Below, piece by piece: positions 1-64,000 of a DNA stretch of 64,000 nucleotides. Made by a program: the position numbers and the translations under genes. The stretch covers positions 2,592,001 to 2,656,000 of the forward strand of contig CBDCWI010000002.1 of assembly GCA_965223325.1 (NCBI GenBank). Reading direction: 5' to 3'. A model generated the notes under the pieces. It was given only the letters and a program-made list of their open reading frames with translations, was not told the origin of the DNA and ran no database searches. The stretch is from Candidatus Multivoradales bacterium. Its GTDB lineage: Bacteria; Acidobacteriota; Thermoanaerobaculia; Multivoradales; Multivoraceae. Position 1 is the stretch's first letter, and every line of letters starts with the position of its first letter.

Positions 1-398
1 TCGGGGCCGGGGTCGGAGGCGTTCGTGCCATCACAAACCAACGCCAGACCGCGCCGCTTCGCGAGTTCGATCATCGTATCCATGCGCATGCCCTGACAAA
101 CGTAACAGCGCCACGACGGGTTGGCAGAGAACTCAGGGTTGTCGAGCTCGCTGTAGGTGACGACTTCGTGCGTGATGCCAATCTCACCAGCCACCCGCCG
201 CGCTTCGTCGAGCTCACGGCCGGCGAGAGTCTCAGCCGCGGCAGTCACCGCGAGCGCCCGCGCGCCGAGTGCACGATGGGCGAGGGCCGCCACCACGGCC
301 GAGTCGACGCCACCCGAATACGCGACCAGTACCGAATCTCGCCCGGCGAGGTCTGCCTGTAGCGTATCGAGCGTCTCGATCAACCGGGCAGCAGTCAA
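1..398 (-). CDS. larE: ATP-dependent sacrificial sulfur transferase LarE family (3' end runs off the window)
   Basis: Manual translation from TTG at 398 (AGGAG upstream): MTAARLIETL...VLVAYSGGVDS (PP-loop)...NPSWRCYVCQ...VCDGTNASD. Not in the ORF track because it is truncated by the window edge. Confidence 0.85.
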   Translation of the reverse strand, partial: MTAARLIETLDTLQADLAGRDSVLVAYSGGVDSAVVAALAHRALGARALAVTAAAETLAGRELDEARRVAGEIGITHEVVTYSELDNPEFSANPSWRCYVCQGMRMDTMIELAKRRGLALVCDGTNASDPGP

Positions 399-419
399 CT
401 GCAGGGCTCCTGACTCGCC

Positions 420-860
420 TCAGTCGCGCCGAGCGACTTCTTCCCGATCGTCGTGGTTGCTGCCAATGCGAATCTGTCGTACCGAAACTTCCTTGCGCCG
501 CAGCACGACCGGAACCAGAAAGAGCACGCCATAGACGAAGAAGGAGAGCATCGGGATGATTGCAGCACGATCCAGGTCGAGCGAAAAGGGTGGCGCGAGG
601 GCGCGCAGTAGGTAGAGAACACCGGGCGGTCCAAAGAAGTAGATGACAAAGAAACGACGGGCGAGGGTTCTAGAGAGTGGCCGCGTGCGATGCACCCATA
701 CGTTGCCGAAGACCCAGCCTGTCGCTGCGGAGATCGCGTAGAGCTGCCGCAGGCTCATGTTCAGTCGTCCCGAAACATCGACGATGCCTGCCGCCGCGAG
801 AAGCACCACCACCCAGCAGGCGAGGCAAAAGGCGATCAGCAGGTTCTCGATTCGTTTCAC
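420..860 (-). CDS. hypothetical membrane protein (about 4 TM helices)
   Basis: 146-aa ORF with four hydrophobic segments, tightly packed between gcvH and larE. Confidence 0.75.
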   Translation of the reverse strand: MKRIENLLIAFCLACWVVVLLAAAGIVDVSGRLNMSLRQLYAISAATGWVFGNVWVHRTRPLSRTLARRFFVIYFFGPPGVLYLLRALAPPFSLDLDRAAIIPMLSFFVYGVLFLVPVVLRRKEVSVRQIRIGSNHDDREEVARRD

Positions 861-877
861 GGGCTCACGGTCTTAGA

Positions 878-1258
878 TCATTCGGCGGAGATCTTCTCCT
901 GGTAGGCCGGTGCGTCGAGCAGGGCTTCGACCTCGCCTGCGTTTCTGATCTCGAGCTTGACCAGCCAACCGTCGCCCAGCGGCTCCTCGTTGACGAGTTC
1001 GGGTCGCTCCTCGAGATCCTGATTGACCTCGAGGATCGAGCCCGACACCGGCAGGTAGAGCGACGACACGGCTTTGACCGACTCGATGGTGCCCATCTCC
1101 TGGCCCTGCTCGAACTCGGTTCCTGGCTCGGGCAACTCGACGTAGACCACATCACCGAGCTCCTCTTGCGCGAAGTCGGTGATGCCGACGATGCCGGTGT
1201 CACCCTCTACCTGCAGCCACTCGTGATCGTCTGTGTAGTACCGATCGTCCGGGACCAT
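878..1258 (-). CDS. gcvH: glycine cleavage system H protein
   Basis: YTDDHEW, VGITDFAQEELGDVVYVELP and lipoyl-Lys motif IESVKAVS; GAGGAGG RBS. Confidence 0.97.
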   Translation of the reverse strand: MVPDDRYYTDDHEWLQVEGDTGIVGITDFAQEELGDVVYVELPEPGTEFEQGQEMGTIESVKAVSSLYLPVSGSILEVNQDLEERPELVNEEPLGDGWLVKLEIRNAGEVEALLDAPAYQEKISAE

Positions 1259-1352
1259 GGTCAGCCCCTCCTCGAAGTTGTTCTTGTGATCATTTCAGTT
1301 TTCGGGTCCAGTCGCATGCTGCGACCCAAACCCCCTGTTAGCCCATCGCGGC

Positions 1353-2501
1353 TCAACTTCGGTCCCGTTTGAAGAACGGCAGCGGCACCCGGGCGATCTC
1401 GACCTCACGACCACGCACCTCGAGCGCCAGGGGCTCGTCGCCGGCTGCTACCTCTGCCGAGACCATCGCCAGACCAATCGAGCGCTCGAGGGTCGGACTC
1501 CAGCCGCCCGAAGTCGTTTCACCCGCCGACTGGCCGTTCGCGAGCACCGGATACCCAGAACGCGCCACGCCACGGCCCTTGACTTCGAAACCAACAATGC
1601 GACGCCGAGGGCCGCTCTCTTTCTCGGCTTCGAGGGCCTGGCGACCGCGGAAGTCGCCCTCTTGACCGAGCTTGACGATCCAACCAAGGCCCGCCTCGTA
1701 CGGCGTAACAGTCGGGCCGATGTCGACGCCCGACAACATCATGCCGGCCTCGAGGCGCAGGGTGTCGCGCGCGCCGAGGCCGGCGGGAACGAGACCATGG
1801 GGTTCGCCGGCCGCAAGCAGCGTTCGCCACACCTCAGGCGATGCCTCGGCCGGCAGGTAGAGTTCAAACCCATCTTCCCCGGTGTACCCGGTTCGCGAAA
1901 CGAGGGTCGGCACCCCGGCCACCTCCCCGTTCTTGAAGCGGTAATAGCGGATCTTCGAGAGGTCAATCTCAGTGAGACCGGCCAGAATCTCACTCGCCAG
2001 CGGACCTTGCAGAGCGATCAGAGCAGTGGAATCGCTGTCGTCGCGGACTTCGACCGACGCTCCGGCTCGCTCGACCTCTTCATGGATGAGCGCCAGGTCG
2101 GCCGTGCGGCCTCCGGCGTTGACGACCAGGAGGTAGTCGCGTGCACCGCGGCAGTACACCAACAGGTCATCGACGAATGTGCCGCGATCGGTGAGGAAGG
2201 CGCTGTAGTGGGCTCGACCGGGCCGCAGGGCCGTCACGTCGTTGGGAGTGAGCCGCTGGATCAAGTCTGCGGCATCCTCGCCCAACACCGTGATCTCGCC
2301 CATGTGTGAGACGTCAAACAGCCCAGCCCGTGAGCGCACGGCCAAGTGCTCGTCCTTGACGCCGCTGTACTGCACCGGCATCGACCAGCCCGCAAACGGA
2401 ACCATTCGTCCCCCGGCTTCGAGATGGCACGCGTGAAGGGGAGTTTTCTTGAGGTCGTTCTGGGTCACGGCTTGGGGGAGTTCGGGTCTTCCGCGCGGCA
2501 A
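1353..2501 (-). CDS. gcvT: glycine cleavage system aminomethyltransferase T
   Basis: [49 protein letters not shown]. Start may be GTG at 2468. Confidence 0.96.
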
Positions 2502-2601
2502 GGTATCACGTGCTCGACGCGCTCTCGGCGCATAGCCCCCACGCGGACAAACCCATGCAGTTCAGGACTTTGCGCGGAGATGGGTCCCTCTGGGAACCAC
2601 C

Positions 2602-2800
2602 TGTGGAAACCCTTTGTGGAAAACGATGTGGAAAAGGCCATCCACCAACATCAGGGGCGGTGTCGGCAAGAATCGTTTTCTAGGAATCGGCGGACGAGCA
2701 CAGCGGTCCGCGTCCTCAATCCGGCGCCAGAATCACTCGATAGCTTGGAAAACGCCAAGAGGGAAAGGTCGCCTGGAGGGAAGCGCAACGGTTTTCCACA
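2602..2800. promoter_or_regulatory. cluster of DnaA-box-like 9-mers
   Basis: TGTGGAAAC 2602-2610, TGTGGAAAA 2615-2623, TGTGGAAAA 2627-2635, TTTTCCACA 2792-2800; three match TTWTNCACA exactly. Confidence 0.55.
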
Positions 2801-2859
2801 TCGCGGACTGCTCTATCTACCGCCCCCGGAACCACGTAAGTGCTTGCAGGCACTCGACC

Positions 2860-4133
2860 TCAGGCTCGTGGTCGACCGCGCACGACGGTCAGCCGCGCGG
2901 GATCGAGATGACGGCGAACCGCTGCATGGACGTCCGGGCGATCGAGATGACGGAGCCGCTCGAGGCGCCAGGAAGCATCCCACAGAGGCAGCCGGTAGTA
3001 GAGCGACTCGGCCAGGGTGTTCGCCCACTGGCGAGCGGTCTCGCGGAGAAACGGATCGCGACCGAGCAGGTAGCTCCGCGCTTCGCGCACCTCTTCCTCG
3101 TTCGGCCCGTCTTCGACAAACCGTCTGAGTTCTTCGATCGCCGCGCGTTCAGCAGCCCGCGCGGTTGCGGGTGAGGTCCCAAGATGAATCACCAGACGCC
3201 CCGGATCGAGACCTGCACCCGCGAGGGTGGTGGCGCTCGCAAGGTAGGCCAGCCCCTCCTCCTCACGGATTCTCTGCGGAATCCTGCCCGTTAGACCACT
3301 CCCAGCTCCCAGAACGACACCAGCCAGCAGAAGCGCCGGAACGTCCGGGTCATCGATTGCCAACGTGAGCTGCCCGAGAAAGAGATGCTCCTGGCCGGGA
3401 GCGTTGGTGATGACACCGCGTTCGCGCGACTCGACTGGCGGAGGATCTGGCGGTCGATTGTGCGGAGTCGGTGCTGGAGTGGCTGGGGGGTTGAAGCGAA
3501 CAGTTCTTCGACCGCCCGAGCGACCTCTGCAACCTCGATGGCACCGCTGATCGCCACGACAACGCCGGCGGCACGCGCCCGTTGGTGAAAGGTCAAGCAA
3601 TCGCTCGGTGCAACCGACGCCAGGTCCTCAGCTGTTCCGAGGACCTCACGCCCCGCCGGATGGGCGCCGTACAACAACTCCAGGAAGCGGCGGCCGGTGA
3701 AGCGATCCGGATGGTCGTTGATGCTCTCGAGCTCTGCCAGGGTCTGTTGGCGAATCAGGTCCAGGCGATCGGCCGGGAAGATGCTCTCGGCAACCAGCTC
3801 CGCCGCCAACACCAGCGCCTCGCGCCAGTCGCATGCCAGGGCATTGATCGCCAGGCCATGCGCGGCGAGAGCGCCGAAGGTCGACAGTGACATGCCGCGG
3901 CGCTCGCAACGCTCGGCCACCTGCTGCCAGTCGGCCCGCGGTGTGCCCTCGGAGAGGAGCTCACCCGTCAACGAAGCGAGACCGGCCAGCGGCTCGACCC
4001 GCGAGCCGCCGCGCAGATAGACCCGAATCGCGACGGTAGGAACAGGATCGAAGCGATGGACCGCCCAATGCACCGACCGTTCGGGTGACTGTTGCATGAG
4101 CGGCGCGCCCCCGGTTCTGGCAGGAGCGCTCAC
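2860..4133 (-). CDS. M16 (pitrilysin-like) peptidase, non-catalytic subunit, split by a 1-nt frameshift
   Basis: N-half in ORF 3291..4133 (GLASLTGELLSEGT, no HxxEH), C-half in ORF 2860..3600 (IREEEGLAY). One extra base in the G6 run at 3485-3490 joins them. GTGA overlap with the upstream M16 gene. Confidence 0.8.
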
Positions 4134-5419
4134 TGGTCGCCCTCGGCGGCGTGTGCCCAGGCGACGATGGGACCGTTCTCGGATTGGAACACCCCGGTTA
4201 GCGCGGCGCTGACCTCTTCGGCTTTGGCTTCGAGGGTGGTCCGGTGAAGGCGCTCGAGCCAGCCGAGGTCAAAGGACAAAGCCGCGGTCCCGAGGGCAAC
4301 GGCGCGCTGATAGGCCCTCTCGAGACCATAGGCACGGTCGACGATCGCCTGTCGGCGAGCGCGCTCGAGCTCAGCGGCTACGAGCGGGCGTTGTTCCAGT
4401 GACGACAGTGCATCGAACAGTCGCTTCTCGACCTCCTCCGGTTCGACGCCTGGAACCAGCTCGAGCGCCACCACGACGGCACCATCGCCTTCTTGAATAC
4501 GCGTCTCGCCCGACAGCCACGTCGCCAGCGGTGCATCCTCGACGAACAGCCGTTGCAGGCGCGACAGGCGGCCCTCGGCGATCGCGCCCACCCCGAGCTG
4601 GACCAGGAACTTCTGGCGCTCTGGTAGCGCCGCCGGCAACCGCCACGACACTTGCAAGCGGGCGACGTGACCACGACGCAATTCGATTCGCGACGCTTGG
4701 ACCGGTCCGACTCCGGCGGGACGGGGGCGTGGGGGGACCCTCCCCTCGACCTGGGCGAAGCGCGCTCGAACCCTATCGACGACATCGTCCGGCACGTCAC
4801 CGGCGATCACCAGAATGCTGCCTGCCGGCTGATACCACGCACGATACAGGTCAGAAAGGACAGAGCCATCGATAGCAGCCAACGATTCGCGCGTCCCCAG
4901 GATCGGTCTGCCGTAGGCGCTTCCCGAGAACAGGCGCGCTGCTGACCCTGCGTCGAGGGCGTCCCAGGGATCGTCCTCATACATGCCGATCTCCTCGACG
5001 ATCACCCGACGCTCGCGCTCGACCTCGCCGGGGTCGAGTGTCAGAGCCCGCATGCGATCGGCCTCGATGGCCAGCGCGGTTTCCCACTGTTCACTTCCGA
5101 ACTGGAACCAGTAGACCGTGCCATCGTGAGTGGTATAGGCGTTGTTGTCGCCACCTCGCGCCTCTGTTTGACGGTCGATTTCACCTGGCGGCCACCTCGT
5201 CGAGCCCTTGAACATCATGTGTTCGAGGAAGTGGGCGCCTCCATGCGCGTGGTCGGGCTCGTGTCGCGTACCGAACGGATAGAACAGGGCGGTGGCGACG
5301 ACGGGAGCGTGATGGTCCGGTGCCACGATCACCTCGAGACCGTTGTCGAGTGTGGTGACTCGGTGTTCGATCTCGAAAGACAAACCTCCGAGGCGACGAT
5401 CGGACGTTGGCGCGCTCAC
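4130..5419 (-). CDS. M16 family zinc peptidase (catalytic subunit)
   Basis: TLDNGLEV, inverted zinc motif HFLEHMMFKGS, NAYTTHD, ERERRVIVEE, YGRPILGT. Confidence 0.93.
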   Translation of the reverse strand: MSAPTSDRRLGGLSFEIEHRVTTLDNGLEVIVAPDHHAPVVATALFYPFGTRHEPDHAHGGAHFLEHMMFKGSTRWPPGEIDRQTEARGGDNNAYTTHDGTVYWFQFGSEQWETALAIEADRMRALTLDPGEVERERRVIVEEIGMYEDDPWDALDAGSAARLFSGSAYGRPILGTRESLAAIDGSVLSDLYRAWYQPAGSILVIAGDVPDDVVDRVRARFAQVEGRVPPRPRPAGVGPVQASRIELRRGHVARLQVSWRLPAALPERQKFLVQLGVGAIAEGRLSRLQRLFVEDAPLATWLSGETRIQEGDGAVVVALELVPGVEPEEVEKRLFDALSSLEQRPLVAAELERARRQAIVDRAYGLERAYQRAVALGTAALSFDLGWLERLHRTTLEAKAEEVSAALTGVFQSENGPIVAWAHAAEGDQ

Positions 5420-5435
5420 TCCCTGTCCGCGCGAT

Positions 5436-7838
5436 CTACCTGAGCACGACGACGATCGTGCGTCGCTCGACCTGCGCTTCGGGGCTCACCACGACTGTGA
5501 AGGCGCTCTTGCGCCCCGCGTTGTCGACCAGCTCGAAGCTGTACGTGCCTGGCGAGAGTTCGAGCCACTTGTCTCGCCCCGAGAACTGCCCGGCCTTGCC
5601 GCGCTCCTGGCCGTCGACGAGCACCCGCGCACGGCGCGGCGCGTGCGCGAACGAGACCGCCTTCTGCACCTTGTAGACCTTGCGGCCTGTTGCATCGGTA
5701 GAGACCCCGGTCGGGACCTCGTTGGTACTCGAAGGCACGGCCTCTGGCAGTTGGTGACGAACGACCCGGACGCTACGCCCCTCCTGGGCGTTGATCAGAG
5801 CGACCTGACTGCGCCGACCTGGCGCCTCGAACCGCACCCAGTACTCGCCGGCCTCCTGCAGGCGATGTGAGGCGCCCCCGAAGGCAAAGGTGTCGGCACG
5901 GCCAACGTCCTGCCACCCGGTGGTCCTGGAGCGGATCGAGACCCGGGCGTCCCGCGGCTCCACGTCGAAATGGAGCGCCAGTCCCGAGTCGAGACTGAGG
6001 TGAACCGGACCGGCGTAGGGACCTGTCGCGGCGGGGACTGTCGTCGTCCTCGGAATCGTCGTCGTGGAAACGACCGGCGGCTTCGCTCGTTCGCGCTCGC
6101 TCGGGAGAGCTGAGCCGTCGGTAGACCCACCTCCATTGCTCGACGACCCGGGGTCTACCTGAGCGACATCGTTCTCGTTTCGGCGACCCTTTTCGCCGGA
6201 GGTGCGCGAGCTGTCGTCAGAGTCCGGCGGCGGATCGAGCTGTGCGGTCACCGGTGGCAGGTCGCGCACCGCGTCTCCTGAGCCTTCGGAGGATCCGCCT
6301 TCTACTCCACCGTCGGGAAGGGCGGCTGATCCGGCACCTGGAACAGCATCGGCCACGTCCTCGTTTGGCGGACGATCGCCAGCATCCTGCACCGGCGGCC
6401 CGGGAACCTCCACCTCAGGACGCGACGCACGGTAGATCCCGAAGGCCATCAAGGCGAGAAGGGCAGCGCCCACCGCGGCAAACAAGAGACCGCGCCCCCT
6501 CCCATCAGGCGCTCTCGCCGCTCCGCGCAGGCCCTGGGCAACGACGGGTTGCGGTGCAGGCTTCTGGTTGAGCTTCTGGGCGCGGCCAGCGGGCGCCGTC
6601 GTGGCCACCGGATCACGGGTTTTCATGTCCCTTGCGGCGCCACCCCTCGTCACCCGTGGGCGAGACGCCGGCTTGCCCGGAGGCGGCATCGGGGCGGTGC
6701 GTGGCTGCTCGGCGAAGTCCGACGCCGACGAAGAACCCGCCGGTCCCGCCGCGCTTGGCCTCTCGGTCACATCGGGCTTCTCGCGAGCAGCCGGCGGCCG
6801 CGGCGTCGGCAGCGGCGCGGTCGGTGGGATCGGCGAGCCATCTGACGCTGGTGGAGGCGCCGCCGGCGGTGAGTTCCCGGCAGCGGCCTCCGGAGATGAT
6901 GACGACGACGATTGCGAGTCTGCTCCGACGTCCGCCTGAATCGTCGGCATGAAGAGGCTGCCGGTGGCCTCGGCGTTGAGCAGCTTGCGCGGGAGCCGGG
7001 CTTCGAGCTCCCGCACCGCCTGGACCAGTTCGTCGCAGGTCTCGTAGCGGTCGGTGCGCTTCTTGGCCATCATCTTCGACACCAGGGTGACGACGTTGGC
7101 CGGCAGGTCAGGGCGTCGTTCCGTTACCGGGCGCGGGTCGACGTTGAGGATCTGGTAGACCAGCGTGGTAATCGTGTCGGCCTCGAAGGCGCGCTCACCC
7201 GTCAGGATCTCGTACAGCACCGCTCCGAGCGAGAACTGGTCGGTGCGACCGTCCAGAGCATCACCCCTCACCTGCTCCGGTGACATGTACTGCGGCGAGC
7301 CAATGACCGCACCGGTCGTCGTCAAGTCGGTTCGCTGCCCCGAGATCTTGGCAACGCCGAAGTCACCCACCTTGGCATCCCCATCGCTGGTCAGGAGAAT
7401 GTTGCCGGGCTTGATGTCACGATGGACAATCTGGTGGCGATGCGCAGCCGCCAGCGCCGATGCCGTCTGGCGAACGATACGTAGCGCCTCAGCCAGCGAA
7501 AGTGGCGGCAGCCGGCGCAACCGTGAACGAAGATCACGCCCCTCGACATACTCGAACGCCAGATACACGAGATCGTCTTCTTCACCAGCGTCGAACAGGG
7601 TGACGACGTGCGGGTGCATGAGACGCCCGGCCGCGCGCGCCTCGCGCAGCATGCGGTGCTTGCGCTCGAGCGCCTTCTCATCGTCATCGTCGAGCACCAC
7701 GGTCTTGATGGCGACCCGCCGCTCGATCTGGGGGTCCTCGGCGAGATACACCTCTCCCATCGCACCACGACCCAGGCGAGCCAGCACCCGGTAGCGGCCG
7801 AGAATGGTCCCTGGTTTGAGGCGTTCTGTAGAGCTCAA
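5436..7838 (-). CDS. membrane Ser/Thr protein kinase with Pro-rich linkers and C-terminal PEGA-like domains
   Basis: LGRGAMGEV, VAIK, HRDIKPGN, DFG, YMSPEQ; TM LLFAAVGAALLALMAFGIY; ARVLVDG...LELSPGTY PEGA-like. Confidence 0.92.
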   Translation of the reverse strand: MSSTERLKPGTILGRYRVLARLGRGAMGEVYLAEDPQIERRVAIKTVVLDDDDEKALERKHRMLREARAAGRLMHPHVVTLFDAGEEDDLVYLAFEYVEGRDLRSRLRRLPPLSLAEALRIVRQTASALAAAHRHQIVHRDIKPGNILLTSDGDAKVGDFGVAKISGQRTDLTTTGAVIGSPQYMSPEQVRGDALDGRTDQFSLGAVLYEILTGERAFEADTITTLVYQILNVDPRPVTERRPDLPANVVTLVSKMMAKKRTDRYETCDELVQAVRELEARLPRKLLNAEATGSLFMPTIQADVGADSQSSSSSSPEAAAGNSPPAAPPPASDGSPIPPTAPLPTPRPPAAREKPDVTERPSAAGPAGSSSASDFAEQPRTAPMPPPGKPASRPRVTRGGAARDMKTRDPVATTAPAGRAQKLNQKPAPQPVVAQGLRGAARAPDGRGRGLLFAAVGAALLALMAFGIYRASRPEVEVPGPPVQDAGDRPPNEDVADAVPGAGSAALPDGGVEGGSSEGSGDAVRDLPPVTAQLDPPPDSDDSSRTSGEKGRRNENDVAQVDPGSSSNGGGSTDGSALPSERERAKPPVVSTTTIPRTTTVPAATGPYAGPVHLSLDSGLALHFDVEPRDARVSIRSRTTGWQDVGRADTFAFGGASHRLQEAGEYWVRFEAPGRRSQVALINAQEGRSVRVVRHQLPEAVPSSTNEVPTGVSTDATGRKVYKVQKAVSFAHAPRRARVLVDGQERGKAGQFSGRDKWLELSPGTYSFELVDNAGRKSAFTVVVSPEAQVERRTIVVVLR

Positions 7839-7909
7839 AGCTTCTGTTCTCGGATCAGGGGGTCAACACTGTGCGATGGGCCGGTCCCAACTCGGCCCCA
7901 CCGCTCGCA

Positions 7910-8170
7910 TCACGCGGTTTCGGAATCGTCCTTGCGAGCGGGCGCTTCATCGGCGGCTTCGGCCGCCAGCTCTTCCAGCAGTTTTTGTGCCTCTTCGATC
8001 TGATGGCTCTGAACGCGGATGAGAATCTGCGCCATGTTGCCGACGTTGACTGGTTCTGCGGAGAAGGCGCGCGACTCGATCTCCACCTCTATCCCAGAAC
8101 TCTCGAGCGACCCCTCAATGAGAGCAGCCTCGGCCATGTTCGTAACGACCCTGAGTGTCTCCCAGCTCAT
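7910..8170 (-). CDS. DUF2007-like small putative signal-transducing protein
   Basis: AEAALIEGSLESSGI...IRV...IEEAQKLL pattern; AGGAAG upstream. Confidence 0.75.
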   Translation of the reverse strand: MSWETLRVVTNMAEAALIEGSLESSGIEVEIESRAFSAEPVNVGNMAQILIRVQSHQIEEAQKLLEELAAEAADEAPARKDDSETA

Positions 8171-8256
8171 ATGGAGCTTCCTTTCTGATTGTCGCCAGGC
8201 AGCGTGACGGCCCGGCCTCTGAATCCTATGCGAGCTGCAGCCGCCCGGCCCGGCGC

Positions 8257-9063
8257 TCAGTGGGTCGAGCGCCCATGCACGAACCGTTCTGCGGTGAGGA
8301 ACTCGCCTTCGTCGTCACTCCACATCAAGGACTCGAGCGCGAAAGCCGTCTCCTCGACCTCGATCCACCAGCCTGAACAGCGGCCCTCTTCGTGATTGCG
8401 ACCGCGGCTCGAGGTGGTCGTACCGGACTGCAACAGCAGAATCGGCGGGTCGACCTGCGGCCACTGCTCCTCAGTCGTCGTCCTGTGGAGCTGATGGAGA
8501 TGACCGCTGAGAATGAGCTCGACGCCAGCCGCGGCGAGGCGCTCGAGGGCATAAGACGAGCCACGAGTCGCGGGATCGCGGTCGTAGCCCGGAACCCTCA
8601 CCACCGGATGGTGCGTGACGACGATGCGCGTCGCGCCGGCAGAGAGAGCGGCGAGGCGCTCGCAGGCACGGTCGACTTGAGCACGGCGCAGGCGGCCGTG
8701 CTTGATGGTCAGGTTGTGGGCACTGTTCAACCCGACGATCGCGAGATCGCCGACGAGCAACTCCGGCTCGATGATCTCACCGAAGCTCTTTCGCCAAATC
8801 CAGAACGGGGCGAAGGCGCGCTCCCAGACGCGGTACATGGGCACATCGTGGTTGCCGGGAACAGCGATCCAGGGCACTGGCATCGCATCGAGGTACTCGC
8901 GAGCCTGTCTGAACTGGTAGGCCTTGGCTCGCTGCGTCAGGTCACCAGAGACCACCAGTACGTCGGGACGCCGAGCCTCTACCAGGCGCATGAGCCCCGC
9001 CCCGACAACCGGGCGGTGCGGCGGGCCGAAGTGGATGTCTGAGACGTGGAGAATGGTCGACAC
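8257..9063 (-). CDS. metallophosphoesterase (CpdA/Icc-like)
   Basis: HVSDIHFG, SGDLTQ, PGNHD, THHP, SGHLH motifs; start set at GTG 9063. Confidence 0.9.
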   Translation of the reverse strand: MSTILHVSDIHFGPPHRPVVGAGLMRLVEARRPDVLVVSGDLTQRAKAYQFRQAREYLDAMPVPWIAVPGNHDVPMYRVWERAFAPFWIWRKSFGEIIEPELLVGDLAIVGLNSAHNLTIKHGRLRRAQVDRACERLAALSAGATRIVVTHHPVVRVPGYDRDPATRGSSYALERLAAAGVELILSGHLHQLHRTTTEEQWPQVDPPILLLQSGTTTSSRGRNHEEGRCSGWWIEVEETAFALESLMWSDDEGEFLTAERFVHGRSTH

Positions 9064-9147
9064 ACAGAATTCCCTACGGCTCGTGCACACTGTGGCGTCG
9101 CTTCGGCACCTCAACGAGCAAGAAGCAGCCTCGTTCTCGAGGTGGCG

Positions 9148-9417
9148 TCAGCGCGACCCTCGATCGAAGCCAGTGACGGCTTCGCCGACGCGCTCGGCCA
9201 GCGAGTCGGTCGCCAGTGAAAGCAACGACGTGCCGTGGTTGCGACCGACGACGAAACCGAAGGTCGCCGATGCGATCAGTGCCGGAACGGGATAGCGCCG
9301 CACCAGGGAGACCCAATCGAAACGGTCGTCGACGAGTTGGCTCACGAGGCGTTCCTCGATTGCCTCCTCTTCGTCGTGACTGAAGCGGTTGGCGCGCTCT
9401 CTCCAACTCTCGGCCAT
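9148..9417 (-). CDS. small hypothetical membrane-anchored protein
   Basis: 89 aa with VRRYPVPALIASATFGFVVG, resembling the DUF883 C-terminal anchor; operonic position. Confidence 0.7.
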   Translation of the reverse strand: MAESWRERANRFSHDEEEAIEERLVSQLVDDRFDWVSLVRRYPVPALIASATFGFVVGRNHGTSLLSLATDSLAERVGEAVTGFDRGSR

Positions 9418-9430
9418 CGCCTGGGCCTTC

Positions 9431-9784
9431 CTACCGTCGGCCGGCGGAACGGATCAGGAGACCGAGCGCAAAACCGACACCAGCAGCAACCAGGACCGAT
9501 CGCCCGGGATTGTCGCGAACATAGGTGTTGACGTCGCCACTCAACTGGTCGAGGTCCTTCTTGGCCTTGTCGTAACCACTGCGCAGCCCTTCGCGCGCGT
9601 CACCGTACTTGTCGCGCGCAAAGGTGCTTGCCTTCTCGGCCCGGGCTTTGGTTTCTTCGCGCACCGTCGATACCTTCTGGCCTACGCGGCCTTTGACCTC
9701 GCCGGCCAGGTTGGAAACGGACTTCTTGACTTCGTCGACTGTCGCTGTGAGATCGGCCTTCGCCGCTTCGACGTTCTCGGACAT
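9431..9784 (-). CDS. DUF883/ElaB/YqjD family tail-anchored protein
   Basis: Amphipathic helical N-terminus plus YVRDNPGRSVLVAAGVGFALGLL; GGAG RBS. Confidence 0.88.
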   Translation of the reverse strand: MSENVEAAKADLTATVDEVKKSVSNLAGEVKGRVGQKVSTVREETKARAEKASTFARDKYGDAREGLRSGYDKAKKDLDQLSGDVNTYVRDNPGRSVLVAAGVGFALGLLIRSAGRR

Positions 9785-9965
9785 GCTTTGACTCCGATTT
9801 CTTGGTTGAACTGCGGACAGAGGTGAGACCGCTTCGCCGTCGTGCCTCGTGTCCAGTGACCCTTGATGATATCCGGAAGCCGGGGTGTCGTGATGACCAT
9901 GCTGCGGGGACCGGCGCCGTCTCCCGAAGCTGCCAGATCGTGACGCGCGCTGCGGTATCAGGCCT

Positions 9966-10499
9966 TCAAGCTATCCAGGTTCTGCCACCTGCAATCGACA
10001 CCACCTCGTACTCCGGCCCGGGGCCGAAACAGACCTCCCACCCTCCACCGTCGCCGCAGGTCGGTCCGGCAACACACCCGAACTCGATCGAGAAGGCCTC
10101 CTCGCTCGAGCGCTTGACCCCGAGCGAATAGCAGCAGCGCCGCCCGGCCTCGCGGAGAAACAGGCTCTTCGGGGTCGCCCCGCCATCGAGCGCCTCCTGC
10201 GCCAACCTCGTCGCGACACAACCGACAGCGCCTCTGGACTCGTCGCTCAGCGCGCGAAGGAAGCTCCGGAACCGCACTTCAGACAGCCGGAGCAGGGCCT
10301 GATAGCTCCCTTCGTCCAGACCAGACGGTATGGCTGCTCTTGTCTCGCGGCAATACGGATACTCGCTACAGCCGAGGAACGGACCGTTCCGACCCTTGCG
10401 CCGAACCAGCGTACCCGGGCACCCGGCTCTCGGACACGGGGTGTTCGGCAGCGCACCGCGCGGCTCGAGCGGCGTTGAATCGTCATCGGGGCGCCACAT
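9966..10499 (-). CDS. protein with topoisomerase-type C4 zinc ribbon and Cys-rich C-terminal domain
   Basis: CPRAGCPGTLVRRKGRNGPFLGCSEYPYC; start set at ATG 10499. Confidence 0.7.
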   Translation of the reverse strand: MWRPDDDSTPLEPRGALPNTPCPRAGCPGTLVRRKGRNGPFLGCSEYPYCRETRAAIPSGLDEGSYQALLRLSEVRFRSFLRALSDESRGAVGCVATRLAQEALDGGATPKSLFLREAGRRCCYSLGVKRSSEEAFSIEFGCVAGPTCGDGGGWEVCFGPGPEYEVVSIAGGRTWIA

Positions 10500-10515
10500 C
10501 GTTCCAGGTCGTCCT

Positions 10516-10547
10516 GAGGGAACCTCGCGTCGGGCGAGTGAAATGGT
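10516..10547. repeat. direct repeat copy 1 (att-like)
   Basis: GAGGGAACCTCGCGTCGGGCGAGTGAAATGGT, 31/32 identical to 12297-12328. Confidence 0.9.
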
Positions 10548-10739
10548 CGACCAACTCACTCAGAGTTCGAACACCGCTGGAGATCGAACACCCATTGATG
10601 GGCTCGGCCTTCTGCGTTCAGCCGTGCCGTTCGGCGAAGGCGTGCATCAAAGAATGACTTTACTACTGTTGAGAGGAGGCCTCTGCCGTCTCGGCAGCCT
10701 GATCTCGCGCTGAGTGTCGCCTCGCGCCCTCCCTAGAGA

Positions 10740-10774
10740 TTGCACAAAACTAAAAAATGACTTAAGGTTTGTGC
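10740..10774 (+). promoter_or_regulatory. sigma70-type promoter with overlapping inverted-repeat operator of the AbiE operon
   Basis: TTGCAC(10740)-N17-TAAGGT(10763); GCACAAA-N19-TTTGTGC inverted repeat at 10742-10774 in an AT-rich patch. Confidence 0.65.
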
Positions 10775-10777
10775 GAG

Positions 10778-11368
10778 ATGGTTGAAGGCGAAAAAACACT
10801 GGACACGCCGGATTGGGACGCCCTCTTCGACGTTGCACAGGCCCAGGCGGGCTACTTCACGACGAAGCAAGCAGCCCATGCAGGCTACTCTCCGCAGCTC
10901 CTGGCCTACTATCGAAACAACAGGGTCGAGCGGGTCCGGCGGGGGATCTACCGCCTCGTCCACTTCCCAGCCTCCGACCGCGAAGACCTTGTCGTCCTCT
11001 GGCTCTGGAGCGAACAGGAAGGAGTCTTCTCGCACGATACGGCACTGGCCCTCCACGATCTCTCGGACATCCTCCCGAGCCGGGTTCACCTGACGCTTCC
11101 AGCGGGGTGGCGCCGCAGGCGCCTCCGCGTGCCCACGGGGCTTGTGCTGTATTTCTCCGACATCGGCGACGGGGATCGTTCGAGCTTCGACGCAGTGCCC
11201 GTGACTCGACCGCGGCGGACTCTAGAGGACTGCATCGAGGCGCACGTCGAGCCGAGGCTCGTCGAGCAGGCAATCCGCCAAGCGCGGCAGCGCGGGCTTG
11301 TTTCGGCGAGGGAGGAGACCCGGCTCCGAGGCGAGCTGACGGGAGTAGGCGAGGCCACGGCGCCATGA
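10778..11368 (+). CDS. abiEi: type IV toxin-antitoxin AbiEi family antitoxin
   Basis: AQAQAGYFTTKQA, ERVRRGIYRL, FSHDTALALHDL, VPVTRPRRTLED. Confidence 0.88.
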   Translation: MVEGEKTLDTPDWDALFDVAQAQAGYFTTKQAAHAGYSPQLLAYYRNNRVERVRRGIYRLVHFPASDREDLVVLWLWSEQEGVFSHDTALALHDLSDILPSRVHLTLPAGWRRRRLRVPTGLVLYFSDIGDGDRSSFDAVPVTRPRRTLEDCIEAHVEPRLVEQAIRQARQRGLVSAREETRLRGELTGVGEATAP

Positions 11369-12265
11369 CGATCCGTCGGTACACCACGGCGCGGGCCTTC
11401 AAACAGGCTCTGGAGGACCGGCTCAAGGCCTCGTCGACGAGCGGCGCGGACTTCGCGCGCCGTCGCCAGCTTCTCGTGTTCGAACGATTCCTCGCCCCGC
11501 GTTGCCCAGGTAGCCGGCGACGCTGTGACACTCAAAGGTGGACTCGTGCTCGAGCTCCGTCTCGCGCGAGCGCGAACCACGAAGGACGTGGATCTGAGGA
11601 TGATGGGCTCGTCGAGTGAGGTTCTTGCCGGACTGCAAGAGGCCGGCCGGCTCGACCTCGGCGACGAGATGCTCTTCGGAGTTCAGCCCGACGAGCGGCA
11701 CCCCGAGATGCGGAACGACGGAATGCGCTACGAGGGATACCGGTACCGCGCTGAGTGCCGACTCGCCGGACAGGTGTACGGGCGACCCTTCGGCGTCGAC
11801 GTGGCGTTCGGTGACCCTCTGGTCGATGAGCCGGACATCGTCGTCGCGGAGAACACCCTCGGCTTTGCCGGAATCGCCCCACCGACCCTGCGTCTCTATC
11901 CTGTCGTCTCGCACATCGCCGAGAAGCTCCACGCACTCACGATGCCCCGTTCGCGGCCCAACTCGCGAGTTCGTGATCTCCCGGACCTCGCGCTGCTAGC
12001 TACGACTGGATCGATTGACGGGGAACTCGTTCGACGAGCAATCGAGACGACCTTCGAGTTCAGGGACACACATGGGGTTCCGGCCGCGATCCCGATGCCT
12101 GCGGAGTCTTGGGAGGCTCCGTATGCGGCGATGGCGACGGGGGAGCAGCTGCCTTGGGCAACGCTCCAGAAGGTCACAGAGGCGGTCTCGCTCTTTCTGG
12201 ATCCCATACTGCGGCCCGACAACGATCTGGGTTCTTGGGAGCCCTCCCAGTGGCGCTGGCGATGA
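11365..12265 (+). pseudogene. abiEii: AbiEii/AbiGii nucleotidyltransferase toxin with a +1 frameshift
   Basis: ATGA-coupled start (MTIRRYTTARAFKQALEDRL...FERFLA); removing one C from the C4 run at 11495-11498 gives LARVAQVAGDAVTLKGG...RTTKDVD...AEKLHA...SRVRDLPD. Confidence 0.8.
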
Positions 12266-12296
12266 CCACGTCCGCCCGTCGTTCTTCAACAACCTG

Positions 12297-12328
12297 GAGG
12301 GAACCTCGCGTCGGGCGAGTGGAATGGT
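12297..12328. repeat. direct repeat copy 2 (overlaps tRNA 3' ACCA)
   Basis: GAGGGAACCTCGCGTCGGGCGAGTGGAATGGT. Confidence 0.9.
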
Positions 12329-12400
12329 GGAGCAGAAGGGACTTGAACCCTCGACCCCCACGTTGCGAACGTGGTGCTCTCCCAGCTGAGCTACTGCCCC
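12325..12400 (-). tRNA. tRNA-Ala (anticodon CGC)
   Basis: GGGGCAGTAGCTCAGCTGGGAGAGCACCACGTT-CGC-AACGTGGGGGTCGAGGGTTCAAGTCCCTTCTGCTCCACCA, 76 nt cloverleaf with G3:U70 and encoded CCA. Confidence 0.96.
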
Positions 12401-12474
12401 ACAGGCGAGGGCGCATGTTAGCAGCTCCACCAACCCTCTGACTCGCGTGTGCGGTCAGCTATTCGGGCGGCGGT

Positions 12475-13227
12475 TCAGGGCGGCGGTTCAGACTGACCGC
12501 CGCGCAGCATCTCTTCGAATCGCACCGGCTCGACCCGTCGCCGCTTCATTCCCTGGCTGGTCTTGGTCATCACCACGAGGTCCTGAACGGTTCCGCCGAC
12601 CGGCGCGACGATCGTGCCACCAACCGCCAGCTGGTCCATCAACGGGTCTGGAATCTTCTTCGGCGCCGCACTCATGACAATGGCGTCAAACGGCGCCGCC
12701 TCCGGCCAACCGTTATAGCCGTCGGCAGTGCGCACCTGAACGTTGGAGTACTGCAGCCGTGCGAGCGTGGCGCGCGCCTCGGCCGCCAGATCCGGCCGAA
12801 TCTCAATGCTGTAGACCTCTTTTGCGATACGCGACAGGATCGCGGTGTGGTACCCCGAGCCGGTGCCGATTTCGAGCACCTTCTCGTCGCTCGAAAGTTC
12901 GAGCAGTTCGGTCATTCGCGCCACGATGTAGGGCTGTGAAACCGTCTGGCCGTGAGCGATGCGATCGGGAACGTCATCGTAGGCCGCGGCGCGTGCATCC
13001 TCCGGCAGGAACTCGTGACGGGGTACCGTCCGCAACGCATCGAGCACCGCTGGCCCATCGATTCCTCGCATCGCCAGGTCATCAACCATCACCGAGCGCT
13101 GCTCACTCCAAGAGTCTTGCGCCACCAGCGGCAGCGTACCGAGCGCGAGGGCGCTACAGACCATCACGAGCAAGACCGCAAACCGGCAGGCACCATCGTC
13201 CAGGCCAAGCGTTCGAAGACGCGACAC
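12475..13227 (-). CDS. pcm: protein-L-isoaspartate O-methyltransferase with N-terminal signal-like segment
   Basis: VPRHEFLP, GQTVSQPYIV, VLEIGTGSGY, DGYNGWPEAAPFDAI. Start uncertain (13227 or 13164), not 13629. Confidence 0.9.
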   Translation of the reverse strand: MSRLRTLGLDDGACRFAVLLVMVCSALALGTLPLVAQDSWSEQRSVMVDDLAMRGIDGPAVLDALRTVPRHEFLPEDARAAAYDDVPDRIAHGQTVSQPYIVARMTELLELSSDEKVLEIGTGSGYHTAILSRIAKEVYSIEIRPDLAAEARATLARLQYSNVQVRTADGYNGWPEAAPFDAIVMSAAPKKIPDPLMDQLAVGGTIVAPVGGTVQDLVVMTKTSQGMKRRRVEPVRFEEMLRGGQSEPPP

Positions 13228-13435
13228 GCTAAACGAGGCTCTGGGTTGGTTGACCAACGGCGACTCCGATCGGGAGGAGGGCAATGGGCTTCGGGCCGCT
13301 CGAGACAAACGACGGCTCCAGCGCATCATAACCACCCGCTGCTCCCGGTCATTCCCGCCGTCGCTCGATCCAGTCGATTCCCACTCATCCGCGCGGGCAT
13401 ACCGTAGGCCAATGAGAACGCTTAGACTGAGCCCA

Positions 13436-14794
13436 ATGCGTGAGGAGAATCCAGCCAGGAAGCGTTCGCCGCTCACTCCCCTGGCCGAAGCCTCCGAGAT
13501 CACAGCCAGCGCGATCGAGGAGTCAGTTGCTGACGAGACCGAAATCCTTTGGCTCGAGAACCTCACTCGCTCCATCGCCCTGGGGCTCGACCAGTCTCGG
13601 CGCGCCGACCGCGTCGCACGCTCCGCCACGGTTCGCGTCCGTCAGGGTGGTCGCAATGGTTCCTACCGTATCGGTCGGCCCGAAAGGGGAATGGTGGCTC
13701 TCGCCATCAGGCACGCCATCGCCGACGCGCATCTCAGTGCGCCGGTCCACTCACCGCCGCTACCCGGGCCCGATGAGCCGGAGCCTCGGTCACGTGCCCC
13801 TTACGATCGCGACCTCGCCCTGCTCACCGATCGAGGCGCACGGGCGCTGCTTTCCGCGCACGCTCTGACCGACGAAGCGGCGATCCTCGATTGGTGCGAG
13901 GGCACGGTCATCGTGCACAACAGCCACGGTCTGATGCGACGGGCCCGCACTACGGCCGTGACCGTGCAGGTGAGGTCGGGCGCCGGGCCGAGCGGCGCGG
14001 GGTTCTTTGTGCAGTCGGCGCGCCGTCTCGAGGACCTCGACATCGCGCATGCGTTCGAGCGCGCCCGCCGACGGCGGGCAAGAGGCACGACAACCGCTCC
14101 TCCACCGGCCCGTGACATCCCGCTCCTGCTCTCGGCCGAGGCAACGATCGAGCTCGTCAACCAGCTCGAGTTTCATGCCTTATCCGGGCGCGCCTACCGT
14201 CGCGGCACTTCGTTTCTACGCGAGCACCTGGGGGTTCAGGTCTTCGACCGCCACTTCAGCCTCCTCGACGACGGCACGGATCCGCGTGCGATGCCCTTCC
14301 CCTTCGATCTCGAGGGCCGTACCAAGCGACCGGTGGCGCTGGTCAAGACCGGCGTACCCAAGACACCGACCGTCGACACCCGCACTGCCTGGGAGTTGGG
14401 AATCGAGCCCACGGGTCATTGTGCCGGCGCCGAAGAAGGTCGTGGGTTGAATCTCTTCATGGCACCCGGCGAGCTTGGCCGCCAGGAACTGCTGCATCTG
14501 GCCGACGGGGGACTGTGGATCGGGCGCCTCGAGGAGGTCGAAGTTTTTGACCCCGGCCGCATGACGCTACGCGCTCACTGCCGCGGCGTGCGCAGGATCG
14601 AGAACGGCTCGATCGGTCCTGGAGTCGGCGAGTGCATCTGGGAGGACAGCTTGCTGCGCGTGTTCTCGAACCTGCTCGGAGTGGGCCGCGACCCGGTGGT
14701 TCGCGTCAGCCACGACGGTCTGCTCGGTGGTCTCTCCGCACCACCGGTCGTCATTGGCGAGGCGGCAGCACTGACCGTCCGATGCGCCGGCTAG
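13436..14794 (+). CDS. TldD/PmbA family protein (TldE/PmbA-like, no HExxxH)
   Basis: NSHGL, LLSAEA, SFLREHLG, LLDDGTDP...PFDLEG, PTGH, RIENG. Start uncertain (13412 or 13436). Confidence 0.8.
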   Translation: MREENPARKRSPLTPLAEASEITASAIEESVADETEILWLENLTRSIALGLDQSRRADRVARSATVRVRQGGRNGSYRIGRPERGMVALAIRHAIADAHLSAPVHSPPLPGPDEPEPRSRAPYDRDLALLTDRGARALLSAHALTDEAAILDWCEGTVIVHNSHGLMRRARTTAVTVQVRSGAGPSGAGFFVQSARRLEDLDIAHAFERARRRRARGTTTAPPPARDIPLLLSAEATIELVNQLEFHALSGRAYRRGTSFLREHLGVQVFDRHFSLLDDGTDPRAMPFPFDLEGRTKRPVALVKTGVPKTPTVDTRTAWELGIEPTGHCAGAEEGRGLNLFMAPGELGRQELLHLADGGLWIGRLEEVEVFDPGRMTLRAHCRGVRRIENGSIGPGVGECIWEDSLLRVFSNLLGVGRDPVVRVSHDGLLGGLSAPPVVIGEAAALTVRCAG

Positions 14795-14806
14795 GCCGTC
14801 GGGCGC

Positions 14807-16405
14807 TCAGCGGTCGCGGCGCACCAGCATCAAGGTCTGGTCGTCGTTCTGAGAGTTTCCTCGTGCAAAGGCGCCGAGGTCGGCTTCGAGAGTCCTGTGG
14901 GCGTCGGCCAACGGCTCGCCGCGGTGTTCGACCATGTGCTCGACGAGGCGCTCGAAGCCGTACTGGTCGTCGTTGGGCGCCTCGCACTCGTTGATGCCGT
15001 CGCTGTAGAGGCAGAGGAGATCTCCGGCGCCGAAGGCCACCGAGGCTTCCGTGTAGCGACTCATCGGCAACAGGCCGAGCGGTACTCCGCTCGGCTGGAG
15101 CAGCTCGGTTTCGCCGTTGGCACGCACCACGAAGCCCGGGTTGTGGCCAGCGTTGATGTAGACCAGCCGGTCGCTGTTGCGATCGAGAATGGCGAGAATC
15201 AAGGTGATGAACTTGTTGGCGCTGCTCGACTCCGCGATGTGCTGGTTGAGACGCGCGACGAGGTCGGGGTAGTCGTCGTAGCGGTCGACCATCAAGCGCA
15301 GCGCCGAGTGAATCGTCGACACCAGGAGGGCGGCCGGCATGCCCTTGCCGGTGACGTCGGCAACGACCACAGCGAGCCGATCGTCTCCGAGGGTGAAAGC
15401 GCCGTAGTAATCACCTCCAACCTCGCGCGCCGGGCGGTTCCAACCAAGCAACTCGAAGCCCTCGAGCTCGGGCAAGAGGTGCGGGAGAATTCCGCGCTGA
15501 ATCTCGGCCGCCAACTCCATTTCACGCCGAAGGCGCTCGTTGTCGAGGGCCTGCCGATGCAGCCGAGCATTCTCGAGAGCGATGGCCGCCTGAGCCGCAA
15601 ACAACGACAACGAACGGTAGTCGTCCTCGGTGAACGGACCAACCCCGGTTCGACTCTCCTTGTCGCCGACCAGCAACAAACCAACCGGTGAACCCTCGAC
15701 ATCGATCGAGACGGCCATCAGGTAGTGCATCCCTTCGGCATTCGCCTCGACGCTCCCACAGGCTTCGAGGAGCCGGCTGACTTCTGGAGAGTCGCGCGCA
15801 ATCGACGCCGGCGCGTCCCCGAGAATCGATCTCTGCAACCGGAACTCGTCGCCTTCGACCAGGTAGATCGCGCCCCGTCGCGCATCGAGGAGCGACACCG
15901 CGTGCATGAGAATGCTGTCGGTCAGTTCCTCGAGATCGAGAGTCGAGGTGATGCTGAGACCGACGTCGTAGAGCGCCTGCATCTTGACCGAGTCGAAGCT
16001 GTGCTCGAATTTCTGCCGTTTGAGTTCATCGGACAGTTCGTGCAGGTGAACCCCGGCAGTCAACAGGTGTTCGATCGCCGGCTCGCCGGGCGCAGCCAGT
16101 AACTCGGCCGGTACTGCGCCACCCTCACCGCCCTCGAAGAGAACCAACAGCCCGCCCGGCAGTTGGCGGACCTTGTCGTCGGCGGGCATCTCGTTCAGGT
16201 GGACCGGCAGGGCACCGGCACTTCCCACGACCACTCGGCGGCGCCACGACCCGTCGGGATTACCGGCGTAGACACCTGCTGCCGTCACACCAGAGCCTCG
16301 CGCCCACTGGGCAAGGAGTTCTTCAGCCAGCGAGCCACTGCGCCACTGGCCAGGCCCGAGCTGGCTCAGCGCATCCCAATCGACCTCTCGTACTTTCGAG
16401 GTCAT
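14807..16405 (-). CDS. GAF + SpoIIE/PP2C phosphatase (RsbU-like)
   Basis: AAQAAIALENARL, EVGGDYY, VADVTGKGMPAAL, NAGHNP, YSDGINE, DDQTL. Confidence 0.92.
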   Translation of the reverse strand: MTSKVREVDWDALSQLGPGQWRSGSLAEELLAQWARGSGVTAAGVYAGNPDGSWRRRVVVGSAGALPVHLNEMPADDKVRQLPGGLLVLFEGGEGGAVPAELLAAPGEPAIEHLLTAGVHLHELSDELKRQKFEHSFDSVKMQALYDVGLSITSTLDLEELTDSILMHAVSLLDARRGAIYLVEGDEFRLQRSILGDAPASIARDSPEVSRLLEACGSVEANAEGMHYLMAVSIDVEGSPVGLLLVGDKESRTGVGPFTEDDYRSLSLFAAQAAIALENARLHRQALDNERLRREMELAAEIQRGILPHLLPELEGFELLGWNRPAREVGGDYYGAFTLGDDRLAVVVADVTGKGMPAALLVSTIHSALRLMVDRYDDYPDLVARLNQHIAESSSANKFITLILAILDRNSDRLVYINAGHNPGFVVRANGETELLQPSGVPLGLLPMSRYTEASVAFGAGDLLCLYSDGINECEAPNDDQYGFERLVEHMVEHRGEPLADAHRTLEADLGAFARGNSQNDDQTLMLVRRDR

Positions 16406-16445
16406 GGCAATCAAACTCCCTAAGGCTGTCGCCGGGCCAGAGGTA

Positions 16446-16796
16446 CTAGCCGAGGCTTTCGACCGCGGCCGCCTCGTCGGCGAAGATCTCGGTGAACTGC
16501 GCCAGTCCCATGATGTGGAACGTCTTATCGATCGTTGGCGTGAGGTTGCAGAAGGCCAGCTTGCCTTCGATCTCGAGCATCTTCTCGATGATCTCGATGA
16601 GAATCGAGATTCCGATCGAGTTCACGATACGCGTACCGGCCAGGTTCAACAGCAGGACGTTGTGACCCTCGTCGATGAGTTCGTAGGCCGCTTTCGCGAT
16701 CTCCTCACCGCCCTGGTTGTTGATGTAGCCGTCGGTATAGATCACCGCCAGGCCGTTGTCTCGGCGGTCTACCTTCAGTTTGAGGCTCTCGGTCAT
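16446..16796 (-). CDS. STAS-domain anti-sigma factor antagonist (RsbV-like)
   Basis: LLLNLAGTRIVNSIGISIL with the phosphorylatable Ser; ATG at 16796. Confidence 0.88.
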   Translation of the reverse strand: MTESLKLKVDRRDNGLAVIYTDGYINNQGGEEIAKAAYELIDEGHNVLLLNLAGTRIVNSIGISILIEIIEKMLEIEGKLAFCNLTPTIDKTFHIMGLAQFTEIFADEAAAVESLG

Positions 16797-16821
16797 CCTG
16801 ATTCCTAATCCGCCCGCTTCT

Positions 16822-17256
16822 TCAACGGGACTTCGACATGACGACGGAGGTGCCGGAGGCACCAGACTCGACGTGGACCTCGTCCATCAGGCCCTCGATG
16901 ATGGTCAGACCCCAGCCGCGCTTGTCGAGTGCATGGAGCTTACGCTCAATCTTGGGTTCTACCACCTTCCCGGGGTCGAAACCAACGCCTCGATCGGTAA
17001 CGGTGATACGCAGGGTCTCGGGTTCTTCTTCGCCCAGGACGGAGAAAATCAGCAATAGCTTGCCATCCTTTGACCCGCTGTGCTCGACGGCATTGATGCA
17101 GGCCTCGACGACCGCCATTCGAACTTCGTCGACCTTGTCGGGGCTCATGGCCATCGACTCGGCGACCGCGCAGGCCTTGCTCTGGGCCTCGATCTCGATA
17201 TCGGGCTTGAGCTGGAGGACGAGCTTGACCTCTTGGAGAACCGAAGGCCTAGCCAT
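16822..17256 (-). CDS. anti-sigma factor Ser kinase (RsbW-like HATPase)
   Basis: AVVEACINAVEH, TDRGVGFD, RGWGLTIIEGLMDEV. Confidence 0.9.
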   Translation of the reverse strand: MARPSVLQEVKLVLQLKPDIEIEAQSKACAVAESMAMSPDKVDEVRMAVVEACINAVEHSGSKDGKLLLIFSVLGEEEPETLRITVTDRGVGFDPGKVVEPKIERKLHALDKRGWGLTIIEGLMDEVHVESGASGTSVVMSKSR

Positions 17257-17352
17257 GAACCGCCCCAGCCATGGGCGAACTCGGCCTTTGGCACGTGGCC
17301 TGCGGCAGCTTAGCCATTGAAGGAAGCATGGCTTTCGGGGACCTTGGAGAAG

Positions 17353-17523
17353 CTACAGCGACAGATAGAGCTGGAGTAGGTAGATGACCACGGGGTGCAC
17401 GCGATCCTCGACGAGCAGCGCAACAAACCCGCCCACGACGGCTGCGGTGAGCAGAGCCTGGGTCGGTATCGTCTCGGCACGAACAGCCGGATATGCAAGG
17501 GCGCGGCGCACGGACTGTAGCAT
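17353..17523 (-). CDS. small 56-aa hydrophobic protein (not in ORF track)
   Basis: MLQSVRRALAYPAVRAETIPTQALLTAAVVGGFVALLVEDRVHPVVIYLLQLYLSL*, preceded by GAGGAAGGAAG and a sigma54-like promoter. Confidence 0.65.
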   Translation of the reverse strand: MLQSVRRALAYPAVRAETIPTQALLTAAVVGGFVALLVEDRVHPVVIYLLQLYLSL

Positions 17524-17555
17524 GGGGTCTTCCTTCCTCTTGGACTGGAAGAGAC

Positions 17556-17572
17556 TTCAAAAGCCCTGCCAA
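17556..17572 (-). promoter_or_regulatory. sigma54-like -24/-12 promoter
   Basis: TTGGCAGGGCTTTTGAA; correct GG-N10 spacing but GA instead of GC at -12. Confidence 0.5.
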
Positions 17573-17671
17573 TAGGGCTCCAGGGCCCAAACCCCAGTCG
17601 CGACCCCCACGATCTGGCGCTCCGCCCTTGCCGGCCTGGCCGGCAAGGCCGCACAACCCTCGATCCAGGAC

Positions 17672-17688
17672 TGCGACATATTGTCGCA
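17672..17688. promoter_or_regulatory. palindromic upstream activator site candidate
   Basis: Perfect TGCGACA-TAT-TGTCGCA about 100 bp upstream of the sigma54-like promoter; related weaker sites near 17756-17790. Confidence 0.5.
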
Positions 17689-17842
17689 CCCGCCGGAGAC
17701 TTGGCGCGTCGCCACTCGCACGACCGGGGCGAAACTGCATGCTTGGCGGCCCCTTGGGACATTTTGCCCCATGCTGGGCATTCTGCCCCGACCTGGTTAC
17801 GAACCAGAACTGGGATTCCTCGTCGGGTGGCGCCTGGGAGCC

Positions 17843-19345
17843 TCAGAAGCCCCTCCGGGCCAGCGTTCGGCGATCGATACCGAGCAGCCTCGATGCAGCG
17901 CTCTTGTTGCCGTCGACCATCTTGAGTACGCGCCTGATGTGCCGACGTTGCACCGTATCCAGATCGAGTGCCTGCGGGCCCTCGGTCTCCGACCAGCCGG
18001 TCAACGACTGCAAGAGCTCGACCCCGATGCGTTCTTCTGCCAGCGAGGCGGCACCCTCGATCAGGTTCTGAAGCTCGCGGACGTTGCCTGGGAAGTCCTG
18101 GGCCATCAACATGTCGAGCGCCTCGGCGTCGATCGCCGGCACCGCAATGCCCTCGGCCTCACAGAAGCGCTCGAGCAGGTGACGGACCAGGTGAGGAATG
18201 TCTTCGCGGCGTTCACGCAGCGGCGCCAGCTCGACCTCGACGCCACGCAGCCGGTAGTAGAGGTCTTCACGGAAGCGGCCGCTTTCGAGCAGCTCACCCA
18301 ACGGCTGGTGAGTCGCCGAAACCACCCGCACGTCGACCGGCAAGGCGCTCGATCCACCGACGCGCACGATCTCGCGCTCTTGGAGCGTCCGCAGGAGCTT
18401 GACTTGCAGGCTGTGATCGAGGTCGCCGATCTCATCGAGAAACAACGTGCCTCCGTCGGCGAGTTCGAACTTGCCGGCGCGCGCATCGACACCCGTGGCA
18501 ACCCCGCGCTCGATGCCGAACAGCTCACTCTCGAGCAGGCCTTCGGGAAGCGCTGCACAGTTGACGGCCACCAACGGCCCAGAGCGCTCCGACCAGGCGT
18601 GCAGCAACTTGGCGATCAACTCCTTGCCGGTGCCGGACTCGCCACGCACGAGAACGTTTACGCCGCGAGGAGCGACGCGCTCGACGATCTCCAGCACCTG
18701 CCGCATGGGTGGAGCTTGCGCGACGATGCGCTGGCCGGCGACCTCGGGCGCAAACTGCTCACGCAAGGCACGGTTCTCGAGCTCCAGTCGTTCACTGCGC
18801 GTCTTGATCGTCGCCAGGTTGCGCAGGCCGTCGAGCGTCACGCCGGCCAGTGCTGCAACCGCCACCAGGAACCGGAGATCGGCCGGGCTGAAGGAGGCCC
18901 CCGCCTCGCCCTCGACATCTTCGGCGGACGCGCGCCGGGCTTCCTTGTCGAGAATCGCCAGGTAACCGAGATAGGTCCCACGGTAGGCGAGCGGCACGGC
19001 GAGCATGTGACGAAAGGCTCTCCCGGCGAGATCGCCAGCGCGCCGCTCCACGGCGCCGCCGCTCGACAGAAGCGCCTGCCAGACGGGGTCGTCGAGCAGT
19101 CGTTGCGCCGACGGCGGCGCACCCTGCCAGCCCACCAGCGAGGCCGAACGCGCCGCTCCGTAGCGGTCGCGCGTGACGATCGCCGCGGCTGCGGGGTCGA
19201 GTGCCGCACAAACGCGCTCGAGCAGGTCCTCGACCAGTTCCTCTTCGCCGCTATGCGAGTGCAGCGCCACCAGCAGGTCGTAGAGCGTCTCGAGACGCAG
19301 CTGACGCCGTTTTTCAGCGAGGGTCGTTGGGGTCAGTTCGCTCAT
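17843..19345 (-). CDS. sigma54-dependent enhancer-binding protein (GAF-AAA+-Fis HTH)
   Basis: GESGTGKE, ESELFG, GVATGV (GAFTGA variant), LFLDEIGD, FPGNVRELQN, GNKSAASRLLGI. Confidence 0.93.
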   Translation of the reverse strand: MSELTPTTLAEKRRQLRLETLYDLLVALHSHSGEEELVEDLLERVCAALDPAAAAIVTRDRYGAARSASLVGWQGAPPSAQRLLDDPVWQALLSSGGAVERRAGDLAGRAFRHMLAVPLAYRGTYLGYLAILDKEARRASAEDVEGEAGASFSPADLRFLVAVAALAGVTLDGLRNLATIKTRSERLELENRALREQFAPEVAGQRIVAQAPPMRQVLEIVERVAPRGVNVLVRGESGTGKELIAKLLHAWSERSGPLVAVNCAALPEGLLESELFGIERGVATGVDARAGKFELADGGTLFLDEIGDLDHSLQVKLLRTLQEREIVRVGGSSALPVDVRVVSATHQPLGELLESGRFREDLYYRLRGVEVELAPLRERREDIPHLVRHLLERFCEAEGIAVPAIDAEALDMLMAQDFPGNVRELQNLIEGAASLAEERIGVELLQSLTGWSETEGPQALDLDTVQRRHIRRVLKMVDGNKSAASRLLGIDRRTLARRGF

Positions 19346-19506
19346 GGTCGATCGGGCTGGGCCTGAGCCCTCAGGGAATGTGCCTGAGGGGCTGAGCCTC
19401 AGGGGAACAGAGGCGAGCCCGGCGTCTTCAGGCTACAACCTTTGGTGCCATTCGGCACATTCCGGCACCCTCCCACCGGCCCGCCCACGCTACGCTGGGT
19501 CCTCTC

Positions 19507-20231
19507 ATGGAAGTCGTCGTTCAGCCCGATCTCGGGACGGTCGCCGCCGCTGCCGCCGACCACATCGCGAAGGTCACGAGCGCGCGAAGCGGCTGCACGT
19601 TGGCACTTCCGACCGGTCGCACGGCGGTGCCGCTCTACCGAGAGCTCGAACGGCGCCACCAGAAGGCCCAGATCGACCTTTCCGGGACCCGCACCTTCAA
19701 CCTCGACGAGCTCATCCTGCCGACAGAGCACCCGGCCTCGTTTCATTCCTTCATGAAACGTCACGCCTGGGAGCGCATCGGGCTTCTCCCCGAACACTGC
19801 GACATCCCTTCGGGTACGGCACCGCCGGGCCTGGAGTGCGAGCGCTACGACCGCGCCCTCGCCGCAGCCAGCCCGCTCGACCTGGTCATCCTCGGCATCG
19901 GTGCCGATGGCCACATCGCCTACAACCTCCCCGGTCAGACCGCAGACGATACCCACATCGTCGAGCTGCCCAGCGCCCTCGCCGACACCCTCGGCTTCCC
20001 CGACGCCTATCGACCCCCGCGCGCCATCACCATGGGTCTGCGACCGATCCTGGCATCAACTCAAGTGCTCCTGCTGGCGGCCGGACCTGCCAAAGCGCAG
20101 GCGATTTCTCAGATCACGAGCGGCGGCTCGGCGGAGCGTTGGCCTGCCGCGCGGCTTGCCAGTCACCGGAACCTCATTCTGGTGCTCGACCCGGAAGCTG
20201 CGGCCGGAACGGCACCCACGGCCCGCAGCAG

Positions 20232-20235
<4 letters not shown>
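19507..20235 (+). CDS. nagB: glucosamine-6-phosphate deaminase
   Basis: LALPTGRT, FNLDE, LGIGADGHIAYNLPG, AITMG. Confidence 0.88.
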
Positions 20236-23045
<2,810 letters not shown>

Positions 23046-23093
23046 GCCCGCTACTCCCCCGCCGCCCGGGAGCTACGCAGCACCGGTGAGACT

Positions 23094-23603
23094 TCACGAT
23101 TCACGGCGACTCCTCCTCGCTAGCGTCTCTTCGACCTCACGGTCGAGCTCCCTTTCGCGCTCACTGGCGCGTTTGTCGTGGACCTTCTTGCCCTTGGCAA
23201 GCCCGATCTCGACCTTGATGTGATGACCTTTCAGGTAGATCTCGAGCGGCACGATGGTGACGCCTTTGGTTTGCAGCTGCCCCATCAGGCGATCGATCTC
23301 ACGCCGATGCAAAAGCAGCTTGCGCGGGCGCTCGGGGGCGTGGTTCTCGCGGTTGCCGTGGTCGTAGGCACCAACGTGGGCATTCATCAACCAGGCTTCG
23401 CCCTCGCGAACCTCGACGAAAGAGTCTTTCAGCTGTACCTTCCCGTCACGGATCGCTTTGACCTCGGTACCGCGCAGCACCAACCCGGCCTCGAAGGTGT
23501 CGAGAATGAGAAAGTCGAAGCGCGCCCGACGATTCTTGGCCAGCAGGCGCTTGCCGTCGTCGTTGGGCTTCTTCTTCTTGCGATTGGTCTTGCTTTTGGC
23601 CAT
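23094..23603 (-). CDS. smpB: SsrA-binding protein
   Basis: [38 protein letters not shown]. Confidence 0.97.
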
Positions 23604-23941
23604 CGAGGCGGACGTTTCGTTCAAGAAAAGGCTTAGCTACCGCGAGCGTTGCCAGCCGAACCTCGACGGGCCAGCGCGGGAAAGGGCGCGAACCGAGCAC
23701 CGCAAGGTATTGCAGTGGACGAGAGCTTGCAACCGGGGATCAGCACCGGCAGTGTGGAGAGGCCGCAGCGGCCCATCCACAACACTCACATGGTTTGCTT
23801 GTTGTACAAACACCACACCAGTGCTGCATCAACGCTGCAAATCGACGACTGCAGCATCTTACGCCATATTTACGCCACTAGCAAACGCCACGCTGGCGGG
23901 GGTTATCTACGAATTGCCCCACAGGCATTCGTGAATTCGTG

Positions 23942-23957
23942 TGGCACGGACCATGCT
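23942..23957 (+). promoter_or_regulatory. sigma54 -24/-12 promoter upstream of lpxC
   Basis: TGGCACGGACCATGCT matches TGGCACG-N4-tTGC with exact spacing. Confidence 0.6.
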
Positions 23958-23970
23958 CAAGAGGGCTCCC

Positions 23971-24918
23971 ATGAGCGTGGACTCCTTCTTCTATCAGCGC
24001 ACCATCGCCCGCCCCGCTGCGATCTCTGGGGTAGGCATCCACACCGGCAAGACCATGCAGCTCAACCTGCTGCCGGCTCCGGTCAATACGGGAATCCGCT
24101 TCCGCCGCGTCGACGCCGGCGGAGTCGAGATACCCTCCGTCGCCTCCTCGGTGAGTTCACTCGAGCTCGCCACCAGCCTGGGGCGCGATGACGTCACCAT
24201 CTCGACGGTCGAGCATCTCCTGGCAGCGGTTCAGGTGATGGCAGTCGACAACCTGATCGTCGAGATCGACGGTCCCGAGATTCCGATTCTCGACGGCTCC
24301 TCACGGCCCTTCCTGTTTCTTCTAGAAGCCGCCGGAGTCGTCCAGCAGCCAGCTCTCAAGCGCATTCTCGCGGTCACCTCGCCAATCGAGGTCGTCCTCG
24401 ACGACAAGCGCATCGCAGCGTCGCCGTATCCGGGCCTGCGCCTCGACTACACCATCGACTTCGGCGAAGACACATCGATCGCCCGTCAGTCGATCTCGCT
24501 GACCGTCGATCGCCGCAGCTTCGAGCACGAGATCGCCGGCGCCCGCACCTTCGCCCTCGAGCGCGACGTCGACGCCATGCGCGCCGCCGGCCTGGGGCTG
24601 GGAGGAAACTCCGACAATTGCGTGGTCTACGGCGACCACGGCCCGATCAATACCGAACTGCGCTACCAGCGTGAGGCGGTGCGCCACAAGGCACTCGACG
24701 CGGTGGGCGACCTGGCACTCCTGGGGTGCCCGATCTGGGCTCACATCGAGGTGGAGAAGGGTGGCCACCTGCTGCACTTCAAGCTCATCGAAGAGCTCCA
24801 GGGTCGGCCGGAAGCCTGGACCTGGGTGCAGGCCGAACCGCTCACCGAGCGGCCACGACCCTGGGTCATGCCACACCCCTTCCTACCGGCAGGGCGTGGA
24901 AACGTACTCGAGGCCTAG
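23971..24918 (+). CDS. lpxC: UDP-3-O-acyl-N-acetylglucosamine deacetylase
   Basis: QRTI, GVGIHTG, STVEHLLAA, EIPILDGSS, ARTF, RHKALDAVGDL. Confidence 0.95.
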   Translation: MSVDSFFYQRTIARPAAISGVGIHTGKTMQLNLLPAPVNTGIRFRRVDAGGVEIPSVASSVSSLELATSLGRDDVTISTVEHLLAAVQVMAVDNLIVEIDGPEIPILDGSSRPFLFLLEAAGVVQQPALKRILAVTSPIEVVLDDKRIAASPYPGLRLDYTIDFGEDTSIARQSISLTVDRRSFEHEIAGARTFALERDVDAMRAAGLGLGGNSDNCVVYGDHGPINTELRYQREAVRHKALDAVGDLALLGCPIWAHIEVEKGGHLLHFKLIEELQGRPEAWTWVQAEPLTERPRPWVMPHPFLPAGRGNVLEA

Positions 24919-25004
24919 GAGCCAGCTCCCGGGAAGCTCAGAGCGCCGAAAAACCAGCGAACGGATGCCGGTCGGCAAGGGGCAATCTGTTCTAAGATTC
25001 CTCA

Positions 25005-25640
25005 ATGAGCACCTCGAACGGGCTTGGGCAGCCCGGCCTCGCCGCTCTGCGGCTCAGTCTGGTCGTTGGCCTTCTGGCCATCGCTCTGGTCGCCGGTTCG
25101 CCGATTCAAGGCGCCAGCGACCAGAAAGGGCCGCGACCCAGCATCACCGACGTGCTGGTGAGTCAAGACGGTCCCCAGGTATTGCTCAGCTTCCAGCTGC
25201 AGCACGCCTTCGACAACCAGATGTCAGAGCGCATTCAAAGCGGTCTGCCTAGCGGTTTCACGTACCACCTGCGGCTGGCACGGACGCGCCGCTGGTGGTT
25301 CGACCGCGGCATCGAGGGCAGCACGCTCGAGGTCTCTGCGATGTACAACGCGATCACTCGCGAGTACCTGGTGAACTACAAGCAAGACGGGCGGCTGCTC
25401 GAGAGCCGCGTACTCACCAACGAGGAGGAGCTGCGCGACGCAATGACAACGTTCTCGAACTGGCCGGCGTTTCAGCTCGAGACGGTACCGCGGGGTCGCA
25501 CCGTTGTTCGGCTGCGCGCCGAACTGGGATCGCGCACCATCCTGGCTTTCATCCCCACGACGATTCACACCGACTGGGCCGAGGTCGCCCTGCACGAAGA
25601 CGAGTCGTCTAACGACGCACTCCGGCGAGCGTCGGGCTGA
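25005..25640 (+). CDS. DUF4390 family exported protein
   Basis: Signal peptide, IQSGLP, RRWWFD, YNAITREY; usual position upstream of ntrY-like kinases. Confidence 0.8.
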   Translation: MSTSNGLGQPGLAALRLSLVVGLLAIALVAGSPIQGASDQKGPRPSITDVLVSQDGPQVLLSFQLQHAFDNQMSERIQSGLPSGFTYHLRLARTRRWWFDRGIEGSTLEVSAMYNAITREYLVNYKQDGRLLESRVLTNEEELRDAMTTFSNWPAFQLETVPRGRTVVRLRAELGSRTILAFIPTTIHTDWAEVALHEDESSNDALRRASG

Positions 25641-25733
25641 ATCGGAGCGTCGACCTCAGCCCGATGATGACCTCTTCCGGGCCACACGTGACCTCAGCAC
25701 CGATCGCGCGACGAAGAGCTGTGAAGAAGTGCC

Positions 25734-27917
25734 GTGAAGCTGTCTGACTCTGCCAACGCTCGACTGCGCGACAACCGTTGGCTGTTCGGAGTCCTGACCG
25801 CGGCGCTCGTGTTCTTCACGGTCGCCTACTACCTGGTGCTGCGCTCGCGCGATCTCGATCCGGCTCTGGTCAACAACAAGATTCTGCTGTTCACGCTGCG
25901 CAACGTGAACACCGTCTTGGTGCTTACGATCCTTTTCGTTCTGCTGCGCAATCTGTTCAAGCTGTGGGTCGAACGGCGCAGTCGGCGGCTGGGCTCGCGC
26001 TTCAAGACCAAACTGGTCGCCACATTCATCGGCTTGACCCTGATTCCCGTCTTGCTGCTGTTTGCCTACGCCAGCGAGCTGATGCAGGGGTCGATGGACA
26101 GCTTGTTCAGAACTCCTACAGAGCAGCTCCTAGGGCCCGGCAACGACGTCGCTCAGGCAGTGACTTCCTTGATCCAGGATGCCAATCGCCGCGCCGCGCG
26201 CCGCACCCTGGGCAGCATTCGTGAAGTCGATCTCGAACGCGCCGAGACCCGGCCCGAGCTCGATCGTTCGCTGCAGCGCTTGTTGCGCAACGAGGAACGG
26301 CACCTCCTGGCCGTCTACGAAGACACCGAGTTCGTGCACGCGGTCGTCGACCCGCGAGCACCGGTCACCGATCTACCGGAGGCCCGTCGTGAGCTGTTGC
26401 TGACCTCTATTCGTGAGGGCGGTGCTTCGCGAATCGAGGAACTCCCAGGGCGTTCGGAGCGCCTCATTCTGTCGAGTGTCGCCGAACCGATCCGTGACGG
26501 GGCGTCGACCCTGGTGGTCGTCGCCGGCACGGTTCTCCCGGCGCAGCTCTCGAACAACACGGCGGAGCTGGTTGCGGCGTTCCAGAGCCGCCGCCAGCAG
26601 GAACTGCTCGAACCCGAGATCCGCACGACCTATCTGCTGCTCTTTCTTACGGTGACCCTGGTCATCTTGTTGACCTCGTCGTGGATGGGGCTCTACCTCG
26701 CTCGTCGCATCACGGTTCCGATTCAGGCGCTTTCAGAGGGAACCCGACGGGTGATGGGCGGCGATCTCGCCTACCGTGTCGAAGCACCAGCCGACGACGA
26801 GCTCGGAGTCCTGGTGGACTCCTTCAACCAGATGACCGCCGAGGTTGATCGCAACCGAGCACAGCTGGTCGAGTACAACCAGGAGCTGGCGGAAGAGCGC
26901 GCGCTGGTCGCAACGGTGCTCGAGAACGTCGCGGCAGGGGTCCTGTCGATCGACCCCGACGGCATCGTGCTGACCTGCAATCAAGCGGTCGTCGAGATGC
27001 TGGGCCTGCCCGAGGAGCGCATCGTCGACCGGCCACTGCGTGAGGTGTGGTCCGACCCAGAACGCGCCAACCTGTTGACGCTGTTCGATGAGGAACTGCG
27101 CCAGGAGGGGCGCGTGCGGCGCGAGATCAGCTTCACCCTCACCGGCGAAGCCAAGACGTTCGAGGCCACCAGCACCACGATGAAAGACGAAGACCAGAAC
27201 ATCATCGGCCATGTCGTAGTGCTCGAAGACCTTACCGACCTGATCGAGGCGCAGCGGCTCGCGACCTGGAACGAAGCCGCTCGCCGTATCGCCCACGAAA
27301 TCAAGAACCCGCTCACGCCGATCAAACTGTCGGCAGAGCGCCTGCTCAACAAGCAGCGCAAGAGCGACCCGCAGCTCGGTGAAGCGATCGAAGAGGCAGC
27401 GGCGATCATCGGCAAGGAGGTCGCCTCGATGAAGGCGATGGTCGACGAGTTCGCACGCTTTGCGCGCATGCCGCCGACCCAGATGCGCGAGACCGATCTC
27501 GAGGAACTGATCGAGAACACGGTCAGTCTCTATCGCGACATCAAACCCGGAGTCGAGATCAGCGCCCACACTGCCGGCAACGTCTCCGACGCGTCGTGCG
27601 ACCGCGAGCAGATGCGCAGTGCGCTGGTCAATCTGATCGACAACGCGGTCTCCGCAACCGACGCTCCGGGTACCATCGAGGTGAGCGCCGAGCGCGACAA
27701 CGGCCTGGTTCGCATTCAGGTGGCAGACTCGGGTCACGGTGTTCCGACGGGGGCCCGCGACAAGCTCTTCAGGCCCTACTTCTCGACCAAGGGTCGAGGC
27801 ACGGGGCTTGGCCTTGCGATCGTCAACCGCATCGTCGCTGACCATCAGGGAACCCTGAAGGTCGAGGACAACGACCCGCGTGGGGCCGTGTTCACGATTG
27901 AGATTCCGCAGACCTGA
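25734..27917 (+). CDS. ntrY: NtrY-like sensor histidine kinase (HAMP, PAS)
   Basis: GSRFKTKLV, HAMP DELGVLVDSFNQM, WNEAARRIAHEIKNPLTPIKLSAERL, GTGLGLAIV. Confidence 0.9.
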   Translation: MKLSDSANARLRDNRWLFGVLTAALVFFTVAYYLVLRSRDLDPALVNNKILLFTLRNVNTVLVLTILFVLLRNLFKLWVERRSRRLGSRFKTKLVATFIGLTLIPVLLLFAYASELMQGSMDSLFRTPTEQLLGPGNDVAQAVTSLIQDANRRAARRTLGSIREVDLERAETRPELDRSLQRLLRNEERHLLAVYEDTEFVHAVVDPRAPVTDLPEARRELLLTSIREGGASRIEELPGRSERLILSSVAEPIRDGASTLVVVAGTVLPAQLSNNTAELVAAFQSRRQQELLEPEIRTTYLLLFLTVTLVILLTSSWMGLYLARRITVPIQALSEGTRRVMGGDLAYRVEAPADDELGVLVDSFNQMTAEVDRNRAQLVEYNQELAEERALVATVLENVAAGVLSIDPDGIVLTCNQAVVEMLGLPEERIVDRPLREVWSDPERANLLTLFDEELRQEGRVRREISFTLTGEAKTFEATSTTMKDEDQNIIGHVVVLEDLTDLIEAQRLATWNEAARRIAHEIKNPLTPIKLSAERLLNKQRKSDPQLGEAIEEAAAIIGKEVASMKAMVDEFARFARMPPTQMRETDLEELIENTVSLYRDIKPGVEISAHTAGNVSDASCDREQMRSALVNLIDNAVSATDAPGTIEVSAERDNGLVRIQVADSGHGVPTGARDKLFRPYFSTKGRGTGLGLAIVNRIVADHQGTLKVEDNDPRGAVFTIEIPQT

Positions 27918-27937
27918 GCGAAGGGTCAACAGCCACG

Positions 27938-29317
27938 ATGCGAGAGAACATCCTCATCGTCGACGACGAGGAGGGCATTCGGGCGACGCTCGGCGGCATC
28001 CTCGAAGACGAGGGTTACCGTGTCCAGCTGGCCGAGAACGCCACCGTCGGCAAAGACGCGCTCGAGCGACAGTCGTTCGACCTGGCGATCTTCGACATCT
28101 GGCTGCCCGACCTCGACGGCCTCGATCTCCTGGCCGAGGTCATCGAGACGGGTTTCGATCGGCCGGTGATCATGATCTCTGGCCACGGCAACATCGACAT
28201 GGCGGTCAAAGCCATCCGCCTCGGCGCCTACGACTTTCTCGAGAAGCCGCTTTCGCTGTCACGCGTCGTGCTGACGGTTCAGAACGCGCTCGAGCGCGGG
28301 CAGATGGCGCGCAAGCTCGAGAGTCTCTCGGCACGTCTGGAAGAAGAAGAAGAGACGCTGATCGGCGAAAGCGAGTCGATGTCGGAGCTCAAGAAGCAGC
28401 TCGAGGTCGCAGCGCTCTCTGACAGCCGGATTCTGATTACCGGCGAGAACGGAACCGGCAAGGAGCTGGTAGCACGTCAGGTGCACGAGCTTTCGCCACG
28501 CAAGTCGAAGCCCTTCGTGGACGTCAACTGCGCAGCGATCCCCGAAGAACTGATCGAGAGCGAGCTGTTCGGTCATGTGCGCGGTGCCTTCACCGGCGCC
28601 ACTGACAACCGCGTCGGCCGCTTTCAGCAGGCTGACGGCGGCACGCTCTTCCTCGACGAGATCGGCGACATGTCTCTGAAGACCCAGGCCAAGGTGCTCC
28701 GAGTCCTGCAGGAGCAGCGCTTCGAGCCCGTCGGTTCGACCGTCACGCAACAGGTGGATGTGCGCGTCGTTGCGGCGACCAACAAAGACCTCGAAGCGGA
28801 GATCCAGGAGAATCGCTTCCGCGAAGACCTCTACTTCCGGCTAGCGGTCATTCCACTCCATGTGCCGCCGCTGCGCGAACGGCGCGAAGACATTGCGGTC
28901 CTCTTGCAACACTTCCTCGATCTGTTTGCCGCCGAGGTGCGCAGGCCGTCGAAGCGACCGTCGGCGCCGGCGCTCGAGCGCTTGTACGACTACGGTTGGC
29001 CAGGCAACGTTCGCGAGCTGCGCAACCTGGCCGAGCGACTCCTGATCATGAGCCCTGGCGAGACGATCGAAACAAGTGACCTACCAGTCGCGATTCGAGG
29101 CGATACTCCCACGGACCGCATTCGCCAGCTGAGTTCGCTCGACTTCGAGAGCCTGAAGGAAGCGCGCGACCACTTCGAGAAGTGGTTCGTGGAGCAGAAG
29201 CTGGAGCAGTGCGAGGGCAACGTGAGCCGTACCGCGGAGGCGTTGGGCATTGAACGCAGCAATCTCTATCGAAAGATGAAAACACTCGGAATCGAGTCGC
29301 CACGCACCAAAGAGTAG
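27938..29317 (+). CDS. ntrX: NtrX-like sigma54-interacting response regulator
   Basis: ILIVDDE, DIWLPD, MISGHGNI, GENGTGKE, intact GAFTGA, Fis HTH. Confidence 0.92.
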   Translation: MRENILIVDDEEGIRATLGGILEDEGYRVQLAENATVGKDALERQSFDLAIFDIWLPDLDGLDLLAEVIETGFDRPVIMISGHGNIDMAVKAIRLGAYDFLEKPLSLSRVVLTVQNALERGQMARKLESLSARLEEEEETLIGESESMSELKKQLEVAALSDSRILITGENGTGKELVARQVHELSPRKSKPFVDVNCAAIPEELIESELFGHVRGAFTGATDNRVGRFQQADGGTLFLDEIGDMSLKTQAKVLRVLQEQRFEPVGSTVTQQVDVRVVAATNKDLEAEIQENRFREDLYFRLAVIPLHVPPLRERREDIAVLLQHFLDLFAAEVRRPSKRPSAPALERLYDYGWPGNVRELRNLAERLLIMSPGETIETSDLPVAIRGDTPTDRIRQLSSLDFESLKEARDHFEKWFVEQKLEQCEGNVSRTAEALGIERSNLYRKMKTLGIESPRTKE

Positions 29318-29541
29318 CTCGCTCTCCATTCTTTGACGTTCTCCGGTTGTGCTGGTGTTTGTTTGAGATCTGGTGGTGGTGCCGCGGGTGAGAACACGCG
29401 GGCCGCGGCCGTCGAGAGAGCCCTGGATCGTCGCCCACGTGCCCTTGCCCGCTCTCGCACTTCAACAAACGCAATCGGCCCTTCGTTGCTTCCCGAGAGG
29501 TCACCTGGCTGGGTGGTCGACAGCGCTCGTAGGGCCATCCT

Positions 29542-32427
29542 CTACCCGCTCGCCTCCGCGAGGAGCTCGTCGACCTCGGCAAGCCAGTTGACGACGATGC
29601 GATGGCGGATCGGACGATGGGTGATGGCCATCAGAAGGTCGCCCCCCGGAATCGAGTCATAGGAGACATCCTGGCTTCGAACCATGTTCTCGGGCAACCG
29701 AAAGAGCCGCCTTGGCGCGGTAAAGGCTGGACGTTCTCGCGGATTGAAATCGGCGACCATCATGAACTCCCGCCGGGCGTCGAGAAAGTAGATCTTGTCT
29801 CCGGCGTGTGACCACTGTGGCTGTTCACCTCCGTTGGTCGAAACAGGAACCACCGCCATGTCGTCCGGCCAACGGGAAGCGTTGATCTGAATCGGGTCAC
29901 TGCTCTTCTCCCACACGATCCAGTCCCCGTCGGACGAGAAGCTGGACCAACGAAGACCGTGGGGTGGGAGGGGCAGGCGGCGGGGCGGTCGCTCGCCGGC
30001 CAGGTCGATCTGGTAGAGCTTGCCGTCAGAGGTCCCCTCGACCTCGAACCATGTGTTCACGATGAAGGTGTTTGAGGGAGCATGCGCAGCGTCGACGCGG
30101 CTCCAGCCCTCAAAGGCAGTGTCGCCGGGCAGAGTCACGACATGCTCTGCCACCAAACGAACCTCGAGGTCGAACTCTCGCAGCGGCCCACCCCAGGCGT
30201 CCGAGACGAAGAAGGTCGAAGAATCGAACCACGCCGCGTGATCGCCGGGTACGGCACGCGTTTCTCCAGCTCCTTCGAGTGAAACGACGCGAACCGCGCG
30301 CCCAGCCACCAGGAGGGCATGGCGACCGTCTGGCGAAACCGTGATCTCGACTGTGCTTCCGGCTGGTATGGGCCTGTCCAACCTGAGCTGACTCCGCATG
30401 CGACCCTGTGAATCGACCCGCCAGAGGCCGGATTCGGGTGTGGCTTCGAAGTAAATCAAGGTCCCGCTCTCCGAAACGTCGAAGTGCGGTCGCCCATGAA
30501 TGGAGTTGTATTGATAGGTGTGCACACCGGTCGGCACACCTGGCCCGACAAGAGTGCCGTCCCCATCCAGGGTGGTGGCCCAAAGCTCTCCCTGGCGTCT
30601 GAAGAAGAGTCGCTCGCCAACCCGCTTCGGGAAGCATGCGTCGTCGAGGACCTGTGACGCCCCTGTGCTCTCCAGGCGGTAGAGGGCTGCACCATCTGCA
30701 CGCGACTCGCACGCAAGAATCGTATCGCCGCCTAGCAACACCGCCCGATTCGGACTGACCTCGCAGGCAAGCGGCACATCGTCGCACCTGACGACGGTGC
30801 GCTCGTTGCCTCCCGACAGAACGCTCCACAACCGGCGCTCGCCATCGAAGTAGAGGGCCTCGCCACCGGCAAGGCTTGCCAGCTCCAACTCGCGACTCCC
30901 AGACCGTAGCCGCTGGACTGATCCACCCTCTGCCGGGACGACCTCGGACTTTCCCTGTCGCCAAAAGATCAATCGCTCACCGTCTGCTGTAAACCGTGGC
31001 CAGCTTCCACCTTCGGTACCTCTGAGCTCACGCCAATCGTTTTCGAACTGGTGGCGAATGTGAATCAGCCCACCACCTGCCACCGCCATGCGCCTGCCGT
31101 TTGGCGAGATCGCCACCGAGGGATGCCAAAGGGCCGAGCCAAAGTTGGGGCGGGGCGCATCCAACGCAGCGCGCAAAGGAGTCACCTGCGCAGGTCCCCT
31201 CCAACGCTCGCTATCGCGACTGCCCCAGAGGGCACCCAGTATGAGTCCGCCCAGGAGAAGACTCGCTCCGAGGGCCGAGGCGCGGCCGATGCCAAGGCCT
31301 GGCCGATCCGGAGGAGTCGCAGCAATGTGGTCATCATCCTCGAGGGCGAGGCGGAAATCGGCGGCGTGGTGCCAGCGCTTTTCGGGGTCCTTCCGGAAGC
31401 AGCGCTCGAGCGCTCGTTTCACCTGCAGGGGGACCTCACGGGGGAGTCGGGAGGTATCCGGATCCTCCCGAAGCACAGCCGCCAGGACATCAGACACTGT
31501 GTCTCCACGAAAGGCGGAGGCGCCCACGAGCATCTCGTAGAGAACACACCCAAGAGCCCACAGGTCTGAACGCTCGTCGGCCTCCTGACCGCGGGCCTGC
31601 TCGGGCGACATGTACAAAGCCGTGCCCATCAAGCTGCCTTCACGGCTGACCCTGGTCAGGGTCGGTGACCCAGACACGTCCTCCGCCTGCCCGTCCGAGT
31701 GAGGCGAGCTGAGCGACTTGGCGAGACCGAAGTCCAGAACCTTGACAACCGGATTGAGACCGCTCCGCAGCTGCACGTTGGCGGGTTTGAGATCGCGATG
31801 AATGATTCCAGAGCGATGGGCAGCCTGAAGAGCGTGAGCGACTTGACTAGCGATCGAAACAGCTTCATCAACCGAAACCGGGCCTCGCGCCAGGCGGTCT
31901 CCCAGGGTCTCGCCCTCGACAAACTCCATGACCAGAAACCGAACCCCGGATGCTTCCTCGAACCCGTGAACCTCTGCAATGTTCGGGTGAGTGACCGCTG
32001 CCAGGAGCCGAGCCTCGCGCCGAAAGCGGGATGCGCGTTCGGGCGAATCTGCCAGGCCAGAACGGATCACTTTCAAGGCCACTCGGCGCTTCAGGTTGGA
32101 GTCTTCGGCCAGGAAGACTTCGCCCATTCCGCCCTGGCCCAACGCCCGCAGCACCCGGTAGTGGCCGAGCGTCTGGCCGACCAGTGGCCTCTCGCTTACT
32201 CCGGATCGCTCACCAGCGAGTCGGCGCCAGTGGGAATCAAGCAACGTCAACGGATCAAGCGAGGGATCCTCTTCACAGTGTCGGCGAAGACGCTCGACCT
32301 CATCCAGGAGAGAGAGGTCGCTGCCACAGGCCTCTTCGAGGAAGGCCGCTCGCTCCGATGCCTCGAGATCGAAGCAACGACGCAGGAGCGAATCGACCCT
32401 CTCAAAACGCTCAAGCCCTGCAGCCAT
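29542..32427 (-). CDS. membrane Ser/Thr protein kinase with TolB-like beta-propeller C-terminus
   Basis: LGQGGMGEV, HRDLKPAN, DFGLAK, YMSPEQARG; TM; ISPNG/VSPDG/FSSDG repeats. Confidence 0.92.
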   Translation of the reverse strand: MAAGLERFERVDSLLRRCFDLEASERAAFLEEACGSDLSLLDEVERLRRHCEEDPSLDPLTLLDSHWRRLAGERSGVSERPLVGQTLGHYRVLRALGQGGMGEVFLAEDSNLKRRVALKVIRSGLADSPERASRFRREARLLAAVTHPNIAEVHGFEEASGVRFLVMEFVEGETLGDRLARGPVSVDEAVSIASQVAHALQAAHRSGIIHRDLKPANVQLRSGLNPVVKVLDFGLAKSLSSPHSDGQAEDVSGSPTLTRVSREGSLMGTALYMSPEQARGQEADERSDLWALGCVLYEMLVGASAFRGDTVSDVLAAVLREDPDTSRLPREVPLQVKRALERCFRKDPEKRWHHAADFRLALEDDDHIAATPPDRPGLGIGRASALGASLLLGGLILGALWGSRDSERWRGPAQVTPLRAALDAPRPNFGSALWHPSVAISPNGRRMAVAGGGLIHIRHQFENDWRELRGTEGGSWPRFTADGERLIFWRQGKSEVVPAEGGSVQRLRSGSRELELASLAGGEALYFDGERRLWSVLSGGNERTVVRCDDVPLACEVSPNRAVLLGGDTILACESRADGAALYRLESTGASQVLDDACFPKRVGERLFFRRQGELWATTLDGDGTLVGPGVPTGVHTYQYNSIHGRPHFDVSESGTLIYFEATPESGLWRVDSQGRMRSQLRLDRPIPAGSTVEITVSPDGRHALLVAGRAVRVVSLEGAGETRAVPGDHAAWFDSSTFFVSDAWGGPLREFDLEVRLVAEHVVTLPGDTAFEGWSRVDAAHAPSNTFIVNTWFEVEGTSDGKLYQIDLAGERPPRRLPLPPHGLRWSSFSSDGDWIVWEKSSDPIQINASRWPDDMAVVPVSTNGGEQPQWSHAGDKIYFLDARREFMMVADFNPRERPAFTAPRRLFRLPENMVRSQDVSYDSIPGGDLLMAITHRPIRHRIVVNWLAEVDELLAEASG

Positions 32428-32481
32428 GGGAGTAGCTTACAGCTCGGCAGACACGGCCTCTGAAAGACAGATGAGCCTGCC

Positions 32482-33969
32482 CTACTCCCTGCTATCGCTC
32501 CAGCTCGACGGCTGCCCTGACTCGAAGTCGTCCGAGAAGAGACTCAACAGGAAGCGCTGGCCTCTGACCTCGGCATCGGAGGCCTCGTCCTCGGAACTCC
32601 AAGTGATGAACAGGTCGCCCGGGGCTACCTGAACGATCTGGACCCGACCTTGATCGCCAGCGGTTCTGGTGTTGACCTGGAACTGATCACCAAGGAGGGC
32701 GCCATCTGAACCCACGCGCTGCGCCTGGATGCTGCGCCCATCACTGTCGGAACCGGGGCTGCCAATGCTCACCCAAGCCACGAGATAGCTGCCATCGGGC
32801 AGCGCAGCAGCGACGGGATTGTGCTGCTTGCTCGTCGTATAGGTATTGACCTGAAACACTTCGGTCAGCGACTGATCTCCGTCGTATAGCCGAGCGCGGA
32901 TGCTCTTGTTCGACTGGTCCGAGCCGTTGGAAGGATCGCTCTCCCAGACCACCAGGTGGCGCGCGCCCCCGAGAAGCTCTAGTGCCACCGAGGGATCTTC
33001 CTGCGACCCCGCCGTGACGTCGTTTACGACCTGTACCGGTCCAAGTGGTGTCCCGTCGACAGCCAGCCAGCGCGAATGAATATCCGTCGGCCATCCGTCA
33101 GCACAATCGGTTACCCCCTCTACATGCTCCCAAGGAACAATCAAGCCCACGTCGGAGCTCCCAACGTTCGATACCGCTGGAGTCGTCGAGCGGATATCCG
33201 GGTCGGCCGGCGCGTCTCGTTGGTCGACATGCACGTTCGAGACCTCGGTACCCGAGTCGTCGAAGTGGGTCCATCGGATGCGCTCGTAGAGGAAAAAGGG
33301 CCTACCCTCGCGACGCTCATCCTGCCGCCGGTCGCAATGCAGGTCGTCGTTCGCAGAAGTATCCCAGACCACGGTGAAACCGTTGCCTGGGAGGTTCGCC
33401 AAAACCGGGGTTCCGTACTCGCCAAGCAGATCGGCGCCGAGGAGGACGAAATCAACCTGCGGTTCGGGTGCTGTGACGTTGACGTCGGCGACGTTTGTCA
33501 GCGAGTCATCGACCCCGTCACTGCGACCCTCGACCCACAGCACACGAACTCGTCCACCAGCCGCCGGACTCGCTCCGAGAAGATGGCAGCCTAGGTCGTA
33601 GGGTGACGTGCGCCCCACGTCGCAGCTTGCGACCTCGATGGGCGACCCGAGCGGCTCGCCTTCGGCGCCAAACTTTGCTGCCATGATGCGAACCGTTTGC
33701 AGTTCCCACAGGGGCGGAGGCACAGCCGGACCGTCATCCCACACCACGACGAGGTGTTCATCATCGAGGGAGGCCGTCGCACGGTACTCGTACGAGATAT
33801 GCGTAGAGCCGGCGCTGATGTACTCAGCAAAACTGAGCCCGGTGACCAGGCTTTGCTCATCCCCAACCGGCACGAGCCCCTCACCCGCGTTAACGGTCGC
33901 AGCACCAGCAAACAGCAGTGCACACCAGATCTCCAGGCAACGTCTGGCATTCATCAGCGCCTCCTTCAC
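32482..33969 (-). CDS. secreted repeat protein (QVNTxT beta repeats) with C-terminal FSDDFESG motif
   Basis: Signal peptide ending AGE; repeats VQVVNDVTAGSQ, FQVNTYTTSKQ, FQVNTRTAGDQ each followed by V/AW.S; ends LFSDDFESGQPSSWS. Confidence 0.75.
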   Translation of the reverse strand: MKEALMNARRCLEIWCALLFAGAATVNAGEGLVPVGDEQSLVTGLSFAEYISAGSTHISYEYRATASLDDEHLVVVWDDGPAVPPPLWELQTVRIMAAKFGAEGEPLGSPIEVASCDVGRTSPYDLGCHLLGASPAAGGRVRVLWVEGRSDGVDDSLTNVADVNVTAPEPQVDFVLLGADLLGEYGTPVLANLPGNGFTVVWDTSANDDLHCDRRQDERREGRPFFLYERIRWTHFDDSGTEVSNVHVDQRDAPADPDIRSTTPAVSNVGSSDVGLIVPWEHVEGVTDCADGWPTDIHSRWLAVDGTPLGPVQVVNDVTAGSQEDPSVALELLGGARHLVVWESDPSNGSDQSNKSIRARLYDGDQSLTEVFQVNTYTTSKQHNPVAAALPDGSYLVAWVSIGSPGSDSDGRSIQAQRVGSDGALLGDQFQVNTRTAGDQGRVQIVQVAPGDLFITWSSEDEASDAEVRGQRFLLSLFSDDFESGQPSSWSDSRE

Positions 33970-34335
33970 TTGGTGGCTGCTCCAGCCTCCCGATCCTAGC
34001 AGGTGGGAGCCACGCGCGACGGCCTACCAGGCCGCTCTGCACTCCTATCTGGACGGGAGGGAAGCTGCGCTCGCCAGAACCGCCTGGTGCGGACGGCTCG
34101 GGCCTCCGTGATAGAAAAACGCCCTAGCAATACCTGTCAAGGCGCTGCCTATAGGTACCGATGGAGCAAGGGGCACCGGGTTCCACCCGCCTCGGGTGAG
34201 GGTTCGGGGCCACCATGGGTAGGCCAGCTCGTCGCCGCGAAGCACCGGACTCTGAGGTCTGTCCTTGTCCGGAGGGGGCCGCGAGCCTCGGCTTCCGCTG
34301 TTTGCCATGACTGCAACCAGAAGGGGATTCGGAAC

Positions 34336-35820
34336 ATGGATCAGTACCTCGTGCCTACACCAAAACAACGAGCGGTGCTTCTCCTCCTGCCGCTCGTCGC
34401 CGCGGCCCTGTTGACGACGACTCGGCCGCTCGAGGCCCAGGAAACAAACGCCACCAACGCCCTGGGAGGCATTCTGGGGACCTGCAGCAACATGGTCTTC
34501 GAGGGCAATGGCAACGCCGCCCCGGACCTGTTTGCGCGCTGCAGCGAGATCGTGTTTCGTGGCGACCTGGACTCGGCCATCGTCGTCTCGCGCGATGAGA
34601 TCACCGCCCAGGGACACCACGCCAACGAACTTGCCGGGGAGCAACAGCGCAATCTTTCGTTGCGGATGAGCGAGCTTCGTCGGGGAGGTGGAACTTCGGT
34701 CGCCCACCTGTTCGGATCGCTCGATACCCGTACCCACCCGGCGCTCGCAAAAGCGTCCATGGCACAGCAGGTGGGTGGTGCACCCGTCGACGACCAGGCG
34801 AGCCGGGTGGGCCTGTTCGTCAACGGCGAGGCGAGCTTCGGTGACCGCGACGCTCAGGGCAACGATGTCGGCTTCGACATCGACACCATGGGAATTACCG
34901 TAGGCCTCGACTACCGGTTTTCAGACCGCTTCTTCGGCGGCATCGCCCTTGGCCTGTCCGAGACCGACGCCGACCTGACCGGCACGCAGATGTTCGCCGG
35001 CAACGGCCGCGGCACCCTCGATATCGATGGCGTGAGTGTCTCCCTCTACGGCAGCCTGAGTCTCTCGGACACCTGGTTCCTGGAAGGCAACCTGACCTCC
35101 GGGCAGAACGACTACGACACGCTGACCGAGATCAACTACGACATCGGGAACGTGACGGCCACCGTCGAGAACGGTCAGATCGTTCCGATCCTGCTCGGCG
35201 GCACCACCTCGGTGCGTCAGCAGGCGGTCGGTGAAACCGAAGGCGACCTCTTGTCCGGCCGACTCGGTATCGGCAACGAGTGGCGCAGTGGCGCCTGGGG
35301 TATCCAGACCGGCGTCAGCGCCACCTATACCGAGGTCGAGATCGATGCCTATGACGAGCGCATGCTCGGCCAGGGTGCCGGCAGCGAGTTGGCGATCGGC
35401 GTCGACGACCGGGAAATCGAATCCCTCATTGGTGAGTTGGAGCTCTTGTTCTCCTATACGAACCTGACGAACTGGGGTGCCTTCGAGCCGGTGCTGGCGC
35501 TGGGCTACAAGAACCAGTTCGAGGACGATCCGCGCGTCATCGGAACCGAGCTCGTCTCGGATCCGAATCGCGGCAACAGGAACTCGGTCGCCTCACCGGG
35601 CCATCCGCTACAAGACGTCGCGGGACTGCCGCCGGGCACCTACCCCAAGGACCTCACCGTGCTGACCGAGGAGCCAGAGGGCGACTGGTTCGTAGCCGGC
35701 CTTGGCTTCACAGCGGTTTTTCGAGGCGGCAACCAGTTCTTCATGTTCTGGGACACCTACCTCGGTCACGATGTGCTTTCGCTCAACCGCTTCTCGGCAG
35801 GCTTCCGCCTGGAGTTCTAG
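34336..35820 (+). CDS. autotransporter-type outer-membrane beta-barrel with very short passenger
   Basis: ATG 34336, signal peptide (LEA-QE), linker helix EQQRNLSLRMSELR, barrel strands VGLFVNG, ITVGLDYRFSD, terminal AGFRLEF. Confidence 0.88.
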   Translation: MDQYLVPTPKQRAVLLLLPLVAAALLTTTRPLEAQETNATNALGGILGTCSNMVFEGNGNAAPDLFARCSEIVFRGDLDSAIVVSRDEITAQGHHANELAGEQQRNLSLRMSELRRGGGTSVAHLFGSLDTRTHPALAKASMAQQVGGAPVDDQASRVGLFVNGEASFGDRDAQGNDVGFDIDTMGITVGLDYRFSDRFFGGIALGLSETDADLTGTQMFAGNGRGTLDIDGVSVSLYGSLSLSDTWFLEGNLTSGQNDYDTLTEINYDIGNVTATVENGQIVPILLGGTTSVRQQAVGETEGDLLSGRLGIGNEWRSGAWGIQTGVSATYTEVEIDAYDERMLGQGAGSELAIGVDDREIESLIGELELLFSYTNLTNWGAFEPVLALGYKNQFEDDPRVIGTELVSDPNRGNRNSVASPGHPLQDVAGLPPGTYPKDLTVLTEEPEGDWFVAGLGFTAVFRGGNQFFMFWDTYLGHDVLSLNRFSAGFRLEF

Positions 35821-35880
35821 CGTTTCATCGGACTCCGGGGCCCTCCCCCGCCGGGCCTGCTCGCTAAACTGCGGGTCTCC

Positions 35881-40164
<4,284 letters not shown>

Positions 40165-40179
40165 TAGGTTGAGCGAATC

Positions 40180-41757
40180 ATGCTCCCACAAGGGCTCCAG
40201 GGCCTCTGGCCTAGGCCTTTTCGGTATTGGGTCATCACCGTCGTCAGCCTGCTCGGCTGCTTGTACGGCTCGCTCGTTTCTCCGGTTGGCGCTCAAAGCG
40301 CCACCGACGACGCAGCTCGCTTCGAGGTCGAGGAGTTCGCCATTGTCGACTGCCTCCTGCCGGGGCGGACCACCCGCATCGGCAAGTCGAGAGTCAAAGG
40401 GCCGCGCCGCGCCACGAAGACGAGTGCCCGCGATTGCAACATCCGCGGAGGCGAGCATGTCGCGTACGACCGCGCCGACTGCCGAACGTCGCTTAAGTTC
40501 TGGCAGGACCGCGCCGAAACCGGCGACTCGGAGGCCGCCTTCTATGTCGGCCAGCTGCTCGAGCGAGGGTGTGAAGGGCTGGCGCCTGATCCGAGCAAAG
40601 CTGTCAGCTGGTATGAACGCGCCCTCGAGCACGGTTCTCGGCCCGCGCGACTAGCGCTCGCCGGGCTCTACGATCGCGGCCACGGCGTAGAGAAGGATCC
40701 AGGAAAAGCCATGGCACTTCTCCGCCAAGACCTGCCTGACGAGGTCACCTTGATCGACACGCAAGAGTTCGCTGAACTCGAAAGCGCAGCTCGAAGAGCC
40801 GACGACAGGGCGGATGATCTCGAGCAGCAGCTGCTTAAAGCAGAGCAGCAGCTCGAGGCCAGTGACACCAACCGCGAGACTCTCAGTCGCTCGGTCACCA
40901 GACTGGAGGCGGAGCTCGGCGAGGCGCGCGATCGCCAGGCCAGCACCCAACAGCTGGTCGAGCAACTCGAGAGGCAGTTGCTGGCGCCACCCCCCGAAAA
41001 AGCGCCAAGGCCGACCTCGCTTGACTTCGGCACGTACCACGCCCTGGTCATCGGCAATTCCGACTACCAACATCTCGACCCGATTCCGCAAGCCGCCAGC
41101 TACGCCCAGTCGGTCGCCTCCCTGCTCGAAAGGCGTTACGACTTCCGCGTCCAGCGGCTGATGAACGCCACCTACGAAGCGCTCTACCGCAAGCTCGAAA
41201 CTCTCAGAGGCGAGCTAACAGAAGACGACAACCTGCTGATCTACTACGTTGGAAGCAGCTTTCGCGAATCGGGCCGCAGCTATTGGCATCCGGTCGATGC
41301 CGAAGACGAGGCCAGCCGCTTCAACTGGCTCGAGGTTGAGCGACACTTGTCGAGCGTTATCGACGTCATTCCCGCGCGGCAGCTGCTGGTTGTCGCAGAC
41401 GCTGCGTTCGAGGGCGTGCGGGTGCGCTCGGCGGTGCCACAACTGCCGGTCGGCATGAGCGCGCGCCAGAGGAAGAAGCACATGGAGGACATGTTGAAGC
41501 GCCGCAGCCGTATGGTCATGGCGTCCGGAAAAGGGCCTTCTCCGTTCTCTCCCGCTCTCGTCGGATGTCTCGAAGAGAATCGAGCGATTGCCGGGGCATC
41601 CCGCATCTACGGTTGCGTTCTGGCCAGGATGCGGCAGAACACAAGCTCCGCCAGCTCGGACACCTCGCGCTACGCGCCGATTCGCTGGGGACAGAGTGAC
41701 GCCAACAGCGACTTCTTCTTCGTCCCCACGAAGCCCAGCCGCGCCGGAGCCCACTGA
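40180..41757 (+). CDS. exported Sel1-repeat/coiled-coil protein with catalytically dead caspase-like domain
   Basis: Signal peptide (VGA-QS), IVDCLLPG domain, Sel1 repeats (AETGDSEAAFYVG, LAGLYDRGHGVEKD), YHALVIGNSDY, YYVGSS and VADAAFEG. Confidence 0.85.
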   Translation: MLPQGLQGLWPRPFRYWVITVVSLLGCLYGSLVSPVGAQSATDDAARFEVEEFAIVDCLLPGRTTRIGKSRVKGPRRATKTSARDCNIRGGEHVAYDRADCRTSLKFWQDRAETGDSEAAFYVGQLLERGCEGLAPDPSKAVSWYERALEHGSRPARLALAGLYDRGHGVEKDPGKAMALLRQDLPDEVTLIDTQEFAELESAARRADDRADDLEQQLLKAEQQLEASDTNRETLSRSVTRLEAELGEARDRQASTQQLVEQLERQLLAPPPEKAPRPTSLDFGTYHALVIGNSDYQHLDPIPQAASYAQSVASLLERRYDFRVQRLMNATYEALYRKLETLRGELTEDDNLLIYYVGSSFRESGRSYWHPVDAEDEASRFNWLEVERHLSSVIDVIPARQLLVVADAAFEGVRVRSAVPQLPVGMSARQRKKHMEDMLKRRSRMVMASGKGPSPFSPALVGCLEENRAIAGASRIYGCVLARMRQNTSSASSDTSRYAPIRWGQSDANSDFFFVPTKPSRAGAH

Positions 41758-41814
41758 GAGCCGCGACCCGGCGCTCCGGCCAGGGGTGTTCTCGAATCTG
41801 GCTATCATGGGCAG

Positions 41815-42264
41815 ATGAGCACACCACAAGAGAAGATCGAGGCCGATATCAAGGAGGCCATGAAGGCGCGCGACAACGTGCGACTGGGGACTCTGCGGAT
41901 GGTTCTCACGCAGATCAAGAACGACACGATTGCCAAGGGCGAGGAGCTCACAGACGAAGCATTCCTGGCCGTCGTGCGAAAGCAGATCAAGCAGCGCCAG
42001 GAGGCGGCTTCGCAGTACAAGAAGGGCGGGCGCGAAGAGTTGGCGGCCAAAGAGGAAGCAGAGATTGCGTTTCTCGAGCCCTACTTGCCGGCACAGGTTC
42101 CCGAGGCCGAGGTGCGCGAGGCGGTCGCGGCGTTCATCAGCGAGAACGGTCTCGAGGGCATGCAGTCGATGGGCCGGGTGATGGGCGCGATGAAAAAGCG
42201 CTTCGGCGCAACCGCCGATGCAGGGATGATCAGCGGCATTGCGAAGGAAATCCTGAGCGGCTGA
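41815..42264 (+). CDS. yqeY: GatB/YqeY domain protein
   Basis: IKEAMKARD, KQIKQRQE, YLPAQ, MGRVMG. Confidence 0.93.
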   Translation: MSTPQEKIEADIKEAMKARDNVRLGTLRMVLTQIKNDTIAKGEELTDEAFLAVVRKQIKQRQEAASQYKKGGREELAAKEEAEIAFLEPYLPAQVPEAEVREAVAAFISENGLEGMQSMGRVMGAMKKRFGATADAGMISGIAKEILSG

Positions 42265-42283
42265 AGCACGTTCACCCCACCTC

Positions 42284-44203
42284 ATGAACCGAGTCATTGT
42301 TGGCACCGCAGGCCACATCGATCACGGCAAAACGACGCTCGTCAAAGCGCTGACGGGAGTCGACTGTGACCGTTGGCAGGAAGAGAAAGAGCGTGGCATC
42401 ACGATCGATCTCGGCTTTGCACACCTGACGGCAGACGGTCCTGGTGGTGAACCACTGCAGATTGGTTTTGTGGATGTTCCCGGGCATGAGCGCTTCGTAC
42501 ACAACGCTCTCGCGGGCCTTGGAGGCATTCGTTTGATGATGCTGGTAGTGGCGGCTGACGAAGGAGTGAAGCCGCAGACCCAAGAGCATCTAGCGATTTG
42601 CTCATTGCTCGACATTCCGGCCGGCCTGGTGGCGCTCTCCAAGAGCGATCTGGTCGACGGAGAGTTGCTCGAGCTGGCGCAGCTGGAACTCGAAGAGGCG
42701 CTCGTCGGAACGCCTTTCGAAAAGGCACCAATCGTTCCGGTCTCGGCAACAACGGGGGCAGGTGTGCCCGAGCTGCGCGAGCAGTTGGTGGCTCTGGCGG
42801 CCGCTGCCCCGGCCATCACGCCACTCGAGCAGCTACCCGCGCGCCTGCCGATCGATCGCAGTTTCGTTCTGCAGGGTCTCGGCACGATCGTGACGGGGAC
42901 TCTCATGACTGGGCGAATCAGCGCCGGCGACCAGCTCGACGCCCTTCCAGGTGACCTATCGGTGCGCGTGCGCAGCGTGCAGGTGCACGGCGAAGAGCGT
43001 GAGCATGCGGTTGCTGGCGAGCGCACTTCGCTTCAGATCACCGGCGCCTCGAGCGCGGAACTGTCGCGCGGCCTCCACCTCGTCGAACCCGGGCGATTCA
43101 GGAGCTCGCACAGTTTGCTGGTGCGCCTTGACCTGCTTCCCAACGCGCCAAAGTCGATCCGGGGCTTTGCGCCGGTGCGCTTTCATCTGACCTCGAGCGA
43201 AAGAGTTGGCAAGATGCGACCGCTCGGAGTCGACAAACTCAACCCGGGCGAGCAGGCGGTGGTGGAAATCCGTCTCGATCGGCGCGTACCGGCGGTGCGC
43301 GGCGATCGGTTCATCGTGCGGAGGCCATCGCCGCAAACCACGCTCGGCGGCGGTGTGGTGCTCGACCCTCTCTGGCTGAGGAGACGGGGAGCCTCACTCG
43401 AAACGGCTCTGGCAGGCCTTGGAGGACCCGACGCCGAAGCTCTCTCGACCTGGGTTCGACTCGCCGGTGCGGCGGGCATGGAGCCCGCCGAGCTGGCGCG
43501 GCGGATCGGTAACCAGGAAAGCGTGGTGACGACGCTTCTCGAGCCGGCCATCGAAATCGGAAACGTGTTTCTCGTGCCGGCCGGCGCCGGGCATGGAGCA
43601 CGGTACGTACACAGCGAGTCCTGGCAGACCATCGAGGTGCGCGCCCCGCAGGTGCTCAAGGACTACTTCAAGCGCGAACCGCTGACCCATGGCATGCCGA
43701 AGGCCGAAGCCAAGAAACGCCTGGCCCCTGGCCGCGCCGCGCTCCTGGCCGACGCCTGGCTCGAGCGCCTGGCGGCGGCGAAACGCATCGTGATCCGCGG
43801 CGACCTGGTCGACCTGCCGGGACGCGCAAACCCGATCGCCGGTTCCGATGCCAAGCTCTCGGCGTCGATTCTCCAGGCTTTCGAGCAGGCCGGCCTCGCT
43901 CCCCCGTCGCCGAACGACGTTTGCCACCAGCTCAACGCCAAAAAGCAGATCTTCGACGGGGTTCTCAAGTACCTCATCCGCGACGGACGACTGGTACGCC
44001 TGCCCGGGGACCTTCTCATCGCCGCCGCTGCAGTCGAGACGCTGGTCGCCGACGTGCGAGGAGCGAGCTGGCAAGGGTTCTCGGTGCCAGAGTTCAAGGA
44101 CCGCTTCGGTTTGACCCGCAAATGGGCAATACCGCTGCTCGAGCATCTCGACAAACTCCGGGTCACGCGGCGCCAGGGCGATCGCCGACAGGTGCTGCGC
44201 TAG
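42284..44203 (+). CDS. selB: selenocysteine-specific elongation factor
   Basis: [37 protein letters not shown]-terminal [14 protein letters not shown]. Confidence 0.96.
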
Positions 44204-44273
44204 CGGGTCGTATGATCACGCAGAGGCGGAAGCGGAAGGCCCACACCAACACATCCAGCTGCATGGAGTCAGG

Positions 44274-46745
44274 ATGAGCGAGATCTGGAAAGTCGCGAGG
44301 CGGCTCGTGGAGCGACGACCCCTAAACAGCATCGCCACGGTGATCATCCTCGCCATGGCGCTTGCTCTCGTACTTCCCACCTACAGCCTTCGTGACGGCG
44401 CACTCGACCGTGGGCTCCCGGTTCCCAACGGCAAGCGCATCGTCGCCCTGTCGTCGGGCGCGAGCCCGCTCTATCCGTCACGCATCGACGACTTCGCCTT
44501 CCTCGCTGCCGAAATGGAGTCGCTCGAGGAACTGGCGGCCTTTCGAAGCTTCAACACTTCGGTAACTCCCACCTCAGGCGTTACCGAGGTCCTGCACGGC
44601 TCGTACGTCTCCCACAACACCTTCTCGATGTTGGGAGTCGAACCGCGACTCGGGCGGCCATTCGACGCTGCCGACGCCCTTCCCAGCCAACCCGACGTCG
44701 CGGCGATCAGCTATGACTTCTGGCAGAGGCGCTTCGGCGGTGATCCAGGTGTTCTCGGGAGCGAAATCATCGTCAACCGCGCGCCGGCCTCGATCGTTGC
44801 CGTCATGCCAAGAGACTTTGCCTTCCCCATTCGACAAGACATCTGGGGTGTCCTGCGCGCCGAGGGGCGTTCCTGGTCGAAGTCCGGGGTGTTCGTGATT
44901 GGGCGTTTGCCCGCCGAGGGAGAGGCCGCGATGGAAACCGCGCGGGCCGAGTTCACAGCCCTCGTTCCGGCTCTCAACGAAGCCCTACCGAACCCAACCG
45001 ACGGCAGCTACCCAGAACGCCAGGCCTATCTCGCATCCTTCGTCGAGTCCGTCATGGACCCGGGTACCGTACGCGCGCTGCGCCTGATGACCTTTGCCTC
45101 GCTGTTCGTCTTTCTGGCGGCGTGCGTCAACGTTGCACAACTGCGCGCCGCCTCGGCGCTCGGCAACCTTCACCAGACCGCGATTCGCCGCTCGCTGGGA
45201 GCGAGCACTTTCGCCATCGTGCGCGAGCACCTGCTCGAGGTCTGCTTGCTGGTACTCGCCGCCGCCTCGCTTGGCCTCCTCGCGTCGTGGGCGGTGATTC
45301 GAGTGCTCGGCGACGTCGTCATCAACGGCAGCCCGCTCCAGAACCTGTTCTGGGTGGACCTCCGCCTGGACACTGAGATCATTGCCTTGGCCCTGGGTCT
45401 CGCTCTCGCCGGCGCAGCTCTCGGTGGCCTCCTACCGGCCCTCCTCGCAGCCCGCGAGGGCAAGAAGGTCCGAGCAATCGGCGGTTTCGCTGGACGAGCC
45501 TCGGGCTCGAAGAAACGCGCTGCCATCGCCAAGACATTCATCGCCTCCGAGGTCGCGCTGACCCTGGTCCTACTGGCCGGAACGGCCGTCATGGTGCGCG
45601 CCTCGATCGATCTCCTGCAGCCGAGGCTCGGCTTCAACCCCGACAACCTGGCTAGCGCCGTGATCTCGTCGTATCACGCTGAATGGCAGAGTGACGAGGA
45701 AGCCGCCGCATTCTCCAAACGCTTCATCGAAACCCTGAACGCCGATCCCGAAGTCACGAGTGCTGCCTGGGGCAACGCACCCTGGCACTCCTGGACCCGC
45801 GTTCCAATGTCGGTCGAAGGCGAAACCTGGGATACGCCCAGTCCCACTACCCACGTGCAGCCCGGTGCACCCATCTTCTCTGACATGCCGAGAGTCAAAC
45901 GCCTCTCCGGCAACGTGCAGTACCTCGAAACCGTAGGCCTCGAGCTCCTCTACGGGCAACGGATCGAACCCCGTGACCACACCAGCGCCCCAGGCGACGA
46001 GGGCGGTTTCGCCAGAGCAATGGTCTCGAAGTCGCTAGCCGAAGATCGCTTCGGCGGACAGCCCCTGGGCAAGACCTTCACCCTGCACAGCAACAACCAG
46101 CAGGAGACATACCAGATCGTCGGCGTCGTCGCCGACCTCGGAACCGACCACGAAGCTTTGGTCCAGAACCCAGAGCACGCCGTCTTCACTGAAGGCCGGG
46201 CACAAGACGGGGGCTTGATCACCCTGCGCACAAGAACCGGAAGAGCCGCCCTCGCCCCGATCATCAACCGCGCCATCGCCAAGGTCGACCGCCGCGTCGG
46301 CAGCCCCCGTCAAGAAACCTTCGACCAGGCCTTCGCCGCCCAGACCTGGGTCCAGAGAAGCCTCACCCAGGCCTTCAGCACCTTCGGCCTCGCCACCCTC
46401 ATCCTCGTCATCGCCGGCATCTACGCCCTGCTCTCGAGCATGGTGCACCGCCGCACACGCGAGTTCGGAATTCGCACCGCCCTGGGCGCCCTACCGCGAA
46501 ACCTCAGACAACTCGTCCTCAGCGACCTCACCACTGGCCTCACGATCGGTCTCCTCACCGGCACCGCCATCTGCATCGGCCTGGCCCGCTACCTCGAGCC
46601 CGTCGCCCTCGGCTATCACCAACACCTCGCAACCGCCGTAGCCATCGCCGCCCTCCTCCTACTCGCCGCCTCACTCCTCGCCAGCCTCAAACCCTTGAGA
46701 CGCGCGACAAGGATCGACCCAGCCGACTGCATGCGTGCCGAGTAG
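44274..46745 (+). CDS. duplicated MacB/FtsX-type ABC permease (ADOP-like)
   Basis: ISYDFWQRRFGGDP, ACVNVA, IRRSLGAS, EVALTLVLLAG, RTREFGIRTALGA, RATRIDP. Confidence 0.88.
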   Translation: MSEIWKVARRLVERRPLNSIATVIILAMALALVLPTYSLRDGALDRGLPVPNGKRIVALSSGASPLYPSRIDDFAFLAAEMESLEELAAFRSFNTSVTPTSGVTEVLHGSYVSHNTFSMLGVEPRLGRPFDAADALPSQPDVAAISYDFWQRRFGGDPGVLGSEIIVNRAPASIVAVMPRDFAFPIRQDIWGVLRAEGRSWSKSGVFVIGRLPAEGEAAMETARAEFTALVPALNEALPNPTDGSYPERQAYLASFVESVMDPGTVRALRLMTFASLFVFLAACVNVAQLRAASALGNLHQTAIRRSLGASTFAIVREHLLEVCLLVLAAASLGLLASWAVIRVLGDVVINGSPLQNLFWVDLRLDTEIIALALGLALAGAALGGLLPALLAAREGKKVRAIGGFAGRASGSKKRAAIAKTFIASEVALTLVLLAGTAVMVRASIDLLQPRLGFNPDNLASAVISSYHAEWQSDEEAAAFSKRFIETLNADPEVTSAAWGNAPWHSWTRVPMSVEGETWDTPSPTTHVQPGAPIFSDMPRVKRLSGNVQYLETVGLELLYGQRIEPRDHTSAPGDEGGFARAMVSKSLAEDRFGGQPLGKTFTLHSNNQQETYQIVGVVADLGTDHEALVQNPEHAVFTEGRAQDGGLITLRTRTGRAALAPIINRAIAKVDRRVGSPRQETFDQAFAAQTWVQRSLTQAFSTFGLATLILVIAGIYALLSSMVHRRTREFGIRTALGALPRNLRQLVLSDLTTGLTIGLLTGTAICIGLARYLEPVALGYHQHLATAVAIAALLLLAASLLASLKPLRRATRIDPADCMRAE

Positions 46746-46897
46746 GGCGAGCCAACCAACGGACTCATGGAACGAGCATCGTAACCATCCACAACCATCC
46801 ACACGGCGCCAGGTCAACGCCCCCACAAGCGCGATGAGCCGAAGGCTCGAGCGCACCCCAGACCCCAACGAAGAGCGTTCCGGCTAGGACACCGAGA

Positions 46898-47042
46898 GGT
46901 TGAGGGCCTGAGGCATGCGCCAGGGAGCGGTCAGCCGCAAACCATCAGCGCCAACAACGCAACGCCACCAAGGCCCAACCAAACGAGCACACCGGCCCGG
47001 CCCAGACCCGGCGCGGAAGGCGCATGCCTCCGGTCCTCAACC
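46898..47042. repeat. 24-bp imperfect inverted repeat enclosing 97 bp
   Basis: GGTTGAGGGCCTGAGGCATGCGCC (46898-46921) and GGCGCATGCCTCCGGTCCTCAACC (47019-47042), 22/24 complementary. Confidence 0.75.
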
Positions 47043-47137
47043 GGCGACGACGCCCCACACCTCCGTCCACCTCACTCAGTCTCTCTCTCTCAACTCCCTC
47101 TCTCCTCCCAGATCTCCCGATCCCAATCTCCAACCGA

Positions 47138-47596
47138 TCAAGACGAGGAACGCTCGCAGTCCTGCTCGCAGTACTGTTTGACGGCGTCCATATCCGACTC
47201 AATAGCCCGCGTCACCATGCCCTTGATCAACGGGTTCACCAGTCGCGCAATGAACTTGTGCGGCCGCGCGTCCATCACCATCTCGAGCTCTGATGACTCG
47301 GCTCCACTCGGGCTCACGGTGAAAACCGTGTCCCAGATCGTGCCACCGGTGTCCGACACCATGCGGACTCGTTCATTCGGAACGTACTCCTTCACTTCGA
47401 GCTCCGTCGACGCCTCGCGGCCATTCATCACTCGGGTTTCGCGAAAGCGTGTACCCACGCCGCGCTTCTCCTCGGTGAGAAACTCGATCTCCTTGATCGA
47501 TGGTGACGCTTGCTTGAAGCTCTCGATGTGAGCGACGGCATCGAAGACACGGTCAACGGGCGCATCGATCGTGCGCCGAACGGTAGTCCGAGACAT
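47138..47596 (-). CDS. SRPBCC (polyketide cyclase-like) family protein
   Basis: TIDAPVDRVF, GVGTRFRETR, C-terminal helix DMDAVKQYCE; AGGAGAG RBS. Confidence 0.88.
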   Translation of the reverse strand: MSRTTVRRTIDAPVDRVFDAVAHIESFKQASPSIKEIEFLTEEKRGVGTRFRETRVMNGREASTELEVKEYVPNERVRMVSDTGGTIWDTVFTVSPSGAESSELEMVMDARPHKFIARLVNPLIKGMVTRAIESDMDAVKQYCEQDCERSSS

Positions 47597-47648
47597 GGCC
47601 TCTCCTACAGGTAGTTTTCGAGGGAAGACCTGTCATGATCTCATCATC

Positions 47649-48545
47649 ATGCGAAACCCCGCTCTTGCCCCGTATGCCAAGCGTTTGGCTATGCTTTCCG
47701 GCCCGCTCCTCGCCCTCCTCGGCGCCACCTCCGGGCTGGCGCAGCGCCCCACGGCCGAAGACATCGAACGGCAGCTCGCCACTCCGCGACCCATCGAGGC
47801 GGTCGACAGTGTGTGGATCGAAGAGCTGACCTGGATGGAAGTTCGCGACGCCATCAAGGCCGGTAAAACCACCGCCATCGTGGCTTCGGGCGGCATCGAA
47901 CAGAACGGCCCGTATGTCGTGACGGGCAAACACAACGTGCTGATCGAAGGCACCTGTGAAGCCATCGCCCGACGCCTTGGCGACGCCCTGTGTGCACCCA
48001 CCCTTCGGCTGGTTCCCGAAGGCGGGATCGACCCGCCCTCGGGGCACATGCACTACCCCGGCACGTTCAGCGTCCGCGACGAAACCTACGAAGCGATTCT
48101 CGAAGACATGGCGGGAAGTCTTCGCGCCCATGGCTTTCAACACATCGCATTCCTCGGTGACAGCGGCGGCAATCAGGCTGGCATGAAGAAGGTCGCAGCG
48201 CTTCTGACCGAACGGTGGAAAGACACGGAGTCACCCACCGCGGTGCATTTCATCGCCGAGTACTACGACCACCCTGGCCTCTTGGCCTACCTCGAGAACG
48301 ACCTGGGCATCAAGCAACCCGAGAACGACGGCCTGCACGACGACTACGCCATCAACTCGATGCTGATGGTCGTCGACCCAACCAGCGTTCGCTACGAACA
48401 ACGCAAGAAGGCCGGCAAGGCAACCATCAACGGCGTCGCGCTCGATCCAATCGAGGAGACCCTCGCGATCGGTCGCAGGCTGACTCAGAGACGCGTCGAC
48501 CTCGCCGTCGCCAGCATCGAGAAGGCACGGTCGAGTACCAGGTAG
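47649..48545 (+). CDS. creatininase family protein (exported)
   Basis: EELTWMEV, GGIEQNGP...GKHN, YPGT, GDSGGNQ; N-terminal signal peptide. Confidence 0.88.
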   Translation: MRNPALAPYAKRLAMLSGPLLALLGATSGLAQRPTAEDIERQLATPRPIEAVDSVWIEELTWMEVRDAIKAGKTTAIVASGGIEQNGPYVVTGKHNVLIEGTCEAIARRLGDALCAPTLRLVPEGGIDPPSGHMHYPGTFSVRDETYEAILEDMAGSLRAHGFQHIAFLGDSGGNQAGMKKVAALLTERWKDTESPTAVHFIAEYYDHPGLLAYLENDLGIKQPENDGLHDDYAINSMLMVVDPTSVRYEQRKKAGKATINGVALDPIEETLAIGRRLTQRRVDLAVASIEKARSSTR

Positions 48546-48571
48546 CCGTCGCCCGCGCCGCCTCTTTCCCG

Positions 48572-50608
48572 TCAGCTACCGAACGACCGAATGACCTCGA
48601 CAAGACGGGCGATCTGTTCTTCGGAGAGGGACTCTCCCCACTCAGGCATCACGTCGCTCAAACCGTGTTCGGCACCACCGTCCCGAATGACAGCCGCAAT
48701 GAGCTCGTCGCTGACACTCGCCTGCCAGCTGCGATCGCTGAAGTCGCGCGGCTGCACGCTCTCCTCGAGTAGATACTGGCCGTCGACGCCGTGGCAGCGG
48801 CTGCAAAGCAGGCCGTACATGTCTTCGCCGGTGGCTACTGCTTCGAGCAGCGGCGCATTCGACCGGCGCAGCTCGTAGATCCCGCCCTTCCTTTTTGCCG
48901 ACGACAGCACCAAGAGGCGAATCCGATTGCCATAAGGAACCACGGCGCTGATCACTCCCAGACCTGGCGGCCGTACCGCAATGCGCTCGACTTCCCCACC
49001 GTCCAACTCGAGCGCAAAGACCTCTCCTGAGACGCAGTCGCCAAAGATGTAGCGACCGTAGAGAGCAGCCGAGCCACGGCTTCGATCGACGAACCCTCCG
49101 AGCGCACACGCGCGCAGTCCGTCGTGCGGGTACTCATAGAGTGGGAAGCGAAGCTCACCGGGCAGGCTCGCCACATCGTCTAGCAGCTCCCGGTTCCAGG
49201 CCTCCCGGTTGACTCGCGAGCCCTCGTACAACGCCCAGCCGTAGTTGCCCCCACTTTCGACGACGTTGATCTCCTCGATCAACTCCTGTCCGACATCCGC
49301 CGCCCACAGGCGGCCATCGGCCTCGTCGAACGAGAACCGAAAGGCGTTTCTGAACCCTATGGCGTAGAACTCCTCGAGTGCTTCGGCTTGGCCAACGAAC
49401 GGGTTCGAAAGAGGAATGCGGTAGCCCTTTGTGGTCCCGTCAACTGGCTGGCGCCCGATCGCCTTGCTCGCCGATGGATCGGTGCCGCCCCCAACATCAA
49501 GGCGAAGAATCCCGGTGTAGAAGTTCTTCGACAGCGTCTGGCTGTTCTCGAAGCTGTCGTTGACACCACCCTCGTCACCCATTCCAACGTACAGGTAGCC
49601 GTCCGGACCGAAAGCCAATCCACCACCGTTGTGCCAACCGTGACGGTTCAGCATCTCAATCAGAACCTGCTCGGCCCCGACGCGAAGCGGCTCGGCCGTG
49701 GTGATCGGGAACTGCGAGAGTCGAAAACTCGAGGCCGCGTCTTCCTCGGCAGTCATGTAGGTCAGCAGTAGCGCCTTCTGATCGGGCCGAATGGCAAAAC
49801 TGAAGGCACCACGTTCAGCGACAAGGTCACCAACCTCCGCGCGTAGATCGAGCACCGCATCGTGCGCTGGGTCCACACCGCCTCTGGAAAGACCGTTTTC
49901 GTCGACCGAAAGCAGAAGCCCGCTACGATCGAGAACCAGAAAACGTTGCGGCACGACGGGGTGGGCCTCGATCCACATCGGGTCGGTGATCACCAGGTCT
50001 TCCATCACCAGCTCGAAGGCCCAGGCCGAGGAGACCCCGCCGCGGGCTAAACGGGCGCTCTTGATCTCGTCTACGTAACCCAGGTAGGCGTCGTCGAACA
50101 GCACTGGCCGTGCCACCGACAGGACTGCTGCGAGAGCTGCAATCCACAGAATCGGCCAACGCAGAAGCCCGGAAACACCCGGCCACCCGGTGCCCGCGGT
50201 CTCGAGAGCCCTCCAGCGCACCACGCCCGAAACCAGGAACCCGCCAACGGCCACCAGTCCCACGAGAGCCGGGAGTTCGTTATGGCCCCAAGGCGCGGGG
50301 AAGAATGGCGCCGCAAAGGCTTTGTAGAGAAGAATCGCAGCGAAGTCAGCGAGCAATCCACGAACGGGTGCCTCGAACCGCCAACCGCACAGCGCGTCCA
50401 ACCGCCACCGGAAGCTAGCCAGGGCGCCAATCACGAAGCGCAACCCCGCCAGTGCGACGACGAACAGGGCGGCCAACGGAACAACCACCGGAACGTGCCG
50501 GACAAACACGAAAAGAGCGCTCGCAACGAGCGCACAGAACGCCAGGTGCAGCGCTCCAGCCAGGCCGGCCCGGAGAGGACTCGGCTGAGGATCGCGAAGG
50601 TAGGGCAA
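48572..50608 (-). CDS. PQQ-dependent sugar dehydrogenase (GSDH) with N-terminal TM region and C-terminal cytochrome c
   Basis: HNGGGLAFGPDGYLYVGMGD, YRIPLSNPF, GFRNAFRFSFD, DVGQ, GGNYGW; CSRCH and MPEW. Confidence 0.88.
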   Translation of the reverse strand: MPYLRDPQPSPLRAGLAGALHLAFCALVASALFVFVRHVPVVVPLAALFVVALAGLRFVIGALASFRWRLDALCGWRFEAPVRGLLADFAAILLYKAFAAPFFPAPWGHNELPALVGLVAVGGFLVSGVVRWRALETAGTGWPGVSGLLRWPILWIAALAAVLSVARPVLFDDAYLGYVDEIKSARLARGGVSSAWAFELVMEDLVITDPMWIEAHPVVPQRFLVLDRSGLLLSVDENGLSRGGVDPAHDAVLDLRAEVGDLVAERGAFSFAIRPDQKALLLTYMTAEEDAASSFRLSQFPITTAEPLRVGAEQVLIEMLNRHGWHNGGGLAFGPDGYLYVGMGDEGGVNDSFENSQTLSKNFYTGILRLDVGGGTDPSASKAIGRQPVDGTTKGYRIPLSNPFVGQAEALEEFYAIGFRNAFRFSFDEADGRLWAADVGQELIEEINVVESGGNYGWALYEGSRVNREAWNRELLDDVASLPGELRFPLYEYPHDGLRACALGGFVDRSRGSAALYGRYIFGDCVSGEVFALELDGGEVERIAVRPPGLGVISAVVPYGNRIRLLVLSSAKRKGGIYELRRSNAPLLEAVATGEDMYGLLCSRCHGVDGQYLLEESVQPRDFSDRSWQASVSDELIAAVIRDGGAEHGLSDVMPEWGESLSEEQIARLVEVIRSFGS

Positions 50609-50742
50609 AGAGATGACTCAGATTATCCCGGATCACGCGGCGTTGTCGTTCGACCTCGCTCGCCCCCCGGGATGGGATTGCAACCCCGAGAATACCGTTT
50701 CGAGGCCCCACAGATCCGTTCCAGGCCTCGAGACGGAATCCC

Positions 50743-52116
50743 TCACCGCCGAGAAACGACGACAGCCTGCGCCTGGCTGGTCTTGACACGCAACAGGTCT
50801 CGCGTGGGATCGATCAAACGCCTCGCGGCCCGGCCGTTCATGGAGACCCAGCAGTCGGCGTAGGCGACTCCGTCTTCATGCTCCAGGTGAGCGGCGATCC
50901 TCTGCGCGCCCTCGATGATCATCGTTGGCTGATAGGCCATGCGCTCGGCTTGCAGCGGCGTGAACCAGTCCTCGGGCAGAACCGAGCGACAGTTTGGCGA
51001 AAGCTCCGGAGCGGTCGTCGGACCGTCGCAGTAGTGGTAGCGCAGGCTGCCGGACTTCTCGTTCAACATCACCCGCCACGAGAAGCGGTAGCCGGCCTCG
51101 CTCCAATTGACGTCGTCGGAGAGCGCCAGATGGCGCAGCGGCAGAACCAACTGCACAACGAGCAAGAGACCGACAGCGAAGGCGCCGCGTCCAGAAGGAA
51201 CCCAGGGAACTGAAAAGAGGGATCGGCTGTGACCGGAACGTCCCCTCAATGCTCGCAACCGTGCCAACACGTTACGCGGCCAACTCGGTTCGAAGAACGT
51301 GGTCGCTCCCAGAACCATCATCCACGGAAAAATGCCGAGTCGTGGAAACAGTGCCCAGGTCAACGAGTGAAAGACCACCACCGCGACGAAGGCCGGAACC
51401 CTTAGGCGCCGCCATGAGAGCGCAAAGGCCACCGAGAGATCGAAGATCGCCCCGGCCCAACTCATCAGAAGGGGCAACGCACCCAGGCCGAGCAGCGCGC
51501 CGAAGGGCCAACCATCGGCGCGCTGCGGTAGCCAGATGGCGAGCGGCTGACCGGCCAGCCAATCCGGGTTGAGCTTGGCGACGCCGGCAAAGAAGTAGAC
51601 CAGGCCGACCTGGGTGCGCACCGCAAAGAGCAGCCATCGGGGAACCAGCGAGCCTCTCCCATCACGCGTCAGCCGTGGCACCTGGCCACTCGCCAGGAGA
51701 AGGAACACGGCGACGATGAGGAAGTAGTGGTGGTTGACGTAGTTGGTTGGATCGAGCAGTTCGACCCAACCGAAGATCACGACGAACACAACCATCGCGA
51801 TGCGGCAGAGCCCCGCACTCACCCAGCTGCCAATCGCAATGAAGAGTGCGGCGAGCGCCGCCAGTGCAAACAGCGGTTCTACCCAAGACGGATCGGGTCG
51901 CGGAATCCATGCGAAGCCGGGGTAGCTGAGATGGATCGGCGACTGGGCGAACTGGCGCGCCGCCCAGCCATAGAACAGGTAGCGTGAAAGCAGGACGCAG
52001 CCCAGCACACCCAGGGCGAGACGAAACACCGCCAATGACGCTCCGTCGACCGGTTGGCAGAGGTGCCCTCGCAGCTCCGTCAACCTGATGCCGCGCCACC
52101 TCGAGGTGCCAATCAT
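50743..52116 (-). CDS. HTTM domain / vitamin K-dependent gamma-carboxylase-like membrane protein
   Basis: SLAVFR, YVNHHY, VYFFAGVAKLNPDWL, GIFPWMM, YRFSWRVMLNEK, SMNGR...IDP. Confidence 0.9.
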   Translation of the reverse strand: MIGTSRWRGIRLTELRGHLCQPVDGASLAVFRLALGVLGCVLLSRYLFYGWAARQFAQSPIHLSYPGFAWIPRPDPSWVEPLFALAALAALFIAIGSWVSAGLCRIAMVVFVVIFGWVELLDPTNYVNHHYFLIVAVFLLLASGQVPRLTRDGRGSLVPRWLLFAVRTQVGLVYFFAGVAKLNPDWLAGQPLAIWLPQRADGWPFGALLGLGALPLLMSWAGAIFDLSVAFALSWRRLRVPAFVAVVVFHSLTWALFPRLGIFPWMMVLGATTFFEPSWPRNVLARLRALRGRSGHSRSLFSVPWVPSGRGAFAVGLLLVVQLVLPLRHLALSDDVNWSEAGYRFSWRVMLNEKSGSLRYHYCDGPTTAPELSPNCRSVLPEDWFTPLQAERMAYQPTMIIEGAQRIAAHLEHEDGVAYADCWVSMNGRAARRLIDPTRDLLRVKTSQAQAVVVSRR

Positions 52117-53219
52117 CCGGTATCGCCGTCAGCGTCGCTCCACCCGACCGAGACCCCGAGCACGCTGACCAGTTCGGTCGCCACGACACGGTGGAGCTCA
52201 TCGAACGCCCGGTAGAGGCTCTCGAGCGCCGGCTGGTTCTCCGCCTCAGTCAGGTCGACGCCAACCGGCAGCTCGTCGACCGCCGCCCGGGTGCTCGAGA
52301 GGGTCTCGGTAACGAGCAGACCCGTTGCGGGAGCGACCTGGCCCACCAGATCGAACAGTCCGGCCGAAGAACCCGCTGGGTCGTCGGCGGATCGCGACCG
52401 ATAGATCGCATCGAACGCGTCGAGGAGCGCCTCGAGGTCGAGGCGATCGGCCCCCGCCGCCCCTTGGCCGAGAGTCAGTGTCTGCTGCTCTCTGAGTGCC
52501 GGAAGCAGTTCGCGGTCGGTGGTTTCGCGGAGCGCAAAAACCAAGCCGCGCACCAGTCGACCGAGGGCTTCGTTGCTTTCATAAGAGACGCTCCCCCGCC
52601 CCGCCAGGCGACCGACATAGTCCGTCCGCCACTCACTGGTCAGTTCGGCGGCTTCGTTGGCGATGACCGCGGTCGCCGCGATCAACAGATCGCACGAGCG
52701 GCTACCGGCAGTGAGGGTCTGGGCCCGCTGACCGAACAGGAGCTCCTCGACGACCCCTAGCCCTCGGGAACTGGCCGGCCAGCGCGTGCCCACCCGGTCG
52801 GGGTCTATCGGCTGGACGTCTTCGTCGAGTAGCTCCACAAGGCGCTCGTGCGACACCGGCCGCCAGTCGACCAGCGATAGGGTGCGCCGAGCATCGAACG
52901 GACCGTGCGACTGCAGGCGCACCGGAATCCAGTCACGGCGCGCCGTGCGCCAGGCCTCGCGGACCCGGTCGAGGTCGGCGCCCGTTCCCTGGGCTCGCGA
53001 ACAAACCTCCGAAGCCTGTTCGGCGAGATCTGCGCTGCTGGCTTCGAACGCTTCGTGAGCCGGCAGTAGGACCGCTTCGGCAAGGCCGCGCACGACATCC
53101 TGGCGGGTCGGTCGCGCACTCGTCTCGACAGGCTGGCATCCCACGATAGAGAGCGTCACCGCAAACGGCACGGCTAGAGAGCGCGCGAGGCTGGTACCGG
53201 CTCTTGCAGGCCTGGTCAA
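52113..53219 (-). CDS. imelysin-like lipoprotein
   Basis: Lipobox IVGC, REAWRTAR, VDWRP, RGLGVVEELLF, C-terminal LGVSVGWSDADGD; TTG 53219 with GGGAGG. Confidence 0.85.
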   Translation of the reverse strand: MTRPARAGTSLARSLAVPFAVTLSIVGCQPVETSARPTRQDVVRGLAEAVLLPAHEAFEASSADLAEQASEVCSRAQGTGADLDRVREAWRTARRDWIPVRLQSHGPFDARRTLSLVDWRPVSHERLVELLDEDVQPIDPDRVGTRWPASSRGLGVVEELLFGQRAQTLTAGSRSCDLLIAATAVIANEAAELTSEWRTDYVGRLAGRGSVSYESNEALGRLVRGLVFALRETTDRELLPALREQQTLTLGQGAAGADRLDLEALLDAFDAIYRSRSADDPAGSSAGLFDLVGQVAPATGLLVTETLSSTRAAVDELPVGVDLTEAENQPALESLYRAFDELHRVVATELVSVLGVSVGWSDADGDTG

Positions 53220-53235
53220 CTGAAGCCCTCCCCAC

Positions 53236-54642
53236 TCACAACGACGAGAGAAACTGGAGCAGGTCCGCCCGCTCCTCGCGCGCAAGATCGCGAAACCTGT
53301 CGCGCGAGGCTTCGGCTTCGCCGCCGTGCCAGAGAATCGCCTCGGTCAGATCACGGGCGCGGCCATCGTGGAGATAGCGCGTCTCGCCAGTGACGATCTC
53401 GGTCAGACCGATGCCCCACAGCGGCGTCGTGCGCCATTCTCGTCCGTTGGCCGCATGGTCCGGGCGGCCATCGGCAAGCTCATCGCCCATGTCGTGCAGC
53501 AACAAGTCGGTGAACGGGTGAATCGTCTGGTGACTGAGGGCTGCGATCTCGCTCTCTCCGGTTTCGAGAGTCGGCTGGTGGCACGTGCCGCAACCGGCAT
53601 CGATGAAGTGTCTGAAGCCACGCTGAGAAGACGGAGAGTCGAGGTCGCGTGCTAGCGGCACGGCCAGCATTCGAGAGTAGCGGAGCAGATGCTCGAAGCG
53701 CTGCGCCGGCACCTCAACCTCGCCCGGGGAGGCGCCAGAAGGCGCGGAAGCGCAAGCTGTCTGCACCGGGGGGCAGTTCGAGGTCGGGTTGAGCGGGCTG
53801 GTCAGACCGAGATCGTGCAGCAGCGCGTTCGCGATCTGCTCCTCGAGATCGGCGGCGTTGGCCTTCAAGCCGAAGCGGCCGACGCGCCCCGCGGGTCTGG
53901 ACCCGCTGGTCTCGAGACGGTTCAGGCGCCCCGAGATGCCGTCACCGTCGTTGTCATCGGGGTCCGCGAGCTCGAGGAGAGCTTCTTCGGGAACTGCCTC
54001 GAGCAGGCCAGCTCCGAACACCGGCGGCGCCAGGCGCGGCGAGTGCAGCGTTCCTTCGGGAAGCGCGCCGAACGCCATGTCGACAAACCGGTAGCGCGGT
54101 GCCATGAGCTCGTACGGTTCTCCGTCGGCCCACTCGCCGGTCACCGGAACGAGTTCGATCTCGACCCGGCCCTCGGCAGGTACACCGGGAATCGCTCGGT
54201 CCTGAAGCTGTCCACCGTAGAGAGGGCTCGGCCGCGCCGCTTCGCCGGTTTCGGTGACCGACAGCCGATGCAGAAGGCCGGGCTCTCGAGTCGAGCCAGG
54301 CATGCGACCCCGCCCATCGCGACCGTGACACGAAGAACACGCGGTGGCGTTGAAGGTCGGGCCGAGACCGTCGCGCGCTTCTGTCGAGGAGGGGGCGACG
54401 ACCCAGTTGCGATTGAAGAAGCTGTCGCCAATCTCGAAGGTGCGCCGATCTTCGAAGGACAGGCCGGGGATCGGCTGACTGAACGCCGCCGAGGTTGCGG
54501 CGAATACCGTTGCGGCCCCGCCGAGGTTTGCGCTGAGTGGCGGTAGCTCGACCGGACGGGCGCGACAGGCTTGGCAAAGGGCGAGCACAGAGGCCACCAC
54601 CAGGAGCGCCTTTGCGAGGTCTCGGAGTTGCAGGAGTGGCAC
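53236..54642 (-). CDS. di-heme oxidoreductase family (DHOR/DUF1111) protein
   Basis: DGLGPTFNATACSSCH, YGGQLQD, DPDDNDGDGISG, GCGTCH, TDLLLHDMG, WRTTPLWG, LHDGRAR. Confidence 0.92.
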   Translation of the reverse strand: MPLLQLRDLAKALLVVASVLALCQACRARPVELPPLSANLGGAATVFAATSAAFSQPIPGLSFEDRRTFEIGDSFFNRNWVVAPSSTEARDGLGPTFNATACSSCHGRDGRGRMPGSTREPGLLHRLSVTETGEAARPSPLYGGQLQDRAIPGVPAEGRVEIELVPVTGEWADGEPYELMAPRYRFVDMAFGALPEGTLHSPRLAPPVFGAGLLEAVPEEALLELADPDDNDGDGISGRLNRLETSGSRPAGRVGRFGLKANAADLEEQIANALLHDLGLTSPLNPTSNCPPVQTACASAPSGASPGEVEVPAQRFEHLLRYSRMLAVPLARDLDSPSSQRGFRHFIDAGCGTCHQPTLETGESEIAALSHQTIHPFTDLLLHDMGDELADGRPDHAANGREWRTTPLWGIGLTEIVTGETRYLHDGRARDLTEAILWHGGEAEASRDRFRDLAREERADLLQFLSSL

Positions 54643-54648
54643 GTGTCC

Positions 54649-55896
54649 CTAGCCCCGTGGGCTAGCCGGAATCACCGGAACCGGCGTCCCGATCTCGATG
54701 CCAACGGCTCGCATCGCAGCGACCAAGCGTTCCGAAAGCGTCTCGAGAGAGCGAATGGCAGTGAAGACCGCCTGCCGGCCCGGATCGTCGTCGGCCAGAT
54801 CGAGTTGCAAGTGACGATCGAAGGGCGCTTCGATGGCCGCGATGGCCGCGATGGAATCGGCCAGGGCTTCGTCGAGCTCACTGGCCTCCGCTGGGGCCAT
54901 CCCGCGAACCAGTTCGATGAACCCCGCACCGGGACTGCTGTCGCCATAGGCACCCCGAAGAACTGCCGCGATGCCCTCGATGTTGGCGCGCAGGTCGGCC
55001 GTCGTGTTGTCGGAGAAGCACGAGTGTTCCTCTTCCTGAGAACGCTCCTCATAGGGCACGGTCAAGCGCTCACCGGCGAGTTCGCCGCGCGTCAATTCAC
55101 CGACCCCCATGACGATCCGCACCAGGGAGCTCTCGGGATCAGCGACGAAACCAGAGCGGTAGTTCCCGGGAACGCCAGGCGCCCAGGCTCCTGCCAACCG
55201 ATCGAGGTGCTCGACCAGAAGGTTACTGAGCGTCGCGAGCAGTTGACGCCGGCGCTTGGCCCAGCGATCGGTCGTGTAGTCACTCAACGGTCGGTTGCCA
55301 GGCCCGTCGACCGCAAGATCCTGACCCCAGAGCATGAATTCGATGGCGTGCCAGCCCGTCGAGACGTTCTCTTCCCCACCCCGCTGGTTCAGGTCGATGA
55401 GGGCCGCCTGGTCGATCTCGGGAATGTCTTCAACCCGCTGGACGAGTCCGGGAACTGCCGCACTCCCTCCTTCAACCTCGTCGAGATAAGCCTCATCAAG
55501 TGGCCAGGCGTTGATGAGCATTTCCAGGCCATCCTGATCGACGGGGCCGTCGTAGAAGCGGTAGACCTCGGTACGTCCGTAGTGATCGCGCGCCGCCAGC
55601 CAAAGCTCTTTTGCCTTCGCCATGAGCTCGCTTGATGGTTCACTGGCAAAGGCCCGGATGGTTGCATCGAGGCGACGCGTCGCTTCCAGGGTCTGGCTGT
55701 ATTGGAGGCTGGCGCCCGCCGCGTAGCGCTCGACGACTACAGCAGCCGCTTCTGATCCGTCCACCGCACTGCCAACCGGCAACGAAACGTCCGGCGGGGC
55801 TCCCGGGTCAGGTGCAGCGCAGCCACTGCTCGCCGCAACACCAACGACCAACAACGCCAGAACGATGCCGCGCGCCCGATCCGTTCGGCGCTTCAC
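54649..55896 (-). CDS. imelysin family iron-regulated lipoprotein (IrpA/LruB-like)
   Basis: Lipobox SSGC, TEVYRFYDGP, INAWPLDE, GWHAIEF (GxHxxE), ELAGERL, EEHSCFSDNT; start set at GTG 55896. Confidence 0.9.
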   Translation of the reverse strand: MKRRTDRARGIVLALLVVGVAASSGCAAPDPGAPPDVSLPVGSAVDGSEAAAVVVERYAAGASLQYSQTLEATRRLDATIRAFASEPSSELMAKAKELWLAARDHYGRTEVYRFYDGPVDQDGLEMLINAWPLDEAYLDEVEGGSAAVPGLVQRVEDIPEIDQAALIDLNQRGGEENVSTGWHAIEFMLWGQDLAVDGPGNRPLSDYTTDRWAKRRRQLLATLSNLLVEHLDRLAGAWAPGVPGNYRSGFVADPESSLVRIVMGVGELTRGELAGERLTVPYEERSQEEEHSCFSDNTTADLRANIEGIAAVLRGAYGDSSPGAGFIELVRGMAPAEASELDEALADSIAAIAAIEAPFDRHLQLDLADDDPGRQAVFTAIRSLETLSERLVAAMRAVGIEIGTPVPVIPASPRG

Positions 55897-56115
55897 TTGC
55901 CGCCGCTCGCTTTGTGCCGCTTCATCGCCTGCTGGACGTGCTTGCAGCTCCGCTTGCAGCCCAACATCTTGACCAGCGGACACTTCTTGCAAGCCTTCTT
56001 GCGGGCGTACTTCCTACAGCAACGAGATCTAGCCAAAACAGGGCTTCCAGGGGGTTCGAAAGGAGCTGAAGACTCACATCCAGCCCCAACCTAGCCCTTT
56101 CGCGCCGGCCTTCCC

Positions 56116-56129
56116 TTGACCACGATCAA
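56116..56129. promoter_or_regulatory. FNR-box-like site
   Basis: TTGAC-CACG-ATCAA versus consensus TTGAT-N4-ATCAA, in the divergent intergenic region. Confidence 0.65.
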
Positions 56130-56210
56130 GTCCCCCGAACTTCGAAGACTGGTATTCTGGACCGACCAAGTCCTATTTCCATCCTACGAGCAGAAAACAC
56201 CCCCCGAACC

Positions 56211-57032
56211 GTGTGCCGTGCCTGCGCCGAAAGCCCCCTTGCCGCGATCCTCTGTCGAGGATCGATCGCTCAGTACCTGGGCCAGCTGGCACTTTTCGAG
56301 AGCCTGCAGGCCGAGCAGCTCGCCGAGGTGGCAAAGCGCTCGCGCCAGCTCGAGCTCGACGCCGGATCGTGGCTCTTCCGGCAAGGTGAAGAGGCACAGC
56401 GGGTCTTCGTTGTCGTCGAGGGGCAGGTCGCCCTCGAACGTCTGGCGACCAACGGCCGCGAGGCGATCGTCGCGATCGTTGGCCCCGGCGAAACCCTCGG
56501 CGAAGAAATGCTCTTCGAGGTGGCCAGCCTGCGCGATGTGGGAGCACGCGCGACCGTCGACTGCCTCCTCGTTGGCATCGAGCGCGCGGCGTTCCGTCGC
56601 CTGGTCGAGGAGTCGGGAGATCTCGCTCGTTGGCTGCTGCAAACCGTGCACGGGCGGCAACGGCTGCTGATCGATCACATCGAACGCCTCTCCATGCACG
56701 ATGCGAGCGGTCGACTGGTCGACTTTCTGCTCTCGCGAACGACGTCGGAAGGTGGCGTGCAGTGCATTGAGCTGCCGTTCGCCAAGCGCGATCTCGCGGC
56801 TCACCTGGCCATTCAGCCCGAGACGCTCTCGCGTGTGCTGGCGCGGATGAAGCGGCAAGGTGTACTCCGAACCGACGGGCGCACCATGCTGGTCGACACA
56901 AACGGCTTGCGAAGCCATCTGGACTGCCACGACTGTGAGTTCAACTGCTGGGGCTGCCCACGTGCGCAACCGGCACCCGAGGTCGCACAGGAAACACACC
57001 CGGCCGGCACCCGCCTCCCAACGACGCACTAG
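56211..57032 (+). CDS. Crp/Fnr family transcriptional regulator with Cys clusters
   Basis: cNMP-fold LFRQGE...GPGETLGE, HTH LAIQPETLSRVL; CRAC at N-terminus, CHDCEFNCWGC at C-terminus. Confidence 0.9.
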   Translation: MCRACAESPLAAILCRGSIAQYLGQLALFESLQAEQLAEVAKRSRQLELDAGSWLFRQGEEAQRVFVVVEGQVALERLATNGREAIVAIVGPGETLGEEMLFEVASLRDVGARATVDCLLVGIERAAFRRLVEESGDLARWLLQTVHGRQRLLIDHIERLSMHDASGRLVDFLLSRTTSEGGVQCIELPFAKRDLAAHLAIQPETLSRVLARMKRQGVLRTDGRTMLVDTNGLRSHLDCHDCEFNCWGCPRAQPAPEVAQETHPAGTRLPTTH

Positions 57033-57033
57033 T

Positions 57034-57199
57034 CTAGTACCCCGTACCATTGAAACGGATAGTGGCTGAGCGGATGATCGTGCTCGAGATCAAGGCGTCA
57101 CGACAGAGGCATATTGGTGATCTGTCGAGGAGTGACAACACAGAGATCGAGCGCGAGGACCGCGCTGACGCTGTGCGTTTCAATGGTACGGGGTACTAG
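57034..57199. mobile_element. MITE (166 bp) with perfect 24-bp terminal inverted repeats
   Basis: CTAGTACCCCGTACCATTGAAACG (57034-57057) and its exact reverse complement (57176-57199); CTAG at both ends; no ORF. Confidence 0.85.
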
Positions 57200-57226
57200 C
57201 CTGGCCGCCGTCTCCCTCGCATCGAG

Positions 57227-58321
57227 TCAGCCGCCAGCGGCCCTCGTCGCCGGCTCCGCGGCCGCGAACGGATCCTCCATCTCGGCAATCCACTGCCGAA
57301 TGAGCGCAATACTCTCAGGGTGCACCATCGACCGACCGAGCTCCGGCATCATCACCCCGGGATCGATCGACTCGAGGCGATAGACCAGGATCGAACCGTC
57401 GGGGTTGCCAGGGTCGATATCGACCAGCCGGTTGCCCGAACCACGACCGGCGGCCACTGGTGACTTGTGAACTCCCCAGCGGGTGGGTTCGATTTGTTCG
57501 AACCGCAGATCGAGGCCAGAGGTGCGTGCCGGACCGCTGGGGTTGTGGCAGTGGGCGCAGTTGATATCGAGCCAGGCGCGCGCGCGCTCATCGAGCGAGC
57601 CGCTTTCGGGATCGCGCCAGTCCGGCCAGCGAGGTGCGTCGTGTGGAGCCGGTGCGCCCTCGAGAACACCGAGGCGTGTCCAACGGGCGAGCTGGTTTTC
57701 CTCACCATCGTGATAGAGAAAGGTGCGGTTGAGAAGACCCGCCCGCGGACCGACGGGCAACATCTCGCGGTCGGTGGTTCGGTGGCAACCCTTGCACTGA
57801 TTGGAGTTCGGTACGCGGTAGTCGGCAGTGCGCTCCGTGCCGTCGAAGTGGATCCAACGGACTTCCTCTGCTCCACCGATCACCCGCAACGTGGCCTCTG
57901 TTTGTTCTGCGTTCCAGATATAGGGGAGCCCCACCCAACCCATCTCGCCCCGCAGGAGGACGCGGGTCTCGATGAGGCGTTGCTCGCTCTCTGGGTCGCG
58001 CATGTCTGCCGGATAGGCGAAGGTCTTGGCGATCACGGTTCCCACCGGAAAGTCGAACGCCAGAGCCTCGGAGTAGGTGGCAGCCGCGCCCGCCGGAAGC
58101 TTGATGAAACGGTGTTTGAGCGCGTAGTCCGAGAACAGCGGCGTCGAGAGGTCGTAGGGCACAACACCTTCGGCCGGTTGCTGCTGGCGGGGATCGCCGG
58201 CGAAGAGGCCGAAGGCAGACAGCTCAGCGGGCGGATCTTCGGCGGTGTAGGAACGGCTGCCACAACCAGACGTTGCAACGCCCAGCATCACAACAACCAG
58301 AATCCACAGCGCCCGGATCAC
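57227..58321 (-). CDS. SO2930-family diheme c-type cytochrome lipoprotein
   Basis: Lipobox TSGC, YDLSTPLFSDYALKHRF, FPVGTVIAKTF, CKGCH, CAHCH, MPELGRS. Confidence 0.9.
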   Translation of the reverse strand: MIRALWILVVVMLGVATSGCGSRSYTAEDPPAELSAFGLFAGDPRQQQPAEGVVPYDLSTPLFSDYALKHRFIKLPAGAAATYSEALAFDFPVGTVIAKTFAYPADMRDPESEQRLIETRVLLRGEMGWVGLPYIWNAEQTEATLRVIGGAEEVRWIHFDGTERTADYRVPNSNQCKGCHRTTDREMLPVGPRAGLLNRTFLYHDGEENQLARWTRLGVLEGAPAPHDAPRWPDWRDPESGSLDERARAWLDINCAHCHNPSGPARTSGLDLRFEQIEPTRWGVHKSPVAAGRGSGNRLVDIDPGNPDGSILVYRLESIDPGVMMPELGRSMVHPESIALIRQWIAEMEDPFAAAEPATRAAGG

Positions 58322-58359
58322 GACTCGCGCCTCAGTGAAAGATCACATCTCTGGCAGCA

Positions 58360-59634
58360 CTATGCACCACCGGCGACGGCGGTGGCCTCGAGCTCGATCG
58401 GCTGCGGCGGATCGGGAAGCGCACCGCTGTACTGCGAGGCGTCGGTCACCTGATTGGGGGTCTCGCCGCGAAAGAGCGCCGGCATGTCGAGATCGACGAA
58501 GGTGCCGCTGTCGTCGAAGTAGACCCGGTACTCGGCCGGCAGTTCCCCGTCGACCAACTTGCTCTCGTCGATCACACCGTCATAGATGATGTCCGGGAAC
58601 GGCAACCCGATCATCGGCTCAATGGTCTCGGCAAGCTGACCCTCGGGCGCAGTACCGCCACCCTCAAAGGTGTTGTCGTGGAGAGCAATGCCTTCGGCGA
58701 TCGGGTCGTACTGCGGGTCGTCGTACTCGTTACCAGTGGTCGTAAAGCTGATGATGGCGACGTGTGACGTGTTGTTGTCGCGAAAGGTGTTGCCGAAGAC
58801 CTCGACATTGTCCGTCGCCATGACGATGAGTCCCGAGCCCGCCGGAATCGTCGACACGATCGCACCCGGCAGGCCGAAGTTCGCACGGTTGTTCTCGAGC
58901 ATTTCGTTGTTGAACACCCGCGTGTCACGCCCCGCCTTGACCGGCAGTTCAGGAAGCGAAAACACGAGGATTCCGCCGGTGTTGTCCCAGGTCTTGTTGT
59001 CGTAGACGTCGGCCCCGGTCGAGTTTTCGATCTCGATCCCGGCGACGTTCTCCCAGGCCTCGTTGCGGCGCACGATGATGTTCGACGACTGGCCAACGTA
59101 GATGCCGGCGTCCGAGCAGCCGCGGACCTTGCTGTCTTCGATGAGCACGTTCTCGACCTGGACCGGGTATAGACCGTAGGCACCGTTCTCGGTTCTCGGC
59201 TCCCCTTCCCAGTTGACGAACACGCGGCGGAAGGTGGCATTCTTCGTGCCTTCGACCTTGATCGCGTCGGCACGGGTGTTGTAGACCGCGAGGTCTTCGA
59301 TGAGGAAGTCGTCGGCGGTGACCATCAGGCCTTCGCCGCCGGTGCCCGGCGCCTGCGCCTTGAAGTCGAGGATCGTCTCGTCGAGGCCGGCTCCGCGAAC
59401 GGTCACGCCTTCCACATCGAGCGACAGGGTGGTGTCGAACTCGAAGTGGCCCGGCCCGAACTCGATCACGTCGCCAGGCTGGGCCTCGATGAAGGCCAAG
59501 AGGGCCTGGTCTTGAGCGTCGGGACCCAACTCGACGATATGCACGGGGTCTCTTCCTTCGCTCGCACAGCCGAGAGTGAGTACGAGAGCGGAAAGTCCAG
59601 CGGCGGCGATGAAGGCCCGAGTCGTTCGTTTCAT
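58360..59634 (-). CDS. parallel beta-helix repeat lipoprotein (usual partner of SO2930 family)
   Basis: Lipobox TLGC, NGAYGLYPV, SDAGIYVGQS, NVAGIEIENS, NTGGILVF; ATG 59634. Confidence 0.9.
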   Translation of the reverse strand: MKRTTRAFIAAAGLSALVLTLGCASEGRDPVHIVELGPDAQDQALLAFIEAQPGDVIEFGPGHFEFDTTLSLDVEGVTVRGAGLDETILDFKAQAPGTGGEGLMVTADDFLIEDLAVYNTRADAIKVEGTKNATFRRVFVNWEGEPRTENGAYGLYPVQVENVLIEDSKVRGCSDAGIYVGQSSNIIVRRNEAWENVAGIEIENSTGADVYDNKTWDNTGGILVFSLPELPVKAGRDTRVFNNEMLENNRANFGLPGAIVSTIPAGSGLIVMATDNVEVFGNTFRDNNTSHVAIISFTTTGNEYDDPQYDPIAEGIALHDNTFEGGGTAPEGQLAETIEPMIGLPFPDIIYDGVIDESKLVDGELPAEYRVYFDDSGTFVDLDMPALFRGETPNQVTDASQYSGALPDPPQPIELEATAVAGGA

Positions 59635-59752
59635 TGGGAGGCTCCAAGAGTGCGGTTGGAGAAGCCGAACCGAGGGTTCCAACAACGGTTCAGCTCTGTT
59701 CTTGTAGAGAGACCGTCAGTCTAGCAAGCAACCTGCCGGGCCCTCGGGATGA

Positions 59753-60163
59753 CTAGGAATCAGGCGCAGCCACGATTCCGGTGGCTCCAACGAGCGACCA
59801 GACCACGCTCTGGGGGTCTATCGAGCCGAAATCAGGGTCCTCTGGGAAGAGGTACTGCACGCTCACTCGTTCACTCTCGCCCGGAGCAATACTGGCGATC
59901 CGTTCGATCTCATGGCCGTGAATGAGAAAGCGCACCCCGGTGATCTCCAGATCGTCGTTCCCGTTGGTGATCGTCGCCGAGAAACGAGAAGGGAGCCACT
60001 TACTCACCCGGCCATCGACCGAGAGCAGTTCGAGCTCGCTGGCCGAGAGGGCTCTTGGCCCTGGCGGCTCGGGCGGGGCGCAACCCACCAGGAACAGAAG
60101 GACCAACGAAAAAGAGGCGATGCCCCACGACCGCCGTCGCTCCACACGAGTTGCCCGTACCAT
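59753..60163 (-). CDS. hypothetical lipoprotein
   Basis: Lipobox LVGC; beta-rich mature part; co-oriented with neighbours. Confidence 0.6.
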   Translation of the reverse strand: MVRATRVERRRSWGIASFSLVLLFLVGCAPPEPPGPRALSASELELLSVDGRVSKWLPSRFSATITNGNDDLEITGVRFLIHGHEIERIASIAPGESERVSVQYLFPEDPDFGSIDPQSVVWSLVGATGIVAAPDS

Positions 60164-60183
60164 CCGGTTTCCCTGCTGGGCGA

Positions 60184-62049
60184 CTAACAACTGACGCAGT
60201 TGTCGTTGTTCTTCGAACCCAGTGCCTCGAGCAGAGCCAGAGTCTCGGGGAAGGGTTGGATGCGTTGTACGGGTCCGTTCGCCATGTCTGCCACGGTTTC
60301 GCCGGAGTACGCCACAGCGCGCGGATCGGCCCCGTGTAACACCAGGTAGGCAATCAGCTTGTTGTCACCACGCATTGCCGCACTATGGAGAGCCGTGTAC
60401 CCCTTCGAGTCGGGAGCGTTGACGTCGACGCCCAGTTCCTCGACGAAGTAGCGCACGGCAGGCAGGAAACCACCTGGGGCGTTGCGATGGAAGTTGCCCA
60501 CGTAGCCAGCGCCCGCAGCGACCTGAAACGAGGTCACGGCGTCGTCACCGATCTTCGGTCGCTCGGCCTCGAGATCCTTGCCAGCGTTGCGACCGTTGGG
60601 AGCCCGTCGCTCCGGGACCACCTTGGTCGCAATCTTCCAGTCGGCACCGTGTGACACCAGGAGCTTCATCGCTTCGACGTCGTTGGCCTGAGCAGCACGC
60701 CAGAACGCCGTCGCCCCGGTCTCGTCAACGCCAGACTGGTCGAAGTTGTAGCCGGTGTACCAGACCTTCTTGGTGAGCCGTCGATCGAGTTCGGCGCCTT
60801 TCTCGATCAAGAGCTGCAACAGCTCGAGGTGGGTGGTCTCCTGCTGCTTCTGGCTGGTGGGCTGAGGATAGAAGGAATGCGGTGCCCACTCGACGTTGAT
60901 CGTCGCGTAGAGCGGCGCCGCGTTGGCCTGGCTGGCTAGGTTGGGATCGGCCCCGCGTGCGAGAAGCTCCCTGGCGAGGTCGAAGTGCCCGTTGATGATC
61001 GCAATCAGAAGCGGTGTCGTTTGATCTCCGTCGCTCGGGTGATCGATGTCTGCGCCGCCGTCGAGCAATGCGGCGACCGCTTTTCCGTGCCCTTGACGGG
61101 CCGCGAAGTGAAGCGCCGTCAAGCCGCCGACCCGACCGACCAGCTGGCCGTAGGAAAGCGGACGCGGCGGTTTCTCGGCCTGTTCTTCGCCGCCTTTCGC
61201 CTTCGCTCGAGCAGCCCGCCGCGCGGCACGCCTTTCCGCCCGTGTCATCCCAGGCATCTTCTCCGGATCGTCGGCGCGCAGACCGTCGTTGGGATCTTCG
61301 ACGGTGACCGCTTCGGTGGTGTCATCTTCCTGCGCTTCCACCTCTTCGCCGCGTGCCTTCGCGCGCTCGCGCTCGAGTTTGGCCAACGCCTCGCTGGTGG
61401 CCTCGGCGAGGGCGTACTTTCTCGCCCGCGCCGCACGGTCCTCACTTTCGAGGCTGGCAGCGTCGACGATGTGGGACGTCGCGCAGTGCTCGGCACCAGA
61501 TGCCAGCAGGCGCTCAATGCTGCCCACCCGGTTGTTGGCAGCGGCAAACATGAGAGCTGTCTGGCCGTAAGAGCGCTCGCGCGAATGCGCGCTGGCACCT
61601 CCCGCCAACAACGCATCGACGGCCGCCACCACGCCTGACGCGGCGGCGAACATGAGCGGCGTGGTGCCGTTGTGGGTCGCGCCGTCGACCTCGGCTCCGG
61701 CCTCGAGCAGCACTTCGATCATCCGAGCGTCACCGGCGCGGGCAGCGACGAGGAGCGGTGTGTGGCCGCCGATCCGCGTCCGCGCCTCGACATTGGCCCC
61801 GGCGTAGAGCAACATGCGAGCGAGTTCAGCATCGCTGTTGCGCACCGCCCAGTGCAAAGCACTCATGCCGTCGCCGTGGGCCGAGTTCGCATCGGACCCG
61901 CGACGAAGAAGCTCTCGCACGCCCTCGAGGTCACCTGCCTGGGCACGATCGACCACCACATCGGCATTGCCCGCGGACAGACCTGGGGCAGCGACACAAA
62001 GGCCAGAAAGCATAAAGACAGCCAGGGTACGTCGCATTGTCCTATCCAC
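60184..62049 (-). CDS. exported ankyrin repeat protein
   Basis: Signal peptide; many G-T(A/P)L(H/M/L)-AA ankyrin repeats; ends NNDNCVSC. Confidence 0.92.
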   Translation of the reverse strand: MDRTMRRTLAVFMLSGLCVAAPGLSAGNADVVVDRAQAGDLEGVRELLRRGSDANSAHGDGMSALHWAVRNSDAELARMLLYAGANVEARTRIGGHTPLLVAARAGDARMIEVLLEAGAEVDGATHNGTTPLMFAAASGVVAAVDALLAGGASAHSRERSYGQTALMFAAANNRVGSIERLLASGAEHCATSHIVDAASLESEDRAARARKYALAEATSEALAKLERERAKARGEEVEAQEDDTTEAVTVEDPNDGLRADDPEKMPGMTRAERRAARRAARAKAKGGEEQAEKPPRPLSYGQLVGRVGGLTALHFAARQGHGKAVAALLDGGADIDHPSDGDQTTPLLIAIINGHFDLARELLARGADPNLASQANAAPLYATINVEWAPHSFYPQPTSQKQQETTHLELLQLLIEKGAELDRRLTKKVWYTGYNFDQSGVDETGATAFWRAAQANDVEAMKLLVSHGADWKIATKVVPERRAPNGRNAGKDLEAERPKIGDDAVTSFQVAAGAGYVGNFHRNAPGGFLPAVRYFVEELGVDVNAPDSKGYTALHSAAMRGDNKLIAYLVLHGADPRAVAYSGETVADMANGPVQRIQPFPETLALLEALGSKNNDNCVSC

Positions 62050-63432
62050 CTAGAAGTGCAAACGGCCGTTGCTGTCGCCGAAGTCCTCGAGATCGTCGAG
62101 GCCTAGCTTGTGCGCCATAGCAAGCATGGCGTTGGCCATCGGCGTTCCGTCTTCTGCTTTGACGTGCAGGTTGCCGGCATGCTGGCCATTCGCGCCGCCG
62201 AGCACGATCAGCGGGCAGCGCTTGTGATTGTGCAGGTTCGAATCGCCCATCGGCGACCCGTAGACGATCATCGTCTTATCAAGCAGGCTCTCTTCACCGT
62301 CGCTTAGACTGTCGAGCTTCTCGAGAAAGTACGGCAGCATGCCTACGTGATACTCGTTGATCTTGGCGAACTCGGTGACCCGATCTTCCTTGCCGCCGTG
62401 ATGTGAGGCTGGGTGGAACGGCGCGTTGACGCCACTTTCGGGGTAGATACGCGCGGATCCATCGCGCCCCATCTTGAAAGAGAACACCCGCGTGGTGTCT
62501 GAGAGGAAGGCCAGGGCCTGCAGGTCGAACATCAGCTCGACGTGCTCGCGGAAGGAGTCTGGAATGCCTACGGGCGCTTCCGGCAGGTCGCGCTCCTCGC
62601 CGCTCGTGTTGTGTGACTCGATGCGCTGGATGCGGCGTTCGACTTCGCGTACGTGCTCGAGGTAGCTGTCGAGCCGGCGGCGGTCGGTCCCTCCGAGATC
62701 CTTCCGCAACTGCGAAACTTCACCCGTGATCCAGTCGAGGATGCTGCGCTGTTTGCCGAGTCGCGCGGCGCGTTCGGCGGCCGAGCCGCCAGTTCCAAAG
62801 AGCTGTTCGAAGACCGCCCGCGGGTCGCGAACCATGGGCAGGGGCTGGTTCGGCGCCGCCCAGCTGATCGTGTCGGTATAGACGCAGGCGTAGCCGTAAG
62901 CACAGCCACCTGCCTGGTCGACGTTCTCGATGCACAGCTGCATCGAAGGGATCGGGGTGTCCTGGCCGAAGCGCTGGGCGTACAACTGATCGAGTGAGAT
63001 CCCGACCTCGACGTCCGACCCCTCCGTCTGCTTTGGGTGGGCCTGGGTGAGAAACGTCGCACTCGACCGAAAGTGGTCGCCGCCGACTTCGCGCGCAGTG
63101 CGCGCTTCGGCCGGAGCGACGTCGGTGTTCGAGATGATCGTCATGCGCTGGCGCCAGTCTTCCAGGGGCCTGAGGCTGCTGGTCGAAAGATCGAAGTCGC
63201 AGCCGATCCTCTCCGGCGCCCAGAGATGCCGGCTCGCGCCCCACTCGTTGCTGCCGGCCGCACCGTGCACCATCTCGATCGCCACCAGACGCGTTGGATC
63301 GCTGCTGGCGGTTCCTAAGACCGAGGCTCCCGCCCGCGAAGGCCGCATGACCTCGAGGAACGGAAGGGTCATGCTCACACCGAGACCGCGCAGGACGGCA
63401 CGTCTCGAGAGCTGTTTGCGGTGAAGGATCAT
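62050..63432 (-). CDS. DUF1552 domain protein (Tat-like signal)
   Basis: SRRAVLRG, GGDH, CAYGYACVYTDTISW, DPRAVFEQLFG, REVERRI, HPASHH, NLHNH. Confidence 0.9.
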   Translation of the reverse strand: MILHRKQLSRRAVLRGLGVSMTLPFLEVMRPSRAGASVLGTASSDPTRLVAIEMVHGAAGSNEWGASRHLWAPERIGCDFDLSTSSLRPLEDWRQRMTIISNTDVAPAEARTAREVGGDHFRSSATFLTQAHPKQTEGSDVEVGISLDQLYAQRFGQDTPIPSMQLCIENVDQAGGCAYGYACVYTDTISWAAPNQPLPMVRDPRAVFEQLFGTGGSAAERAARLGKQRSILDWITGEVSQLRKDLGGTDRRRLDSYLEHVREVERRIQRIESHNTSGEERDLPEAPVGIPDSFREHVELMFDLQALAFLSDTTRVFSFKMGRDGSARIYPESGVNAPFHPASHHGGKEDRVTEFAKINEYHVGMLPYFLEKLDSLSDGEESLLDKTMIVYGSPMGDSNLHNHKRCPLIVLGGANGQHAGNLHVKAEDGTPMANAMLAMAHKLGLDDLEDFGDSNGRLHF

Positions 63433-63495
63433 GGCGTTTCTCCGGGTGTTCTTGGAGCTAGGAGGTCGTTCTCGGTTCGGACCAGAGGAGTTGGA

Positions 63496-64000
63496 TCAGT
63501 CGTCGCCAGCGCTGGTGCTGGTTCTGGTTGTCGGGTGGTTCTCGGAGGTGCCGGGTAGCGGCTCACCCTCGGCACGGGCGCTGTGGAAGGCCGGCGATTG
63601 AACCACCGCCAGGATGAAGGAGTGCAGACGATAGTCGTGCGCCTCAGCCGCCTTCGCGATACGACGAACGGTGGGCATGTCTGAGATGTCGATGCGACGA
63701 CCCATGGCGTACGAGAGCAGGAACTCCGTAAACGTCGTCGCGATGACATCGGAGCGCCGGAGCAATGCGGCACGAAGATCTGCCGGTCCTTCGAGCGGCG
63801 TGCCGTCGTAGAGGGTGCCGAGCGCATCGACCGGCTGCCCTTGATCGCGGAGGCGCCAGGCACCCGTGACATCGAAGTTCTCGAGAGACAGCCCGATCGG
63901 GTCGATGATGCGATGACACGAGCGACACGCAGGGTTGGAGCGATGCTCTTCGAGGCGCTCGCGCACCGTCAACAGCCGACCGTCTTTCGAGGCATCAGAG
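63496..64000 (-). CDS. DUF1592/DUF1588/DUF1585 family protein, C-terminal part (starts beyond the window)
   Basis: RERLEEHRSNPACRSCH, IDPIGLSLENFD, LLSYAMGR, VQSPAF. Confidence 0.88.
   Translation of the reverse strand, partial: SDASKDGRLLTVRERLEEHRSNPACRSCHRIIDPIGLSLENFDVTGAWRLRDQGQPVDALGTLYDGTPLEGPADLRAALLRRSDVIATTFTEFLLSYAMGRRIDISDMPTVRRIAKAAEAHDYRLHSFILAVVQSPAFHSARAEGEPLPGTSENHPTTRTSTSAGDD

Follow-up and report, generated by a model that had tools for sequence, protein, structure and literature searches.

The protein P0001, encoded in the 64,000-nucleotide stretch of DNA analyzed here (the window), has a caspase fold and lacks the catalytic His/Cys dyad. Its gene follows that of a membrane-spanning Ser/Thr kinase, P0002, which carries a caspase domain with an intact dyad, and both stand behind a gene for an autotransporter-type outer-membrane protein. 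Comparisons with related proteins indicate that P0001 is kept by purifying selection. Because the catalytic residues are lost, selection keeps the gene, and the kinase-caspase and autotransporter genes adjoin it, P0001 is probably a non-enzymatic partner. On balance, we favor a role as a non-catalytic periplasmic subunit of an envelope module that combines an autotransporter, a Sel1-caspase, and a Ser/Thr kinase. The relevant features, in window coordinates, are as follows.

34003..35820, + strand: autotransporter-type outer-membrane β-barrel gene (Pfam PF03797, 8.3e-30)
35881..40164, + strand: kinase-caspase P0002, 1427 aa, with a Ser/Thr kinase domain, a long helical/TPR region, one transmembrane helix, and a caspase domain
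39247..39312, + strand: transmembrane helix of P0002, residues 1123-1144 (hydropathy scan; sole segment above threshold)
39442..40101, + strand: caspase domain of P0002 with intact dyad, His1260 (CAT, 39658-39660) and Cys1310 (TGC, 39808-39810)
40180..41757, + strand: pseudo-caspase gene, P0001, 525 aa, intact ORF, 15 nt 3' of the kinase-caspase stop codon
40180..40296, + strand: predicted N-terminal export signal of P0001, residues 1-39 (hydropathy scan)
40342..40455, + strand: small β-rich IVDCLLPG...RDC.IRGGE domain of P0001 (strands 55-82 in the model)
40480..40725, + strand: two Sel1 repeats of P0001, residues ~101-182 (Pfam Sel1, 9.3e-10; helices 101-182 in the model)
40759..40983, + strand: coiled-coil hairpin of P0001, helices 194-227 and 232-268 (model; weak coiled-coil Pfam matches)
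41020..41727, + strand: caspase-like domain of P0001 without dyad, Ser359 (AGC, 41254-41256) and Ala409 (GCG, 41404-41406)

P0001 Is a Caspase-Fold Protein without a Catalytic Dyad

A Pfam scan of P0001 returned only Sel1 (39.1 bits, cut-off 30.7, in two stretches), Peptidase_C14 (PF00656; 33.7 bits, cut-off 21.4, residues 287-468), and coiled-coil-like matches, with no death-effector or other death-fold recruitment domain. The Peptidase_C14 score was 35.2 bits in the in-genome search. The small N-terminal domain matches no Pfam family. Its Cys pair is nearly invariant in 102 sequences (C86 invariant, C58 at least 90% conserved), and its IVDCLL...DC.IRGGE pattern served as the query of our locus search. 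Within the predicted export signal, the hydropathy scan places the hydrophobic segment at residues 16-37, and the signal contains either a possible lipobox (LLGC27) or a possible signal-peptidase I cut after VGA39. An NCBIfam assignment of P0001 to AlgK TPR scored below threshold and was not adopted.

The Sel1 part of P0001 is matched by solved Sel1-repeat proteins in a sequence search of solved structures (best E 1.7e-26), and the caspase part gives a weak match to MALT1 (E 0.007, residues 288-388). The AlphaFold2 model (mean pLDDT 83.7, pTM 0.77) has MALT1 paracaspase (E 2e-7), Yca1, and caspase-7 as its top Foldseek matches, with caspase-4 and GSU0716 also found. Alignments show that the order of domains, namely the IVDCLL N-domain, Sel1 repeats, coiled coil, and C14 domain, is the layout of the family. 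The start at 41020 in the initial annotation corresponds to residue 281, the first of the caspase-like domain, and the gene itself starts at 40180.

Residues 269-517 of P0001 align by BLASTP with residues 1167-1421 of P0002 (267 columns, 34% identity, E 8e-32). In this alignment YYVGSS falls on YYAGHG and ADAAFEG on ADSCFAG, which puts Ser359 at the position of His1260 and Ala409 at that of Cys1310, with the same 50-residue spacing in both proteins. The motifs FG.YHALVI, DDNLL.YY, SR.V.ASG, and FFFVP are common to the two domains. Ser359 and Ala409 also fall in the His and Cys columns when P0001 is aligned to six other caspase domains of the genome and the neighbor. All three bases differ in both codons (CAT versus AGC and TGC versus GCG). 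The initial annotation had described a replaced dyad within a conserved fold, arising through multi-nucleotide changes, and each of these points is borne out. In addition, the loop that reads SG..P..D.GG.GHSVF in the caspase domain of P0002 has its GHSVF part shortened to GPSPF in P0001. As a catalytically dead member of the IVDCLL-Sel1-coiled-coil-caspase family, P0001 can be classed as a pseudo-orthocaspase.

The Adjacent Kinase Carries an Intact Caspase Domain

P0002 matches Pkinase at residues 13-270 (5.9e-46) and Peptidase_C14 at residues 1188-1407 (9.4e-25; 88.1 bits, cut-off 21.4) in Pfam. The NCBIfam family caspase_w_EACC1 reached 88 bits against a cut-off of 140 and was not adopted. 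Lys and Arg residues precede the transmembrane helix, so that by the positive-inside rule the caspase domain of P0002 would lie outside the cytoplasm. Together with the predicted export of P0001, this suggests that both caspase domains are extracytoplasmic.

Ahead of these two genes, the autotransporter reading frame likely has its true start near 34333, where MDQYLV precedes a signal peptide. Along the three-gene row on the + strand, we detected no promoter-like site and no terminator-like site between the genes; the counts are the same as in shuffled sequences and are thus not informative. Type VI secretion genes did not turn up in the window.

Loss of the Catalytic Cys Is Conserved across an Acidobacterial Order

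The genome contains seven C14 matches, comprising three neighboring pairs of a kinase-TM-caspase (HC) and a Sel1-caspase, plus one longer Sel1-caspase (HC). The Sel1-caspases of the three pairs have the dyads SA, HA, and HE. Across the acidobacterial order, all 28 short Sel1-caspase orthologues examined, from several families, lack the catalytic Cys. The 24 other genomes of the order contribute 25 short genes, in which Cys is replaced by A, V, H, I, L, or G in every case and His is kept in 24. A non-canonical dyad is present in 10 of the 146 best database representatives that contain a caspase domain, among them five of the seven closest matches to P0001 (P0003, P0004, P0005, P0008, and P0009). 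In an unrooted tree made with a quick method, the Cys-less proteins form a clade (SH-aLRT 99) of 40 rows, 37 of them Cys-less and three (P0006, P0007, and P0011) with the dyad kept. The initial annotation had treated the double loss of His and Cys as the key feature, and this has to be revised: only the loss of Cys is constant across the clade, His is kept in 26 of the 28 orthologues, and the His-to-Ser change is peculiar to P0001 and its 98%-identical relative, P0003.

We assessed selection from pairwise dN/dS values and from the placement of protein differences. The dN/dS ratio is 0.08-0.50 for whole genes (10 pairs) and 0.07-0.44 for the caspase-like domain (10 pairs), compared with 0.19-0.58 for the kinase-fused active caspase domain (5 pairs). 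A metagenome scan for the DNA of the 98% relative yielded 15 loci, none of them close (best 34% identical), and selection on P0001 itself was judged from the distribution of protein differences instead of a direct dN/dS. P0001 and P0003 differ at 13 positions, all within residues 1-154 and none within residues 155-525; 10 of the 13 lie inside the export signal segment. The chance of this pattern under an even spread is about 4e-7. The P0002 orthologue on the contig of P0003 has 1.7 differences per 100 aa in the kinase, 4.0 in the helical region, 13.8 in the TM/linker, and 1.2 in the caspase domain.

These data weigh against P0001 being a functionless paralogue that decays under relaxed selection, a reading that is already largely refuted and that we regard as the least credible of all. 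It would fit the long end branch of P0001 (1.1 versus a median of 0.29) and its standing as the most divergent member of the clade, which is without an Arg that all other clade members keep and retains 45 of 60 clade-conserved positions, where eight other members retain 51-60 of 60-63. However, the 525-codon frame is intact, the part of the protein that follows residue 154 is unchanged in the 98% relative even as the signal peptide has diverged at 10 positions, and the Cys-less state recurs in every orthologue under clade dN/dS values of 0.07-0.50. The initial annotation had argued from the codon changes and the open frame that neither sequencing error nor simple decay is at work, and conservation in the 98% relative strengthens that argument. 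Its further proposal of a pseudo-enzyme, paralogous to the neighbor's caspase domain, agrees with the BLASTP match, and the dN/dS values indicate that this pseudo-enzyme is under selection.

The clade has also gained conserved positions of its own. Those conserved in the clade and not in active relatives include TRS, which follows the former Cys (91-100%), and a Trp (97%). Such polar residues, together with a His that 91% of members have at the 393-equivalent position and with the catalytic His kept in most orthologues, might be taken as an active site built from other residues, which would leave P0001 a hydrolase. We consider this highly improbable. At the Cys position, members of the clade have A, V, L, I, G, H, or E, and this variety leaves no common nucleophile. 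P0001 moreover lacks both the catalytic His and the GHS loop, and it has V393 and Q401 where the clade conserves further His residues. None of the remaining Cys and His residues in its caspase-like domain is conserved in the clade.

A recent duplication of the partner's domain was considered as the origin of P0001 and is not supported: in the quick tree the kinase-fused caspases stand separate from the Cys-less clade and close to the long active Sel1-caspase (weak support). Beyond the kinase-caspases themselves, matches to the kinase-fused domain are mostly Sel1-caspases, and Pkinase and C14 occur together in 12 of the best 120. A more distant origin of P0001 from the kinase-fused caspase family is possible.

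Cys Loss Accompanies a Kinase-Borne Caspase

The initial annotation had proposed to test whether dyad loss goes together with a neighboring active kinase-caspase, and, for Cys, this is what we observe. A kinase-caspase is adjacent in all three pairs of the genome and in 9 of 25 loci of the order, with two further partial cases. A reading frame with Pkinase and an HC caspase was verified in 20 of the 24 related genomes with the Cys-less form, and two more are partial. The kinase-caspase was not found within the examined flanks of several kb at L120, L123, L127, L129, L131, L135, L136, and L137, nor on one side of L128; the kinase next to the gene at L131 lacks a caspase domain. Conversely, G047 (97% complete) has the kinase-caspase and no P0001-like match at E ≤ 1e-20. 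Pairs B and C come out as sisters among the kinase-caspases (96) and again among the Sel1 proteins (97). In pair A, each member has an end branch longer than any other in its group (1.35 for the kinase-caspase and 1.1 for P0001, versus a median of 0.29).

Other lineages show a different arrangement. The Sel1-caspase keeps its HC dyad in 74 of 80 loci, and none of the membrane kinases present in 53 of the 80 has a caspase domain. From these comparisons, the catalytic protease center appears to have moved from the Sel1 protein onto the kinase. Because the link between Cys loss and a kinase-borne caspase amounts essentially to one event in one clade, these counts do not constitute a statistical correlation. 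There are three other Cys losses (P0016, P0145, and P0148), and a fourth, at L072, has an autotransporter in the locus and no kinase.

The Autotransporter Is the Most Constant Neighbor

The autotransporter, which did not figure in the initial annotation, is the most constant neighbor of Sel1-(pseudo)caspase genes. Within the order, its homologues adjoin them in 20 of 24 regions, and elsewhere they do so in 49 of the 80 loci; 32 of the 80 have both an autotransporter and a kinase, and 70 have either. The window's order of autotransporter, kinase, and Sel1 protein recurs in L118, L121, and L164. An FHA gene is present in 17 of the 80 loci, in the pair C region of the genome, and in L133.

These neighborhoods could mean that the pseudo-caspase partners the autotransporter, perhaps by holding, plugging, or anchoring its barrel or passenger in the periplasm, and that adjacency to the kinase-caspase is secondary. 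The autotransporter is the more constant neighbor (17 of 20 examined regions of the order), it abuts the pseudo-caspase gene where the kinase-caspase is unlinked (e.g., L127-L129 and L135-L137), and the association spans phyla. Long active Sel1-caspases of the same order also stand beside autotransporters, in three of four loci. We nevertheless think this reading rather unlikely. It leaves unexplained why Cys loss coincides with the kinase's gain of a caspase domain, and it sits poorly with the presence of a kinase-caspase somewhere in most genomes that have the Cys-less form. Pair B has no autotransporter within 9 kb, and L124, L125, and L134 have none in the examined stretch.

A Predicted Complex and a Model for a Proposed Envelope Module

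We predicted the structure of a complex between the periplasmic part of P0002 and mature P0001, a check that the initial annotation had proposed for its heterodimer. The median score of 0.57 (runs of 0.58, 0.37, and 0.57; best of three controls 0.01) gives weak support and falls in a band where, by its calibration, the predictor is more often wrong than right. Of the pairs used for calibration, 58 of 80 solved complexes and 2 of 110 mismatched pairs attained the mark; with scores of 0.60 or below, only 7 of the 80 solved complexes did so, along with both passing mismatches. At least 34% of contacts are shared between the runs, with partner pLDDT of at least 76. Since caspase dimers are among solved structures, the pass may stem from likeness alone. 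The prediction comes without a reported interface, that is, the touching surfaces are not given.

The silence of the prediction on touching surfaces also leaves room for a reading in which P0001 serves the active periplasmic caspase as a substrate or decoy, either cut by it or held in its active site as a pseudo-substrate. P0001 would be secreted to the compartment of the active domain, and the linker between its coiled coil and caspase-like domain is of lower model confidence. Against this, conservation peaks in the caspase-like core and at the new clade-specific positions rather than in the linker, and no cleavage motif was identified. We judge this role improbable.

The reading we favor, P0001 as a non-catalytic subunit, can be put as a model. 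The module would consist of an autotransporter-type outer-membrane protein, a membrane-spanning Hanks-type Ser/Thr kinase, and an exported Sel1-caspase. In most lineages, the predicted periplasmic Sel1-caspase has the His/Cys dyad and the kinase has only a short periplasmic tail. In the acidobacterial order, the kinase has its own predicted periplasmic caspase domain with intact dyad, and the Sel1 protein is without the Cys and the nearby substrate-loop motifs and has new clade-specific conserved residues. P0001 would then work as a binding protein. Contact with the periplasmic caspase domain of the kinase and with the autotransporter may be made by its caspase-like domain, by its Sel1 and coiled-coil regions, or by both, and such contact could set protease activity or kinase output. 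Within this model, we think a cFLIP-like heterodimer of the two caspase domains less likely than not.

A bolder version, which we put forward as speculative, is that a trans-envelope module occurs across Pseudomonadota, Acidobacteriota, Methylomirabilota/Rokubacteria, and Spirochaetota, with its Hanks kinase in the inner membrane and often also with an FHA protein and an alpha/beta-hydrolase-like lipoprotein, and couples periplasmic proteolysis to cytoplasmic Ser/Thr phosphorylation. In one order, catalysis would have passed to the kinase, and the old protease would have become a dead-caspase co-receptor that pairs with the kinase caspase.

The comparison of lineages amounts to a natural experiment, in which the Sel1 dyad is kept where the kinase has no caspase domain and the Sel1 Cys is lost where it has one. 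It makes testable the origin of a pseudo-protease by hand-over of catalysis within a complex, as well as the role of bacterial caspase homologues in an extracytoplasmic setting, in which they are unlikely to serve in cell death. For the active form of the module, the cultured Gammaproteobacteria that carry it (Zhongshania, Cellvibrio, and Marinobacter) are tractable systems.

Comparison with Known Systems

Pseudo-orthocaspases as such are already known, and P0001 shares with those described by Klemencic et al. (2019, PMC6426788) a bacterial p20-type fold, a substituted dyad, and an intact gene. The described variants have Tyr-Ser, Tyr-Asn, or Gln-Cys dyads and come mainly from Cyanobacteria and Alphaproteobacteria (PMC6426788), and the word Acidobacteria is absent from the main text of that paper. 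Judged by its dyad residues, P0001 lies outside these cyanobacterial and alphaproteobacterial YS/YN/QC clades, and, among relatives with a name, those nearest to it are Acidobacteriota/Thermoanaerobaculia MAGs (L043 and L051). The P0001 clade differs from the pseudo-orthocaspases covered there in having His or Ser combined with Ala, Val, or other residues, in being exported by prediction, and in its Sel1 repeats and coiled coil. In an earlier survey, the dyad is reported missing from 16% of prokaryotic homologues, and Sel1 ranks third in frequency among added domains (6%); the survey also describes operons with several metacaspases and suggests that dead copies may be negative regulators (Asplund-Samuelsson et al. 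2012, PMC3501461). Our searches of these two papers (PMC6426788 and PMC3501461) found neither the dyads seen here nor the exported Sel1/coiled-coil form, a kinase-borne caspase, or a tie to an autotransporter, and we did not find the P0001/kinase-caspase pairing or the envelope module in the literature searched. Dead bacterial caspase homologues have been counted before and almost never tied to a partner or pathway; here the candidate partners are explicit, namely a kinase with an intact periplasmic caspase domain and an autotransporter.

Pseudoproteases that serve an active protease are known from Clostridioides difficile, in which CspC and CspA sense or transduce signals to the active CspB encoded nearby (PMC12880746 and PMC7200643). 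The Csp proteins have a subtilisin fold and act in the spore cortex, and they have no sequence relation to P0001. The best structural match of P0001 is the MALT1 paracaspase (6f7i_A, Foldseek E 2e-7, TM-score 0.44 on target length), at only 13-18% identity; P0001 has neither the death and Ig domains nor the dyad. MALT1 is a caspase-fold protease that is activated by dimerization in a signaling scaffold. At the level of the whole module, the threonine-phosphorylation pathway TagQRST-PpkA-Fha1 of the Pseudomonas H1-T6SS follows a similar logic. There, too, genes for an outer-membrane component and a periplasmic protein occur together with genes for an FHA protein and for a membrane-bound Hanks kinase that has a periplasmic domain. 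The likeness is one of analogy, and no homology of the envelope parts is expected.

The initial annotation had likened the pair to cFLIP and caspase-8, a comparison that holds in part. As with cFLIP(L), a dead paralogue is encoded alongside an active caspase-fold protease, and a heterodimer is conceivable. However, P0001 has no death-effector domain or other death-fold recruitment domain, it is predicted to be periplasmic rather than cytosolic, its active partner is fused to a membrane kinase and is not adjacent in eight loci, and the homology is at the level of the fold only. If the bolder version of the model holds, the pseudo-caspase and kinase-caspase would form a bacterial extracytoplasmic counterpart of the caspase-8/cFLIP pair.

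A Caspase Fold without Its Catalytic Dyad

We compared P0001, the pseudo-caspase of the window, with P0002, the kinase-TM-caspase encoded upstream. The P0001 gene starts 15 nt past the P0002 stop codon, and the two products have the following features.

35881–40164, + strand: P0002, 1427 aa
P0002 residues 13–270: canonical Hanks-type kinase (Pkinase, Pfam, 5.9e-46)
P0002 residues about 290–1122 (window 36750–39245): helical/TPR-like, ~830 residues between kinase and membrane helix
P0002 residues 1123–1144: single hydrophobic helix, preceded by K/R
P0002 residues 1188–1407: C14 domain with His, Cys, and an SG..P..D.GG.GHSVF loop
40180–41757, + strand: P0001, intact ORF, 525 aa
P0001 residues 16–37: single N-terminal hydrophobic segment, predicted signal peptide
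P0001 residues 55–82: small beta domain with an IVDCLLPG...DC.IRGGE motif (AlphaFold2 model)
P0001 residues 101–182: Sel1 helices (AlphaFold2 model)
P0001 residues 194–268: coiled-coil hairpin (AlphaFold2 model)
P0001 residues 285–501: alpha/beta domain (AlphaFold2 model)

P0001 has a caspase fold without the catalytic His-Cys dyad. Residues 269–517 align with P0002 residues 1167–1421 at 34% identity (BLASTP, E 8e-32), placing YYAGHG of P0002 over YYVGSS of P0001 and ADSCFAG over ADAAFEG. In Pfam, Peptidase_C14 matches both proteins and Sel1 matches P0001. At the dyad positions P0002 has the codons CAT and TGC, and P0001 has AGC and GCG, with all three bases changed at both sites. The initial annotation's two observations, replacement of both aligned dyad residues and multi-nucleotide changes within an intact ORF, thus stand as written. 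Residual hydrolase activity of P0001 is a minor rival reading. A Foldseek search with the alpha/beta domain of the AlphaFold2 model (mean pLDDT 83.7, pTM 0.77) returned MALT1 paracaspase (E 2e-7), Yca1, and caspases.

The positive-inside rule would put the caspase domain of P0002 in the periplasm. Together with the signal peptide of P0001, which possibly contains an LLGC lipobox, this topology predicts that the two caspase-type domains meet outside the cytoplasm. Relatives of P0002 total only 620–880 aa.

Pairing within the Source Genome

A C14 search of the whole source genome (6.69 Mb, two contigs) gave seven matches, comprising three pairs of a kinase-caspase with a Sel1-caspase and one longer Sel1-caspase, which keeps its dyad (YYAGHG / ADSCFSG). 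The kinase-TM-caspase retains His and Cys in every pair, and the PV.D..GG.HS loop is mostly missing in all three Sel1 partners.

Sel1 partners of the three kinase-TM-caspases
Pair A (window): YYVGSS / ADAAFEG; same strand, 15 nt apart
Pair B (contig 1): FYSGHG / ADSAFSG; genes abut, Sel1 gene first
Pair C (contig 2): YYAGHG / ADSEFTG; convergent

Loss of Cys across the Order

P0001 was searched against 151 genomes of the order Multivoradales and matched in 41; the 21 remaining genomes from the same family as the window gave no match. We read 25 short Sel1-caspase genes from 24 genomes (20 fetched regions and five short loci from the search), one of which, L110, comes from a genome flagged as unpublished (G145). 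Cys is absent from all 25, replaced by A, V, H, I, L, or G, and His is retained in 24, with Arg in L134. Counting the source genome's own three copies, Cys is absent in 28/28 and His retained in 26/28. The close homologues therefore do not keep Cys, which argues against simple decay of P0001. Four longer Sel1-caspases from the order (L113, L114, L115, and L117) keep the dyad.

The initial annotation suggested testing whether dyad loss correlates with a neighboring active kinase-caspase. Nine of the 25 loci have an HC (His- and Cys-containing) kinase-caspase as direct neighbor; in L134 the caspase frame is truncated at the contig end with its dyad intact, and in L110 the kinase frame is cut by the locus end. 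We fetched 14 extra regions from genomes lacking an adjacent kinase-caspase, and 13 contain a frame with Pkinase and an HC caspase, the exception being L165, whose frame is truncated by the start of the contig. A kinase-caspase is thus verified in 20 of the 24 genomes carrying the Cys-less form and partial in two more; the remaining two genomes are 75% and 79% complete. Loss of Cys thus goes with the presence of a kinase-caspase in most genomes, with two counter-examples: genome G047 has a kinase-caspase and no P0001-like match, and in L131 the kinase adjoining the pseudo-caspase has no caspase domain. The L131 kinase (5199–7391, − strand) has a helical periplasmic tail as in other phyla, and a kinase-caspase lies on a separate contig of that genome (L162).

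The Complementary State in Other Lineages

A pattern scan limited to one genome per species yielded 301 relatives, and we retained 80 loci. Most are from Gammaproteobacteria (Zhongshania, Cellvibrio, Marinobacter, Lysobacterales); the others include Rokubacteria/Methylomirabilota, Spirochaetales, and two acidobacterial MAGs (L043 and L051), the nearest named relatives. In profile scans, the Sel1-caspase keeps His and Cys in 74/80 loci, lacks Cys in three (L043, L051, and L072), and is unreadable at the dyad in three. A membrane Ser/Thr kinase occurs in 53/80 loci and carries a caspase domain in none of the 53; in the examples inspected, its periplasmic tail is short and helical. The distribution is complementary: Sel1-caspases mostly keep the dyad where the kinase lacks a caspase domain and have lost Cys in the order whose kinases carry one. 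In the Rokubacteria MAG locus L072, a 707-aa Sel1-caspase (6893–9013) has lost both dyad residues independently (YFAGRG / SDSPYAA), with an autotransporter adjacent and no kinase within 7 kb; its sister L080 keeps the dyad.

Phylogeny and Selection

A tree of 112 caspase domains, built in a quick IQ-TREE run without the two dyad columns and including one pair of identical, non-independent rows (L051 and L135), recovered a single clade (SH-aLRT 99) of 40 rows, 37 Cys-less and three HC (P0006, P0007, and P0011). Separate Cys losses occurred in L072, P0016, P0145, and P0148. The kinase-borne domains group apart from the Cys-less clade, with weak support. The link between Cys loss and a kinase-borne caspase therefore rests mostly on a single event kept order-wide and is a pattern rather than a statistic. 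The three HC members (~505–520 aa) keep His and Cys (ADSCYEG), with the GHS loop already gone (RSRF); they may represent an intermediate state or may mean that Cys was lost several times independently. The copies of pairs B and C group as sisters in the kinase-borne set (96) and again in the Sel1 set (97), indicating that the two pairs duplicated together. In each group the longest end branch belongs to pair A (1.35 and 1.1; median 0.29).

P0001-type genes are under purifying selection with new constraints, and their Cys-less state is clade-wide. Nei–Gojobori dN/dS between orthologues was 0.08–0.50 for whole Cys-less genes (10 pairs), 0.07–0.44 for their caspase-like domain (10 pairs), and 0.19–0.58 for the kinase-borne active domain (five pairs), these ratios being rough because dS comes close to 1 or exceeds it in several comparisons. 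Column statistics show that the clade lost Cys, the preceding Ser, the Gly that follows His, the PV.D..GG.HS loop, and three more near-invariant positions, and gained TRS behind the former Cys (91–100%), a Trp (97%), and others.

P0003 (523 aa) is 98% identical to P0001, and all 13 differences lie in residues 1–154 (10 in the signal-peptide region), with none in 155–525; the probability of such clustering under an even spread is ~4e-7. On the same 11-kb contig, the 1430-aa P0002 orthologue P0156 differs from P0002 at 1.7 sites per 100 aa in the kinase, 4.0 in the helical region, 13.8 in the TM/linker, and 1.2 in the caspase domain. The dead domain is thus constrained at least as much as the live one. 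The helical/TPR-like region of P0002 is the fastest-changing after the TM/linker. P0001 itself is an outlier in its clade, keeping 45/60 clade-conserved positions (51–60 of 60–63 in eight other members) and lacking an Arg present in all the others; decay of P0001 is nonetheless a minor rival.

A Conserved Autotransporter Neighborhood

The genes around the pair are as follows.

25734–29317, + strand: HAMP-PAS histidine kinase, then sigma-54-dependent response regulator
29542–32427, − strand: second Ser/Thr kinase, 961 aa (Pkinase 7.6e-49, weak PD40 beta-propeller repeat), two genes upstream of the module
32482–33969, − strand: 495-aa ORF with N-terminal hydrophobic signal, no Pfam match, between the 961-aa kinase and autotransporter genes
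34003–35820, + strand: autotransporter beta-barrel (Pfam PF03797, 8.3e-30)
41815–44203, + strand: YqeY-like gene and selenocysteine-specific elongation factor SelB, directly 3′ of the pseudo-caspase
44274–46745: MacB/FtsX-type permease

The neighborhood, with its autotransporter and membrane-kinase genes, is conserved. By neighbor clustering and a profile of the barrel, an autotransporter was detected in 20/24 regions of the order (17/20 fetched regions, pairs A and C, and the source genome's long copy) and was not found near pair B. Elsewhere it occurs in 49/80 loci, in 32/80 together with the kinase, and one or the other in 70/80. The source genome has 10 autotransporter matches, three beside Sel1-caspase genes. 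The main rival, that the autotransporter is the real partner of P0001, seems less likely to us.

Across regions L118–L137 and L008–L087, the autotransporter is the most constant neighbor of Sel1-(pseudo)caspase genes. Its C-terminus is conserved (DTDLERDDL..YTL.GGFRF.F), and its passenger ranges from about 150 aa to >1900 aa, with 12 Calx-beta repeats in L051. In Zhongshania aquimaris (L009, 6072–12559), five genes lie in a row, encoding an FHA protein, an active-form Sel1-caspase, a short autotransporter (440 aa), a 302-aa protein that bears a GYSGGG elbow and matches no Pfam family, and a membrane Ser/Thr kinase; this is the gammaproteobacterial arrangement, noted for L009 and 38 further loci. 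Relatives of the FHA and 302-aa proteins occur in 17/80 and 39/80 loci, respectively, and also beside pair C and in L133.

Predicted Complex and Comparison with Known Systems

We predicted the complex of the periplasmic part of P0002 (1158–1427, 12-row alignment) with mature P0001 (42–525). The output was a score with no interface: the median was 0.57 (runs 0.58, 0.37, and 0.57) and the best of three controls 0.01; the runs share at least 34% of contacts, with partner pLDDT of at least 76. In calibration, 58/80 solved complexes and 2/110 mismatched pairs reached the mark, and at scores up to 0.60 it was reached by seven of the 80 solved complexes and by both passing mismatches. The heterodimer suggested by the initial annotation is thus weakly supported against its controls, in a score band that held both false passes, and the pass may reflect likeness to solved caspase dimers. 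A pseudo-substrate role of P0001 is a further minor rival.

Overall, P0001 is probably a non-catalytic subunit of an envelope module of autotransporter, Sel1-caspase, and kinase. It would be exported to the periplasm and touch the caspase domain of the kinase, the autotransporter, or both, and this contact would have a regulatory or scaffolding effect. Within the module reading, true caspase-to-caspase pairing of the cFLIP kind, as initially proposed, is a tentative refinement.

In the orthocaspase/metacaspase literature searched, we found no description of a kinase-caspase paired with a dead Sel1-caspase; searches on metacaspases, Sel1, Peptidase_C14, and autotransporters likewise gave no description of a Sel1-caspase/autotransporter association. 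Pseudo-orthocaspases are an established notion (PMC6426788). A 2012 survey (PMC3501461) reports an intact dyad in 84% of bacterial homologues, Sel1 in 6% of them, and operons with up to three metacaspases, and proposes that dead copies might act as negative regulators. P0001 is therefore of a kind already known, while its architecture, partner, and module are new as far as our literature searches reach.
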